A DNA stretch of 46,968 nucleotides from a virus. The stretch is taken from positions 1 to 46,968 of the IMG/VR virus record IMGVR_UViG_3300034069_000691; one strand, 5' to 3'. The notes under the pieces were generated by a model, which was not told the DNA's origin, did not search any database, and saw nothing but the letters and a program-made list of their open reading frames with translations. The position numbers were made by a program, and so were the translations under genes. This document shows, piece after piece, positions 1-46,968 of this stretch (position 1 is the first letter of the stretch; each line of letters starts with the position of its first letter).

Positions 1-141
1 ACGGTCTCGTGGTGCAGGAGGGTGAGGTCGAAGCTGGCGTTGTAGGCCAGCACCGGGACGCCGTCGGTGACCGCGGAGGTGAGCGCGTCGACGATCTCGG
101 TGACGCACTCGGCGGGTGGCCGGCCGTGGGTGATGGCTTGG
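1..141. repeat. Terminal direct repeat, identical to 46828..46968 (assembly overlap of a circular or permuted molecule)
   Basis: Base-by-base comparison of the window start and end. Confidence 0.95.
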
Positions 142-341
142 TCGTCGCTGATGCCGTGCACGGCGGTGGCTTCGGCGGGGATGGGGACGCCGGGGTTGAT
201 CAGCCACGAGGTGACGACCGGCTCGCAGCCTGGCGTGAGCAGCACGGTGGTCGCGGTGACGATCCTGTCGACGTCGACCGCGGTCCCCGTTGTTTCCGTA
301 TCCACCGCGAGGAACGGGCCGTCGAACCACTGGCCGGTCAC
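1..341 (-). CDS. DnaQ-like 3'-5' exonuclease, N-terminal part (joins 46458..46827 across the circular junction; 236 aa in total)
   Basis: My translation reads VTGQWFDGPFLAVDTETTG... (ExoI DxE). The GTG at 339-341 overlaps the upstream stop as GTGA. The frame continues seamlessly into LAYNASFDL at the window end. Confidence 0.85.
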   Translation of the reverse strand, partial: MTGQWFDGPFLAVDTETTGTAVDVDRIVTATTVLLTPGCEPVVTSWLINPGVPIPAEATAVHGISDDQAITHGRPPAECVTEIVDALTSAVTDGVPVLAYNASFDLTLLHHET

Positions 342-646
342 GACTGACCACCGGTGCACGCCGGGCACTCCTCGACGCTGCCGTCGTGGAGCTGCCATGC
401 CTCGCGTCCGCCGCAGCGGGCACAGGGCGCGTCGGGCTCGATCTCGGACGCCGGGACCTGGATGGTGGTCTCGCCCCAGCACTCGTGGCAGGTGGTCTTG
501 TGCCCGCTGGTGCCGTGGGCGTAGGCGCGCCCGGGGGTCTCGACGCAGTTGGGGCAGGGGATGGTGACGAGGTCACCGATCTCCTGGGCGAGCAGCCCGG
601 TGAGCAGCGGCGGGGCGTCGAAGACGACGCGGAGGTCGGCGGTCAC
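338..646 (-). CDS. Hypothetical Cys-rich (zinc-ribbon-like) protein, 102 aa
   Basis: Track ORF with GTGA overlaps at both ends. It contains four CxxC pairs (CPNC, CHEC, CARC, CPAC). Confidence 0.7.
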   Translation of the reverse strand: MTADLRVVFDAPPLLTGLLAQEIGDLVTIPCPNCVETPGRAYAHGTSGHKTTCHECWGETTIQVPASEIEPDAPCARCGGREAWQLHDGSVEECPACTGGQS

Positions 647-984
647 GACTGGTCCGCCTTGTCAGCGGCGGCCCGCAGAGCAGCGATGACCTCGGTAGCG
701 GTGCGACCTGGGGTGTCGTTGAACTGCACGAGCGAGCCGCCGGCCACGGTCTCGCTGGCCAACCACTTCGCGTCATCCCACCGGCGGTAGGTCTCCTGGA
801 CCATGCGGTAGCTCAGGTCGCTCATCTGGCTGGGACGCCTGAACTTGCCCTCACTGGCAACGAACAGCAGGGCCCCCGAGGCGCACAGGCACCCGTCGTC
901 GTTGGCGTACTCGTACTGGGTCCAGCCCTCCTGCTCCAGCACGTCGGCTGCTGCCCGCAGGTCGGCTGCGGTCTGAGCGCTCAC
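643..984 (-). CDS. Hypothetical protein, 113 aa
   Basis: The GTG at 982-984 overlaps the upstream stop (GTGA). The 5' part of the 138-aa track ORF is Arg/His-rich and was trimmed. Confidence 0.65.
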   Translation of the reverse strand: MSAQTAADLRAAADVLEQEGWTQYEYANDDGCLCASGALLFVASEGKFRRPSQMSDLSYRMVQETYRRWDDAKWLASETVAGGSLVQFNDTPGRTATEVIAALRAAADKADQS

Positions 985-1241
985 GCGGTCACCTCGGCGG
1001 TGTCCACGATGCGGGGGATGCGGACCGTGTCGGCGGTGGCCAGCTGCTGCTCGAACCACGCCGCCGTGTGCTCGGCGACAGGCTTGCCCAGCAGCTGGGC
1101 AACGCTCACGGCCTGCGGGCCGGGCCGGTCGTCGGCGTGACGCCCGGGCGGTGGGACCGGCTGGGGCTTGAGGCGGCCCGAGACGATCAGGCCAGCGATG
1201 GTGGGGTGCTGGACGCGGGGGTAGGTGAGAGGATCGGTCAC
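981..1241 (-). CDS. Hypothetical protein, 86 aa
   Basis: The GTG at 1239-1241 is preceded by GGAG. The long Arg/Pro-rich 5' extension of the track ORF was trimmed. Confidence 0.55.
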   Translation of the reverse strand: MTDPLTYPRVQHPTIAGLIVSGRLKPQPVPPPGRHADDRPGPQAVSVAQLLGKPVAEHTAAWFEQQLATADTVRIPRIVDTAEVTA

Positions 1242-1318
1242 GGTGCTGCTCCGGTTCTGTGATGGGTTGGAGTGGTGCTTGGCGGCGGGCTCGTAGGCGC
1301 GGGCTCGCCGTCGTTGGT

Positions 1319-1438
1319 TCAGGGGAGGGCGACGGCCCGGCGGACCGCGGCGTCCAGCCAGCGGCGGACGATCACGCCGGCGAAGCACAGGCCCCAGCCG
1401 GCGCAGGTGACGGCGGCGATCAGTTGCCCGGGGCGCAT
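1319..1438 (-). CDS. Small hydrophobic peptide, 39 aa (below the track cutoff)
   Basis: Translates as MRPGQLIAAVTCAGWGLCFAGVIVRRWLDAAVRRAVALP. Its ATG overlaps the upstream stop (TGATG). Nearly all third codon positions are G/C. Confidence 0.4.
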   Translation of the reverse strand: MRPGQLIAAVTCAGWGLCFAGVIVRRWLDAAVRRAVALP

Positions 1439-1644
1439 CACGATGCCCATCCGTCGAGGTAGTCGGATTCATCCGGGCCGTCGATTGACCGGGGGTCCTG
1501 GGCGGTGGCGAGCTGGTGCCTCGCGGTCGGGTTCGGGCCGAAGGGCAGCGCCGACTCGATCTTGCTTCCGCAGAGGAGGCAGCGGCCCTGCACGTCGGTC
1601 CGGCCGTGGATGCCGTAGACGGAAGCCGTGCATGGCCGACTCAC
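1438..1644 (-). CDS. Hypothetical protein, 68 aa
   Basis: Track ORF. The GTG start overlaps the upstream stop (GTGA at 1641-1644). Confidence 0.55.
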   Translation of the reverse strand: MSRPCTASVYGIHGRTDVQGRCLLCGSKIESALPFGPNPTARHQLATAQDPRSIDGPDESDYLDGWAS

Positions 1645-1874
1645 GCGGCGCCCCCGAACGACTGCTGCGCGATGCCGACACCGACCAGGACCAGGGCGAC
1701 CAGCAGGACGGTGAAGGCGCCGTGCGCGGCGCGGGTGGCGTGCTGCCCGGCGCGGGGGTCCAAGCGGGCGGGGCGATGACCCTCGCGCTCGTCGGCGATA
1801 CGGACACCGCGGCTGATGACGAGGCCAGTGACGGTGCCGACCAGGAGCCAGGCGGTGCCGATGGCGGCGATCAC
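1641..1874 (-). CDS. Small membrane protein (two hydrophobic segments), 77 aa
   Basis: The GTG at 1872-1874 overlaps the stop of the HTH gene (GTGA). Hydrophobic stretches are VIAAIGTAWLLVGTVTGLVI and FTVLLVALVLVGVGI. Confidence 0.6.
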   Translation of the reverse strand: MIAAIGTAWLLVGTVTGLVISRGVRIADEREGHRPARLDPRAGQHATRAAHGAFTVLLVALVLVGVGIAQQSFGGAA

Positions 1875-2083
1875 GCGACGGCCTGCGCTTCGAGTCGGTC
1901 GCAGTACTCGTCGAGGGACTTGCGGGTGATGCCGGGCTTGCGCCGGATGCCGGTGCTGGACAGGTCGACCTCGACGAGCTGGCCGGCGATCACCTTGTTG
2001 CGGATCTCGGTGCGGGAGAGGCCGAGGATCGCAGCGGCGTCCTTGTGGGACAGGTAGCGGGACTCGATGCGGGTGTCGGACAC
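1871..2083 (-). CDS. Excisionase/MerR-type HTH DNA-binding protein (Cro- or Xis-like), 70 aa
   Basis: The GTG at 2081-2083 lies 6 nt after AAGGAG. The HTH-like segment is YLSHKDAAAILGLSRTEIRNKVIAGQL. The gene is divergent from the repressor. Confidence 0.7.
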   Translation of the reverse strand: MSDTRIESRYLSHKDAAAILGLSRTEIRNKVIAGQLVEVDLSSTGIRRKPGITRKSLDEYCDRLEAQAVA

Positions 2084-2272
2084 GTGTACTCCTTTCGTGT
2101 GAACGGTGATCAGTGAGACAGTTGACAGTCGCGGGTTTGTGGGACGTTGCGGCTGTCGTGACACGCCCCGTCGCGCCCGCTGGTCTGCGTTGACCGGCCT
2201 CGTTGCTTGTCAAGGTAGACAGTAGACGGCCGAGACGGCAGAGCGCAACCCCGACACCCCTAGGATTTGTCC
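2084..2272. promoter_or_regulatory. Divergent immunity/early control region with GACAG-type repeats
   Basis: It lies between divergent HTH genes. TAGGAT (2261-2266) sits 6 nt before the repressor GTG. Repeats occur at 2115-2128 and 2207-2229. Confidence 0.6.
2207..2222 (+). promoter_or_regulatory. 16-bp quasi-palindromic site TTGTCAAGGTAGACAG (candidate operator)
   Basis: 13 of 16 positions are invariant with the sites at 4248..4263 and 40027..40042 (complement). Confidence 0.5.
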
Positions 2273-2695
2273 GTGACCGACGACGCTTCCCCAGTCAACG
2301 CACTGCAGCGACTCGTGCTCACCCGGCTCGCCGAGCTCGGAACGCCCGGCGAGCCGATGTCCGTTCGGGAGGCGGCGCGCCGAGTCGACGGGCAGGTGTC
2401 GCACGCGACGCTCGCGAACATCGCCAGCGGCCAGCACTCGGGCAACCTTCGCCCGCGCGTCGCTGAAGCACTCGCGTCGGCGCTGCAGGTGCCGGTAGTC
2501 CAGGTGTACGACGCGGCGGGCCAGCCGCGGCCTGAAGGGGAGTGGGTGTTGCCCCCTCGGTTCAACCAGCTGACGCACCGTCAACGGCAAGTAGTCGAAG
2601 AGGTAGCCGACGCGCTGCTCGCCGCCGACGCCCGCGGCTACGAGCGAGCCAAAGACGAGGGGCAGTCGAACATCCGTTCGATAACGAAACGCTGA
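2273..2695 (+). CDS. XRE/CI-like immunity repressor, 140 aa
   Basis: The HTH is MSVREAARRVDGQVSHATLANIASG. The gene is divergent from the early operon and adjacent to the integrase block. The GTG start appears leaderless. Confidence 0.75.
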   Translation: MTDDASPVNALQRLVLTRLAELGTPGEPMSVREAARRVDGQVSHATLANIASGQHSGNLRPRVAEALASALQVPVVQVYDAAGQPRPEGEWVLPPRFNQLTHRQRQVVEEVADALLAADARGYERAKDEGQSNIRSITKR

Positions 2696-2734
2696 CGAGG
2701 TGGTCCCTGTCAGAGGTCTCGGCTAGCTTCCAAG

Positions 2735-2748
2735 GTGTTCTAGAACAC
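2735..2748. promoter_or_regulatory. Perfect 14-bp palindrome GTGTTCTAGAACAC
   Basis: Read directly from the sequence. It lies in the 77-nt gap upstream of the 61-aa ORF. Confidence 0.4.
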
Positions 2749-2772
2749 AGGACACACACAACGGGGGAAGCG

Positions 2773-2958
2773 TTGACCACGCCAAAGATCATTGTTCTCG
2801 ACCTTCCGCACGACCGGCGCTGGCTCTGGTACAAGGACCTTCAGATCCTCGCGCTCGACACATCCCTAAACGCCGCAGACAGCGAAGCTGCCGTCGACGA
2901 GTTCCTCTCCGAGTCCCGCCGCAGCCTCGTCACACAGCTCGACCGCCCGGCCGTCTAG
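2773..2958 (+). CDS. Hypothetical protein, 61 aa (TTG start)
   Basis: GGGGGAAG lies upstream of the TTG at 2773. Translates as MTTPKIIVLDLPHDRRWLWYKDLQILALDTSL.... It sits between the repressor and the integrase. Confidence 0.45.
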   Translation: MTTPKIIVLDLPHDRRWLWYKDLQILALDTSLNAADSEAAVDEFLSESRRSLVTQLDRPAV

Positions 2959-2997
2959 CCTCACCGTCCCGGCCACAGTCGACAGAGGGGACTTCCC

Positions 2998-4158
2998 ATG
3001 GCCGCGATCCGCAAGCTGCCATCCGGGCGGTGGCAAGCAACGGTCAGACACCCAGCCGGACACCGCCTCACCAAGTCCGACCCGCTCAAACGCATCGTCC
3101 AAGCCTGGGCCGCGCAGACCGAGACACAGCTACGCAACGGCGAGATCGTCGCCGAACGAGGCCGCGGCGTCACCGTGCAGCAGTGGCACGACAGGTGGAT
3201 CGCGGCACGCCGAGTGGAGAAGACCACCGCCCACGAAGAGCGGCTACGCCTGGCCGCATACATCCTCCCGCGGTGGGGGACGTGGCCCCTCCGGCAAATC
3301 GGGCGTATCGACGTCCAGACCTGGATAGCCGACCTGGCCAAGGAACGCGGTCCGCACGTCACCTACGGCTGCTACATGCTGTTCTCCAAGATGCTCGGCG
3401 ACGCGGAGCTCGAGGGGCTGATACCCGCCACCCCGTGCCGAGCGATCGAACTCCCAAAGATCATCAAGCCCGCGCCACGGTGGCTCACCCGCACCGAGTA
3501 CAGCCGACTGCTCGACGCCATGCGCGGGAAAACGGTGCGAACCCGCACCCGGCATGTGCCCGACCCGATGGCCGCGCAGTGGGAAGCAATGGTCGCCGTC
3601 GCCTGCCACTCCGGGCTGCGCTCCGGTGAACTCTCCGGACTCGACGTGTCCGCCGTCGACTTCGACCGCGGCCTGATCCGCGTCGACCAGGTCATGACCC
3701 GGTTCGGCCTACGCGACTACCCCAAGTCCGACTCCTCCCGCCGATCGGTGCCGGTCCACCCCGACGCGCTGGCCATGCTGTGGCGGGTCGTCGCCGACCG
3801 GCCCAGCGACGCCCCGGTGTTCCAAGCCCCACGAGGCGGCCGGCTGCACCAGGGCAACTTCCTCAAGACCGTGTGGCACCCGGCGCTGGTGGAGGCAGGC
3901 ATCGAGCCCGTGCGGGCCTACGTCACCCGGCACACATTCGCCTCATGGTTGATCCAAGACGGGGTGCCGCGATGGGACATCGCCCAAGCCCTCGGGCACC
4001 GGACGACGGCCTTCGTGGACCGGTACGCGTTCCTGGAGCCGGACGCGCACGCACGCATCCGCGCGACGTGGTCTCGAGCTGGCGACGCACCGGCGACGCA
4101 TGGCGTCCCCCAGCCGGGTGAACTTCCCGGCGTAATCCCAGGTCAGAACACGAAGTGA
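2998..4158 (+). CDS. int: Tyrosine integrase (phage integrase family), 386 aa
   Basis: The N-terminus is MAAIRKLPSGRWQATVRHP.... The catalytic region shows HSGLRSGEL, TRHTFASW and LGH...VDRYA. Confidence 0.95.
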   Translation: MAAIRKLPSGRWQATVRHPAGHRLTKSDPLKRIVQAWAAQTETQLRNGEIVAERGRGVTVQQWHDRWIAARRVEKTTAHEERLRLAAYILPRWGTWPLRQIGRIDVQTWIADLAKERGPHVTYGCYMLFSKMLGDAELEGLIPATPCRAIELPKIIKPAPRWLTRTEYSRLLDAMRGKTVRTRTRHVPDPMAAQWEAMVAVACHSGLRSGELSGLDVSAVDFDRGLIRVDQVMTRFGLRDYPKSDSSRRSVPVHPDALAMLWRVVADRPSDAPVFQAPRGGRLHQGNFLKTVWHPALVEAGIEPVRAYVTRHTFASWLIQDGVPRWDIAQALGHRTTAFVDRYAFLEPDAHARIRATWSRAGDAPATHGVPQPGELPGVIPGQNTK

Positions 4159-4175
4159 GGGAGCCCAAGTGAGGG
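4153..4175 (+). repeat. Tandem direct repeat AAGTGAGGG x2 (14-bp period); candidate integrase arm-type site
   Basis: Copies at 4153-4161 and 4167-4175, overlapping the int stop codon. Confidence 0.5.
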
Positions 4176-4247
4176 TCAGCGACACGGCCGACCTGTGTGT
4201 GCCGCGTGCGTCTGACCTGCACGTTTGTGCCTGAGCTGCAGTGGAGC

Positions 4248-4263
4248 CTGTCAAAGTAGACAG
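4248..4263 (+). promoter_or_regulatory. 16-bp site CTGTCAAAGTAGACAG inside the perfect inverted repeat CCTGTC-N6-GACAGG (4247..4264)
   Basis: Same motif family as 2207..2222 and 40027..40042. Confidence 0.5.
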
Positions 4264-4286
4264 GCGACGACTGTGTGGGTTCGGTA

Positions 4287-4306
4287 GTGACGCACCGGTG
4301 ACGCAC
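4287..4306 (+). repeat. Tandem direct repeat GTGACGCAC x2 (11-bp period)
   Basis: Copies at 4287-4295 and 4298-4306, followed by a partial third copy, TGACGTAGAC. Confidence 0.5.
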
Positions 4307-4345
4307 GGCCTGACGTAGACGCCCACGTGCCGCTACTGTGCGCGC

Positions 4346-4906
4346 ATGAAGCACGGGGTAGCGGTATTGGCGTTGGGTCTCCTAGTTGCAGGTTGCGGTG
4401 CTGAGCAGGCGCCCGCAGCGCAGCCGGCCGCCGCCACGACGTCGGAGCAGACCAGCGCCCCGACTACGACCCGGCCGGCGCCTACGACAACGGCCGCGCC
4501 GTACACGATGGACGCGGCGTCCGAAGCTGCGTTCGTGGCGCAGGTGACGGCACAGACGTTCACCGCGAACGAGGAGCTGTTCTCCGACCAGCTGGTCAAG
4601 TCCAACACCCTGGTCGAGGCGCAAACCGACTTCCGCTTCGACACGCCCAGCCGCACCCTTGTACTGGCCGTCTCGTCGACTTTCAGCGGCGACAACTACC
4701 TGACGGATCTGGCCTACAGCCTGACGTCGAACTTTGCCCCAGTGTTCTGGGGCGACTCGGTGCCCGACACCATCCGCCCCGAGTCGCTTCCGCTGTTCTC
4801 CGTCGCGGTCGACGGAACGTCGTTCGTATGCCAGCCAGCTGCGATGCAGGCCCTAGCCGACCGCGAGCTCAGCCAGGACATGTTCGCCGAGCAGTGCGCC
4901 GCCTAA
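4346..4906 (+). CDS. Secreted lipoprotein, 186 aa (lysogeny-side moron)
   Basis: The signal peptide and lipobox read MKHGVAVLALGLLVAGC, followed by an Ala/Thr/Pro-rich linker. TACTGT lies 6 nt upstream of the ATG, which suggests a leaderless mRNA. Confidence 0.8.
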   Translation: MKHGVAVLALGLLVAGCGAEQAPAAQPAAATTSEQTSAPTTTRPAPTTTAAPYTMDAASEAAFVAQVTAQTFTANEELFSDQLVKSNTLVEAQTDFRFDTPSRTLVLAVSSTFSGDNYLTDLAYSLTSNFAPVFWGDSVPDTIRPESLPLFSVAVDGTSFVCQPAAMQALADRELSQDMFAEQCAA

Positions 4907-4923
4907 CCTCCAGATAACGCCGA

Positions 4924-4958
4924 AAGCCCCCACCCGCCGCGATGGCAGATGGGGGCTT
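4924..4958. terminator. Bidirectional hairpin between convergent genes
   Basis: AAGCCCCCA-17 nt-TGGGGGCTT forms a 9-bp stem. Confidence 0.65.
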
Positions 4959-4971
4959 CGTGCTGTGCAGG

Positions 4972-5274
4972 TCAGTCGTGGATGACCGTGGCGGTGTCTC
5001 GGATGGTCTTCCCGTCGGCGGTCACGAGGGACGCGACCAGCTCGTAGGTGTCCGGTGGCAGGTGGACATCAAGCCTGCCGGCGACCACCTCGGCTTCGAC
5101 GGGTGCCGGTGGGATGACCGTGTTGCCGTCCTCGTGCCGGGTCTGTCCGGTGATGCGCACGGTGCCGGTCATGGGCCGGCCGAGTGCGTCGCGGTAGGTG
5201 CGGCGTAGGCAGTGCGCGCCGTCGAGCTCGGTGGGGGTGGGCCAGGGCTGCGGGAGGGCGTCGTCGGGCATCAC
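4972..5274 (-). CDS. Hypothetical protein, 100 aa (last gene of the late strand)
   Basis: Track ORF. Its GTG/ATG start overlaps the upstream stop. Confidence 0.65.
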   Translation of the reverse strand: MMPDDALPQPWPTPTELDGAHCLRRTYRDALGRPMTGTVRITGQTRHEDGNTVIPPAPVEAEVVAGRLDVHLPPDTYELVASLVTADGKTIRDTATVIHD

Positions 5275-5603
5275 TCACCGTCCAGGTCGGCGAGCACGTC
5301 GACGGTGTGGTAGCTGGTGGTGGGGAACGTCTGCTTGCGGTTGCCGGACCACACGACTTCCCATTCGGCCTGGAACTGGCCGGGTGCGTTGGTGTCGACG
5401 GCGGCCCAGTCGTAGCGCACGACCCCGCTGGCGGCGCTGACGATGGTCGCTGCTGCGTCGACCTTGACGGCGCCACCATTGAGGGCCCGCATGATGAATG
5501 TGACCGCGGTGGCTGACGTGAGGTCGACGGGTGACCCCCCGCTGCCCAGCGTCGCCTGAATCGACGGCAACCTGTCGTGGCTTTTGATCGTGAAGTCCGC
5601 CAT
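5271..5603 (-). CDS. Hypothetical tail-fibre-associated protein, 110 aa
   Basis: Track ORF directly downstream of the large fibre gene. The function is inferred from position only. Confidence 0.6.
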   Translation of the reverse strand: MADFTIKSHDRLPSIQATLGSGGSPVDLTSATAVTFIMRALNGGAVKVDAAATIVSAASGVVRYDWAAVDTNAPGQFQAEWEVVWSGNRKQTFPTTSYHTVDVLADLDGE

Positions 5604-5612
5604 GTGCGCCCC

Positions 5613-8600
5613 CTACAGGGTGTCGGTGTTGAGGACTGCGGTTCCCACGGCGGCCGCGATGGTGGCGGTGCTGGTGCCGTCGCTCGCGAGGATGGCCGTG
5701 CCGAGCTGCTGGGCGGTGAGGGTCGCGGTGCCCAGGTGGGGTGCGATGGTGACGGTGCCGTAGGTGTGGCTGACATAGGCCGGCGCGTCGGCTCGGACCG
5801 CGGTGAGCTGCCCGAGGCCGCTGAGCTGTGCGGCTGCGGCGAACTGTGCGGCGGTGGCGACAGTCAGGACGCCGGTGCCGCTGAGGTCTGCGGTCGAGCT
5901 CGAGGCGGCCACACCCGTTGCGGCGACAGTCCCCGTACCGGTGAGCGCCGCCGTCCCCGTCGTGGACGCCTTGCCGGTTGCCGTGACCGTCCCGGCGCCG
6001 GTCATGGTGACGACCTGCGTGTAGCGGGGCGTCCCGGTCGCGGCGAGGGTTCCGCTGCCGGTGAGCGCTGCGGTAGCGGCACCGTTCTGGGCTGCGGTGC
6101 CGGTCGCCGTCAGCGTGCCGGCGCCGGAGAGAGCGGCCGTCTGCGTGGCGTTCGCGCCACCGACCGCGGTGAGTGCGCCGGTGCCGGTGAGGGGCGCGGT
6201 CGACGAGCCTGCCGGAGAACCGGTGGCCGTGAGCGTCCCCGACCCGGTCAGCGACGCGGCGCCGGTGACGGCTGGCGCGCCCGTCGCCGTCAGCGCACCG
6301 CAGCCGGTCAGGGTGGCGGTGCCGCTGCTTGAGGCCACCCCAGTAGCGGCGAGCGTTCCTGTGCCCGTCAGGGAGGCCGCGCCGGTGCTGCTGGGTGTTC
6401 CGGTCGCGGACAGGGTGCCTGAACCGGTGAGGGTGGCGGTGCCGGTGTAGGCCGGTGCGGCGGGCACGTAGTCGGCGACGGTGACGCCGTACCTGTCCTG
6501 CGCCTCGGAGTGGGCCTGTGCGCGCTCCGACGAGGTCAGTACGTGGTCGTAGGTGTCGTGCCCATACAGGTCACCAGTCCAGGGCCGGCTGATGGTGCCG
6601 TGATCGCCGAGGACGATGTACTGCCCGGACATGCCGGTGGTGCCCAGGTTGCCGGACGCGACAAGGGTGCCGTTGACGTACAGCGCCGAGTTGGCGCTGT
6701 TGTAGACGACGGTGATGATGGCGAGCTGCTGGTTGGTGACGTTTGGGTCGGCCAGCCCGGCGCCGGCGTAGGCGGACCAGCGGCCCGCCTCGATGTAGAA
6801 CTCGCCACCGTCGGCGCCGTGCCAGTGGATTGTCTGCTGCCCGGCGATCACAGACGACGCCTTGACCGCGGCGACGGTGGTGAACGGCTGCGCGCGCCCG
6901 GTCGCGTTCTGCACCTGCATGTCGGCGTTGCCGTCGAACCGGACAGCGGGCTGCCCGTTCGCACCGGATGCGACGTACTTGGGGAGCGCCCGGTTCCGGG
7001 ACCCGAACGTCCACCCGGCGGCGGTGTCGGTCCAGGCGGTCACCGGCGCGCCGTCGCTCACGCCAGTGATGGAGTCCGCGCGGAGCTGCCGGACCAGACC
7101 GTTGGGCTTGGGCCGGGTGGTCGGCGTGGTCCCGGAGCCGTAGGCGGGCAGGGCTTGAGTGCGCCGGTCGGTGGAGGTGGCGGGGGTGATGCTGGCGGGG
7201 GTGTTGCCGCCGACGAACGTGTTGGGGCTGCCGGCGTACAGGTTGATGCCAGTCGCGGAGCAGCCGGAGAACGTGCCGCCGTACTGGATGGCGCGCAGGG
7301 TGTCGTAGTTGACGGCGGCCAGGTTGCCGATGTTGACGTCGGCGAGCTTGCAGTCAGTGACCGCGGCAGCCGACCCGGACGACAGCCACAGCACGGCGCC
7401 CTGGTCAAGGCCGGTGCCGTTGGTGCCGTTCGGGATCGCCGCGTAGGAGGTGCCGGCGCGGGCGAGTCGGCCGCGGGTGACGGTGCAGCGGTCGGTGGCG
7501 CCGGTGTTGAAGTCGCCGCGCTCGACCGCGAAGTACACGTTGGCGGCGAGCGACCCGTCGATGTTGACGTCGGTCGCCGTGCAGTCCTTGGCGCCGGCGT
7601 AGGAGATGCCTCGAGCTCGGGAATCCCGCACGTAGGGCCGGACCAGCGTGATGTTCTGAGGGCGGCCAGTCTCGGCGCCGTCGGACAGGTACCCGATGTG
7701 GGCAAACCCGTCATCCCCGGCGTCCAACGACTGGCAGTCGGTGGCGGTGAATCCACCCGACCCGTTGGTAAAGTGGATACCGTCGGCGAGGCTGGTCTTG
7801 GAAATCAGCCGCAGCAAGCTGCCGCCGGTAGCTTTCCAGAAGTAGAACCCGAGCCCGGCCGAACCTTCCGAGGTGAGGTCGGTGAGGGTGCCGAGCGTGA
7901 CGTTCCAGAACACGAACGGGGCGACGTCGGTGCCCTGGTTGATACGGCTGGTTGCTCCCTGCACGCTGTGTCGCAAGTTGCTGATCGACACGTTGTTGGC
8001 GCCGTCGAACACGCCGAGCGAGGCGGCCGAAGGGGTGGTGGCGATCAGCTGCGTGCCCTGGCCGGCGATGGTGATGTTGGCCTTGCTGGCGCCAGTCAGC
8101 GTCAACTTGCCGGAGTGCTTGTAGACCGAGTTCGCCGGGAACCGGATTGTCTGTCCCGCAGTGGCGTTGGCGAAGATCCCGGCCAGCAACGTCTGGTCGT
8201 CGCCGCCACTGGCCGCAGGAACGTCCACGACAGCCGAGCTCGCGGTGCCGCTGGCAGCCAACGTTCCCGACCCAGTGAGCGTCGCAGCACCGGTGAGCGC
8301 ACGGTAGGGACCGATGGCGGTGGCCGCGTCCTGGACGGCGAGGTCGTCGAAGAACGGACCGCCAACCCAACCCGTGCCTGACACCCGGCCGATGGCGCAC
8401 GACGTGATAGCCGTGGTTCCGACCGTGGCGGCCGAGGAGTTGGAGTAGCTGGCCAGCGCCGTGGTTGAGTCGCCCTGAAAGAGTTGCACCAGGTAGCCAC
8501 CCGTGGTGGCTGAAGCGCCGATGGTGACCTGCACCTCGATGCGATACCAGGTGTCTAGGGCCAGCGCCTGCGACAACGTGGAGACCGCGGTGTTGTTGGA

Positions 8601-8945
8601 ATTCTGCACGGTCAGCTGTCGACCGGTGGTAACGACTAGCCGGCCAGCGTGGGTGGTGGATCCGCCGGTGTAGAACACCTGCACGATGCCTGCCGCGGTG
8701 GGCGTATTGCTCAACCGCAGGTAGAACCGGGCCGCGGCCTGCGAGACCGAGGCCAGCGCCCACACCAGGGTCGACGGGTTTGCTGAAGGCGCGACGGACA
8801 AAGCTCCGTGCGCCATCTGAGAGCCGCTGTAGGTCCACGTGCCGTTGACTGACGAGAACGCGTCACCGGACGCGCCACCGGAGTTCGCCGCGGTGACAGC
8901 CTGCCCGGAGACGCCACCTTCGGCGGTGTTCTGTAGCAGCACCAC
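5613..8945 (-). CDS. Large tail fibre / putative polysaccharide depolymerase, 1110 aa (LamG-like, right-handed beta-helix-like, LamG-like, Gly/Thr/Ala repeats)
   Basis: The GTG lies 6 nt after GGAGG. The central region has the periodic short hydrophobic/Gly/Asn pattern typical of pectate-lyase-fold proteins. The domain calls come from sequence pattern only. Confidence 0.8.
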   Translation of the reverse strand: MVLLQNTAEGGVSGQAVTAANSGGASGDAFSSVNGTWTYSGSQMAHGALSVAPSANPSTLVWALASVSQAAARFYLRLSNTPTAAGIVQVFYTGGSTTHAGRLVVTTGRQLTVQNSNNTAVSTLSQALALDTWYRIEVQVTIGASATTGGYLVQLFQGDSTTALASYSNSSAATVGTTAITSCAIGRVSGTGWVGGPFFDDLAVQDAATAIGPYRALTGAATLTGSGTLAASGTASSAVVDVPAASGGDDQTLLAGIFANATAGQTIRFPANSVYKHSGKLTLTGASKANITIAGQGTQLIATTPSAASLGVFDGANNVSISNLRHSVQGATSRINQGTDVAPFVFWNVTLGTLTDLTSEGSAGLGFYFWKATGGSLLRLISKTSLADGIHFTNGSGGFTATDCQSLDAGDDGFAHIGYLSDGAETGRPQNITLVRPYVRDSRARGISYAGAKDCTATDVNIDGSLAANVYFAVERGDFNTGATDRCTVTRGRLARAGTSYAAIPNGTNGTGLDQGAVLWLSSGSAAAVTDCKLADVNIGNLAAVNYDTLRAIQYGGTFSGCSATGINLYAGSPNTFVGGNTPASITPATSTDRRTQALPAYGSGTTPTTRPKPNGLVRQLRADSITGVSDGAPVTAWTDTAAGWTFGSRNRALPKYVASGANGQPAVRFDGNADMQVQNATGRAQPFTTVAAVKASSVIAGQQTIHWHGADGGEFYIEAGRWSAYAGAGLADPNVTNQQLAIITVVYNSANSALYVNGTLVASGNLGTTGMSGQYIVLGDHGTISRPWTGDLYGHDTYDHVLTSSERAQAHSEAQDRYGVTVADYVPAAPAYTGTATLTGSGTLSATGTPSSTGAASLTGTGTLAATGVASSSGTATLTGCGALTATGAPAVTGAASLTGSGTLTATGSPAGSSTAPLTGTGALTAVGGANATQTAALSGAGTLTATGTAAQNGAATAALTGSGTLAATGTPRYTQVVTMTGAGTVTATGKASTTGTAALTGTGTVAATGVAASSSTADLSGTGVLTVATAAQFAAAAQLSGLGQLTAVRADAPAYVSHTYGTVTIAPHLGTATLTAQQLGTAILASDGTSTATIAAAVGTAVLNTDTL
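5796..6449 (-). repeat. About 11 tandem ~20-aa (~60-nt) coding repeats, consensus xAxLTGxGTLxATGxxxxxx
   Basis: Read in the translation (aa 833-1050). One isolated copy lies at aa 216-238 (8232..8300). Confidence 0.85.
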
Positions 8946-8984
8946 GGCAGTCCTCCAGTCTGAGCGTTGGCAGGAGCGGGCGGG

Positions 8985-9317
8985 TTAGCTCTGGGTGTAG
9001 GTCGCGACCACCGTGTACGTGCCAGCCGAGTTGAAGGTCTGCGACGTGACCGACGTGCCGTCCCGGTAGTTGCCGCCAGTGAGGGCGTCGAAGAACGCCA
9101 TGCCGGCCACCGTCTGTCCACTGGCAACGGAGTGAGCGGCGGGACTGGCGGTCGCCGCAGACGCCGACGTGGTACCCCAGTTGGACGCCTGCCGGGCGAC
9201 ACCGGACAGCTCGGTGGCCGTGGTGGTGGGCGCCGGGTTGGTCAGCCCGACGTGGGTGTTGTCCGCCTTGTACTTGTCGACGAGGCTGTTGCGCTGGATC
9301 AGGGTCTGCACGGCCAT
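8985..9317 (-). CDS. Hypothetical minor tail-like protein, 110 aa
   Basis: Track ORF within the tail-fibre module. Confidence 0.6.
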   Translation of the reverse strand: MAVQTLIQRNSLVDKYKADNTHVGLTNPAPTTTATELSGVARQASNWGTTSASAATASPAAHSVASGQTVAGMAFFDALTGGNYRDGTSVTSQTFNSAGTYTVVATYTQS

Positions 9318-9320
9318 GGG

Positions 9321-9605
9321 TCAGTCCTCGGTGGTCTCGGCGGAGTGGGTGGTCTCACCGGTGGCGGGCCGCAGCTCGCCGGAGAAGGTGCGGGTCTCCC
9401 CGTGGTAGCCGCCAGGTCCGGCGTCGGGCTCCTCGGAGACCGCGACGTAGTCCCAGCGGGTGCGGGCGTCGGTGACGTAGGCCTCGATGTCCTCGGGCAG
9501 CACGTAGTCGATGGCTTCGTACTGGTAGACGTCGCCGTCGGGAACCATCACAGCTCGCTTCATGGTCACGCGGCGCTTGGTGATCTCGGGGGTCTTGTCG
9601 GGCAC
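9321..9605 (-). CDS. Hypothetical protein, 94 aa
   Basis: Track ORF. A GTG start follows AGGAG. Confidence 0.6.
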   Translation of the reverse strand: MPDKTPEITKRRVTMKRAVMVPDGDVYQYEAIDYVLPEDIEAYVTDARTRWDYVAVSEEPDAGPGGYHGETRTFSGELRPATGETTHSAETTED

Positions 9606-9614
9606 AGGGGACTC

Positions 9615-10154
9615 CTAGGCGTAGCGGAAGGCGATGACGTCGAGCAGCTGCCCCAGCGGGATGGCCAGGGTGGACTTGAGGGTGAGCACGCAACTGGTCG
9701 CGTACGTGGTCTTGACCGTGGCGGTGACCGTCCCGACCAGGCCGGGTGGCAGGAGCACCTCAACTTGGTAGGAGGCGTCGCCGAGGTTCTGGCCCCACGC
9801 GACAGTGACCTCGGTGGTGCCGACCGCCAGCAGGGGCAGCGTGACCTGCTTGGTGGCGAGGGTTGCCCGCTTGGCCAAGGCCCGCTGCGCCGCGGCCATT
9901 GCGTCCGCGGTGGCTTGCCGCATCGCCGAGTGGGTCTGCTCCGCCGCGTCGATGGCGGCCTGCAGCTCGCTGGACTTGGCGAGCGCCCCGGACACCATGT
10001 CGAGGGCGACGCCCATGAGGTCGTACAGGTCGCCCATGTCGACGGTGGTCGACGTGAGGTTGGCGAACGCCTTGTTGACCGCGATGCGCAGGCCTTCGAC
10101 ATCACGGTTGGGGTGCGGGGTGGCTAGGTCGAAAACGTACCCGTCAGCTGGCAC
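9615..10154 (-). CDS. Hypothetical protein, 179 aa (coiled-coil middle, beta-rich C-terminus)
   Basis: Track ORF. Confidence 0.6.
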   Translation of the reverse strand: MPADGYVFDLATPHPNRDVEGLRIAVNKAFANLTSTTVDMGDLYDLMGVALDMVSGALAKSSELQAAIDAAEQTHSAMRQATADAMAAAQRALAKRATLATKQVTLPLLAVGTTEVTVAWGQNLGDASYQVEVLLPPGLVGTVTATVKTTYATSCVLTLKSTLAIPLGQLLDVIAFRYA

Positions 10155-10371
10155 CTGTGGCCTCGGCTCGGGCGGCGAGCGCTGCGTCGCGTGTGGCGTC
10201 GGCGAGGGCCTGGTCGTAGGGCTCGGCGCGTTCGGTGTTCAGCCACAGGCGGGCCGCGTCGACCCAGGCGGTTGCGCGGGGGCGCTTGAGCTGCGCGGCC
10301 ACCAGTTCCTTGGCGGCGGCGAGGATCCGCTGGTCGCGGGTGTCGTCTCCGGTGCTCATCGTCTCGACCAC
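10144..10371 (-). CDS. Hypothetical protein, 75 aa
   Basis: Track ORF. The start is either the GTG at 10371 or the ATG at 10359. Confidence 0.55.
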   Translation of the reverse strand: MVETMSTGDDTRDQRILAAAKELVAAQLKRPRATAWVDAARLWLNTERAEPYDQALADATRDAALAARAEATGAS

Positions 10372-10374
10372 GGT

Positions 10375-10638
10375 TCAGGCCTCCGGGGCCGCGTGGTCGC
10401 CGGGCTCATCGAGCACAACCGCGCTCGTGGCCGAGGCGGTACCCGTGTTGCCGAAGGTGAACGATAACAGCGACGTCAGGACCGAGACCAGCGCCGCGGT
10501 GCCAGCAACAGCCAGCGTGGTGCCCCAGTTGACGTCAAGTGCGTTCGAGACGCCCTGCACGGTGAGCACGGCGAGGATGCCCTGCACGAAGGTCTTGCCG
10601 GCGCGCTCGATCAGGTCGAGCCAAAACTGCTGGGTCAC
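10375..10638 (-). CDS. Putative holin, 87 aa
   Basis: The N-terminus MTQQFWLDLIERAGKTFVQ is followed by two hydrophobic segments. A GTG start follows AGGAGA. The gene lies in the lysis cassette. Confidence 0.6.
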   Translation of the reverse strand: MTQQFWLDLIERAGKTFVQGILAVLTVQGVSNALDVNWGTTLAVAGTAALVSVLTSLLSFTFGNTGTASATSAVVLDEPGDHAAPEA

Positions 10639-10646
10639 GGGGTCTC

Positions 10647-10997
10647 CTAGCGTGGGCCGCGGTCGGCCAGGTCGGGGGATGCGGTATCACTGCCGCGGCC
10701 CGCTTCGTGCTGCAGGCCGATGAGGTTGCGGAGCAGGTTCCAGCCGGCGCAGGCCACGCCACCGACGAGGATCAGTCGCACGAGGTCGCGGCCGGGGTAG
10801 TCGCCGAGCATCACGCCGGCGAGGGCGTTGCTGAGGACGGCAACCATGGATGCGGTGAGGGTGAAAATCCCTCGGCCGGTGCTGGTGGCCCGCCAGGGCG
10901 ACCGCAGGCCGTAGAGGATCAAGAAGCTAGCGAACGGTGCCCAGGTGAGCAGGTACACCCAGAACGCTGGGATGGCCCAGAACGGGGGCACGGTCAC
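10647..10997 (-). CDS. Multi-pass membrane protein, 116 aa (lysis cassette)
   Basis: About four hydrophobic segments. GTGA overlap with the upstream gene. Confidence 0.6.
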   Translation of the reverse strand: MTVPPFWAIPAFWVYLLTWAPFASFLILYGLRSPWRATSTGRGIFTLTASMVAVLSNALAGVMLGDYPGRDLVRLILVGGVACAGWNLLRNLIGLQHEAGRGSDTASPDLADRGPR

Positions 10998-11188
10998 GAC
11001 CTCCTGATCGACTGCTCCACCGCGGCGGCGAAGTGGTTGCGGATGCGGGTGGCTTCGAGCGCGTCGGCTGCCCTCGTAGCTCGTTCGGCCAAAGCGCGGG
11101 CGTCCTGAGCGGCGCGCTGGGCGTGCACCATGGACGCGTCGGCGTCAGGGGATGCGTTGTCGGCGTACCGCTGCCACGGCCACCTCAT
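10994..11188 (-). CDS. Hypothetical protein, 64 aa
   Basis: The ATG at 11186-11188 overlaps the upstream stop (ATGA). The long track ORF was trimmed. Confidence 0.55.
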   Translation of the reverse strand: MRWPWQRYADNASPDADASMVHAQRAAQDARALAERATRAADALEATRIRNHFAAAVEQSIRRS

Positions 11189-11466
11189 GGAGCCGGCTCC
11201 GGTGTGTGGTGCCCGGCGAGCCGCTGAATTTCGGTCAGCGCGTGGTTGGTGGTCTCGGCGAGGGACACCAACTTCTCCACCGACATACCGAGTGCGGTAG
11301 CCGACTTCTGCCATTCCTCCGAAGACGATCGCCACTTGTCCCTGTCTTCCATCACGTCGAGGAGTTGCCGGCGGGGAACCAGCCAGCCGCGCAGGATGAG
11401 CAGCACGATGAGCGCGACCAGCGCCCCCGCCGATACCTGGCCCAGCGGCAGGGTGGACCAGTCCAC
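11185..11466 (-). CDS. Single-pass membrane protein, 93 aa (lysis-associated)
   Basis: GTG at 11464-11466. The transmembrane segment is GALVALIVLLILRGWL, followed by a charged helix. Confidence 0.55.
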   Translation of the reverse strand: MDWSTLPLGQVSAGALVALIVLLILRGWLVPRRQLLDVMEDRDKWRSSSEEWQKSATALGMSVEKLVSLAETTNHALTEIQRLAGHHTPEPAP

Positions 11467-11489
11467 AACGCCCCCCGTGTTGTAGTCGG

Positions 11490-12407
11490 TCAGGCCGCAG
11501 GCTTTTCGACGCTGACCCGGACCTGCACGACCTGCTGCATGGCCTCGGTGACGGCGGCCTTGAGCTCGTCGGCGGAGGCGCCACCGGCGGCGCCGACCTT
11601 GTCGGCGAGCGCTGCGACGGCGGCGGAGAGCCCGGCCACCTGCTGTTCGGTGCGGTAGGCGGCGGCGTCGGTGAGCGCCCAGAAGTCGCGGGGTGGGGCC
11701 TCGAAGGTGGAGCCCTCGACCCGGGAGTGCAGCGGCACCGACAGGATCTCGGCTGCCTGCTCGAGCACCTTGGTGGGCTTGAACAGGGGAGCCCCTGATG
11801 CGTCGGTTCCCACGAAGTCCGTGAGGGCCTGGATGCGGCGGGACAGTTCGTTGAGCTGGTTGCGGTCGGGCTGTTCGAACATGTCGTCCTCCTCGATGGG
11901 TGCAGGCGCGGGCGCCGGCAGGATGGTGACGGGTGAGCCGGCGGGGCCCTTGGGGTTCAGTCGCCCGGCGACCATGGAGACGGTGGCGGGGCTGGCGACG
12001 ATCTCGAAGTGCATCTCGTCGGGGGTACCGGTGAAGTCCCGGCCCCAGCGAACGGTGTTTTGCACCTCGGCGAGGATCTTGCGAACTTCGGTGACCTGAG
12101 CTGGCGTGAACGTGTTCCGCTTGCCGTTGGGATGGCGAGGGGCGTTCAGGTCGATTGCGGTGGCGCTTGAGTGGCAGGACAGGTTCGCGGCGTTGCGGTT
12201 CTGCCGGTACGAGTAGCCCCAGCACCAGCCCGCCACCAGCGGTTCCACGCGGCGGTGGAACTGCTCGGCGACGTAGAACAGCACCGTCGCCACGTCTCCG
12301 GACCGGACGCCAGGCGCCATGCGGACACCCGCGACGGCCCGGTTGTCGAGCCCACCCAGGTCGTGGGGGGAGGTGCTGGCCGACCAGCCGTTGTACGACA
12401 TCTGCAC
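11490..12407 (-). CDS. Endolysin, peptidase M15 (VanY-like, LAS-type) catalytic domain, about 305 aa
   Basis: Motifs SCHSSATAIDLN and PDEMHFE. The GTG at 12405-12407 lies 6 nt after AGGAGG; alternative ATG starts lie at 12425 and 12401. Confidence 0.8.
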   Translation of the reverse strand: MQMSYNGWSASTSPHDLGGLDNRAVAGVRMAPGVRSGDVATVLFYVAEQFHRRVEPLVAGWCWGYSYRQNRNAANLSCHSSATAIDLNAPRHPNGKRNTFTPAQVTEVRKILAEVQNTVRWGRDFTGTPDEMHFEIVASPATVSMVAGRLNPKGPAGSPVTILPAPAPAPIEEDDMFEQPDRNQLNELSRRIQALTDFVGTDASGAPLFKPTKVLEQAAEILSVPLHSRVEGSTFEAPPRDFWALTDAAAYRTEQQVAGLSAAVAALADKVGAAGGASADELKAAVTEAMQQVVQVRVSVEKPAA

Positions 12408-12477
12408 AGCGGGCCTCCTGGGCATGGGTGTGGCCCGGCCACCGGGTGGTGGTCGGGTGAGAAGTGGTCGGGCTAGG

Positions 12478-13287
12478 TCAGCCCAGGACCCACGAGAAGT
12501 TGAAGGCGTGGAACGTGTTGGCCCCGATGGTGTTGTTCGGGTTGATGTCGATGTTCCCGGTGGGCAGGGCGTCGGCGCGGCCGAACTGCACACCGTTCAG
12601 GCTGAGGATGCCGGGCACGTTCCCGTTGAGCGGCCGGTACGCCGGCGGCAACGTCGCCACGGTCTGCGGCCCGCTGTAGGTGTTGGTGTTGCCCAGCGTC
12701 CCGGACACGGTGATCAGCCCGCGGCAGCGGGACACGGTGAGCGCCTGCAGCCCAGCGCCGTACTGGTACCAGCCGGAGCCCGGGGTCACCACCTCGTACG
12801 GGATGCTGACGCCATCGCCAATCCAGCGGCGCTCGTCGGTGACACCGGTCAGCGTGGTGCCGCTATTCGCGGGCACGGTGAACCGGAACAGCGGGGTGTC
12901 CCAGACGCCGTCCTCAACGATCGACAGGCCCGGGATCAGGGGGCTGGCCGCGGGGGTGCCCTGAATGCGGACCACGGTGACCGTCTTGGACGCGAGGTCG
13001 CGGCGCAGTACGAGGCGGTCTATGCGGGCCGTGCCCGACGTATTGGCCGGGACCGTCCCCGTGGACGGTGAGGTGGTGCGCTCGTAGCCGGCGCCACGGA
13101 CGTGAGCGCGCCCCAGGCCCACAGACCAGCCCAGACCGTTCAGGGTGAGTGCGAGGTCGCCGGCGCCCACTGAGCTGACCGGCAGCCCGTACACGCCGGT
13201 CTCGGTGCGGGCGTAGGCGTCGCGGTACCACTGGGCCTGACCCCACTGGCCGGCGGATCCATCGAAGGGGCCTGCGATGTCGGGCAC
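12478..13287 (-). CDS. Minor tail protein, 269 aa
   Basis: GTG at 13285-13287. The gene follows the Tal-like gene. The 5' part of the track ORF was trimmed. Confidence 0.65.
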   Translation of the reverse strand: MPDIAGPFDGSAGQWGQAQWYRDAYARTETGVYGLPVSSVGAGDLALTLNGLGWSVGLGRAHVRGAGYERTTSPSTGTVPANTSGTARIDRLVLRRDLASKTVTVVRIQGTPAASPLIPGLSIVEDGVWDTPLFRFTVPANSGTTLTGVTDERRWIGDGVSIPYEVVTPGSGWYQYGAGLQALTVSRCRGLITVSGTLGNTNTYSGPQTVATLPPAYRPLNGNVPGILSLNGVQFGRADALPTGNIDINPNNTIGANTFHAFNFSWVLG

Positions 13288-13294
13288 AGTGGCC

Positions 13295-14461
13295 TCACTT
13301 CCTGCGGACGGCGCGGAGCTCGTCGGCGATGGCCGCGAGGCGCTGCTGAGTGGGGGTCGGGAAGATCGACTTAGCGTCCGCGGTGCCCACCGCAGGGACG
13401 ATGGTCTCGGCTCCGGCGCTGTCGACGGTGAACGCGATCTCTCGAACGACGTCGGTGACGGTGGCCGCCGACGACAGGCCGGCGACACCGACGTAGACGG
13501 TCACCTGGTCGCCCAGGAACCAGTCGCGGCCGTACTTGGCTGCTTGGGAGTCGGTGAGCTGACAGGACAAGGACACCTGTCCGGCGCCGTCAGCGATGGC
13601 ATCCAGGGCTGCCTGGGACAAGACAGCGCCGTCTGCCTCGTCGCGGCGGTCGATGTAGGCCTCGATGCGGCGGCCCCACCGCAGGTCCAGGGCGTTGCCG
13701 GAGGCTGCGGCCCGGCGCGTCCGCAGATGCAAGTCACCCTGCCCGGCCACCACCGCGTACGTGACGGTCGGGGCTACCTCGGCGTAGGTGAATGAACCCA
13801 GGTTGCGGAGCCCGGCGGAGAACCGGACCGCTCCGGCGAGCTGCTGCGGCCGGTAGATGTCGAACCGCAGCCCGTCAACGGTGGACAAGATCCGGATCCC
13901 CAGATCAACCCCAGATAGCAGGGAGATCTGCTGGCAGGCCGACAGGACGGTGTCGGTCTGCATGAACGACCAAAGCCGGGACACCCCGACGCCCGGGTCG
14001 GGGCCGGCGTACAGGGTGGGCACTCGGCGCTCCGGGAGCGCCTGCGGCCCCAGCTGCTCCGACAGCAGGGCGGCCATCGCGGTGGACGCCGGGACAGTGC
14101 GGGACCAGTAGTCCACGGTGCTCTGATCATCGCCCGCGCGGGCAGGGTCGGGGAACACGATGCGGTCCTGCAGGTGGATAGCGTCCCCGACGCACATCAC
14201 CTTGATCGTGGGCTTGCCGTCGGTATCGATCCCGGTCTCTCGGGAGGACCCGACAAGGCCGGAGAATTCCTGCCGGCCGTCTCGCTGCAGCACGATCCCG
14301 CAGCCGGGGGAGGTCGCGGCGAACGATGCCGGGGTGAACGGAGTCTCCACGATCGCGGTGTCTACCCCGATGTGGCGAGCCACTGCTTTCGCCGACACGA
14401 TCGGCAAGCCACCGGTCAGCCGGTAGGAGGCGTCGCGGGAGAACATCGCCCACTTAGCCAC
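13295..14461 (-). CDS. Minor tail protein (tail-tip / Tal-like position), 388 aa
   Basis: The GTG at 14459-14461 lies 2 nt after the Dit-like stop. The function is inferred from synteny. Confidence 0.6.
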   Translation of the reverse strand: MAKWAMFSRDASYRLTGGLPIVSAKAVARHIGVDTAIVETPFTPASFAATSPGCGIVLQRDGRQEFSGLVGSSRETGIDTDGKPTIKVMCVGDAIHLQDRIVFPDPARAGDDQSTVDYWSRTVPASTAMAALLSEQLGPQALPERRVPTLYAGPDPGVGVSRLWSFMQTDTVLSACQQISLLSGVDLGIRILSTVDGLRFDIYRPQQLAGAVRFSAGLRNLGSFTYAEVAPTVTYAVVAGQGDLHLRTRRAAASGNALDLRWGRRIEAYIDRRDEADGAVLSQAALDAIADGAGQVSLSCQLTDSQAAKYGRDWFLGDQVTVYVGVAGLSSAATVTDVVREIAFTVDSAGAETIVPAVGTADAKSIFPTPTQQRLAAIADELRAVRRK

Positions 14462-14463
14462 CG

Positions 14464-15336
14464 TCAGATCCCTGCGTACTGCGGGGCGTATGAGCCGCGG
14501 ATGCGGGACGAGGCGTTGGCGCCGGTGAGTAGCGCGGACACCTGGTTCACCACCCCGTCGGCGAGCGGCCACATCGCGGGGTCCGACGCGAGGGAGCCCA
14601 TCAAGTTGGTGCCGTCGCCGCGGCGCACGGACTGGAAGCCCTGTCGGGTATCGATGATCATCGACTGGCCGTCGCCAAGCGCAGCGTTGACCTGAATCAC
14701 CGCGCCGGTCGTGACGTTTGCGAGGGTCAGCGCAGTGCCCGGCCCGGTGATGGTCCACACCGGGTAGGCAGGGGCGTCCGCGTCTGAGAGGTCAATGGAC
14801 AGCTGACCCTGAATGCTCGAGGGGGACAGCACCAACGGGAAGAACGGAAAGAACGTGGTGGGCGCGCCCAGACCGAAGTCGATGACGCGCGTCTCGCCGC
14901 TGAACCAGGGTGTAGGCGCCCACAGTTGAACGGAGGCCTTCCACCAACGGTCGGCAGACTTCTCACCCCGCTGCTCCGTACCCTCTAGCCCGCCCTTGTA
15001 GAAGCAGCTGATCTGGCGAACCTTCCCCAGCTCGTCGGTGGCAACAAGCTGACCCATACCGGCCTTGGGTCGCATTGAGTGCACTAACCGGGCGACTCGA
15101 GCCCTGAACGTCGCCCGGTCGGCGCCCTCCACCAGCATCGCCAACGTAATGTCACGGGGAAGCGCCGACAGCGCGGTCAGAGCCGCGCCATCGATCCCCG
15201 CGTACCGGCTGCTGGATAGGTCGTAAGACGGTGATGTCAGACCTGTAGTGCGGTCCAGCACCCGGTAGCCGCTCGACCGGTCGGTCAGGTTGATGGTGGT
15301 TCCATCAGCGGCGACCCACTGCAGCTGGCGCGCCAT
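14464..15336 (-). CDS. Minor tail protein (distal tail protein position), 290 aa
   Basis: Track ORF immediately downstream of the tape measure gene. Confidence 0.65.
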   Translation of the reverse strand: MARQLQWVAADGTTINLTDRSSGYRVLDRTTGLTSPSYDLSSSRYAGIDGAALTALSALPRDITLAMLVEGADRATFRARVARLVHSMRPKAGMGQLVATDELGKVRQISCFYKGGLEGTEQRGEKSADRWWKASVQLWAPTPWFSGETRVIDFGLGAPTTFFPFFPLVLSPSSIQGQLSIDLSDADAPAYPVWTITGPGTALTLANVTTGAVIQVNAALGDGQSMIIDTRQGFQSVRRGDGTNLMGSLASDPAMWPLADGVVNQVSALLTGANASSRIRGSYAPQYAGI

Positions 15337-15355
15337 CAGCCACCACCCCTCGGGC

Positions 15356-18300
15356 TCATCGCTGTGTGAGCCATTCCTTTTCGCGGAGCTTGTCTACGAC
15401 CCGTTCCGCAAGGCGGTCGTCTCCGCCTCCTCCAGGAACCGTCACGTAGTAGTTGATCTCGTTCGTGACGGTCGGGGTGCCGTATCCGGGTGCTGCGGCG
15501 GCCACCACGGTCTCCGGCCGGTTCAGGCCGTTGTACGTGTACCCGGGCAGCAGCGGGCCGCCGGAGTCCCGCACGTGCGGGTTGAGCAGCCCACCCGGTT
15601 CGACCAGTCCACCGTTGGCGTACGCGGCGGCGTGCACGTGGTTGCGGTGCTCCGCCTGCGTGCCCACGTTGTAGACGTGGTCGCGGCCGTTCTTGACGTC
15701 GGGCCGGGAGTTGCCGAGCCCGTCGTAGATGATCTCCGCCAGGTTGCGGCCAAGGTCGTCGTACAGCAGCCGCTCAATTGAGGCGAGGCCAGCGGACCCG
15801 GCGCCACCCGGGCCAGATCCGAACCCGAAGTCGATGGCCTTGCCGCGACCGTGGTACCCAGGGTCGCCGGGCCGGTAGGTGGAATTGATGCGGGCCTGCG
15901 GGATCCGGCCGTGCACGTACTCCCAGATCGACGACCACGCGCCGCCGACCGAACCCGAGCCGGCGGTGCCGCCGCTGATGGTCTCGGTGTTGGCCTTGAG
16001 GAACGCGATCGCCGCGTCCCGCTCGGCCTGCATCGCGGCGGTCGCAGCCGTCGACAAGGGGGCACCGAACGGCTCCGTGGACCGGATAGCGGGCACGTCA
16101 GCGGCCGAGGCGAACCCGCCGTTGGCGAACCGGGCAACCGACGCCCGGCCCTCGTTCAGGTCGTCCAGAGCGGACACGCCGTTGCGGGCGACCGACGAAG
16201 CCTTGATCACGTACTCGCCGTTGGACAGCATCGCCGGGATTGAGTCCGACGTCGCCGTGCCAGCACCCCAGACCGGTCCGCCTTCGGCCCGCTTGACGCC
16301 AAACCCGAACGCGCCCTGCACCACAGACACGGTGCGCTGCCCCAGCGACTGCAGAACTGGGTTGACGCCGTCAGCGATCGCAATGCCGTATTGGGCGGCG
16401 ATCTGCCCAACCGTGATCGTGCCCGCCGCCAGCTGCTGCGTCAGCGAGTCAGCGACGCCCTGACCGGCGACCCGCGCGACGGCCGAGAGAACCGGGCCGG
16501 CGCGGGCCAGCTCGTCGGCCATCGCAGTTCCGGCGTCGGCTGCGCTCTGCGCCATCAGCGGCTCGAGGTGCGCGAGCTCCGCAGACGACCGAGTGACGAG
16601 GTCGGCGACCAGGCCGGCACCTGCGGGGCCCATTGCCTGCAGCTGTTCGAGCGTGCCGGCCGAGACGCGGCTGGCGAGCAGCAGCATGTTGGTGCGCCAC
16701 TCCGACTGTGCGGCGACCTGCTCCTCGAGCTGGGCCTGGTATTCCTCGAAGGAGACGCCTACGTCGGTGACGTAGTCCTCCCACGAGTCGGAGGAGTCAG
16801 CGGTGGCGTCGGCGGTGGCCTGCGCGGCGCGCTTGTCGGCCTCGGTCTTCTCGTCGAGCAGGCCGGTGTAGGCGGCGAGCGGGTCGACGAACTCGGAGAA
16901 CGACTTGCCGAGGTCGGCCTGGTGCTTGCGAAGCTCCTCGGTGGCGTCGTCGGACAGGCCGAGGGCTGCGGCGTAGGCGGTGAAGCTCTCGTAGCCGGTG
17001 CCGGCCCCGTCAGCCGCGACGGTGATGGCGGACGCGGCCAGCCCTGCGCTGTCGGCAACCCGCATGAAGTCCGTCTGCACGATCTGCAGCGACCCGGACA
17101 GGTCGATGCCGTGCGCGTCGGCGAACTCCTCGACCTCCTTGCGGGTCATGTTGTACCGGCGGCCCAGCACCGCAGCAGAGGTGTCCGCTCGGCCAGCGGC
17201 GGCGTTCAGCTCATCGAGGGCCTCAGTAGCGGCATCCAGGTTGGCTTCGGCTTCACGGACATCCCCGGCGTAGTCCATGGACCAGAACTGGTCCCAGCCG
17301 GACATGTTGTTCAGCTCGTCCAGACGGTTGCGGGCGTCGGCAGCCGCGGACTGCACCTGCTGCAGCGCCCCGGCTACGGCCCGGTACTTCTCCGGTCCAC
17401 GGCCCTCGTCGTAGGACTTGGTGAGCTCGTCGATGTGCTCGCGGGCGTTGTCCGCGGCGTTCGACACTTCGACCATGCGGGCGATCGCGAACACCGCGGC
17501 GCCGACCACAGCGAACGGCGCGAGAGTGACCAGTAGGCCACCGATCGCACTCGCGGCAGCCGCGACCCCGGCCCGGAAAGCCAGCATCCCGCCACCGGCA
17601 GCGGCGGCCTGCGCCCGGATCACGCCGAACGCGAACGTTGCCTGAGCGGCGATGGTGGGGAACAGGTTGCCCAGTGGGCCGGCGGCGATGTACACGGCCG
17701 CGATGGCGATCGCCGCGGCCTGCAGCGGGCCGGGCAGATCGGAGATCCAGCCCACGAAGTCCCCGCCGGCGTCGATGATCGACGTCAGCGTCTGCACCAG
17801 GAACCGCAGCGGCCCTTGGGTTCCGGCGCCGATGGTTGTCATCGCCGAGTCGAACGCGCCACCCAGTCGCTCGAGGTCGCCACGCAGGTTGTCGTTGAGC
17901 TTCGCGGCCTGGTCAGCTGCGAACCCAGCGTCGTCGACGTTGCGGGTCCAGTCACGCACGCCCTGCGCGCCACCGGTGTAGAGGGTCTGGGCGGCGCCGA
18001 TGGCCTCGTTACCGAAGATCGTCGCGAGGGCAGCGTTGCGCTGTTCCACCGTCAGGTCCCCGAGGCGGGTCTGCAGCTGCCCGGCGACGCCCTCCATGCC
18101 GATGAAGTTGCCCTGCGCGTCGAAGAACTGGAGGTTCAGTTCCTCCATCGTGGTGCGGGCCTTCGCCGACGGGTTGGTCAGGGACACCAGCATCCCGCGG
18201 AACGCGGTACCGGCCTTCTCCCCGACGATCCCGTTCGACGCGAACAGGCCCAGGGTGCCAGTGGTCTCCTCAATCGACAGGCCCAGACCGGCCGCGGGCA

Positions 18301-19672
18301 CGCCGGCGTACTGCAGGGCCAACGCGAGGTCCTGCACCGAGCCCTGCGCCTTGCCCGCCCCAGCGGCGAGCAGGTCAGCGACGTGGGAGGTCTGGTCGCC
18401 CTTGAGGTTGAACACCGTCATCTGCGTGGCGGCGATCTCGGCGGCGTCCGCCACGTCGAGCTGGCCAGCGGCGGCGAGGCTCAGCGCGCCAGCCAGTCCA
18501 CCCTTGAGGATGTCCGAGGTGGACACGCCCGCCTTGGCGAGCTCGGTGATGCCCTGGGCGGCTTCTTCCGCGCTGTACTGCGTGGCGCCACCAAGATCGA
18601 TAGCGAGGTCGCGCAGGTCCTCCATCTGGCCGCCGGTCGCCATGGTGGCGGCCTGCACGGCGGACATGGCGGAGTCGAACTGCGCGCCCCGGTACGCGGC
18701 GTAGCCCAGGCCCAGAGCGACCGCACCCAGCCCTGCGGTGAGGGGGGTCATCGCGGTGCCCAGCAGCCCGTTCGCAGACGCCAGTGCGCCTGTGGCGGCG
18801 GTCTGAGCGCGCATGGCCAGTGTCGTCGCGCCCGAAGTCTCCGTCACCCGCACGTTCGCGGCTGCCAGGCGGTCCTCGGCGACAGTCAGCTCAAGGTCAG
18901 CGGTGGTCAGCGCACCCTGGGAGAGGGCGCGGGCCTGCTGCGCGGCAGCCAACCGCGCGTTGGCCTGAGTGACAGCGTTCTCGGCGGCGGCCAACTGACC
19001 GGCCGACGCGGTGCCCAACTCCCGCAGGGCCAGCAGGCGCTGCTCCGCAGTCGCCACAGCGGCGGCAGCGGCGGTCTCCCGTTCCCGCGCCGCGACGAGG
19101 CTCGCCGACGCCGCTCGCTGCGCAGTCGACGCCGCACTGACAACGGCCCGCAGCCCAGCGATCGCTGCCTGCTCACGCTGCGCGGCTGCGGTGGTCGCCG
19201 ACAGGCCGGCGGTCACCGCAGCTTCGGACGCAGCCAGTCGCTCGTTGGCGCCGATCAGGGCGGCTTCGGAGGCGGCGGTGGCCTGCTGCGCGCCCGCGGC
19301 TCGCAGCGTTGCCTGCGCGACGTTGTCCTCGGCCAGCGCCAGACGCATCCCGGACGCGGTGCCCGAGGCGCGCAGCGCCGCCAGACGCTGCTCCGCGGCG
19401 CTGACAGCAGCCGACGCCGCGGTCTCCCGCTCACGTGCGGCCACCACGGTGAGGGACGCGGCGCGCTGCGCGTTCGCCGACTCCACCGACGCGGCACCCA
19501 GAGCAGCGAGGGACGTGCTCTGCCGGCGGGTCGCGCCCTCCACCACCGTGGTGGTGTGGGTCATGGCGCCGGTCACGGACTGGTCGTAGGTGCGGACCGA
19601 TCCGCTGGCGCGGATGAGGACGGGGGAGATCTGGTCGCGGCCCAGCAGGATGGTCTCGAGGACGCGAGTCAT
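15356..19672 (-). CDS. Tape measure protein, about 1438 aa, with an embedded LAS-type peptidase motif
   Basis: Supported by its size, Ala-rich coiled-coil N-terminus, hydrophobic central segments and position after the chaperone genes. Motifs YHGRGKAIDF and HRNHVH lie near the C-terminus. Confidence 0.95.
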   Translation of the reverse strand: MTRVLETILLGRDQISPVLIRASGSVRTYDQSVTGAMTHTTTVVEGATRRQSTSLAALGAASVESANAQRAASLTVVAARERETAASAAVSAAEQRLAALRASGTASGMRLALAEDNVAQATLRAAGAQQATAASEAALIGANERLAASEAAVTAGLSATTAAAQREQAAIAGLRAVVSAASTAQRAASASLVAARERETAAAAAVATAEQRLLALRELGTASAGQLAAAENAVTQANARLAAAQQARALSQGALTTADLELTVAEDRLAAANVRVTETSGATTLAMRAQTAATGALASANGLLGTAMTPLTAGLGAVALGLGYAAYRGAQFDSAMSAVQAATMATGGQMEDLRDLAIDLGGATQYSAEEAAQGITELAKAGVSTSDILKGGLAGALSLAAAGQLDVADAAEIAATQMTVFNLKGDQTSHVADLLAAGAGKAQGSVQDLALALQYAGVPAAGLGLSIEETTGTLGLFASNGIVGEKAGTAFRGMLVSLTNPSAKARTTMEELNLQFFDAQGNFIGMEGVAGQLQTRLGDLTVEQRNAALATIFGNEAIGAAQTLYTGGAQGVRDWTRNVDDAGFAADQAAKLNDNLRGDLERLGGAFDSAMTTIGAGTQGPLRFLVQTLTSIIDAGGDFVGWISDLPGPLQAAAIAIAAVYIAAGPLGNLFPTIAAQATFAFGVIRAQAAAAGGGMLAFRAGVAAAASAIGGLLVTLAPFAVVGAAVFAIARMVEVSNAADNAREHIDELTKSYDEGRGPEKYRAVAGALQQVQSAAADARNRLDELNNMSGWDQFWSMDYAGDVREAEANLDAATEALDELNAAAGRADTSAAVLGRRYNMTRKEVEEFADAHGIDLSGSLQIVQTDFMRVADSAGLAASAITVAADGAGTGYESFTAYAAALGLSDDATEELRKHQADLGKSFSEFVDPLAAYTGLLDEKTEADKRAAQATADATADSSDSWEDYVTDVGVSFEEYQAQLEEQVAAQSEWRTNMLLLASRVSAGTLEQLQAMGPAGAGLVADLVTRSSAELAHLEPLMAQSAADAGTAMADELARAGPVLSAVARVAGQGVADSLTQQLAAGTITVGQIAAQYGIAIADGVNPVLQSLGQRTVSVVQGAFGFGVKRAEGGPVWGAGTATSDSIPAMLSNGEYVIKASSVARNGVSALDDLNEGRASVARFANGGFASAADVPAIRSTEPFGAPLSTAATAAMQAERDAAIAFLKANTETISGGTAGSGSVGGAWSSIWEYVHGRIPQARINSTYRPGDPGYHGRGKAIDFGFGSGPGGAGSAGLASIERLLYDDLGRNLAEIIYDGLGNSRPDVKNGRDHVYNVGTQAEHRNHVHAAAYANGGLVEPGGLLNPHVRDSGGPLLPGYTYNGLNRPETVVAAAAPGYGTPTVTNEINYYVTVPGGGGDDRLAERVVDKLREKEWLTQR

Positions 19673-19691
19673 CGACAACCACCCCCGCCCT

Positions 19692-20629
19692 CTAGTTGTC
19701 GATCAGCGCCGCAGCGAGGTGGGTGGGAACGAAGTAGGCGAACTGGCCGGGGACGACCTTGTCGCCGTCCTTCTCGAACCGTTCTTGTTCCTCAGCGAGG
19801 GCCTGGTGCCCGGGGCACGTGTAGTGGGCCGTCACGTACGGCGGGGTCCACTCCGGCTCGTCCTCGGTGGGCTGCCAGTCGGCGGGGGGGATCCACTCGT
19901 CTTGGCGGGTGCCGCACGAGCAGGTCTCCCGCTTGTCTTGCTTCCATGCGAGGGCGTAACCGCGTGCCAGCGGGGACCAGTCGACCCAGGCGTCGTAGGA
20001 GATGCCGAGGGGGACGATGTAGTCCAGTTCCGCCTTTAGACGCGGGTCCGCCCGGAGGCTTTTACCAGCGAGCTGGTGTCAACGATCTGCTGGTTGACGT
20101 TCAGGCAGGCGGACACCAACATGCCCCACTCGGGCTCAGACCAGGTGCCCATGTAGCCGCGGGCTTCGTCCTCGGTGACGGCGGGGTCGACGAGGGAAGC
20201 GGCGACGAGGCGGGGCTGGAACTCGTTGCGGTTCCAGGCGGCCTTGGCGTGCTCGTCGCCGCTGAGCTCCCGCACCTTCTGGTGGTCCTCTTCGGTGGGG
20301 GGGAACTCGGCCTTGAGCGCGGCGAACGCAAGCGGGGCCATGGCGCGGATGCGGACCATCACGTACCCGGCGTCTTCATCCGCGGCCTCACGCAGTGCGT
20401 CGGCTTCGGCGGCTGCCTCATCGGCGGCGGCACCGAGCTCGTCGAGGGTGACGTCGGGGGCGCGGCGCTGACGTGCGATCAGCAGTTCATCGCGGGCCAC
20501 CTGGGCGGCGTCACGCGCGGCCCGGTACGCCTCGACGGCTTCGTGGTCGATGACGACGGCGTGCGTCGTCTCGCGGGGCTTCTTGCCCTTGAGGAGGGAA
20601 CTCTTCTTGCTGCTGCTTGCTGACACCAT
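19692..20629 (-). CDS. Tail assembly chaperone, -1 frameshift (GT-like) form, about 312 aa
   Basis: A 122-codon frame with very high GC3 and no start codon lies in the -1 frame, open only from 20 codons before the frame-0 stop. G GTA AAA G is at 20059..20066. Confidence 0.6.
20036..20629 (-). CDS. Tail assembly chaperone (short, G-like form), 197 aa
   Basis: An ATG at 20627-20629 follows GGAGA. The gene lies between the major tail and tape measure genes. Confidence 0.75.
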   Translation of the reverse strand: MVSASSSKKSSLLKGKKPRETTHAVVIDHEAVEAYRAARDAAQVARDELLIARQRRAPDVTLDELGAAADEAAAEADALREAADEDAGYVMVRIRAMAPLAFAALKAEFPPTEEDHQKVRELSGDEHAKAAWNRNEFQPRLVAASLVDPAVTEDEARGYMGTWSEPEWGMLVSACLNVNQQIVDTSSLVKASGRTRV

Positions 20630-20657
20630 GCGGGTCTCCAGTGGTCGCGGTGGAGGA

Positions 20658-20697
20658 CCGGGGGCCTGACGGGCGCGACACACCGTCAGGCCCCCGG
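20658..20697 (-). terminator. Strong hairpin downstream of the major tail gene
   Basis: CCGGGGGCCTGACGG-10 nt-CCGTCAGGCCCCCGG forms a 15-bp perfect stem. Confidence 0.6.
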
Positions 20698-20701
20698 TCG
20701 A

Positions 20702-20803
20702 TCAGGGGGTGGGAGCGGGCAGTACCGGCATGTGGATGTGCTTGAGGTGCTGCCGTCGGCCGGCGGGATAGGTGATCAGTCGGCCGTTCTTGACGTCAGT
20801 CAT
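20702..20803 (-). CDS. Possible 33-aa coupled mini-ORF
   Basis: The ATG overlaps the major tail gene stop (TGATG). Translates as MTDVKNGRLITYPAGRRQHLKHIHMPVLPAPTP. Confidence 0.3.
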   Translation of the reverse strand: MTDVKNGRLITYPAGRRQHLKHIHMPVLPAPTP

Positions 20804-21273
20804 CAGGCGCTGGCGGGGACGGTGAGGTTCTGCGCCGGCCGCACCGACGGCGACCAGCCCACGACAGCCTTCGCCGGGGTGGTGCCCGTGGCGTCCCACT
20901 CGTCGTTGACGCCAGTCGACGTGCCGGGCCACAGCTCAGCGCGCTTCGTCGGCACGTCCCCGTAGGGCATCAGGTAGATGTAGCCGACGACGTCCTTGGC
21001 CAGCGACGCGCGCCACGCGGGTGCGACGGTGTCGTCGTTGAACGTGATCGTGCAGTCCGCGACCGTGTCGTCGCCGGGGATCTTCGGCACGAACCGGTCG
21101 TCCATGTCCGGGACGTCGATGGGGGAGTTTGTCAGCTGGAACCCGGACATGCCGGCGATGCCGAGCAGGCGGGTGCCGGCGGTGATCTCCGAGCGGGTCG
21201 GGCCGGTGGTGGTGTTCGCGACGACCGGGAGGAAGTACACCCGGGAGATGCCCTTGCGGTAGAACTTGCTCAT
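20803..21273 (-). CDS. Major tail protein, 156 aa
   Basis: Supported by position (upstream of the chaperone pair), size and a strong downstream hairpin. The N-terminus is MSKFYRKGISRVYFLPV. Confidence 0.7.
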   Translation of the reverse strand: MSKFYRKGISRVYFLPVVANTTTGPTRSEITAGTRLLGIAGMSGFQLTNSPIDVPDMDDRFVPKIPGDDTVADCTITFNDDTVAPAWRASLAKDVVGYIYLMPYGDVPTKRAELWPGTSTGVNDEWDATGTTPAKAVVGWSPSVRPAQNLTVPASA

Positions 21274-21509
21274 CGGGTGGCCTCCGTGACAGCCGGGGTG
21301 GCGGTGGTGGTGTCGGTGCCCTGCGCGGCGGCCAGCACCTCGTCGGTGAAGCTGGCGGGCTCGGGGCGAATGTCCTTCGGGTTCTTGTCCTTGTCGCGGC
21401 CGGCGACGAGCTTGAAGCCCTTGTCCTCGTACATGTCGACGGCGGCGATGGGGGCTGCGAAGGGCGGGGTGCCCGGCAGCTTGGGTGCGTGCATCAGGAC
21501 GAAGGCCAC
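21270..21509 (-). CDS. Hypothetical protein, 79 aa
   Basis: Track ORF. ATGA overlap with the major tail gene. Confidence 0.6.
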   Translation of the reverse strand: MAFVLMHAPKLPGTPPFAAPIAAVDMYEDKGFKLVAGRDKDKNPKDIRPEPASFTDEVLAAAQGTDTTTATPAVTEATR

Positions 21510-21546
21510 GACGGGCCCCCTTTCTCGGTTGGGGTCAGCGCGCCGG

Positions 21547-22020
21547 TCAGGTGACCGGCGTGACGGTGAGCTGGATCCGCAGCGGCACCTGGTAGGCGGT
21601 GGTGGGCTGCTGGCCGGAGGGGTCGACGCCGGGCGCTTCGTCTGGGCCTAGGCGCTGCGCCACGGCCCACCCGTCGGGCAGGTTCAGGGGCCGCGTCCAC
21701 AGGCCGGTGACGGTGTCGCGCTGCGTCCACGCGGTGAGCTGCTCGTAGGCGAGGCGTTCGGCGACGTTGCGTGCCGAGCCGACGCAGGTCAGCTGGTAGG
21801 CGAACCGGGTCGTGTCTCGGTGGTCGTCCAGGCTGGGCAGCAAGTCCGTCGCGCCACCCGGGATCCGGTACAGGATCTTGTACCGGGGTGGGGGCTGGAC
21901 TGGGTCACCGTCGAACCGGCCGTCGTAGCAGACGGCTTTCGGCATTAGGCCGTCGAAGAACTGCAGGACCGCGTCGGTGATGAGGTCAGCTGGGGGGAGC
22001 AGCACCGCTGCCATGCGCAC
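21547..22020 (-). CDS. Tail terminator-position protein, 157 aa
   Basis: Called from synteny between the gp10-like gene and the major tail gene. Confidence 0.55.
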   Translation of the reverse strand: MRMAAVLLPPADLITDAVLQFFDGLMPKAVCYDGRFDGDPVQPPPRYKILYRIPGGATDLLPSLDDHRDTTRFAYQLTCVGSARNVAERLAYEQLTAWTQRDTVTGLWTRPLNLPDGWAVAQRLGPDEAPGVDPSGQQPTTAYQVPLRIQLTVTPVT

Positions 22021-22023
22021 CCC

Positions 22024-22434
22024 TTAGGTCCAGGTGATGGCCCGGTCGGCGATCTGCTGCATGGCGGCGTAGAACAGCGGCTCGATCACATCCACGGCTG
22101 GGCCGTGGTGTGCGTACGGCGGCTGGTTGTACGTGCGGCCCAGGGAGTCGGCGCCGACGAACCCGTACTCGAGGCGGTTGGCCTGCGCCCGGTCCGTGCC
22201 CGATGACTTGGCGACCGCGGCGGGGCCGGCGTCGATGTCCTCGACGCCCCAGCTGCCGCGGTAGTCACCGGTCGGGGCATTCGGCCCCGGACGGCCGGAC
22301 GCGTTCTGCTGGGTGAGAGCGGTCAGGTCGCCAGCGGCTTTGGTGACCGCGACCTCGATGAGGGTGGGGATGCGCGCGGCGCCGGCATTGAGCTCGGCAA
22401 TCAGGGCGTCGGCGCCTGCGACGTGGCCAGCCAT
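22024..22434 (-). CDS. HK97 gp10-like head-tail joining protein, 136 aa
   Basis: It has the ANRLEYGF-type motif and the expected position. Confidence 0.6.
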   Translation of the reverse strand: MAGHVAGADALIAELNAGAARIPTLIEVAVTKAAGDLTALTQQNASGRPGPNAPTGDYRGSWGVEDIDAGPAAVAKSSGTDRAQANRLEYGFVGADSLGRTYNQPPYAHHGPAVDVIEPLFYAAMQQIADRAITWT

Positions 22435-22844
22435 GAGGACCCCCGGACGATGAAGCGGCGGTAGGTGGCGTAGGACCGCTCTTCCTCGCCGACCACCACG
22501 AACCGGTCGCCTACCAGGCCAGGGGAGGACAGCGACGCGGTGACCGTGACGAGATCGCCGGGCCGTAGAGCGGCGCGGTGGGGGACGCGCAGCACCCGCT
22601 CGTTAGGGACGCCACTGTCGTCCTGCACGGTCCGCCCACCCTGGGGGGCGTCCTTCGGATCGGCGAGAGTGCACGACCCGGTGTAGACGAGTTCCGACAC
22701 CGGCTGCGTAGGCAGCCCGGTAGCTGGGTCAAGCGGCGCCGACTGGGCTGGCCTGGGCGCGCGGGTGACGGTGCACTCGTCGACCATCAGGTCTTCACGC
22801 ACCTTGATCAGCTGCGCCATCGCGGCGGCGATCGGCAGGCTCAC
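22401..22844 (-). CDS. Head-tail connector-position protein, 147 aa
   Basis: Track ORF with a GTGA overlap upstream. Confidence 0.6.
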   Translation of the reverse strand: MSLPIAAAMAQLIKVREDLMVDECTVTRAPRPAQSAPLDPATGLPTQPVSELVYTGSCTLADPKDAPQGGRTVQDDSGVPNERVLRVPHRAALRPGDLVTVTASLSSPGLVGDRFVVVGEEERSYATYRRFIVRGSSWLATSQAPTP

Positions 22845-23146
22845 TGCTGCGCCGCCTGCTGCCGCAGAACCGCCACCATCGCCTCACCGAGCGAGGTGTC
22901 CATATCCCCGTACTCCTCCACCATCCGCTGCAACACGACCGGGTTGAGGGTGGAGACGAAGCCCTCGGCGGACTGCCCAGCGGGCGCGGCAATCAGCGCC
23001 TCGGGCAGCTGCACGATTACCCGCGGCACGTCGCTCTTGGTGGTTCGGACAACGGACACCACAGTGCCGAGCACGGGCCGGCCGTCCAGCATCAGGCGCG
23101 GTTCCTGCCCCTCGGTGATGGCCACCTCTACGCGGGGGGTCACCAC
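22841..23146 (-). CDS. Hypothetical head-tail region protein, 101 aa
   Basis: Track ORF. A GTGGTGA overlap joins it to the upstream stop. Confidence 0.6.
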   Translation of the reverse strand: MVTPRVEVAITEGQEPRLMLDGRPVLGTVVSVVRTTKSDVPRVIVQLPEALIAAPAGQSAEGFVSTLNPVVLQRMVEEYGDMDTSLGEAMVAVLRQQAAQQ

Positions 23147-23472
23147 TGGCCGCGGTCCGTCAGCTCGGGCCGGTAGGACGTGGGGAACGCGACGTCGAAG
23201 AAGAACCCGCCCTCATCATCCGCGTCCGCCGTGGCCTGCTGCGCTCGCAGCGAGTTCGCCCGGGCCATCAGCTGCGTGGCCCGCTTCGATCCGTCCAGCG
23301 TGATGTCGTCGGAGGTGACCGACATCAGCGACGATGCGTAGGACTCCAGCGCTTCCGCCGCGGCGAGGCGGGGCACGTCGCCAGTGAACTCCAACCAGTC
23401 CAGGATCTGGTCGTCGGACAGTTCCGTGTCGGTGAGGCGGGTGAGCAGCCGCACCTGATCAAGCGTGGACAT
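23140..23472 (-). CDS. Head-tail adaptor-position protein, 110 aa
   Basis: An ATG at 23470-23472 follows GGGAG. It is the first gene after the capsid gene. Confidence 0.6.
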   Translation of the reverse strand: MSTLDQVRLLTRLTDTELSDDQILDWLEFTGDVPRLAAAEALESYASSLMSVTSDDITLDGSKRATQLMARANSLRAQQATADADDEGGFFFDVAFPTSYRPELTDRGQW

Positions 23473-23619
23473 CGTCGGCTCCCTAGTCGCGGTCAGGAGG
23501 GGTGACGCTGGGGCGCAGGAACGCGCTGATGACACCGGCAGAAGGAACGCCCATCGGTGACCGGCCAGCGGCCTTGCGGGTTAGCAGTGGGACCGGAGTC
23601 AGCCCAGTGGGCGACCCGT

Positions 23620-23637
23620 TTGACGCCCCAGCGTCAA
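23620..23637 (-). terminator. Hairpin just downstream of the major capsid gene
   Basis: TTGACGC-CCCA-GCGTCAA forms a 7-bp stem. Confidence 0.45.
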
Positions 23638-23648
23638 GACCTAGTAGG

Positions 23649-24809
23649 TCAGCTACCGGCGCCGGTGGAGGCGTAGGTCTGCACCGGGTCGAGGGTCGCC
23701 GAACCGACGATGTGACGGACACGGAAGTACACCGTGTCGTCCTCGAACGACCCCTCCGACGGGTCGACCGCGCCACCACCAATGCGGTTGCCGGCCGAGG
23801 ACTTGACCCGGATGTCGGGGGTCTCGTGACCGGTGAGGAACGCCACCGACAAAGCCGGCCGCGGAGAGCTGCCGGGGACCGGAAGCAGGAACCATGCGGT
23901 GCCGGGCAGCCGGTCGATGACCTTGAGGTCGACGACACCGCGCAGCGGGTTGGGCTCGATGGTGGTGCGGGAACCGGACGTGGTCCGGATCTCGGTGGCC
24001 TCCAGGATCCGCTTGGCGTTGATCTCCTGCGCGTAGCCAACGACGAGCTGCAGTCGGCCGCCGGGGATCGGCTGCCCCTCGAAGTCCTTCCGCTGCCGCA
24101 CCGCAGTGATGGCGGCCTGCAGGTTCTCCGACGTCAGCGCCGCGGTGGACGGGGTGGTGTCCGGGCCGGGCAGCGGGTCACCACGGAAGTCGGTGTCGGT
24201 GGTGTGGTTGCGGAAGAACGCCGTGTTGGGTGCGCCGGTGCCCAGGTCGTACAGCTGGCTGAACGCGGCGGCGTCCTCGGTGAGGGCCGAGGCGGTGGCG
24301 AACCGGTCGGGGATCTGGGCGAGCTCGTCGAGGTCGTCGTTGACGGACGCCTCCCACGAGTAGCCGAACCGGCGACCGAACTTCCGGACAGCGATCTTGT
24401 ACTCGGCGGCGGTGGTGCCGGCCGTCGGGTACTCGGTCAGCTCGGGCACCACGTCGAGGGTGGTGCGTCCGCCCATCAGGTCCACGAGGGTCTTGGGCTT
24501 GAAGTTGCGGACGGTGGCGCGGGTGGCGACCTCGGACCACTGGGTGGGGACGTCGCCGTAGCGGGCCAGCAGCTCCCGGTCGAGGACGTCGCCGGTGACC
24601 GACCGGAACAGGTCGGAGGTGGCGAGGGCCTCCTGGACGGCGAGGGCGGCGCGGGGATCGCCGGTGTTCCACACACGGCCCCACAGCTTCGCGGCCTCGG
24701 CGATGTGGGCGCGGCGCTGCGGGCTGTACTGCCGGCGCGCGAGGGGGGACGGGCCGGCGAGGGTGCCGGCCTCGGTGAGACCGAACGTCTCGTTGACGAT
24801 GGTGGTCAT
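23649..24809 (-). CDS. Major capsid protein, 386 aa
   Basis: Supported by its size and its position after the protease/scaffold and DUF2190-like genes, with a hairpin downstream. Confidence 0.85.
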   Translation of the reverse strand: MTTIVNETFGLTEAGTLAGPSPLARRQYSPQRRAHIAEAAKLWGRVWNTGDPRAALAVQEALATSDLFRSVTGDVLDRELLARYGDVPTQWSEVATRATVRNFKPKTLVDLMGGRTTLDVVPELTEYPTAGTTAAEYKIAVRKFGRRFGYSWEASVNDDLDELAQIPDRFATASALTEDAAAFSQLYDLGTGAPNTAFFRNHTTDTDFRGDPLPGPDTTPSTAALTSENLQAAITAVRQRKDFEGQPIPGGRLQLVVGYAQEINAKRILEATEIRTTSGSRTTIEPNPLRGVVDLKVIDRLPGTAWFLLPVPGSSPRPALSVAFLTGHETPDIRVKSSAGNRIGGGAVDPSEGSFEDDTVYFRVRHIVGSATLDPVQTYASTGAGS

Positions 24810-24813
24810 GGCC

Positions 24814-25155
24814 TCAGACCTTCGCGATCTTGACGGGGATGACGCCGGTGCCGGCGCCCTTGGTGGCGAGGGCGTAGCCCCACACGACGTTGCTGCCGAC
24901 GGTGGCGGTCAGTGCGCCGCCGCCGGTGGGGATGTAGACGGGCTGCCCGACGGCGGTGATCGCACCGGTCACGGGGACCTTCGCGGAGCCGTCGAACCAG
25001 ACGGAGGCATTGCCGGTGTCGTTGCCGCCCTCACCGCGGCCGGTGACCGCGTAGCCGGGGAGGGAGCCGACGAGGACGGGGTCACCGGACTTGGTGCCGG
25101 CAGGGACGGGGACCGAGATGTGGTCGGCCTTGGCCATGTGCTCGTTGCGGGCCAT
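24814..25155 (-). CDS. DUF2190-like small head protein, 113 aa
   Basis: A Gly-rich beta protein located between the protease/scaffold and capsid genes. Confidence 0.6.
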   Translation of the reverse strand: MARNEHMAKADHISVPVPAGTKSGDPVLVGSLPGYAVTGRGEGGNDTGNASVWFDGSAKVPVTGAITAVGQPVYIPTGGGALTATVGSNVVWGYALATKGAGTGVIPVKIAKV

Positions 25156-26405
25156 CAGTTGCTCACCTTCCGGCCGAACGCGGCGGCCACGTCAGCGTCG
25201 ATGTCGGACTCGGACAGCTCGGCGGTCTGCCCCTCAGACTCGGCGACGGACCCGAATGTCCCGAACAGGGACGTGGGCGCGGCCGGCTTGCTGTAGTCGG
25301 CGATCTCCGCCTCGGCGCTCTTGACGGCGGCCTCGACGACCTTGCCGAGAGCGTCGGCGTCGACGGCGCCATCCTTGATGGGCAGCGCGGTCAGGACCGA
25401 CTCGACGACGCGGGCCTGGGTGCGGGCGCCGAGGGTCTTGGACTCGGCGACCTTCGCGGCGACACCCGGGCGGGCCTCGTCGCGGGCGAGGTAGGCGGCG
25501 AGCTTGACGCCCGCGGCCTGCGCCTCGGCGAGCGCGGTGTCGCGCTGCGCCTCAGCTTCGGTGGCCTTGTCCCGCAGCGCGGTGACCTCAGCCTCGGAGA
25601 GTTCGGGCACGAGGCCCTCCTTGGTGGTGTTGGTGGTGTGCTGCGGGGCCGAAGCCCCTTCGCTGACCGCGGGTGCGGCCGGCTCGTCCCAGAGGTCGCG
25701 CTGGTACAGCTGTGGGGCCGACGCCTCAACGGAGGCGACGAACGAGGCGAGGGCATCGCCGATCGCAGAGGACAGCGCGATGCGCTCCTCGCGGCTCAGG
25801 CGGCCCTCGGCGGCCATGTTGTCGGCCATGACGGTGAAGTCGCGGTGGATGGCGGACTCGACCCACTGGCCGACGTTGCGGGCTTCGGCCATGTGCTCGG
25901 CGGTCGGCCGGGCGGATTCGAGCAGGGATGCGACCTTGCCGCCGCGGCCGGCGTGGGTGACGAAGTCAGCGGAGGTGCCGTGCACCAGGTTGGTGACGAT
26001 GCGGCCCCGCCGGCCCTCGGCCTCGCCGACCTCGACGTCGCCGGAGGCGCGGATGCTGACGCCGATGACGTCCTTCATCTCGGCGACCAGCTGCTGGTAA
26101 GGGGCGAACACCCGGGCTTCGGCGACGAGCGCGGTGCCGTCCCAGGTGGCGTCGGTGGTGAGCACTCCAGCCAGGTCTCGCAGGGATCGCTCGGGGCGGT
26201 CCCGGTCTTCGCTGGCGGAGGGGTGGTCGAAGTACATGTGGGTGCCGGCGGGGAACACGACGTTGGTGCCGGCGGACTCAAGCACCTTGGCGCTGTAGTA
26301 GCCGGACGATCCCCAGCCGGGGGTGATGAGCTGGACGCCGATGCTGCTGCCGGTCGCTTCGCGGAGCTGCCCCGTTGGGGCGGTCTCGATGAGGGTTTCT
26401 GCCAC
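25155..26405 (-). CDS. Capsid maturation protease / scaffolding fusion-like protein, 416 aa
   Basis: The GTG at 26403-26405 lies 4 nt after AGGAGG. A globular N-terminal half is followed by an Ala/Glu-rich coiled-coil C-terminal half. The function is inferred from position. Confidence 0.6.
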   Translation of the reverse strand: MAETLIETAPTGQLREATGSSIGVQLITPGWGSSGYYSAKVLESAGTNVVFPAGTHMYFDHPSASEDRDRPERSLRDLAGVLTTDATWDGTALVAEARVFAPYQQLVAEMKDVIGVSIRASGDVEVGEAEGRRGRIVTNLVHGTSADFVTHAGRGGKVASLLESARPTAEHMAEARNVGQWVESAIHRDFTVMADNMAAEGRLSREERIALSSAIGDALASFVASVEASAPQLYQRDLWDEPAAPAVSEGASAPQHTTNTTKEGLVPELSEAEVTALRDKATEAEAQRDTALAEAQAAGVKLAAYLARDEARPGVAAKVAESKTLGARTQARVVESVLTALPIKDGAVDADALGKVVEAAVKSAEAEIADYSKPAAPTSLFGTFGSVAESEGQTAELSESDIDADVAAAFGRKVSN

Positions 26406-26413
26406 GTCGCCTC

Positions 26414-26596
26414 CTACGGTGTGTGGGTGGACGAGGACCGGGCGCCGGACTGCGTGCACGTGTGGTTGCTGGTGCGCGCCGTGTTGGGGCCCGAGGGGGC
26501 AACGCGGGTGCACCGCTGCCTGATGTGTCCTGCAGAGTCGGTTGACCCGGCGTCCGGAGATGTCGCGCGTGCGGCTCGGGAAATGAACCGCGACAA
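26414..26596 (-). CDS. Possible 60-aa low-complexity ORF bridging the MuF-like and protease genes
   Basis: The TTG start abuts the upstream stop, and the ORF's own stop lies inside the protease RBS. GC3 is high, but the composition is Ser/Thr/Arg-rich. Confidence 0.3.
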   Translation of the reverse strand: MSRFISRAARATSPDAGSTDSAGHIRQRCTRVAPSGPNTARTSNHTCTQSGARSSSTHTP

Positions 26597-27625
26597 CTAG
26601 GCGGCTAGGAGGTCCCGTACGGGGGTCACCTGGAAGGAGCGGCGCCAGTCGGCGTTGGGCTTCTCTACTGCGAGCGCGGACCAGGGGGTGCCGTCGTTCA
26701 AGGCGGCGAGTCGGGCGGGTCCCATGACGGCGAGCTGGTCGGCTGGCGACAGGGTCCGGAACTGGTCCTCCGCGGACAGCCGCGCTAGGCCGGCTGGCTC
26801 GTCGAGGTCCAGGCCGAGCTCGCGCCACGTCTTGGTGCGGACCATGCGGGTGCACGTGCAGTTCGGGTGACCGTCAGGGCCGGGCTCGTCGAGCTCGTGC
26901 AGCGACCCGTCTTTGGACCAGCACGCGGGGCACGTCGTCTTCGACCTGGATGACAGCCACTCCCAGCCCTGCAGGCTGTCGGCGTTCGCCTTGCCCCACG
27001 CCTGGCTGGCTGAGCGGGCGGCGTCGTTGAGCTCGGTGCGGGCGATTGCGGTGGCCCGGGTGAGGGGCAGATTCACGCCGCCGCGGCGGGCTAGGGCGAC
27101 CATGTCGCGGGCGACCTTAGTCGGGTTGTCAGCTTGAGCGGCACCGAGGACCAGCGATCGGCGCACGGCCTGTTGCCCAGCCTGGGCGAGAGGCCGGGTG
27201 CGGGAGGTGATCTGCTGCGCGGTGCGATCGACGATGGCGCGGACGACCTTGTCGTTGACGTCCACCATGCTGTACCCGGTCGACGGCAGCTGCGAGCCGG
27301 CGATCGCTGCCTGCGCCGTCACGGATGCGCTGGTGACCTGCCCTACCCCGTCGGTGATGACCACCGCTGACTGGGCGGCCAGGTCGTCAAGGGAGTCAGC
27401 GATCGCCCGCACAGCTGATGCGATGCGGGACGAGCGCTGCACGTTGGTGCGGGTCACGCCCTTGCCGTCAGCGAGCTGCTGGATCGCCGCCTGCAGCTCG
27501 GGGGCGAGCGCGTCCCAGGCGTTGACGTAGGCCAACGTGAGGGCCCGTACTTGGCCGTCAACCACACCCTCAAGGTCGACGACCAGGCGCCGCATGAGTC
27601 GGATCGTGGCGGCGGTGACTGGCAT
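26597..27625 (-). CDS. Head morphogenesis protein (SPP1 gp7 / Mu F-like), 342 aa
   Basis: It carries the HPNCTCT motif and lies directly after the portal gene. Confidence 0.85.
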   Translation of the reverse strand: MPVTAATIRLMRRLVVDLEGVVDGQVRALTLAYVNAWDALAPELQAAIQQLADGKGVTRTNVQRSSRIASAVRAIADSLDDLAAQSAVVITDGVGQVTSASVTAQAAIAGSQLPSTGYSMVDVNDKVVRAIVDRTAQQITSRTRPLAQAGQQAVRRSLVLGAAQADNPTKVARDMVALARRGGVNLPLTRATAIARTELNDAARSASQAWGKANADSLQGWEWLSSRSKTTCPACWSKDGSLHELDEPGPDGHPNCTCTRMVRTKTWRELGLDLDEPAGLARLSAEDQFRTLSPADQLAVMGPARLAALNDGTPWSALAVEKPNADWRRSFQVTPVRDLLAA

Positions 27626-27744
27626 CAGGCCACCGCCTCTGACCGCCACTCGCGGTCTTCGCGGCGCTTCTCCTGCCGCTTTGACCGTGGCCCATTGCAG
27701 CAGGAACACTGACCGTGCCATCCGAGGCGGCCCAGCAGCTTCAC
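27625..27744 (-). CDS. Possible 39-aa Cys-rich mini-ORF bridging the portal and MuF-like genes
   Basis: GTGA overlap with the portal stop and TGATG overlap with the MuF-like ATG. Translates as VKLLGRLGWHGQCSCCNGPRSKRQEKRREDREWRSEAVA. Confidence 0.4.
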   Translation of the reverse strand: MKLLGRLGWHGQCSCCNGPRSKRQEKRREDREWRSEAVA

Positions 27745-29324
27745 CGGTACGCCTCCTGCGCCTGTGAGCCCGCTCCGCCATCCTGCTCGCGCTGCGCTGC
27801 GTTGGCTGCAGCGACGATGCGGGGGTCGATGAAGTTGCCGCGCTCGTCGGTCATGTCATCGATGAGCTCGTCGATGTCCTCGACCCCGAGCGCTTCCAGC
27901 GCCAGCCGGATGATCAGGTGCAGCGGCACCCCAAGTCCGTCGGCCGCGACCAGCGCCTCGAGCACCTTCTGCGGGTCGGTGTCCTCGATCGGCGGGAAGT
28001 TGATGTCGATGGTGCCGTCGGAGTCCCCGGCGAGGTCGGCGCGCTGACGGTTGCCGTCCTGCACGATCGCGCCCTGCAGTACGCCGGCGTCGACGGCGAC
28101 GAGGATGACGTGCCGTAGCAGGTCGCGCAGCCAGTCGCCCCACACGGACTGCCGGGCCTTGGTGGTCAGCTCGAGCGGCTTGTCCAGCGTCTCGGCGACG
28201 GCGCGGGCGCCGGAGCTGCCGGGGTCGGCGAGCAGCATCGTCAGCGGCACGTCGAGGGCGGCGGCGACCATGCCCGCCAGGGGCTTGCCCGACCCGGAGT
28301 CGATCGTCGCGCCGGACGAGTGCATCGGCGCCATGCTGCCCTCAGACGACATGACGACGGTGCCGCCCACGTCACGGCGCTCCCCGGACACCGGGTCCAG
28401 TCCGGCCTGCCCACGGTTCAGGGCGTCCCGCACCTTGGGTGCGTGCTTGGCGGGGGCGGTGGCCTTGAACGCGTACCGGGCCAGGGCCTGCATCAGCCCG
28501 GCCCAGCCGTTCAGGTAGTCGGCGTACCCGCGGGCCCAGTCGATCGCCGCATAGGAGTCCGACAGACCCCACGGGGCTTCGGTCCAGGAGTTGACGGCGC
28601 AGTGCTGGATCGGCTGGTCCCAGCGGATCGGCTTCATGCCGATCAGGTCCAGCCGCTCACCGGCGGGTGGCCGGTAGTCCAGGGTGGGGTGCCATTCGGT
28701 TCGGGTCTGGGTGACCTTCTGGCCGTTGGCGAGGTTGATGCCGGTGACGGTCCAGTCGCGGCGGTAGAACCAGATCTCGGTTGGGTCGTCGGGGTTGGCG
28801 ATGTAGTCGGTGACCTGGGCGCCCGGCACGAGACGGGGGGTGACCCGCCCGGCACCGTCGTTGATGGCGAGCAGGAAGAACTCACCGGCGGTGCCGAGGT
28901 TCAGTTCCCGCTCTTCGCGTGCCTGCGCCGAGCCGAGGATCCGCTGGAAGTCGGCGGAGTCGAGGAACGCCTGCACGTGGTCGTTGACCTTGGTGTCGCC
29001 GTCGGGGTCGACGCGGGCCGCGATCTCGACGCCCTCGCCCCACACGTAGTTCCGGCGGATCCGCAGGCCCCGACCGATGAGGGGGGACTTGATCGCGGCG
29101 GCGAGGCAGTTGGTCTGGATCTGCAGCAGCCCAGCGCGGGTGAACGTGCGCTCCTGCTCCATGCCCAGCTTTCGCCACCCGATGTCCTCGCGGGCCAGCG
29201 ACTCGAGCCCGGCGAGGGACTCCTGCAGGATCTCGACCTCGTTGCTGACCGCGGCCAGCTCGGAGCGGGGCACCATCGGCTCGGCCTCAGTGAGGTTGCC
29301 GCGCAAGCGGTCGAGGAGTCCCAC
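27741..29324 (-). CDS. Portal protein, 527 aa
   Basis: Supported by its size, its position upstream of the MuF-like gene, and a GTG 6 nt after GGAGG. Confidence 0.9.
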   Translation of the reverse strand: MGLLDRLRGNLTEAEPMVPRSELAAVSNEVEILQESLAGLESLAREDIGWRKLGMEQERTFTRAGLLQIQTNCLAAAIKSPLIGRGLRIRRNYVWGEGVEIAARVDPDGDTKVNDHVQAFLDSADFQRILGSAQAREERELNLGTAGEFFLLAINDGAGRVTPRLVPGAQVTDYIANPDDPTEIWFYRRDWTVTGINLANGQKVTQTRTEWHPTLDYRPPAGERLDLIGMKPIRWDQPIQHCAVNSWTEAPWGLSDSYAAIDWARGYADYLNGWAGLMQALARYAFKATAPAKHAPKVRDALNRGQAGLDPVSGERRDVGGTVVMSSEGSMAPMHSSGATIDSGSGKPLAGMVAAALDVPLTMLLADPGSSGARAVAETLDKPLELTTKARQSVWGDWLRDLLRHVILVAVDAGVLQGAIVQDGNRQRADLAGDSDGTIDINFPPIEDTDPQKVLEALVAADGLGVPLHLIIRLALEALGVEDIDELIDDMTDERGNFIDPRIVAAANAAQREQDGGAGSQAQEAYR

Positions 29325-29335
29325 ACGGCACCTCC

Positions 29336-29368
29336 AAATTAAAGGTTAAGGGGGTGACCCTTTAAATT
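29336..29368. promoter_or_regulatory. AT-rich inverted repeat upstream of the portal gene
   Basis: AAATTAAAGG-13 nt-CCTTTAAATT has a 7-bp perfect core. It lies within a 60-nt stretch that is strikingly AT-rich for this genome and also contains TATAAA. Confidence 0.4.
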
Positions 29369-29387
29369 GGGGGTCTGAATTTATAGC

Positions 29388-29978
29388 TCAGGCAATGTGC
29401 GGCCAGGTCTTGCGCCGCACGATGCCGCTGATGGTTGTCTGATCGACGCCGTAGTCGTCGGCGAGGTCGACCTGCCGGGCCCCGAGCGCGTAGGTGTCGC
29501 GGATGGCGCGCACCTGGTTGTCGGTGAGCTTGGCCTTGACGTTGTTCACGCCCGGTTGTGCGGGCGGAACGAGCGTTAGCGGCCGGCGTCCGCGGTCGAG
29601 CATGTCCCGCGTGTTATCGCGCGGAGTGCCGGCGACCAGGTGGCTGGGGTTGACGCAGGGCGGGTTGTCGCAGCGGTGTCGCACTACCTGGCCGGGCTGC
29701 AGAGGAGCGATCCAGTGGTTGTACAGCCAGCGGGTAGCGCGCCAGCTCTTCCGGTCGGCCCAGAAGATGCCGTAGCCGTCGGAGTCCCGCCCGCCGCGCC
29801 ACTCCCAGCACTCCTCAGCGCCGCGCTGGTCAGTGTGAGAGATGAATCGCTGCATCCGCGGGTCGCCGAACCTGACCACGTAAGGGGCTAGCACCTTGAG
29901 CCCGGCAAGCAGTTCGGGCTGGTCGGGCATCGCGTCGGTGAGCGCGGTGATGACCTCGTCCACTTCGCTGGCGTTCAT
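29388..29978 (-). CDS. HNH endonuclease with a C-terminal HTH-like domain, 196 aa
   Basis: Motifs are CWEWRGGRDSDGYG... and HRCDNPPCVNPSHLVAGTPRDNTRD. The tail reads KLTDNQVRAIR...DQTTISGIVRRKTW. The start was trimmed to the ATG at 29976-29978. Confidence 0.9.
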   Translation of the reverse strand: MNASEVDEVITALTDAMPDQPELLAGLKVLAPYVVRFGDPRMQRFISHTDQRGAEECWEWRGGRDSDGYGIFWADRKSWRATRWLYNHWIAPLQPGQVVRHRCDNPPCVNPSHLVAGTPRDNTRDMLDRGRRPLTLVPPAQPGVNNVKAKLTDNQVRAIRDTYALGARQVDLADDYGVDQTTISGIVRRKTWPHIA

Positions 29979-30016
29979 CGAGGCAGGGGCAAGACCGTGG
30001 CTGTCATGTGTGCATC

Positions 30017-30045
30017 TTGACATAGGACAGCTTGCTAGGCAAGAT
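30017..30045 (+). promoter_or_regulatory. Candidate sigma-70-type promoter of the plus-strand cassette (TTGACA-17 nt-CAAGAT)
   Basis: Read directly from the sequence. It is followed by AGGAGG (30078-30083) and the GTG at 30089. Confidence 0.45.
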
Positions 30046-30088
30046 AGGAGAGCAGCAACCGGCCGCCAGTGATGCACAGGAGGTTCCC

Positions 30089-30292
30089 GTGAACGCCAAG
30101 ACACTTCAGCTTCGCAGCAAGCTCGCCACCCATGTCCGGTATCACCCAAACGACACCCAGACGCATGATGAAATCCGCCGCGATCTTCGAGCGGCACGCT
30201 GCGAGGAGTACATCGAGCAGGTGCTGGCAGAAGACCCACCGCTTACTGACGACCAGCGTCAGCGGCTAGTGGTCATGTTGGCCGACTCGTGA
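30089..30292 (+). CDS. Hypothetical protein, 67 aa (cassette gene 1)
   Basis: The GTG lies 5 nt after AGGAGG. The track ORF start at 30032 was trimmed. Confidence 0.65.
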   Translation: MNAKTLQLRSKLATHVRYHPNDTQTHDEIRRDLRAARCEEYIEQVLAEDPPLTDDQRQRLVVMLADS

Positions 30293-30483
30293 GTGCCGAA
30301 CCCACCGCAGAGCAGATCGCCGCGATCGCTGCTGCTGTCGCAGCTGAACGGGAGAAGTACCTGGCGGTGGCCGACGAGCTCATTCATAGGGCACGCGTGT
30401 TCAGCGAACTAATGCCAACCGATGACTACATCGGTTCCGAGTACGTTGAAGCAGCCATACGCATTCGTGAGGTGGCGGGGTGA
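30289..30483 (+). CDS. Hypothetical protein, 64 aa (cassette gene 2; paralogue of 35840..36145)
   Basis: GTGA overlap. It shares AAAV(A/T)AER(E/D)KYL.VADEL and (I/R)RIREVA(G/K) with the 101-aa early protein. Confidence 0.7.
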   Translation: MSAEPTAEQIAAIAAAVAAEREKYLAVADELIHRARVFSELMPTDDYIGSEYVEAAIRIREVAG

Positions 30484-30494
30484 CGGATCGGTCA

Positions 30495-30653
30495 ATGCAT
30501 CCACCGGTAGCCAATAGGCACCTCCTGCGCCGAGCAATACCCGTAGATCATCCCGTATGGCGCCGCCTCATGCGGGACGCCGTAGCAAATGACAGCACCC
30601 GCGCCGAGGCAGTACGGGATGCAAATGACGACCAGTTCGGGACTTTGCCATGA
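30495..30653 (+). CDS. Hypothetical protein, 52 aa (cassette gene 3; below the track cutoff)
   Basis: The ATG lies 11 nt after the previous stop. The ORF's stop overlaps the next ATG (ATGA). Confidence 0.45.
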   Translation: MHPPVANRHLLRRAIPVDHPVWRRLMRDAVANDSTRAEAVRDANDDQFGTLP

Positions 30654-30859
30654 GTGGCCGGCGGTGGTCGCAGATTATCTGCGACGCGAGTGATTGTCAG
30701 GAGGGAACCAAGGTGGTTCTGGGCGTAGAGAAAGACGCGCGTAACAGCGTTGCCGGTTGGCATATATGGAACGGTTTCGATCTCTGCCCATCTTGCTGGA
30801 AACGACGCAACACCGAACCGGTCACCTTCGTGACGTTGATGAGGCAGCTCAGAGCATGA
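30650..30859 (+). CDS. Hypothetical Cys4 (zinc-ribbon-like) protein, 69 aa (cassette gene 4)
   Basis: It contains CDASDC ... CPSC. An alternative GTG at 30713 follows AGGAGGG. Confidence 0.55.
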   Translation: MSGRRWSQIICDASDCQEGTKVVLGVEKDARNSVAGWHIWNGFDLCPSCWKRRNTEPVTFVTLMRQLRA

Positions 30860-31080
30860 CCTCGGACGACGTGGAACGCCGCCTGCGCGGAGCGGCCAAA
30901 CGGCGAGGTCTGCGCCTGTCCCGGAACGCTAGGCAGAGGCCGGTGCGGGGCGTTTTCTATTACGTGTACGACCGCGATGGCTTACGAGTCAGCCCAGCCG
31001 ACGGGATGACGATGGCCGCCACCCTGGACTGGTTCAGGAACACCGAGTATCGCGTGTTAGACAAGGAGGAGTGGTTGTGA
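30856..31080 (+). CDS. Hypothetical basic protein, 74 aa (cassette gene 5)
   Basis: The ATG at 30856 overlaps the previous stop (ATGA). The N-terminus is Arg-rich. Confidence 0.6.
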   Translation: MTSDDVERRLRGAAKRRGLRLSRNARQRPVRGVFYYVYDRDGLRVSPADGMTMAATLDWFRNTEYRVLDKEEWL

Positions 31081-31247
31081 TTGAGCCGACTGGCGACCAA
31101 TTGGCCTCGGACTTCGGTGACATCGAGCACCTATCGAAGGCGGATGCTCAGGCTATGCGAGAGATCGCCGAGACCATGATCCAGGCCTACTGCGGGGATG
31201 ACGACGACCTGTACATCGGCCTTCTGGATGAGGACGAACAGCTGTGA
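31077..31247 (+). CDS. Hypothetical strongly acidic protein, 56 aa (cassette gene 6; below the track cutoff)
   Basis: GTGA overlap. By my count, 16 of 56 residues are Asp/Glu and 2 are Lys/Arg. Confidence 0.55.
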   Translation: MIEPTGDQLASDFGDIEHLSKADAQAMREIAETMIQAYCGDDDDLYIGLLDEDEQL

Positions 31248-31303
31248 CTGGCCGCTGGTGCACGTTGTGCAGTCGCTTCGCTCTGACGGGCTGTTGTCGT
31301 ACA

Positions 31304-31368
31304 GCCGAAGCCGACCGGCCCCGTAGCCCTAGGGCTACCAGTGTGGGCCGGCCGGTCGGGGCCTCGGC
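31304..31368. terminator. Long imperfect hairpin between the convergent cassette and terL
   Basis: GCCGAAGCCGACCGGCC pairs with GGCCGGTCGGGGCCTCGGC, with an inner TAGCCC-TA-GGGCTA palindrome. Confidence 0.4.
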
Positions 31369-31521
31369 TACAGACCCGAAGTCCACGCCGAGGTTCTGAA
31401 ACCCCGAACCCTAGGCGCGGGGTGGGTAGGCCCCCGAGTGGCTAAGAGCCAGAGGCTCACACCACCCGGGGGCGGGGAGCGTCTACCCCAGACTTAGGTC
31501 CGATCAGCGCCCGTCTGGATA

Positions 31522-33003
31522 CTAGTAGGAGCTGACCGTGTAGGGCAGCTCCTCGTCGTCCCAGTCGTCGGCGGGTTCGCCGAACAGTGGGTTGATCAGC
31601 AGTCGGTTGAGGCCCTGCGTGAGCGCGTCCACGGCGTCGTCGTGCGCGCCGGCGGGGAACGCTGCGGCTTCCTCAACCAGCTCTTCAACGTTCGGCAGCA
31701 GTGCGGGTTCGGGCAGGTGCACGTTGCCGGCGTGGACGAACGGTGCGACGGCCTGAGCGCGGGCCATCTTCCCGCCGTCGGGTTCGACGGGGATCAGCCC
31801 ACCCACCGAGGAGGCGAGCAGGTTGATGACCGCGGTGCCGTTGGCCTTGTCCTCCACGTACTTGGCGTTGGCTTGCGGCCAGCGCGCGGACAGGTCCTTG
31901 ACGGCGGCCAGGGTGGCGGTGAAGTCCATGCGGCGGCGCACCATCTCCAGCACCCACACCTGCACTCCGCGGCGCAGTAGCACCATCCCGACGACGTAGT
32001 CGGATGAGTCGGTGCCCTTGAATGCCATGTCCCATGTTTGGACCAGCTCATCGCCGGCGGTCATCGGCACCCAGCAGGAGCCGTCCGCCCGCACGATGTG
32101 CTGCGCGGTGTCGAAGCGGTGGTCGCGCCACGCATCGCGGGGGAACAGGTTGCCCTCGTCGGGTGTAGGCCGACCCTGGTAGAGGCTGGCCCACGTGCGT
32201 GGCCCTGAACGGGTCTTGATGCCTTCCCACTGGCCGGTGGTCCGGCCGCGGGCGGACAGCATGAACTCACCCGGCTGACGGTTCAGCGGGTCAGTCTCGG
32301 CCTGCTCGGGCTTGTGGTCGGCCTGGGCGGGGATGTTCACGACCCGCCATGACGCGCCATCGTTGGCGGCGAGCAGCCGGCCGATCATGTCGTCGTGGTG
32401 CCAGCGGGTGGCGATGACCGCGACCGGGGCGCCGGGGGCGAGTCGGGTTGATCCGACCTCAAGCCACCAGTCCCAGGCGCGTTCTCGGTAGGTGAGGGAG
32501 TCGGCCTGTTCGCGGTCCTTGACGGGGTCGTCGACGATCATCAGGTCGACGGGGCGGCCGGTGAGCGCGCCACCGATGCCGGTGGAGTAGACGCCGCCGC
32601 GGTGCCCGTCGAGCTGCCATTCGTTCTGCGCTGACACGTCGGGTCGGATGCGCAGGCCCAGTTGGGGGTTCATGACGATGAAGTCCCGCACTGACCGGGA
32701 GATGCGGCGGGCGACGTTGTGTTCGTAGGACACGATCGCGATCCGCAGTTCCGGGTTGTGGAGCAGCGCCCACAGGGGGAATTTCTTGGATGCGGTTTCG
32801 GTCTTGCCTTCCTGCGGTGGCATGGATGTGACGAGCCGGCCGTCGGGGGTGTTGTACAGGCGCACGAGCTCGGCGTTGATGAGCTCAAGTGCGGGGGTGC
32901 GGCGGGTGCCCTTGTCGATGGCCTGGGCAAGGTCGAGGGGCGTCTCGTAAGTGTGCGCTGGCTGCTCGATGGCTTCGATGGCGTAGTCGAGCCAGGTGGT
33001 CAC
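31522..33003 (-). CDS. terL: Terminase large subunit, 493 aa
   Basis: Walker A-like PPQEGKT and Walker B-like DLMIVDD, with a C-terminal nuclease-like half (WDMAF..., AHDDAVDAL). The start is the GTG at 33001-33003. Confidence 0.95.
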   Translation of the reverse strand: MTTWLDYAIEAIEQPAHTYETPLDLAQAIDKGTRRTPALELINAELVRLYNTPDGRLVTSMPPQEGKTETASKKFPLWALLHNPELRIAIVSYEHNVARRISRSVRDFIVMNPQLGLRIRPDVSAQNEWQLDGHRGGVYSTGIGGALTGRPVDLMIVDDPVKDREQADSLTYRERAWDWWLEVGSTRLAPGAPVAVIATRWHHDDMIGRLLAANDGASWRVVNIPAQADHKPEQAETDPLNRQPGEFMLSARGRTTGQWEGIKTRSGPRTWASLYQGRPTPDEGNLFPRDAWRDHRFDTAQHIVRADGSCWVPMTAGDELVQTWDMAFKGTDSSDYVVGMVLLRRGVQVWVLEMVRRRMDFTATLAAVKDLSARWPQANAKYVEDKANGTAVINLLASSVGGLIPVEPDGGKMARAQAVAPFVHAGNVHLPEPALLPNVEELVEEAAAFPAGAHDDAVDALTQGLNRLLINPLFGEPADDWDDEELPYTVSSY

Positions 33004-33016
33004 CGGCTACCTCAGT

Positions 33017-33181
33017 TCAGTCGCAGTCCCACCGGTCGAGCAGGTCGTCCATGGCTGCGTTGATCTGGGCGAGCCATGCCCGGTTGTCTGGGTCGTCGCG
33101 TTCAGCGAGGGACCGTTTGGCGCGTTGGCGTTCGTGTCAGAGGGCTAGTTCCATGTCGGAGACGCTGACGCGGGGGGTCAT
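33017..33181 (-). other. 54-codon reading frame interrupted by an in-frame TGA (33137..33139) immediately upstream of terL
   Basis: Translates as MTPRVSVSDMELAL*HERQRAKRSLAERDDPDNRAWLAQINAAMDDLLDRWDCD*. Both halves lie in the same frame and both have coding-like GC3. Confidence 0.35.
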
Positions 33182-33189
33182 TGCTGCCC

Positions 33190-33752
33190 CCTTGTTGGTG
33201 TCCCGCTCGGCTAGTCGCTTCCCCCGACCAGCCGAGCGGGCGTGTGTGGGCTGGCCGCGGGCCGTGTTCGTGGATCCCCGCCAGCAGTCGGTGATCAGCC
33301 GACCTCTTGCTACAGCCACGCCTTCCCGGAGGATGACGGGCATCAAGACCCCGCACACAAGGCGACGGGGTGGGTTTGGGCCGGAAGCCCCGGGCCCTGG
33401 GATCCACCGACGCATCGGAGGATGAGGGACAGCAACGCCCCCGGGTGATCCGGGCGCTTCCGGCTGTTCAGTTGTCCGGGCTGACCCGGTCTTTCTCAGC
33501 TAGCCGCGTCGGGCTAGGGCTCGCGGGTCTCCAGACCCGCATTCGCTCCCGGCCGCGCGTGGGCGGCGGGACGTTGGGGGCCGGCACTGCCCTCTGACAG
33601 GTGGTGCCGGCCGTGCCGACCAGGACGCCCCCTAGTCGGCACAAACCCCGGGGCGCCTTTGGCTGCCACCGGGGTCTAGCGCGGCACGGTGCAGACACGT
33701 GTGGCGCTGCACATGAGGGTGGCGGACTTCGATCACGGTGTCAAGTGGTCGG
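33190..33752. other. About 560-nt non-coding, hairpin-dense region (candidate packaging site or late regulatory region)
   Basis: No credible ORF. Stems occur at 33202-33240 (11 bp), 33500-33517, 33523-33540, 33579-33612 (9 bp), 33613-33642 (8 bp), 33645-33675 and 33689-33712. Confidence 0.5.
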
Positions 33753-33983
33753 TCAGACACTGGACACAGAGCCCGTCGGGAGGCCCAGCGCTTCCTGCGC
33801 CTGGCGGCGGGAGACCAACACGTTGCGACCCACCACCGAGCAGGCGACGGCAGGCACCCGCCTGCGGATCACATCCACACCGATGCCGGTCAAGGCGGAC
33901 GCGACCTGTCGTGTGATCAGCGGGTCTTCGTCTTCCCACCACACCGGCTCGGGGTGGGGGAGCAGTGCACGGCCGCGCCTCAC
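33753..33983 (-). CDS. Small HTH (excisionase-family-like) DNA-binding protein, 76 aa
   Basis: The GTG at 33981-33983 overlaps the upstream stop (GTGA). GC3 rises sharply only from this start. The HTH-like segment is LITRQVASALTGIGVDVIRRRV. Confidence 0.6.
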   Translation of the reverse strand: MRRGRALLPHPEPVWWEDEDPLITRQVASALTGIGVDVIRRRVPAVACSVVGRNVLVSRRQAQEALGLPTGSVSSV

Positions 33984-34150
33984 GGTTGCCGGATCTGACG
34001 CTTGTTGCAAATCTCGCAGTTCCGTACGTCGTTGACGACTCGGGTCTCCCGCAAGTCTCGCCACTTGGTCCACCTATGCCGGTGTCGACGCTGCCATGGC
34101 ATTCGGACGTCGTTCTCCTGGGTGATCCATGACTGCTCCGTGTCGCTCAC
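33980..34150 (-). CDS. Hypothetical basic protein, 56 aa (below the track cutoff)
   Basis: GTGA overlaps at both ends. Translates as VSDTEQSWITQENDVRMPWQRRHRHRWTKWRDLRETRVVNDVRNCEICNKRQIRQP. Confidence 0.5.
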   Translation of the reverse strand: MSDTEQSWITQENDVRMPWQRRHRHRWTKWRDLRETRVVNDVRNCEICNKRQIRQP

Positions 34151-34530
34151 GGCTTCCACTCCTGCCGGTAGTCCGGGTGGTCGGCGTAGGGCAGGGCGAG
34201 CAACTCAAGCACTTCGTCCAGGTGGGCCGTGCCCGCCCAGTAGTCGGGGCTCGCTGAGAACCCAGGCTCGTCGGCCTCGCCGTGCAGCACCACGATCCGC
34301 CGCTTGGCCTCACACTCAACCAGCACACGGTCGGGTGACGAGCAGCCGTCGAGCATCTGCGACGACCACGGTCCGTTCGACCGGAAGCGGGTTAGCCAGG
34401 TCCAGCTGTAGTGATGCTCGGTTGCCTCCATCTCGCCTACGTAGACCCGCTCGCGCAGGTCGACGGCAGCGCGCGCCATTGCCTCGTCTTCGGTGATGCG
34501 GGCGAGCAAGAAGTCTGTCAGGTTGCTCAC
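34147..34530 (-). CDS. Hypothetical protein, 127 aa
   Basis: Track ORF with GTGA overlaps. The N-terminus is MSNLTDFLLARITEDEAMARAA. Confidence 0.7.
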   Translation of the reverse strand: MSNLTDFLLARITEDEAMARAAVDLRERVYVGEMEATEHHYSWTWLTRFRSNGPWSSQMLDGCSSPDRVLVECEAKRRIVVLHGEADEPGFSASPDYWAGTAHLDEVLELLALPYADHPDYRQEWKP

Positions 34531-35279
34531 GCCGCCACCGGCTTCCGCAGCAGGTCCAGTCCGCGCCCCTCAGACCCGCACGCCGGGCAGCCGGTGGTGC
34601 GGTCGGCCCAGGTGATGGGGCCACCACAGTCAGGGCACGGCACCTTCGCCTTCCGCTCGGTGTCCCCGACCGCTGAGCGAAGCTGTGCCCACACTGCCCG
34701 GATGTCGTCGGCGAACTGGCCGGCGCAGTCCTGAGCGAGGATCCAGTCGAGGTGGTCGGCGAGGAGCTTCCGTTCGGTGCGAACGGTGCGCCGCACGTCG
34801 GTGGTGCCGCGGAGGGTGGCGGCCCTGCAAGTGTCGTGGGCGCACCAGGTGTCGCACACGGGTCCGTAGTGCAGCCCGGTGACGCGGACTGGAGGGAGCT
34901 GCTGCCGGGCGGTGACGAGTCCGCGTGCGGCCCGTAGGTGCCCGGCCCAGTAGGCGAGGGTCTCGAGCACGCCGCGGGTCTTGTTGCCGTCCGGCCCACC
35001 ATCACCGGCCCGGGAGCGCCCGTCGCGCATGACCATCACGTCCAGGTTCCCCACCGACCGGTGCGCCGCCAGCGCCCCGCTGGTGCCGCTGTTCGGTTCC
35101 CGGCCCTGCATCGACGGCACAGCATCCAGCCGGTCGTACAGGCCCTCAAGCTGCGCGAGGTGCTGCCCGACGTCGTTGACGTGCCGGCGGCACAGCTGCG
35201 CGCCGTGGTCCTGCTCATGCCCGCACTGCCCGGCCCGGCACAGCAGGCCGATGTCGGCGGTGGGTTCGGGTGTGGTCAC
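34527..35279 (-). CDS. Hypothetical protein with a C-terminal zinc-ribbon-like motif, 250 aa
   Basis: Track ORF containing CPDCGG...CPACG. Confidence 0.7.
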   Translation of the reverse strand: MTTPEPTADIGLLCRAGQCGHEQDHGAQLCRRHVNDVGQHLAQLEGLYDRLDAVPSMQGREPNSGTSGALAAHRSVGNLDVMVMRDGRSRAGDGGPDGNKTRGVLETLAYWAGHLRAARGLVTARQQLPPVRVTGLHYGPVCDTWCAHDTCRAATLRGTTDVRRTVRTERKLLADHLDWILAQDCAGQFADDIRAVWAQLRSAVGDTERKAKVPCPDCGGPITWADRTTGCPACGSEGRGLDLLRKPVAA

Positions 35280-35428
35280 TTCAGCGCCTCCGAGTGCTTC
35301 TCATAGCGGTAGACCCGCACCAGGCTGTACACGATGAGTGCCGCCGGTGGCAGGGTGCCGATGTCGACCTCGCCGGTGGTGGCAATGATGGCGGAGACGA
35401 CGGCGGTCGTCTGCCAGAAGCGGATCAC
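35276..35428 (-). CDS. Small membrane peptide, 50 aa (below the track cutoff)
   Basis: GTGA overlaps at both ends. Translates as VIRFWQTTAVVSAIIATTGEVDIGTLPPAALIVYSLVRVYRYEKHSEALK. Confidence 0.5.
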   Translation of the reverse strand: MIRFWQTTAVVSAIIATTGEVDIGTLPPAALIVYSLVRVYRYEKHSEALK

Positions 35429-35589
35429 TGGCCGTCCACCCGGACGCAGGAAACGGGGGGCCGTCGTCGCAGCCCCCGCCAGACCAGCCACCCGCACCCC
35501 CAGAGCGCCGTCACAAACACGAACCAGGCTCCGGCGAGCAAGGCCGCGTAGCCGATGATCAGCGCGATGCCGTCGAGAGCGCCCGTCAC
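35425..35589 (-). CDS. Small membrane peptide, 54 aa (below the track cutoff)
   Basis: GTGA overlaps at both ends. Translates as VTGALDGIALIIGYAALLAGAWFVFVTALWGCGWLVW.... Confidence 0.5.
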   Translation of the reverse strand: MTGALDGIALIIGYAALLAGAWFVFVTALWGCGWLVWRGLRRRPPVSCVRVDGQ

Positions 35590-35843
35590 CCCGCCACCTC
35601 GCGCCGGTGGTGGATGCCGATGCTGTAGCTACGGCCTGCGATCGTGGCGAACCAGTACCGGTTGTGCGGCTTACTGAAGTCGAGTGGGCCGTCGCAGCCG
35701 TAGTAGGGCCACACCCAACGAGGCCCGGGGCCAAGCTCCAGCATGAGCTCGTCCAGGTCATCGCGGGGTGGGTTGTTGGGCCTCCGGTTGCGATCAGCGC
35801 TCAGGGCGGCAATCGGGCCTACCGGGATGCGCAGCACCTTCAT
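35586..35843 (-). CDS. Hypothetical protein, 85 aa
   Basis: Track ORF with an ATGA overlap. Confidence 0.65.
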   Translation of the reverse strand: MKVLRIPVGPIAALSADRNRRPNNPPRDDLDELMLELGPGPRWVWPYYGCDGPLDFSKPHNRYWFATIAGRSYSIGIHHRREVAG

Positions 35844-36145
35844 TTGGCCACCTCGCGGATGCGGCGGGCGGCAGCGCTGCTAGCTGCTGCCCAGCCGACA
35901 GTGTTGGCCCGCAATAGTCCGCTTTCGGCGGGTGCCTGGTTGCGGGTCTCGGTAGCGAACTGCTCCAGCTCGTCGGCTACCCGCAGGTACTTGTCCCGTT
36001 CGGCGGTGACAGCAGCAGCGAGAGCACGAGCGACGCGGTCCACGAGCGCGGGGAAGCCGTCATCCATGCCCCAGCCGAGCACGAGCTTCTGCGCCACCGC
36101 CTGCTGCTCGTCGGTCGGTTCGGGTTGCGGTCCCGCGGCGGTCAC
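35840..36145 (-). CDS. Hypothetical protein, 101 aa (paralogue of cassette gene 2)
   Basis: Track ORF with a GTGA overlap and motifs shared with 30289..30483. Confidence 0.7.
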   Translation of the reverse strand: MTAAGPQPEPTDEQQAVAQKLVLGWGMDDGFPALVDRVARALAAAVTAERDKYLRVADELEQFATETRNQAPAESGLLRANTVGWAAASSAAARRIREVAK

Positions 36146-36414
36146 GACGACTCCTCGGGTGCGGTCAGGTCGTAGATGTGCACGACGTCCATCGCCCAGT
36201 TCTCATCCGCCAGCACGCTGTGCAGGTGCCGACCGCAGGCGAACCACCGGACCACCGGGTTGATCTCGTCGTCAGCAGTCGCGTGGTACGTGATCTCCAC
36301 GTCGCAGATTGACCAACGGGCTACAGACCTGCACCGCTTGCAGATTGGGTCGCCATCATTGGTATACCGACTTGTCGGCTGCTCGTCGGTGGGTTCGGGT
36401 GCTGCGCTGGTCAC
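36142..36414 (-). CDS. Hypothetical Cys-containing protein, 90 aa
   Basis: Track ORF with a GTGA overlap. Confidence 0.65.
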   Translation of the reverse strand: MTSAAPEPTDEQPTSRYTNDGDPICKRCRSVARWSICDVEITYHATADDEINPVVRWFACGRHLHSVLADENWAMDVVHIYDLTAPEESS

Positions 36415-36728
36415 GTCGTGGCCTCCGTGGGGGCAGGAGAAGCGAGAGCGACCTGGATCTGGCTGATGGCCTGCGCTGACCAGAGGCGCCCCTGCTCGTA
36501 GGCGTCCGCCAGCTCCATCACCGCGTCGAGGGCTGCCTGCTGCCGGCGGACCGTGGCCTGAGCTGCGTCAAGCGCGGCCATGATCAGGAGATCGCTGTCG
36601 TAGCCCTCGCGAGCAGGCACCGACATCAGCCAGCGACCACCGAGGCAGATCCGCACGACCTCGTCCTTGGCGCGCTCGATTACCTCGTCGAGCTGCTGCA
36701 CGGTCAGGGTGACAGCGGGGGAGGTCAC
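36411..36728 (-). CDS. Hypothetical protein, 105 aa
   Basis: The GTG at 36726-36728 overlaps the upstream stop. The track ORF was trimmed. Confidence 0.6.
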   Translation of the reverse strand: MTSPAVTLTVQQLDEVIERAKDEVVRICLGGRWLMSVPAREGYDSDLLIMAALDAAQATVRRQQAALDAVMELADAYEQGRLWSAQAISQIQVALASPAPTEATT

Positions 36729-36997
36729 TGCTGGTCCCGCAGGAGGTCGCGGTAGTGCTCGGTGTTGATCTCGTCTTGGTGGCGGCGAACGTCGAACCAG
36801 CCCTCGGCGATCCGGGAGGGGCAGACGTTGCACAGGCTGGTCGGGCAGCGGCCCTCGTGGCAGGTGGTCTCTCCGCAGCCACCGCAGGCACCGGAGAAGT
36901 CGTGCCAGTTCTGGTCGCTGCCGCTGATCGCTTCTTCGACCTCCTCGGGGGTGGGCTCGTCGTTGTTCGTCGTGGTCACGCCGGGGGTGGGGGTCAT
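36725..36997 (-). CDS. Hypothetical Cys-rich protein, 90 aa
   Basis: An ATG at 36995-36997 follows GAAGGAGA. It contains CGGCGETTCHEGRCPTSLCNVC. Confidence 0.65.
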   Translation of the reverse strand: MTPTPGVTTTNNDEPTPEEVEEAISGSDQNWHDFSGACGGCGETTCHEGRCPTSLCNVCPSRIAEGWFDVRRHQDEINTEHYRDLLRDQQ

Positions 36998-37014
36998 CGG
37001 GTCTCCTTCGTGGG

Positions 37015-37269
37015 TCACTGGTCGAGATCCAGCCGTAGGTCGCGGTCGGCGGGGTTGCGCTTGGCGTGGCTGCACCGCGAACAGACGACCCAGCTGTGGT
37101 CGATGACGTAGCGGTGGCCAGCGAGGGTGCAGCGGAGGCGGCCGAGCGTTGGCTGCTGTCGTCGCCACCACAGGCCGGCTTCTTCGGTCGCCCAGTTCCA
37201 CATCGCCCAGACGGCCAACACCGCGAAGGGGGACAGCACGCCCAGCCCGTAGGCCGTCCCGAGGCTCAC
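37015..37269 (-). CDS. Hypothetical membrane-anchored protein, 84 aa
   Basis: Track ORF with a GTGA overlap and a hydrophobic N-terminus. Confidence 0.6.
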   Translation of the reverse strand: MSLGTAYGLGVLSPFAVLAVWAMWNWATEEAGLWWRRQQPTLGRLRCTLAGHRYVIDHSWVVCSRCSHAKRNPADRDLRLDLDQ

Positions 37270-38048
37270 CGCCCACCACCATCAGCGCGCAGGGTTGTCA
37301 CGGCGATGTCGGCGACCTCGGCCCAGAACTCGGGCCACGGCTTCCGGTCGACCCCGGTGGTGACGTTCTCGGCCAGCACGGCGGCGAGCCGTTCCCGCGC
37401 CTGGTCGTCCCCGCCCCGCACACCCGAGGAAGCGGCGATGGCGGCACGGAGCTCGCTAGCTGCCGACGCGAAGTTCCCACCAGGTCCGGGCACACCCAGC
37501 TCGCGGGCCTCTCGCTCCCAGTCGTCGGCAAGCCATCCCAGCCGGACGACCAACCCGTCCTCGCCCGCGCTGTCGGCCTCGGACGGCGGGGCGGGGCGCG
37601 GGCAGGCGCAGGCCCACCCGTCACCGCCCGGGTCGGTAGAGCGAGCGGCGATGCCGTGCTCGCGGCATCGGCCGCTCAGGTTGCCGTGCCAGCAGCGGCA
37701 GCGGTCGTCCTCCCGCTCCTGCGCGGGCGGCTGCTGCGGGGCGGGCTCCCACTCCCACACCGCGTACTCGTTCTCCCAGCGGTGCGGCGGCTCGTGACCA
37801 AGAGACCGGCGGCAGCTGACGTGCGCGGGCTGGCCGGGATACCGGTCCCCGCACGGCGGCACCTCCTGTCCGCTGTTCGTGGCGGGCAGCCGATCGCCGT
37901 ACATCTCGCGCTCGATGCGGCGCCCCTCCTCGGGCGTCACCGGGCACGGTCCGACGCAGCCCTCGTCGGGGGTCTGACATCCGGCGGGGTGGTCGCAGCC
38001 GGTGTAGTTCGGCAGCCGGTTGCCGTCCGGGGCGGTGGGCGTGGTCAT
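37266..38048 (-). CDS. Hypothetical Cys-rich protein, 260 aa
   Basis: The ATG at 38046-38048 overlaps the upstream stop (ATGA). The track ORF was trimmed. Confidence 0.65.
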   Translation of the reverse strand: MTTPTAPDGNRLPNYTGCDHPAGCQTPDEGCVGPCPVTPEEGRRIEREMYGDRLPATNSGQEVPPCGDRYPGQPAHVSCRRSLGHEPPHRWENEYAVWEWEPAPQQPPAQEREDDRCRCWHGNLSGRCREHGIAARSTDPGGDGWACACPRPAPPSEADSAGEDGLVVRLGWLADDWEREARELGVPGPGGNFASAASELRAAIAASSGVRGGDDQARERLAAVLAENVTTGVDRKPWPEFWAEVADIAVTTLRADGGGR

Positions 38049-38299
38049 CGGGAGGGCTCCTGGGTGGGCGGGGCGAACACGTCGGGGTAGCGGACCCAGT
38101 TCGGCTCCTCGCGGAGGTCCCCGTTGGGCTCCCACACCGCCGAGCAGCGGGTGTTGTCGCAGGCGATGGACTCGGGGACCTCGCGGCTCAGGTAGGCGGG
38201 CCCGACGGTCTCCATGTCGACGGCCAGCGCGCCGCCGCAGTACGGACACCGCAGTGCCCTCCCGCCGTCTGGGGGTGTGGGTGCGGACGAGGCGGTCAT
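38045..38299 (-). CDS. Hypothetical zinc-ribbon-like protein, 84 aa
   Basis: Track ORF with ATGA overlaps. It contains CPYCGG...CDNTRC. Confidence 0.65.
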   Translation of the reverse strand: MTASSAPTPPDGGRALRCPYCGGALAVDMETVGPAYLSREVPESIACDNTRCSAVWEPNGDLREEPNWVRYPDVFAPPTQEPSR

Positions 38300-38670
38300 C
38301 GGGCGGCCTGCAGACGGTCGATCTCGGCAGCGATCAGCGCACCGGCCTTGACCAGCTCACGCACGCGGTCATCGGCGCAGGGCTTCCAGTAGTCCGGGTG
38401 CCAGGGCCAGAGGGTGGGCACGGCGCGGTACCGGTCGCCGCGCTCGTCGCCGTACCCGTCGGCCAGGGCGGTCTTGTACTTCCGCATCTGGGGCGGCACC
38501 GCGTAGCAGCACGCGGCCAGCGCCAGGCCTTCGCCTGCGTGCTCAGCGTCGTGCCGCGGCGTCCACCCCTCCTGCTCGACCTGGCGAACGCGCTCGGCTG
38601 CGATCAGCTCTGCACCGCACACCGCCGCTGTCTGTTTGTTGCCGGGGCCGGTGCTGGGGACGGCGGTCAT
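38296..38670 (-). CDS. Hypothetical protein, 124 aa (weak resemblance to phage nucleotide pyrophosphohydrolase-type helical proteins)
   Basis: The ATG at 38668-38670 overlaps the upstream stop. The functional hint comes only from the C-terminal KAGALIAAEIDRL-type helix. Confidence 0.55.
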   Translation of the reverse strand: MTAVPSTGPGNKQTAAVCGAELIAAERVRQVEQEGWTPRHDAEHAGEGLALAACCYAVPPQMRKYKTALADGYGDERGDRYRAVPTLWPWHPDYWKPCADDRVRELVKAGALIAAEIDRLQAAR

Positions 38671-38984
38671 CAGTACCAGTCCTGACCGTCGCGGCGCAGC
38701 AGGCGCTCCTCGGTGGGCAGGTAGTAGCGCTCGTCGTCGTCTGCGCCGTCCCAGTCGAAGTGACCGAACCCGTGGAAGATGACGGTCACCCAGTGCGTGT
38801 CTCGCTCGGTGCTGACCGTGAACCGACAGCCAGCCTTGAGCAGCGCGTAACACTCCCCGAGCTGCCTCTGCGCTGCCGAGCTGTCCCGGTCGGTCCACTT
38901 CGTCTGCGGCACGAACGCCCGCTCGCAGATCGACAGCAGCTCCTTGCGCGTGGGGCCCTTCTTGGTCTTGGTCTCGGTGCTCAT
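38670..38984 (-). CDS. Hypothetical protein, 104 aa
   Basis: Track ORF with an ATGA overlap. Confidence 0.65.
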   Translation of the reverse strand: MSTETKTKKGPTRKELLSICERAFVPQTKWTDRDSSAAQRQLGECYALLKAGCRFTVSTERDTHWVTVIFHGFGHFDWDGADDDERYYLPTEERLLRRDGQDWY

Positions 38985-39391
38985 CGGTTGTTCCCTTCGG
39001 TCTGGCGGATGGCGGCGCGGATGGAAGTGGCGCGGTCACGGAGTCGGTCCAGCTCGCCACCCAGGCAGGTCTCCCACCAGCGGTGCGCGACCCAAGCCCC
39101 GTGGCTGACGTACCGCTTCGGTCGGGCGGGGCACTGCATGTCGTAGATGGCCTGCACCTGCTTGATCGCCTGGTCGAGTTCGTCGGCGCGGGCCTTGTCC
39201 ACCAGCGCAGACACAGCAGGCAGGGCGAGCAGGTCGGCGGCCTGCACCTTGCGCCAGTCGTGGTAGCGGTCGGCGAACAGCTCCCAGCGCGCGTCGGCGT
39301 CCGAGCCGTGGCCATGGAGCCAGCGCGCCACGGCTTCGACCGCGGCCTCCCGCACCTGCCCGTCGGCCGGCGGCGAAGAGGGGGCGGTCAT
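38981..39391 (-). CDS. Hypothetical protein, 136 aa
   Basis: The ATG at 39389-39391 overlaps the upstream stop (ATGA). Confidence 0.6.
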   Translation of the reverse strand: MTAPSSPPADGQVREAAVEAVARWLHGHGSDADARWELFADRYHDWRKVQAADLLALPAVSALVDKARADELDQAIKQVQAIYDMQCPARPKRYVSHGAWVAHRWWETCLGGELDRLRDRATSIRAAIRQTEGNNR

Positions 39392-39729
39392 GCGGCTGCC
39401 TCGCAGGTGCGGTAGTTCGCCCACTCGGTCACCCGCGACATGCCCTCCAGTAGCGGCTTGTCCCGCAGCACGATGACCTCGATGTCGCGCTGGCCGTACG
39501 ACTTGGACCAGGCAGACCCGGCGTTCTCCATGACGGCCAGCACGGTTGCGGTCCCATGCCAGCTGGCCTCATCCCAGCGCTCACCGCTGTGGTGGACCCG
39601 CTGTCCCACCCGGATCCGGTAGTCGCCCACGAGGGCGCTGTAGCCGCAGCCGATCAGGCCCTGCCGCTTCGTGTTGAGGTCGACGGCTTCGCGCTCGGCC
39701 AGCTGCTCGACGCTCTGCTCGGTGCTCAT
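39388..39729 (-). CDS. Hypothetical protein, 113 aa
   Basis: The ATG at 39727-39729 overlaps the mini-ORF stop (ATGA). The track ORF was trimmed. Confidence 0.6.
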   Translation of the reverse strand: MSTEQSVEQLAEREAVDLNTKRQGLIGCGYSALVGDYRIRVGQRVHHSGERWDEASWHGTATVLAVMENAGSAWSKSYGQRDIEVIVLRDKPLLEGMSRVTEWANYRTCEAAA

Positions 39730-39812
39730 GGCGTTCCTTCCGGGGACAGGGGTGGGGTGGGGATGACCCGCTCGAGGTCGTCGGCAAGCTCCCGCAGGAA
39801 GCGGGCGGTCAC
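39726..39812 (-). CDS. 28-aa mini-ORF (or -1 frame continuation of the 59-aa ORF)
   Basis: GTGA and ATGA overlaps. Translates as VTARFLRELADDLERVIPTPPLSPEGTP, which echoes the C-terminus of 44059..44301. Confidence 0.35.
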   Translation of the reverse strand: MTARFLRELADDLERVIPTPPLSPEGTP

Positions 39813-39988
39813 CGGTGGCCTCGCGCCTTGCGGCGGGTGACAACACGGATGCGGTGCCGCTGGGTCTGCAGACGGAGCCGGCGGAGCGGGGCCACCGCGG
39901 CGATGGCGGCTGCGGCCAGGTCGGCGAACGCCTGCTGCAGGTGGCTGGTGTCAAGCTCGAGCGTGATAACCAGATCGTCGGTAGCCAT
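39809..39988 (-). CDS. Hypothetical protein, 59 aa (below the track cutoff)
   Basis: The ATG lies 5 nt after GGAGG. It is the first gene after the 40-kb intergenic control region. Confidence 0.5.
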   Translation of the reverse strand: MATDDLVITLELDTSHLQQAFADLAAAAIAAVAPLRRLRLQTQRHRIRVVTRRKARGHR

Positions 39989-40026
39989 GGAACCTCCAAG
40001 CTGGGGAGGGGGCGTCCTCCCGTTGC

Positions 40027-40042
40027 CTGTCTAGTTTGACAA
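40027..40042 (-). promoter_or_regulatory. 16-bp site TTGTCAAACTAGACAG (complement strand); candidate operator
   Basis: Same motif family as 2207..2222 and 4248..4263. It lies in a 101-nt intergenic gap. Confidence 0.5.
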
Positions 40043-40089
40043 TAGGCAGCGCCACTGACAAGACCAGCCCGGCGTGTCGCCGCCGGCTT

Positions 40090-40707
40090 CTACCGTGCGG
40101 TGAGAGACCGGAGCTCGTCGGCCACGACCTGCACCACCTGCGGGTCCTGCAACGAATGACCCAGAGCCCCCACCACACGCGTCAGCAGGGCGTGGAACTC
40201 GGCGCCGACGTCCTTCATCCGCTGCTGCATCCGCAGCTCAATCCCCACCGACACGCAATCCTTCGACAACTGCGCCAAGTGCTTACGCTCCCGCTGATAC
40301 ACCTCGAGCAGAGGGTGCACCGCGGCCGACTTGATCGTGTCCGTGCCAGCGAACTGGGTCGCGTTCTTCGTAGCGATCTCGGTGACGCCCCACGTCAGGT
40401 CGGCGGCCTCAAGATCCCGGATCTGCGCCTCAAGCCACAACACCGCGCCCTGCGTCCGCCACAGCTCACCCAGGAGCGCGTCCACCGGATCCACCTGCAC
40501 CGGCAGCCCGTACGTCACCGCCAACGCCTCCACAGCGGCCTCCTGCTGCCGACGGGCGGCTGCGGCCTTGTTCTGCGGCGCACGACCACCGTGAGACCCA
40601 CAGCGGGTCTGCCCGTGCATCGGGGGCTTCTCGCAGTACTTGCCGGCGTCATCCCCGTTGCGGATGAGGGCTGCGCAGCGGTCATCCCTGGGTTGGACGC
40701 TGGCCAT
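40090..40707 (-). CDS. Hypothetical protein with an N-terminal Cys/His cluster, 205 aa
   Basis: Track ORF. It contains C-x12-C-x10-C-x2-HGG followed by a helical region. Confidence 0.65.
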   Translation of the reverse strand: MASVQPRDDRCAALIRNGDDAGKYCEKPPMHGQTRCGSHGGRAPQNKAAAARRQQEAAVEALAVTYGLPVQVDPVDALLGELWRTQGAVLWLEAQIRDLEAADLTWGVTEIATKNATQFAGTDTIKSAAVHPLLEVYQRERKHLAQLSKDCVSVGIELRMQQRMKDVGAEFHALLTRVVGALGHSLQDPQVVQVVADELRSLTAR

Positions 40708-40876
40708 GGGATCCGTGGGTCGATGCTTGGAAGTGGGCGAGGAACCGTCGCTGCTGGGCTCGGTGCTGGTCGATGTAGCCCTGCAGGTTGTCGACCTTGA
40801 CGAGGGTCATGTTGCGCAGGTCGCCGACGGTGGGTGGCTCGTCCATGGGCGGTCCGACGTACAGGTTGACGGTCAT
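40682..40876 (-). CDS. Hypothetical protein, 64 aa
   Basis: The ATG at 40874-40876 overlaps the upstream stop (ATGA). Confidence 0.5.
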   Translation of the reverse strand: MTVNLYVGPPMDEPPTVGDLRNMTLVKVDNLQGYIDQHRAQQRRFLAHFQASTHGSHGQRPTQG

Positions 40877-41295
40877 CGCGCCACCGCTTCGGGATGGCAA
40901 GGGCAGCCTCGGGTGTGGGGGCCGACAGCGCTGGTCCCGTGGGGGCACGTGCAGGCGGTTTGCTGTGGGGTCACCGGGCTCACCTCACGGACCTTCTCGA
41001 CAGCGTCACGGCGGCCATCCACCCAGCCGTAGCCCCAGGCGTCGCCGACGGGCAGATCCTTGGCCAGCTCCTCAGCCACCTGCTTGTAGCGGGCGTGGAT
41101 CGCGGCTCGCTGCTCCGCTAGTGCGTTGGCGATCGCAGTGACCATCAACCGGTCTCGCGACGACGGCGAATGCATCGCGGTCCGTTCGGTGACGACGATC
41201 GCGGCTGCGTCTCGCCAGTCCTCAGCAATTGGTCCGGGGGTAATCGGCAGCACGGGTGGTTGCACGGCCATGTGCGGTTTACCAGGCGCAGTCAT
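40873..41295 (-). CDS. Hypothetical protein, 140 aa
   Basis: Track ORF. An alternative ATG lies at 41271. Confidence 0.6.
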   Translation of the reverse strand: MTAPGKPHMAVQPPVLPITPGPIAEDWRDAAAIVVTERTAMHSPSSRDRLMVTAIANALAEQRAAIHARYKQVAEELAKDLPVGDAWGYGWVDGRRDAVEKVREVSPVTPQQTACTCPHGTSAVGPHTRGCPCHPEAVAR

Positions 41296-41659
41296 CGGTG
41301 CGCCTTGCGGTAGTGCTCAGCTGCTGGCGAGCCTCGTCGGTGAGCCGGTAGATGGTGCGGCGTCGTTCGCCGTCGCGGGTGCGTGTGCCGTTCTTTTCGC
41401 ACCATCCAAGCCGCTCGAGCTGGGAGAGGCGTGGTGCGACGCTGTAGAGCCCAATGATGTGGTGGGCCTGCACGTACAGGTCGAGGGTCTCGGTGGCGGT
41501 GAGCCCGTCGGGGTGGGCCTGCAGTAGGGCGATGACGGCGGCGTTGAGGCTGCCGACCTTGGGTTGCGCGAGGGCGGCGGCTTCGCGCTCAGCTTCGCCG
41601 GCGTGGGCGTGGTGCAGGGCGGGTGCGGCGGCCGGGCGGGGGAGCTGGGTAGTGTTCAT
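41279..41659 (-). CDS. Winged-helix (MarR/PadR-like) DNA-binding protein, 126 aa
   Basis: The ATG at 41657-41659 overlaps the upstream stop. The sequence LLQAHPDGLTATETLDLY...APRLSQLERLGWCEK...RTIYRLT fits a wHTH layout. Confidence 0.55.
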   Translation of the reverse strand: MNTTQLPRPAAAPALHHAHAGEAEREAAALAQPKVGSLNAAVIALLQAHPDGLTATETLDLYVQAHHIIGLYSVAPRLSQLERLGWCEKNGTRTRDGERRRTIYRLTDEARQQLSTTARRTDDCAW

Positions 41660-41946
41660 CGAACCCACTCGGTTCCCTTGACGACCCACTTGATGTCTCC
41701 GGTCAGGACGGCTTCGTCGCTGTAGCAGCCCTCGTGCCGGTCGGCGGCAGTTGTGATCTGCAGATCGGCGGACCCACGAACGCGGATGCTGATCCGCCAC
41801 TCGTCGGTGTAGTCGACGGCTAGCACTGTGCCGTCGGAGAAGCCCAGGTAGATCGGGTCGGAATCGTAGGCGCCGAACTCCTCGGACAGGTCGCCTTCGA
41901 TTTCGATGAGGTCGTCGGAGTGGCCGTAGACGCGAACGGTGCTCAT
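41656..41946 (-). CDS. Hypothetical protein, 96 aa
   Basis: Track ORF. An ATG follows GAGGAGA. Confidence 0.7.
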   Translation of the reverse strand: MSTVRVYGHSDDLIEIEGDLSEEFGAYDSDPIYLGFSDGTVLAVDYTDEWRISIRVRGSADLQITTAADRHEGCYSDEAVLTGDIKWVVKGTEWVR

Positions 41947-42017
41947 GTGGGGTCTCCTCTGAGGGGCCGGGCGTGGCCTGTCCGGTGTTCAGTCTGCCAG
42001 TAGACAGTGCGGTCTGG

Positions 42018-42284
42018 CTAGTGGTCGCGGCGCGGGCGGGTGGCGAGTGCGGCTTTGGCGGCGCGGAAGGCTTGCCGGCCGGGGGAGTCCTCGTCAGCGA
42101 CATGCTCCGGGCGTGCGGGTGCGGTTTCGACGATGTCGCGGGGTGGGGTCCACCCAAGGTCGAGCAGTTGGTCGAGGATCCATGTGGCGCGGTCGTCGGG
42201 GTCGGTGAGCTTCCACCGTTCGAGGGCTTCGGAGATGGTCATGCGGGCTTTGGTGTGCTGCCCGATGGCGTGGGCGGTGGTCAT
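42018..42284 (-). CDS. Hypothetical protein, 88 aa
   Basis: The ATG at 42282-42284 overlaps the upstream stop (ATGA). Confidence 0.6.
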   Translation of the reverse strand: MTTAHAIGQHTKARMTISEALERWKLTDPDDRATWILDQLLDLGWTPPRDIVETAPARPEHVADEDSPGRQAFRAAKAALATRPRRDH

Positions 42285-42679
42285 GGGTTGGTCCTTCGTG
42301 GGCAGCGGGTGTGAACCCGCGGGCTGTTGTCGATCTTGCTGGTGAGCTGTTGTCCACAGTCGGTGCACGGGTGGTGTGGACGCTGGTGGGTGGCCATCCA
42401 GGTGCCACCGGGCAGGCCCTTAGCGCCGCAGGTGGCGCACACCCAGCGGTTGCCGCTGCGGCTGGTCACGAACCCGGCTGGTGGCGTCGGTACGGGCACC
42501 GTGGTGCGCCGGGTTTCCCAGGTTGCGAGGTCGGCTTTGCCCTCGTCCCAGCCCTGCTGCCAGTTGACGTGCTCGCTGGCGGTGAGCTCCCGACGGAACG
42601 TCGCCGGCGCCTGCCCTTGGGCTTGGCCCCACCCGTCGAACCAGACCAGCAAACCGAGCGACCGGTCGTCGATGGTCAC
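42281..42679 (-). CDS. Hypothetical zinc-ribbon-like protein, 132 aa
   Basis: The GTG at 42677-42679 overlaps the upstream stop. It contains CATCG...CTDCG. Confidence 0.6.
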   Translation of the reverse strand: MTIDDRSLGLLVWFDGWGQAQGQAPATFRRELTASEHVNWQQGWDEGKADLATWETRRTTVPVPTPPAGFVTSRSGNRWVCATCGAKGLPGGTWMATHQRPHHPCTDCGQQLTSKIDNSPRVHTRCPRRTNP

Positions 42680-43398
42680 CCGGCTGCCTTCCGGTCGGCT
42701 TCGCATCCGTTGCAGACCCGGTCGTAGCTGGTGTCGTGGATCAGGCAGCGGTTAAGCGGGGCGACGAGCCGCAACCCGGGGCCGGCTGCGTCGGCTGCCA
42801 TGCGAGCGTCCTTGCAGGCGCCACACGGCGGCGGCGCTGGGTGATCAAGGTGGGTGGGGCATCGTCGAGGGAGGGGGGGCATCGCACTTGCGACCCCTAC
42901 TGACGTGAGTTCCCCCCTCTCTTGAGTAGTTACTTCTGTCTCTGTCTCTGTAGATGCGACGGTTTGCGACGGCTTTGCGATCGCAGTTGCGATCCGACTG
43001 CGATCGCCGGAAGGGTCGTCTTGGCAATACTCGCAGTCGGCCTTTGGGGTCCGCTTGATGACGTGCCAGCGGACGTGGTTTCCGTAACTCCCGCTGTTGC
43101 CCTTGACCGACTTGTACAGCTCGATCTCGGCGGCCGAGCGTTGATGTTCCAGGTAGTCATGGGCCTGTAGGTGGTCGTCGTGGACCTCGATGAGGCCAGC
43201 TGCGATGAGCTCCCGGCGGGCCTTCGGGGTACCTCGCTTCGCCCACGCTTTAGCCGTCATGCGGCCGTCGGTGCCGTTGCGCGAGGAGTAGCACCAGGTG
43301 GTGATCAGCAGCCGAAAAGCGGCGTCAGTCAAGCCTTCAATCTTCGGGTGTTCGTCAAAGCCGTCGTGCACTCGGATGTACGTGCGGTCGTCGGGCAT
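42676..43398 (-). CDS. Putative replication-organiser / DNA-binding protein, 240 aa
   Basis: The N-terminus MPDDRTYIRVHDGFDEHPKIEGLTDAAFRLLITTWCYSSRNGTDG resembles phage replisome-organiser N-domains. This is from memory and was not searched. Confidence 0.45.
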   Translation of the reverse strand: MPDDRTYIRVHDGFDEHPKIEGLTDAAFRLLITTWCYSSRNGTDGRMTAKAWAKRGTPKARRELIAAGLIEVHDDHLQAHDYLEHQRSAAEIELYKSVKGNSGSYGNHVRWHVIKRTPKADCEYCQDDPSGDRSRIATAIAKPSQTVASTETETEVTTQERGELTSVGVASAMPPLPRRCPTHLDHPAPPPCGACKDARMAADAAGPGLRLVAPLNRCLIHDTSYDRVCNGCEADRKAAG

Positions 43399-43565
43399 CA
43401 GGCTGCCCTGCGCTGTTCGTCGGCGTGCAGTCGTTCGCGGTGGTGCTCGATCTGAGTGACGGACGGCAGCGTCTGGCTGGGGGTGTTGCGGTACTCGGGG
43501 CAGGGGCGCATCGTCTCGGCGATGGCCGCCCGGTACCAGGCTTCGAGCTCGTCGTCGGCGGTCAC
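43398..43565 (-). CDS. Hypothetical protein, 55 aa (below the track cutoff)
   Basis: GTGA overlap with the WhiB stop and TGATG overlap with the next ATG. Confidence 0.5.
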   Translation of the reverse strand: MTADDELEAWYRAAIAETMRPCPEYRNTPSQTLPSVTQIEHHRERLHADEQRRAA

Positions 43566-43960
43566 TCCGGCCACCCGTTCTCCATCACGTGCCGGCGCTG
43601 GTCAGCGTCCCGACAGACCGGGCAAAACGGTTCCTTGGCTTTGGCGTGGGCCCTCAGCGCTTCGATGGTGCCGTGCGCAGGCGGTAGACGGGGCCAGCTC
43701 AACACCGACCCGTTCGACCCCACCATCCGGTGGGTGACGCGCACGCCACCCCGAACTTGGCCCGCGTCGAACCTGTCGACCGCGGCCAGGCACTCCTCGG
43801 TAACAGGACACGTTTCGCACACGGCGATCGCTAGATCCTGGCGCGCTCGGACAGCTGGAGTGAGGTTGCCGCCCTTCGCGGGGGCTTCCCACCACTCGGG
43901 GTGGGGGTGGCCGACGCAGGCGCCGCGCTGCGCCCATGCCTGCATGTACGTGGATTGCAT
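43562..43960 (-). CDS. whiB: WhiB-like (Wbl) Fe-S transcription factor with a C-terminal extension, 132 aa
   Basis: The Cys pattern is C15 ... C48-x2-C-x5-C (AVCETCPVTEEC). An ATG follows GGAGA. Confidence 0.85.
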   Translation of the reverse strand: MQSTYMQAWAQRGACVGHPHPEWWEAPAKGGNLTPAVRARQDLAIAVCETCPVTEECLAAVDRFDAGQVRGGVRVTHRMVGSNGSVLSWPRLPPAHGTIEALRAHAKAKEPFCPVCRDADQRRHVMENGWPE

Positions 43961-44058
43961 GTGGGTCTCCGTTCGCGCCCGCGTGGGGCGGCTACTTCGG
44001 GGTCTCGTCTGCGGGTCGTGCAGTGTCGATGTGGACGGCAGACAGTGCGGCCGACCGG

Positions 44059-44301
44059 TCAGATCTCGTCGAGGTCGTCAGCGATCTCACGCAGGAACCG
44101 TGCGGCGGCAGTCGGGGTGAGGTTGGCGCCCGTCAGCTGGCCACCAACCTCCACGCGTATCCACACCAGGCCGAACGAGTCAACCGCTCTGGTGAGGTCT
44201 CGTGGCGGGCTCGTGCGGTCACGGGCCGCGAACCGGTCTGGGGTGGGCAGAGCCAGCTGGCCGGGCACGGATTCGACCCGAGGCAGGTCGGCGGCGGTCA
44301 T
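44059..44301 (-). CDS. Hypothetical protein, 80 aa
   Basis: Track ORF with an ATGA overlap. Confidence 0.6.
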   Translation of the reverse strand: MTAADLPRVESVPGQLALPTPDRFAARDRTSPPRDLTRAVDSFGLVWIRVEVGGQLTGANLTPTAAARFLREIADDLDEI

Positions 44302-44618
44302 GCCGGCACCGCCGTCCGAGCTGGCGTCAGCTCCCGTTGGATGACGCCCGACGCGAAGTGCTCAGGTCGCCACACGTGCACGCTGTGCCCGCCCTGCTCG
44401 AGCGCCGCAATCCACTGCCGCTGCTCCGGGGTTAGGCGGCCGACGTCAGTCTTGAGCTCTATGAACTTGAGCTCACCGGTGCGCGGGTGGACCAGCACCA
44501 GGTCGGGCAGGCCGCGTCGGTTGCGGCGGGAGTCGACGTCGTGGAACCACAGCCACCCCCGCAGCTTGACGAGGTCGACGACGGCCTGCTGAAACTGGGC
44601 CTCCGTAGGGCGGGTCAC
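44298..44618 (-). CDS. VRR-NUC domain nuclease, 106 aa
   Basis: PDLVLV...ELKFIELKT forms a D...ExK motif. The GTG at 44616-44618 overlaps the mini-ORF stop. Confidence 0.75.
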   Translation of the reverse strand: MTRPTEAQFQQAVVDLVKLRGWLWFHDVDSRRNRRGLPDLVLVHPRTGELKFIELKTDVGRLTPEQRQWIAALEQGGHSVHVWRPEHFASGVIQRELTPARTAVPA

Positions 44619-44716
44619 GCGTGCCGCCCCCGCCGGGGGCGGTGCGACACAGGCCGCACCGCCGTCCGCCCCTGCTCGCGGCGCAGACGGGCGATCAGCC
44701 ACCACACGTCCGACAC
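44615..44716 (-). CDS. Possible 33-aa basic mini-ORF
   Basis: Translates as VSDVWWLIARLRREQGRTAVRPVSHRPRRGRHA. By my count, 31 of 33 third positions are G/C. GTGA overlap with the VRR-NUC start. Confidence 0.4.
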   Translation of the reverse strand: MSDVWWLIARLRREQGRTAVRPVSHRPRRGRHA

Positions 44717-44727
44717 GGGCGCGGCGG

Positions 44728-45417
44728 TCACTGACCGGGCTCTTGCGCGTCGTCAGCGGTCGGCTCCCAGTCGGCGGGCGGTTCCTCTGACCAGTCCTCG
44801 GGAAGGGTCGTCTCCTCCGGCGTGGTGACGTCGGGGTCGGGGAACAGGTCATCAACGTCGGCGCCGCCCTTGGTGATGGCCTGATACCAGGCGCGGGCTG
44901 CGGTGACATCGTCGCTGCCCCACTGGCCGCGGGGCTTGCCAACCTTCGCCTCGAGCCGGTCAAGGTCGACGCCCTGCCCGGCAAACGCGGCGACCATCTT
45001 CCCGACGGGGTCGGCGGGGAGCTTAGGTGCAGGGGCCTTGGGGAGCGGCTGTACCACGAACGGTGCGCGGGTACCGCGCTTGATGGTGAGGGCCAGCGTG
45101 AGCGCTTTCTCGATGCCGTCGACGTGGCTGATGCGGATGCCGCCGACGGCCTGCCCGCCGAACTGGATGGACGGGTCGCGGTACAGGGTGAGGCGCTTGC
45201 CGGCGTAGGTGGAGGCGTCGGGACCCCAGACGGCGACCATGACGCGGCGCATGGACTTGGAGGGCTTGAAGGGGCGGCCAGGGAACTCAACGAGGTGGAC
45301 GTCGATGGGCTGCTCGGTGTTGCCGCGCTTGACCTCGGCGATGGTGAAGGTGCGGGGGCCGGACATGAGGTCGTCGGCGTTGAGCTGGTCGGAGCGGGGG
45401 GCGATGGATTCGGTCAT
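44728..45417 (-). CDS. Hypothetical protein with an acidic C-terminal tail, 229 aa (candidate ssDNA-binding/annealing partner, by position only)
   Basis: ATG at 45415-45417. The tail reads ...EDWSEEPPADWEPTADDAQEPGQ. It lies between the YqaJ-like and VRR-NUC genes. Confidence 0.6.
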   Translation of the reverse strand: MTESIAPRSDQLNADDLMSGPRTFTIAEVKRGNTEQPIDVHLVEFPGRPFKPSKSMRRVMVAVWGPDASTYAGKRLTLYRDPSIQFGGQAVGGIRISHVDGIEKALTLALTIKRGTRAPFVVQPLPKAPAPKLPADPVGKMVAAFAGQGVDLDRLEAKVGKPRGQWGSDDVTAARAWYQAITKGGADVDDLFPDPDVTTPEETTLPEDWSEEPPADWEPTADDAQEPGQ

Positions 45418-45428
45418 GTCGAGCACGG

Positions 45429-45782
45429 TTAGCTCTCTTCGGGGGTCGTGGGGGTGGTGCCGTCGGCGTAGTGCCAGGTGAGGTAGTCGCCCTCCCAGTC
45501 GATGGCGACGGGGCCGTCGGGGAACTCGGAGTTGTCGACGGACAGCTCGCCGGGTCCGTAGGACTCGCCCAGTTCGACCGCGGCCATCCAGGGGGCGATC
45601 CAGCACTCGGCGTGCGGCTGGTCCTCGTGGCCTGGTGCTGGCGGGTCTCCGTGCAGTGACTCGTTCCACCCCTCGCACTCGCAGCTGGGGTAGTTGCGAC
45701 ACGCTGATGCAGGGGCGGCGGTGCAGACGAAGCTCCCGCCCTGGATGCGGTGGATCGACGAGTCGTCGCCGTGCGCGGCCAT
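45429..45782 (-). CDS. Hypothetical protein, 117 aa
   Basis: Track ORF. Confidence 0.65.
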   Translation of the reverse strand: MAAHGDDSSIHRIQGGSFVCTAAPASACRNYPSCECEGWNESLHGDPPAPGHEDQPHAECWIAPWMAAVELGESYGPGELSVDNSEFPDGPVAIDWEGDYLTWHYADGTTPTTPEES

Positions 45783-45783
45783 G

Positions 45784-46461
45784 TCAGATCACCATCTCTT
45801 CGAAGTCGATGGAGCGTTCGGTGGTGGGGAGACCAGCGGTGGCCGCGGTGTAGGCGGCGACCATCTCGGCGGCGGTCTTCTCGAAGCCGGCGACAGCGGC
45901 GACGAGGGCCTCCTGCCAGCGGGGGTCAGGGAGCACCCGCTTGCGGTAGAGCGGCATCCCGCCGCAGTAGGAGAGGTAGTCGCACCAGGCCCGGCCGGAG
46001 ACGAGCAGGCCGCACTGGATCTGGGCGACGTTCTCCGCCGGCACCTCGTCGAACAAGATGGTCTGGAGGTGCTTCTTCGGGCGGCGGGACTTGACCTCGA
46101 TCAGGCCGTCGTCGCCGACGAGCCCATCGGGGGAGTAGCCGATGGAGAAGCCCCAGTCGTCGCGGACCATGAACCCGGCCGAGGTGACCGGCGCCCACGT
46201 GCGGCTGTAGAGGTCGACGGCCAGGGGCTCGTCGGCGATCCCGCGGAGCATGTCGTCGCCCATGTAGGTGGGGTCGGTCCAGCCGGTGATCCGCTCGGCG
46301 ACCAGCAGCGCGACGAGGGCGCGGGAGTGGTCGTTGTTGGCGGGCTGCACCGTCTTGCCCGTGACGAGCTGACCGACGACGGAGGCGGTGACCATGCCGC
46401 GGCGCTGGTCGTGCCACTCATCGGTGCCCTGGATGAGGTCGGGGAGGACGCGGAGGGTCAT
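45784..46461 (-). CDS. YqaJ / lambda-exonuclease-like PD-(D/E)XK recombination exonuclease, 225 aa
   Basis: Motifs are GTDEWHDQRRGMVTASVVG and SPDGLVGDDGLIEVKSRR. The ATG at 46459-46461 overlaps the upstream stop (ATGA). Confidence 0.8.
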   Translation of the reverse strand: MTLRVLPDLIQGTDEWHDQRRGMVTASVVGQLVTGKTVQPANNDHSRALVALLVAERITGWTDPTYMGDDMLRGIADEPLAVDLYSRTWAPVTSAGFMVRDDWGFSIGYSPDGLVGDDGLIEVKSRRPKKHLQTILFDEVPAENVAQIQCGLLVSGRAWCDYLSYCGGMPLYRKRVLPDPRWQEALVAAVAGFEKTAAEMVAAYTAATAGLPTTERSIDFEEMVI

Positions 46462-46968
46462 GCCGCCACTGCCAGTCCGGTCCGCATGGGCCACTGCCCG
46501 TCGGGGAGGTCTTCGGTCTTCCCCTGCCGGATCAGGTACTGGCGGAACGAGGCCGCCTGCTCTGCTGCCCAGTCGATCTGCACGTCGTGCAGCTCGGGCA
46601 CGGTCATGGCGGCGATGCGCGGGTAGCGGCGGGCGATGGCCCACAGGACGCGGGCGGCTGCGAACGCGTCGGCGGTGGCGTCGTGGGCTCCGCCGTGCCG
46701 GACGCCGTAGTGCTCGCAGGCGGCGGTGAGGGTGCGCTTGCCCTTGCGGTACCGGTCGACGGCCTTGTCGATGACGAACGGGTCCAGGACGTGCATCCCG
46801 GTCGACATGGGCGGGGTGTGGTGTCGGACGGTCTCGTGGTGCAGGAGGGTGAGGTCGAAGCTGGCGTTGTAGGCCAGCACCGGGACGCCGTCGGTGACCG
46901 CGGAGGTGAGCGCGTCGACGATCTCGGTGACGCACTCGGCGGGTGGCCGGCCGTGGGTGATGGCTTGG
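46458..46968 (-). CDS. DnaQ-like 3'-5' exonuclease, C-terminal part (start codon at 339-341 after wrapping)
   Basis: ExoII is LAYNASFDL and ExoIII is GGAHDATADA. There is no start inside this end of the window. Confidence 0.85.
   Translation of the reverse strand, partial: QAITHGRPPAECVTEIVDALTSAVTDGVPVLAYNASFDLTLLHHETVRHHTPPMSTGMHVLDPFVIDKAVDRYRKGKRTLTAACEHYGVRHGGAHDATADAFAAARVLWAIARRYPRIAAMTVPELHDVQIDWAAEQAASFRQYLIRQGKTEDLPDGQWPMRTGLAVAA
46828..46968. repeat. Terminal direct repeat, identical to 1..141
   Basis: Base-by-base comparison of the window start and end. Confidence 0.95.

What the first reader, a model, noticed from the sequence alone, without database searches (positions are those of the whole stretch)
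29325..31521. A 2.2-kb island splits terL from the portal gene: an HNH endonuclease plus a six-gene opposite-strand cassette of unknowns
terL and portal genes are normally adjacent. Here they are separated by:
- (a) a 196-aa HNH endonuclease with a C-terminal HTH-like tail, on the late strand;
- (b) six small plus-strand ORFs of 67, 64, 52, 69, 74 and 56 aa (30089-31247).

The six ORFs are chained by GTGA/ATGA overlaps and run against about 40 kb of minus-strand genes. They are driven by TTGACA-17 nt-CAAGAT plus an AGGAGG RBS and closed by a long hairpin (31304-31368).

The cassette is visibly less GC-rich, with weaker GC3 bias than its neighbours, which suggests recent acquisition. Two of the six ORFs fall below the ORF-track cutoff. 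I recognise no domain in any of them.

An independently promoted, reverse-oriented block in the middle of the late operon is the signature of a lysogeny-expressed moron (defence, exclusion, toxin-antitoxin or anti-defence). It may have been mobilised by the neighbouring homing-type endonuclease.
Basis: partly seen in the sequence, partly recalled or inferred. Interest (0 to 1): 0.7.

Follow-up and report, generated by a model that had tools for sequence, protein, structure and literature searches.

The report
Homing endonuclease plus foreign six-gene moron
A temperate actinobacterial phage carries 2.2 kb of extra DNA between its terminase and portal genes: a selfish homing-type HNH endonuclease gene and, acquired separately, a foreign self-contained operon of six tiny genes of unknown function. 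This is a clear but ordinary example of how phage genomes pick up accessory "moron" genes.

Summary
terL (31522-33003, -) and portal (27741-29324, -) are split by 2,197 bp. That DNA holds an HNH_3/His-Me endonuclease with a C-terminal HTH (29388-29978, -) and six plus-strand ORFs (30089-31247) chained by five ATGA/GTGA overlaps. No shuffle of 500 gave a chain longer than 3.

In six relatives terL and portal are 15-64 nt apart. One relative has only an HNH there, and none has the cassette. The cassette is the lowest-GC stretch of the genome (0.60 vs 0.69, about -3.4 sd). The HNH has native composition, and its homologs sit at another site (after MuF) in two relatives. I therefore read them as two independent insertions, not one HNH-mobilised unit.

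The cassette fits the operational definition of a moron. It has a perfect -35 with a weak -10, a strong RBS, and an array of four GC-rich hairpins rather than the single one reported. The phage is temperate and the cassette points the same way as int and the repressor. Expression in lysogeny is untested.

No product matches any defence, toxin-antitoxin or anti-defence family. o1 belongs to a family of at least 380 uncharacterised proteins, almost always encoded next to integrases of actinobacterial integrative elements. o4 is a zinc-ribbon-like protein that is an ordinary early gene in a related phage. o2, o3, o5 and o6 are orphans. Verdict: a new member of a known kind, of modest interest.

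The parts
31522..33003 (-). terL (large terminase, 493 aa). It forms the upstream border of the island and its C-terminus is intact.
   Evidence: Terminase_6N/6C and phrog_38 5e-100. The terminal ...SSY* resembles relatives that end in Y*.
31248..31521 (.). 274-nt non-coding spacer between the convergent o6 and terL genes, filled with GC-rich hairpins. H1 is 31303-31369, H2 31356-31399 (followed by UUCU on +), H3 31401-31423 (followed by UUU on -), H4 31430-31473. I read it as a likely bidirectional terminator and insulator zone.
   Evidence: Whole-spacer fold z = -3.2 on + and -4.3 on -. H1 is -41.5/-47.2 kcal/mol, H2 -24.8 (z -3.4), H4 -37.7 (z -5.2). No Rfam match. No other copy in the genome or in the loci. 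ORF7 (31244-31399), which spans it, has a non-coding GC pattern of 0.54/0.79/0.71.
31077..31247 (+). o6: 56 aa (58 aa from GTG 31071), very acidic (pI 4.05, net charge -14), orphan. It is preceded by AAGGAGGAG.
   Evidence: Only a self-hit among 1.84 billion representative proteins. No PDB match.
30856..31080 (+). o5: 74 aa, basic (pI 10.2), orphan. Its ATG overlaps the o4 stop (ATGA).
   Evidence: The AlphaFold single-sequence model has pLDDT 50 and is unusable.
30650..30859 (+). o4: 69 aa with four cysteines (C-x4-C ... C-x2-C), zinc-ribbon-like.
   Evidence: One homolog, P0025 (47% identity, E 3e-6, cysteines conserved). In the related phage L012/L013, P0025 is a co-oriented early-region gene two genes upstream of DUF6221.
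30480..30653 (+). o3: 57 aa (or 52 aa from ATG 30495). It has the weakest coding evidence and is an orphan.
   Evidence: GC1/2/3 of 0.72/0.50/0.59. Not called in the public assembly. No database hit, not even to itself. Supported only by its place in the overlap chain.
30289..30483 (+). o2: 64 aa, acidic (pI 4.5), Ala-rich and helical, orphan.
30089..30292 (+). o1: 67 aa, three-helix protein. It belongs to a large uncharacterised actinobacterial family with the motif R-x-HP-x-D...RRDLRAA..E-YI...APPLT-x-x-QR-x-RL.
   Evidence: About 128 of the 133 hits in the exhaustive search are to o1, and the profile search finds at least 380 members. AF2 pLDDT is 92.7 with helices 3-18, 23-48 and 54-65, and there is no PDB fold match. 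phrog_24177 hit at 2e-7, function unknown. Family members lie 0-1 kb from a site-specific recombinase in 15 of 18 loci.
30017..30083 (+). Putative sigma-A-type promoter: TTGACA 30017-30022, 17 nt, CAAGAT 30040-30045. A 13-bp palindrome CTTGCTAGGCAAG (30031-30043) lies over the spacer and the -10. The AGGAGG RBS is at 30078-30083.
   Evidence: It is the only such site on the plus strand; shuffles give 0.48 on both strands together. The palindrome is unique in the genome. No motif is shared with other regions. The E. coli-type consensus scan does not detect it.
29388..29978 (-). Free-standing HNH_3/His-Me endonuclease with a C-terminal HTH, 196 aa, native-like composition (GC3 0.87). No obvious RBS or promoter of its own.
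   Evidence: phrog_59 2e-27, HNH_3 2.6e-5, phrog_517 (HTH) 1.2e-10. Homologs at 45-49% identity sit at the same junction in L011 and after MuF in L008. A weaker homolog (34% over 82 residues) sits after MuF in L012. At least 594 relatives in IMG/VR. No minus-strand promoter found.
29325..29387 (-). AT-rich 63-nt spacer between the HNH stop and the portal start. It holds an inverted repeat (29330-29345 / 29359-29374) and the portal RBS (GGAGG).
   Evidence: I3; -18.9 kcal/mol, z -2.7.
27741..29324 (-). Portal gene (527 aa). It forms the downstream border of the island and its N-terminus is intact.
   Evidence: phrog_10963 3e-101. The N-terminus VGLLD... is the same as in L008 and L009.

Best explanation
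The 2.2 kb between terL and portal is extra DNA made of two separately acquired modules.

Module A (29388-29978, minus strand) is a free-standing homing-type HNH_3/His-Me endonuclease with an HTH DNA-binding tail. It is a selfish gene from this phage lineage's own gene pool that occupies different intergenic sites of the packaging/head module in different relatives. I infer that it is transcribed by read-through of the late operon.

Module B (about 30017-31480, plus strand) is a foreign, lower-GC, self-contained operon, a 'moron' in the Juhala/Hendrix sense. It has a host sigma-A-type promoter with an overlapping palindrome, a strong RBS, six translationally coupled small ORFs and a block of stable hairpins.

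Inferred mechanism:
- Host RNA polymerase transcribes the cassette independently of, and convergently with, late transcription. This would happen in the prophage and/or immediately after infection.
- The hairpin array stops cassette transcripts from running antisense into terL. It also insulates or punctuates the late transcript.
- Late read-through towards the HNH and portal produces antisense RNA across the cassette and shuts it down late in infection.
- The six products are small, soluble, non-membrane and non-enzymatic. They most likely act by binding other proteins or nucleic acids, as regulators or inhibitors.
- o1 is of a type normally encoded beside the integrase of actinobacterial integrative elements. 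o4 is a zinc-ribbon-like protein of a type found among early genes of related phages. This suggests the cassette was assembled from the regulatory/early gene pool of other mobile elements.

Shown here: the insertion, the foreign composition, the operon architecture and the family relations. Inferred: promoter activity, timing of expression, terminator function and biological role.
For: Insertion: six relatives have terL and portal 15-64 nt apart. These are L008, L009, L010, L012, L019 and Brevibacterium phage LuckyBarnes. L011 has only an HNH there, and none has the cassette.

Two modules:
- HNH GC3 is 0.87, against 0.58-0.80 for the cassette.
- The GC trough covers the 5' end of the HNH gene, the divergent spacer and the cassette, while most of the HNH gene is native-like.
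- HNH homologs sit after MuF in L008 (49% identity) and L012 (34% over 82 residues), and alone at this junction in L011.

Operon:
- Five consecutive 4-nt start/stop overlaps. No shuffle of 500 reached a chain longer than 3.
- Strong SD sequences before o1 and o6.
- GC2 is the lowest or joint-lowest codon position in every ORF.
- The promoter-like site is unique on the plus strand.
- The hairpin array has z-scores of -3.2 to -5.2.

Temperate phage with int and repressor on the same strand as the cassette.

o1: conserved family with a confident 3-helix model. o4: homolog with conserved cysteines sitting as an early gene in a related phage. No transmembrane-like segments.
Against: - The -10 hexamer is weak, and the consensus scans find neither a promoter nor a canonical terminator.
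- There are no expression data.
- Four of the six ORFs are orphans. o3 has a weak coding signal and was not called by the public pipeline.
- No function can be assigned from any library.
- The cassette is known from only one phage, seen twice with 0 differences over 21.5 kb. Conservation and purifying selection therefore cannot be assessed.
- No promoter was found for HNH/portal. The hairpin array would then have to be read through by late transcription, which is unexplained.
Confidence: 0.6

Rival explanations
1. One mobile unit. The HNH endonuclease and the six-gene cassette travel together: the endonuclease cuts cassette-less terL-portal junctions and the repair copies the whole 2.2 kb.
For: The two are physically adjacent and divergently arranged around a 110-bp spacer. 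Co-conversion of flanking DNA by free-standing homing endonucleases is established in T-even phages (general knowledge). The HNH occupies this same junction in L011.
Against: - HNH composition is native while the cassette is foreign.
- L011 has an HNH alone at the junction. L008 and L012 have the homolog elsewhere and no cassette.
- Among 80 HNH relatives, 41 of 60 scorable ones are co-oriented with their upstream neighbour. Most divergent neighbours are large genes, not small-ORF cassettes (a crude gene call).
Confidence: 0.12
2. An early lytic operon rather than a lysogeny-expressed moron. The promoter fires right after infection and is repressed in the prophage, and the products take over the host or counter its defences. 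For example, the very acidic o6 could be a nucleic-acid mimic.
For: A host-type promoter is what early genes use. A palindrome overlaps the -10 and could be a repressor site. The only homolog of o4 is an early-region gene in a related phage. o6 has net charge -14 over 56 aa.
Against: The palindrome and the promoter region share no motif with the immunity region or any other part of the genome, so control by the phage repressor has no sequence support. The cassette has the orientation of the lysogeny module, not of the early genes. There is no match to any known anti-defence protein.
Confidence: 0.25
3. Inert passenger DNA. It is a recently captured fragment of another mobile element that is not expressed or is decaying, and some of the six ORFs are not genes.
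For: Four ORFs are orphans among 1.84 billion representatives. o3 has weak GC3 and no database record. o3 and o4 were not called by the public pipeline. o1 sits away from its usual integrase neighbour.
Against: The chain of six ORFs with exact 4-nt overlaps is unbroken (0 of 500 shuffles). SD sequences are intact. o1 keeps all nearly invariant family residues and o4 keeps its four cysteines.
Confidence: 0.15
4. A toxin-antitoxin or abortive-infection module, for example basic o5 with acidic o6, that stabilises the prophage or kills infected cells.
For: A translationally coupled pair with pI 10.2 and pI 4.05. Many prophage morons are of this kind (general knowledge).
Against: No hit in PADLOC, Pfam, NCBIfam or PDB even at E up to 1. 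A six-gene layout is atypical for a toxin-antitoxin module. The o5 model is unusable.
Confidence: 0.08

Closest known systems
Morons of lambdoid and other temperate phages (Juhala et al. 2000 and Hendrix et al. 2000; examples are lambda bor and lom and the HK97 morons). From my own knowledge.
   Same: Extra DNA lies between two genes that are adjacent in relatives. Its base composition is distinct. It carries its own promoter-like and terminator-like signals. It sits inside the late/structural region of a temperate phage.
   Different: It holds six translationally coupled small ORFs rather than one or two genes. Its orientation is convergent with the late operon. It ends in a four-hairpin array instead of a single terminator. 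Expression from the prophage is not shown, and no lysogenic-conversion function is recognisable.
Free-standing HNH (HNH_3 / His-Me finger) homing endonuclease genes of phages (PHROG 59; I-HmuI-like enzymes and the many 'HNH endonuclease' genes of actinobacteriophages).
   Same: HNH_3/His-Me motif plus a DNA-binding HTH tail. Intergenic location. Patchy presence and variable position among relatives. The family is very abundant in viral contigs.
   Different: The Pfam score is just below the curated cut-off (24.2 vs 24.8 bits). The N-terminal 40 residues are unique. Cleavage specificity and homing are untested.
HK97 gp74-type HNH packaging accessory proteins (Kala et al. 2014). From my own knowledge.
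   Same: An HNH protein encoded next to the terminase and portal genes.
   Different: The window protein matches HNH_3 with an HTH, not the short PF01844-type HNH. It is absent from the junction in six relatives and sits after MuF in two. It is therefore not a conserved component of the packaging machine.
Small recombination directionality factors of actinobacterial serine integrases: phiJoe gp52 and phiRv1 Rv1584c (Fogg et al. 2017, PMC5311408; Ghosh et al. 2006, PMC1470463).
   Same: Members of the o1 family are about 70 aa and are encoded within 1 kb of a large serine recombinase in small integrative elements, as these RDFs are.
   Different: - o1 itself is 26 kb from the phage's integrase, which is a tyrosine recombinase.
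- phiJoe gp52 is unrelated to the family (hhalign probability 1%).
- phiRv1 Xis is described as basic and Xis-like (PMC1470463). o1 has pI 5.8 and a three-helix fold with no Xis match.
- The Rv1584c sequence could not be obtained, so it was not compared.

Membership tests
Moron (operational definition of Juhala/Hendrix) | Extra DNA between two genes that are adjacent in related phages | tested here: met
   terL and portal are 15-64 nt apart in L008, L009, L010, L012, L019 and LuckyBarnes. L011 has an HNH only. The cassette is in none of the 7.
Moron (operational definition of Juhala/Hendrix) | Base composition distinct from the surrounding genome | tested here: met
   GC is 0.60 against a genome mean of 0.692 with sd 0.027, the lowest in the genome. 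GC3 is 0.58-0.80 against 0.87-0.93.
Moron (operational definition of Juhala/Hendrix) | Own promoter | tested here: inconclusive
   There is a perfect TTGACA, a 17-nt spacer and a weak CAAGAT, and the site is unique on the plus strand. The consensus scan finds no promoter. No transcript data are available.
Moron (operational definition of Juhala/Hendrix) | Own terminator | tested here: inconclusive
   Four stable hairpins lie downstream of o6. None has a canonical U-tract and the scan finds no intrinsic terminator. U-tract-less terminators are common in high-GC actinobacteria (general knowledge).
Moron (operational definition of Juhala/Hendrix) | Expressed from the repressed prophage | not testable with these tools
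   This needs lysogen RNA-seq. The only supporting facts are that the phage is temperate and that the cassette is co-oriented with int and the repressor.
Free-standing HNH homing endonuclease | HNH/His-Me catalytic motif | tested here: met
   phrog_59 2e-27, phrog_826 8e-26, Pfam HNH_3 2.6e-5 (24.2 bits, cut-off 24.8), zf-His_Me_endon 1.4e-4. The motif reads HRCDNPPCVNPSHL.
Free-standing HNH homing endonuclease | Sporadic presence and variable position among related genomes | tested here: met
   It is at the terL-portal junction in the window and in L011. It sits after MuF in L008 and L012. It is absent from the junction in L008, L009, L010, L012, L019 and LuckyBarnes.
Free-standing HNH homing endonuclease | Site-specific cleavage of the endonuclease-free allele, and homing | not testable with these tools
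   This requires enzyme assays or mixed infections.
HK97 gp74-type packaging HNH | Conserved partner of the terminase across relatives, of the short PF01844 type | tested here: not met
   The best matches are HNH_3 and His-Me with an HTH tail. The gene is missing from the junction in six relatives.
Known anti-phage defence or toxin-antitoxin systems | At least one component matching a described defence, toxin or antitoxin family | tested here: not met
   PADLOC gives no hit at E up to 1. Pfam, NCBIfam and PHROGs give nothing significant for o2-o6. PDB sequence searches give nothing at E below 0.01.
Serine-integrase RDF (phiJoe gp52 / phiRv1 Xis type) | Sequence relationship to a characterised small RDF | tested here: not met
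   The o1-family profile against phiJoe gp52 gives hhalign probability 1.1%. Rv1584c was not available for comparison.
Serine-integrase RDF (phiJoe gp52 / phiRv1 Xis type) | Encoded next to its cognate integrase | tested here: not met
   Family members meet this: 15 of 18 loci by tool evidence, plus L028 by eye. o1 itself is about 26 kb from the only recombinase, a tyrosine integrase.

The most novel reading that the evidence does not exclude
o1 is a phage-borne copy of a factor that normally sits beside the integrase of small actinobacterial integrative elements. These are phiRv1-like elements with a serine recombinase, Prim-Pol/D5 helicase and sometimes a capsid gene, and they may be phage satellites. 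On this reading the cassette is a captured control region of such an element. The phage would use it to manipulate resident elements, for example by triggering or blocking their excision or replication, or to escape interference from them. The o1 family would then be a new class of integrase-associated regulator or directionality factor.
Probability: 0.1. Interest if true: 0.6.

Novelty: new member of a known kind. Interest (0 to 1): 0.3.

Why it matters
It is a clean example of mosaic phage evolution, backed by comparison with relatives. A selfish endonuclease gene and a foreign accessory operon have landed in the same intergenic gap of an otherwise tightly packed late operon. The operon is transcribed head-on against the late genes.

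If the cassette is expressed in lysogens, it is a candidate source of new small-protein functions such as exclusion, anti-defence or regulation. None of its products resembles anything described.

The by-product may be more useful than the island itself. The o1 family has at least 380 members, a confident three-helix model and near-constant linkage to serine or tyrosine recombinases of actinobacterial integrative elements. It is an uncharacterised and experimentally tractable candidate regulator or directionality factor.

Tried and rejected
- **Concatenated o1-o6, word-indexed protein search:** nothing found, probably swamped by low-complexity words. A search with o1 alone found only itself.
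- **tblastn of the concatenate against phages and plasmids, and of a consensus-like family member against phages:** no match.
- **o6's 90% cluster** contains a 385-aa M20 peptidase from a 4.6-Mb genome. It is unrelated, so this is a clustering artefact.
- **Metagenome scan with portal, and a portal-alignment scan:** almost no new relatives. The viral-contig scan with the 74-sequence o1 alignment failed because no stretch was conserved enough.
- **Rfam**, at gathering and at E-value thresholds: nothing in the island.
- **o1:** no fold-search match (best E 3.8) and no PDB profile match.
- **o5:** the single-sequence AlphaFold model has pLDDT 50, so I ran no fold search on it.
- **Operator hypothesis:** the promoter palindrome does not recur, and no 12-mer is shared with the immunity region above chance.
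- **RDF hypothesis for o1:** phiJoe gp52 is unrelated. Rv1584c could not be retrieved, and a motif search of the literature found nothing.
- **Packaging-HNH reading:** rejected because of the domain type and the patchy distribution.
- **ORF7 (31244-31399),** a seventh ORF chained by GTGA: rejected as non-coding because GC2 is highest and it is made of hairpins.
- **Polymorphism or dN/dS between the two known copies:** not possible, since there are 0 differences.

Full report
**1. What the window is**

The 46,968-nt window has a 141-nt terminal overlap. It is identical to a 46.9-kb contig assembled from run SRR23972087. It is therefore a complete phage genome of about 46.8 kb and 69% GC. No isolated phage is close to it: the only nucleotide match is 141 nt of the portal gene of Brevibacterium phage LuckyBarnes.

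Nearly all genes lie on the minus strand. A plus-strand block holds an HTH repressor-like gene (2267-2695) and a tyrosine integrase (2998-4158). The phage is temperate.

**2.

- terL is 31522-33003 (-), portal is 27741-29324 (-), and a 196-aa HNH endonuclease is 29388-29978 (-). All three are confirmed by family searches.
- The HNH is of the HNH_3/His-Me type with a C-terminal helix-turn-helix. Its hits are phrog_59 at 2e-27, Pfam HNH_3 at 24.2 bits against a cut-off of 24.8, and phrog_517 at 1e-10.
- The six plus-strand ORFs are at the stated coordinates. All five junctions are ATGA or GTGA overlaps. A chain of six ORFs of at least 50 aa linked this way never appeared in 500 shuffles of the region; the longest chain was 3.
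- o1 and o6 are preceded by strong Shine-Dalgarno sequences.
- The cassette has GC 0.56-0.64 and GC3 0.58-0.80. terL, portal and the HNH have GC 0.68-0.70 and GC3 0.87-0.93. Nine of the ten lowest-GC 600-nt windows of the genome start between 29801 and 30701, and the trough is about 3.4 sd below the mean.
- TTGACA-17 nt-CAAGAT at 30017-30045 is the only such site on the plus strand. Its -10 is weak, and the standard consensus scan finds no promoter or terminator in the island.
- The reported hairpin (about 31303-31369; -41.5 kcal/mol on +, -47.2 on -) is real. It is one of four stable hairpins that fill the 274-nt spacer between o6 and terL. The strongest in z-score, 31430-31473, folds at -37.7 kcal/mol with z -5.2 and lies just after the terL stop on the late strand.
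- Nothing in the island matches Rfam.

**3. It is an insertion, and it is two insertions**

I found portal relatives at 47-76% identity in viral and metagenome collections.

| Relative | What lies between terL and portal |
|---|---|
| L008, L009, L010, L012 | 16-21 nt carrying only the portal RBS |
| L019 | a terminase ORF of another type ends within about 64 nt of portal |
| LuckyBarnes (annotated) | 15 nt |
| L011 (= L020) | an HNH gene alone, 45% identical to the window's |

- None of the seven has any cassette gene.
- In L008 the HNH homolog (49% identity) lies after the MuF-like head gene. In L012 a weaker homolog (34% over 82 residues, annotated HNH_3) lies at the same position.
- The terL C-terminus and the portal N-terminus are intact in the window. 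The extra DNA is therefore exactly intergenic.
- The HNH has native composition and belongs to a family with at least 594 members in IMG/VR, none more than 49% identical.
- The cassette is compositionally foreign.
- A crude survey of the 80 best HNH relatives shows no recurrent association with divergent small-gene blocks. 41 of 60 scorable cases are co-oriented with the upstream gene, and most divergent neighbours are large genes.

Together these results point to a homing-type endonuclease gene that hops among intergenic sites of the packaging/head module. The foreign operon would be a separate acquisition that happens to share the gap. The idea that the HNH mobilised the cassette is not excluded for this one case. 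Nothing supports it.

**4. What the cassette encodes**

An exhaustive HMMER search of the concatenated products against 1.84 billion representative proteins gave the following:

| ORF | Result |
|---|---|
| o2, o5, o6 | only their own records |
| o3 | nothing |
| o4 | one homolog |
| o1 | a large family |

- **Curated libraries.** Pfam, PHROGs, NCBIfam, PADLOC and PDB sequence searches gave nothing significant for o2-o6.
- **Physical properties.** All six products are small and soluble, with no membrane-like segment. o5 is basic (pI 10.2) and o6 very acidic (pI 4.05, net charge -14).
- **o4.** It has four cysteines (C-x4-C ... C-x2-C) that are conserved in its homolog P0025. In the related phage L012/L013, P0025 is an ordinary co-oriented early-region gene two genes upstream of a DUF6221 gene. 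The window has a DUF6221 gene in the corresponding region.
- **o1.** It belongs to a family of at least 380 actinobacterial proteins of about 70 aa. All are annotated as hypothetical and none has a Pfam domain. AlphaFold predicts a confident three-helix protein (pLDDT 92.7) with no fold match in the PDB.
- **o5.** The single-sequence model is unusable (pLDDT 50).

**5. The o1 family marks integrative elements**

- In 15 of 18 independent loci, the o1-like gene lies 0-1 kb from a site-specific recombinase on the same strand. Thirteen are large serine recombinases and two are tyrosine integrases. A sixteenth locus, L028, has a serine-recombinase-like ORF that I identified by eye only. The remaining two loci are short or uninformative.
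- Downstream genes are typically Prim-Pol and D5/DnaB-type helicases, HTH proteins, DUF2742, WhiB and in one case a capsid gene. These are phiRv1-like integrative elements.
- The Streptomyces smyrnaeus example (L037) is a five-gene element inserted next to uvrC.
- In the window, o1 is 26 kb from the only recombinase, and there is no paralog elsewhere.
- I tested the obvious idea that the family is a small recombination directionality factor. phiJoe gp52, a validated RDF said to resemble phiRv1 Xis (PMC5311408), is unrelated to the family (hhalign probability 1%). phiRv1 Xis is described as basic and Xis-like (PMC1470463), which does not fit o1. I could not obtain the Rv1584c sequence, so that comparison remains open.

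**6. How it most likely works**

Shown here:
- an insertion absent from relatives;
- foreign composition;
- a tight six-ORF operon with a promoter-like site and a strong RBS at its head, and a hairpin block at its tail;
- the same orientation as the lysogeny genes of a temperate phage.

Inferred:
- Host sigma-A RNA polymerase transcribes the cassette independently of the late operon, in the prophage and/or right after infection.
- A 13-bp palindrome (30031-30043) overlaps the -10. It is unique in the genome and unrelated to any other region. It could be an autoregulatory site, so control by the phage repressor has no sequence support.
- The hairpin array would stop cassette transcripts from running antisense into terL.
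- No promoter was found on the minus strand for HNH or portal. Late transcription presumably reads through the array and across the cassette in antisense, which would silence the cassette late.
- The products look like binders or regulators rather than enzymes.

This matches the operational definition of a moron on the two criteria that sequence can settle: insertion between otherwise adjacent genes, and distinct composition. The promoter and terminator criteria are inconclusive. Prophage expression is untestable here.

**7. Rivals**

- **One HNH-driven mobile unit (0.12).** See section 3.
- **Early lytic or anti-defence operon repressed in lysogens (0.25).** A host-type promoter, o4's early-gene relative and the acidic o6 speak for it. 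The orientation and the lack of a shared operator speak against it.
- **Inert or decaying passenger DNA (0.15).** The orphans and the weak signal of o3 speak for it. The unbroken overlap chain and the conserved residues in o1 and o4 speak against it.
- **Toxin-antitoxin or abortive-infection pair o5/o6 (0.08).** Only the charge complementarity supports it.

**8. Verdict**

The finding is real and well described. Its main interpretation, an independently organised accessory island in the late operon, is reasonable. It is a new instance of two well-known kinds of element, a free-standing homing endonuclease gene and a moron, not a new kind of system. No defence or toxin function is supported.

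The most interesting spin-off is the uncharacterised o1 family, which is tightly linked to recombinases of actinobacterial integrative elements. Interest is 0.3.

Noticed in passing
L014-L016, L022-L038 (o1-family loci); window 30089-30292: An uncharacterised family of about 70-aa three-helix proteins (at least 380 members, motif ...RRDLRAA..E-YI...APPLT-x-x-QR-x-RL...) is encoded 0-1 kb from a large serine or tyrosine recombinase in 15 of 18 loci. It is usually followed by Prim-Pol/D5 helicase genes. These are phiRv1-like integrative elements, and the family is a candidate regulator or directionality factor.
   Followed up: partly
L006:6591-8840: A terL relative (about 50% identity) is interrupted in frame by roughly 270 extra residues (C...HN signature, no stop codons). 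This is an intein inside the large terminase.
   Followed up: partly
window 1-141 and 46828-46968: A 141-nt terminal direct overlap shows that the window is a complete genome, either circularly assembled or terminally redundant.
   Followed up: yes
window 2267-4158: A plus-strand lysogeny module holds an HTH repressor-like gene (2267-2695), a 61-aa ORF (2773-2958) just upstream of int that could be an excisionase, and a tyrosine integrase (2998-4158). A 186-aa ORF at 4346-4906 begins with a lipoprotein-like signal (…LLVAGCG…), which I noted by eye.
   Followed up: partly
window 10235-10723 and 44023-44592: Two further plus-strand ORFs (162 and 189 aa, GC3 0.82-0.84) are embedded in minus-strand gene blocks and have no Pfam or PHROG match. 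They may be additional reverse-oriented accessory genes. The second-lowest GC region of the genome is at about 42800-43500.
   Followed up: no
window 33004-34146: About 1.1 kb between the DUF6221 gene and terL has no gene in the public annotation. It contains several short minus-strand ORFs (92, 76, 106 and 59 aa) and the only minus-strand TTGACA-17-NANNNT site (at 33744). It is a likely place for the small terminase, the packaging site or a late promoter.
   Followed up: no
L011:3582-3746 (= L020:1582-1746): The relative that has an HNH alone at the terL-portal junction carries a second HNH-like segment about 4 kb upstream. This phage group carries multiple endonuclease genes.
   Followed up: no
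window 30032-30292: The JGI annotation calls o1 as 86 aa from TTG 30032, a start that lies inside the putative promoter. The 67-aa form from GTG 30089 has the AGGAGG RBS and matches the length of family members.
   Followed up: yes
protein cluster of o6 (P0003/P0135): The 90%-identity cluster of the 56-aa o6 lists a 385-aa M20 peptidase from a 4.6-Mb genome as a member. The two are unrelated, so the public clustering has an artefact here.
   Followed up: yes
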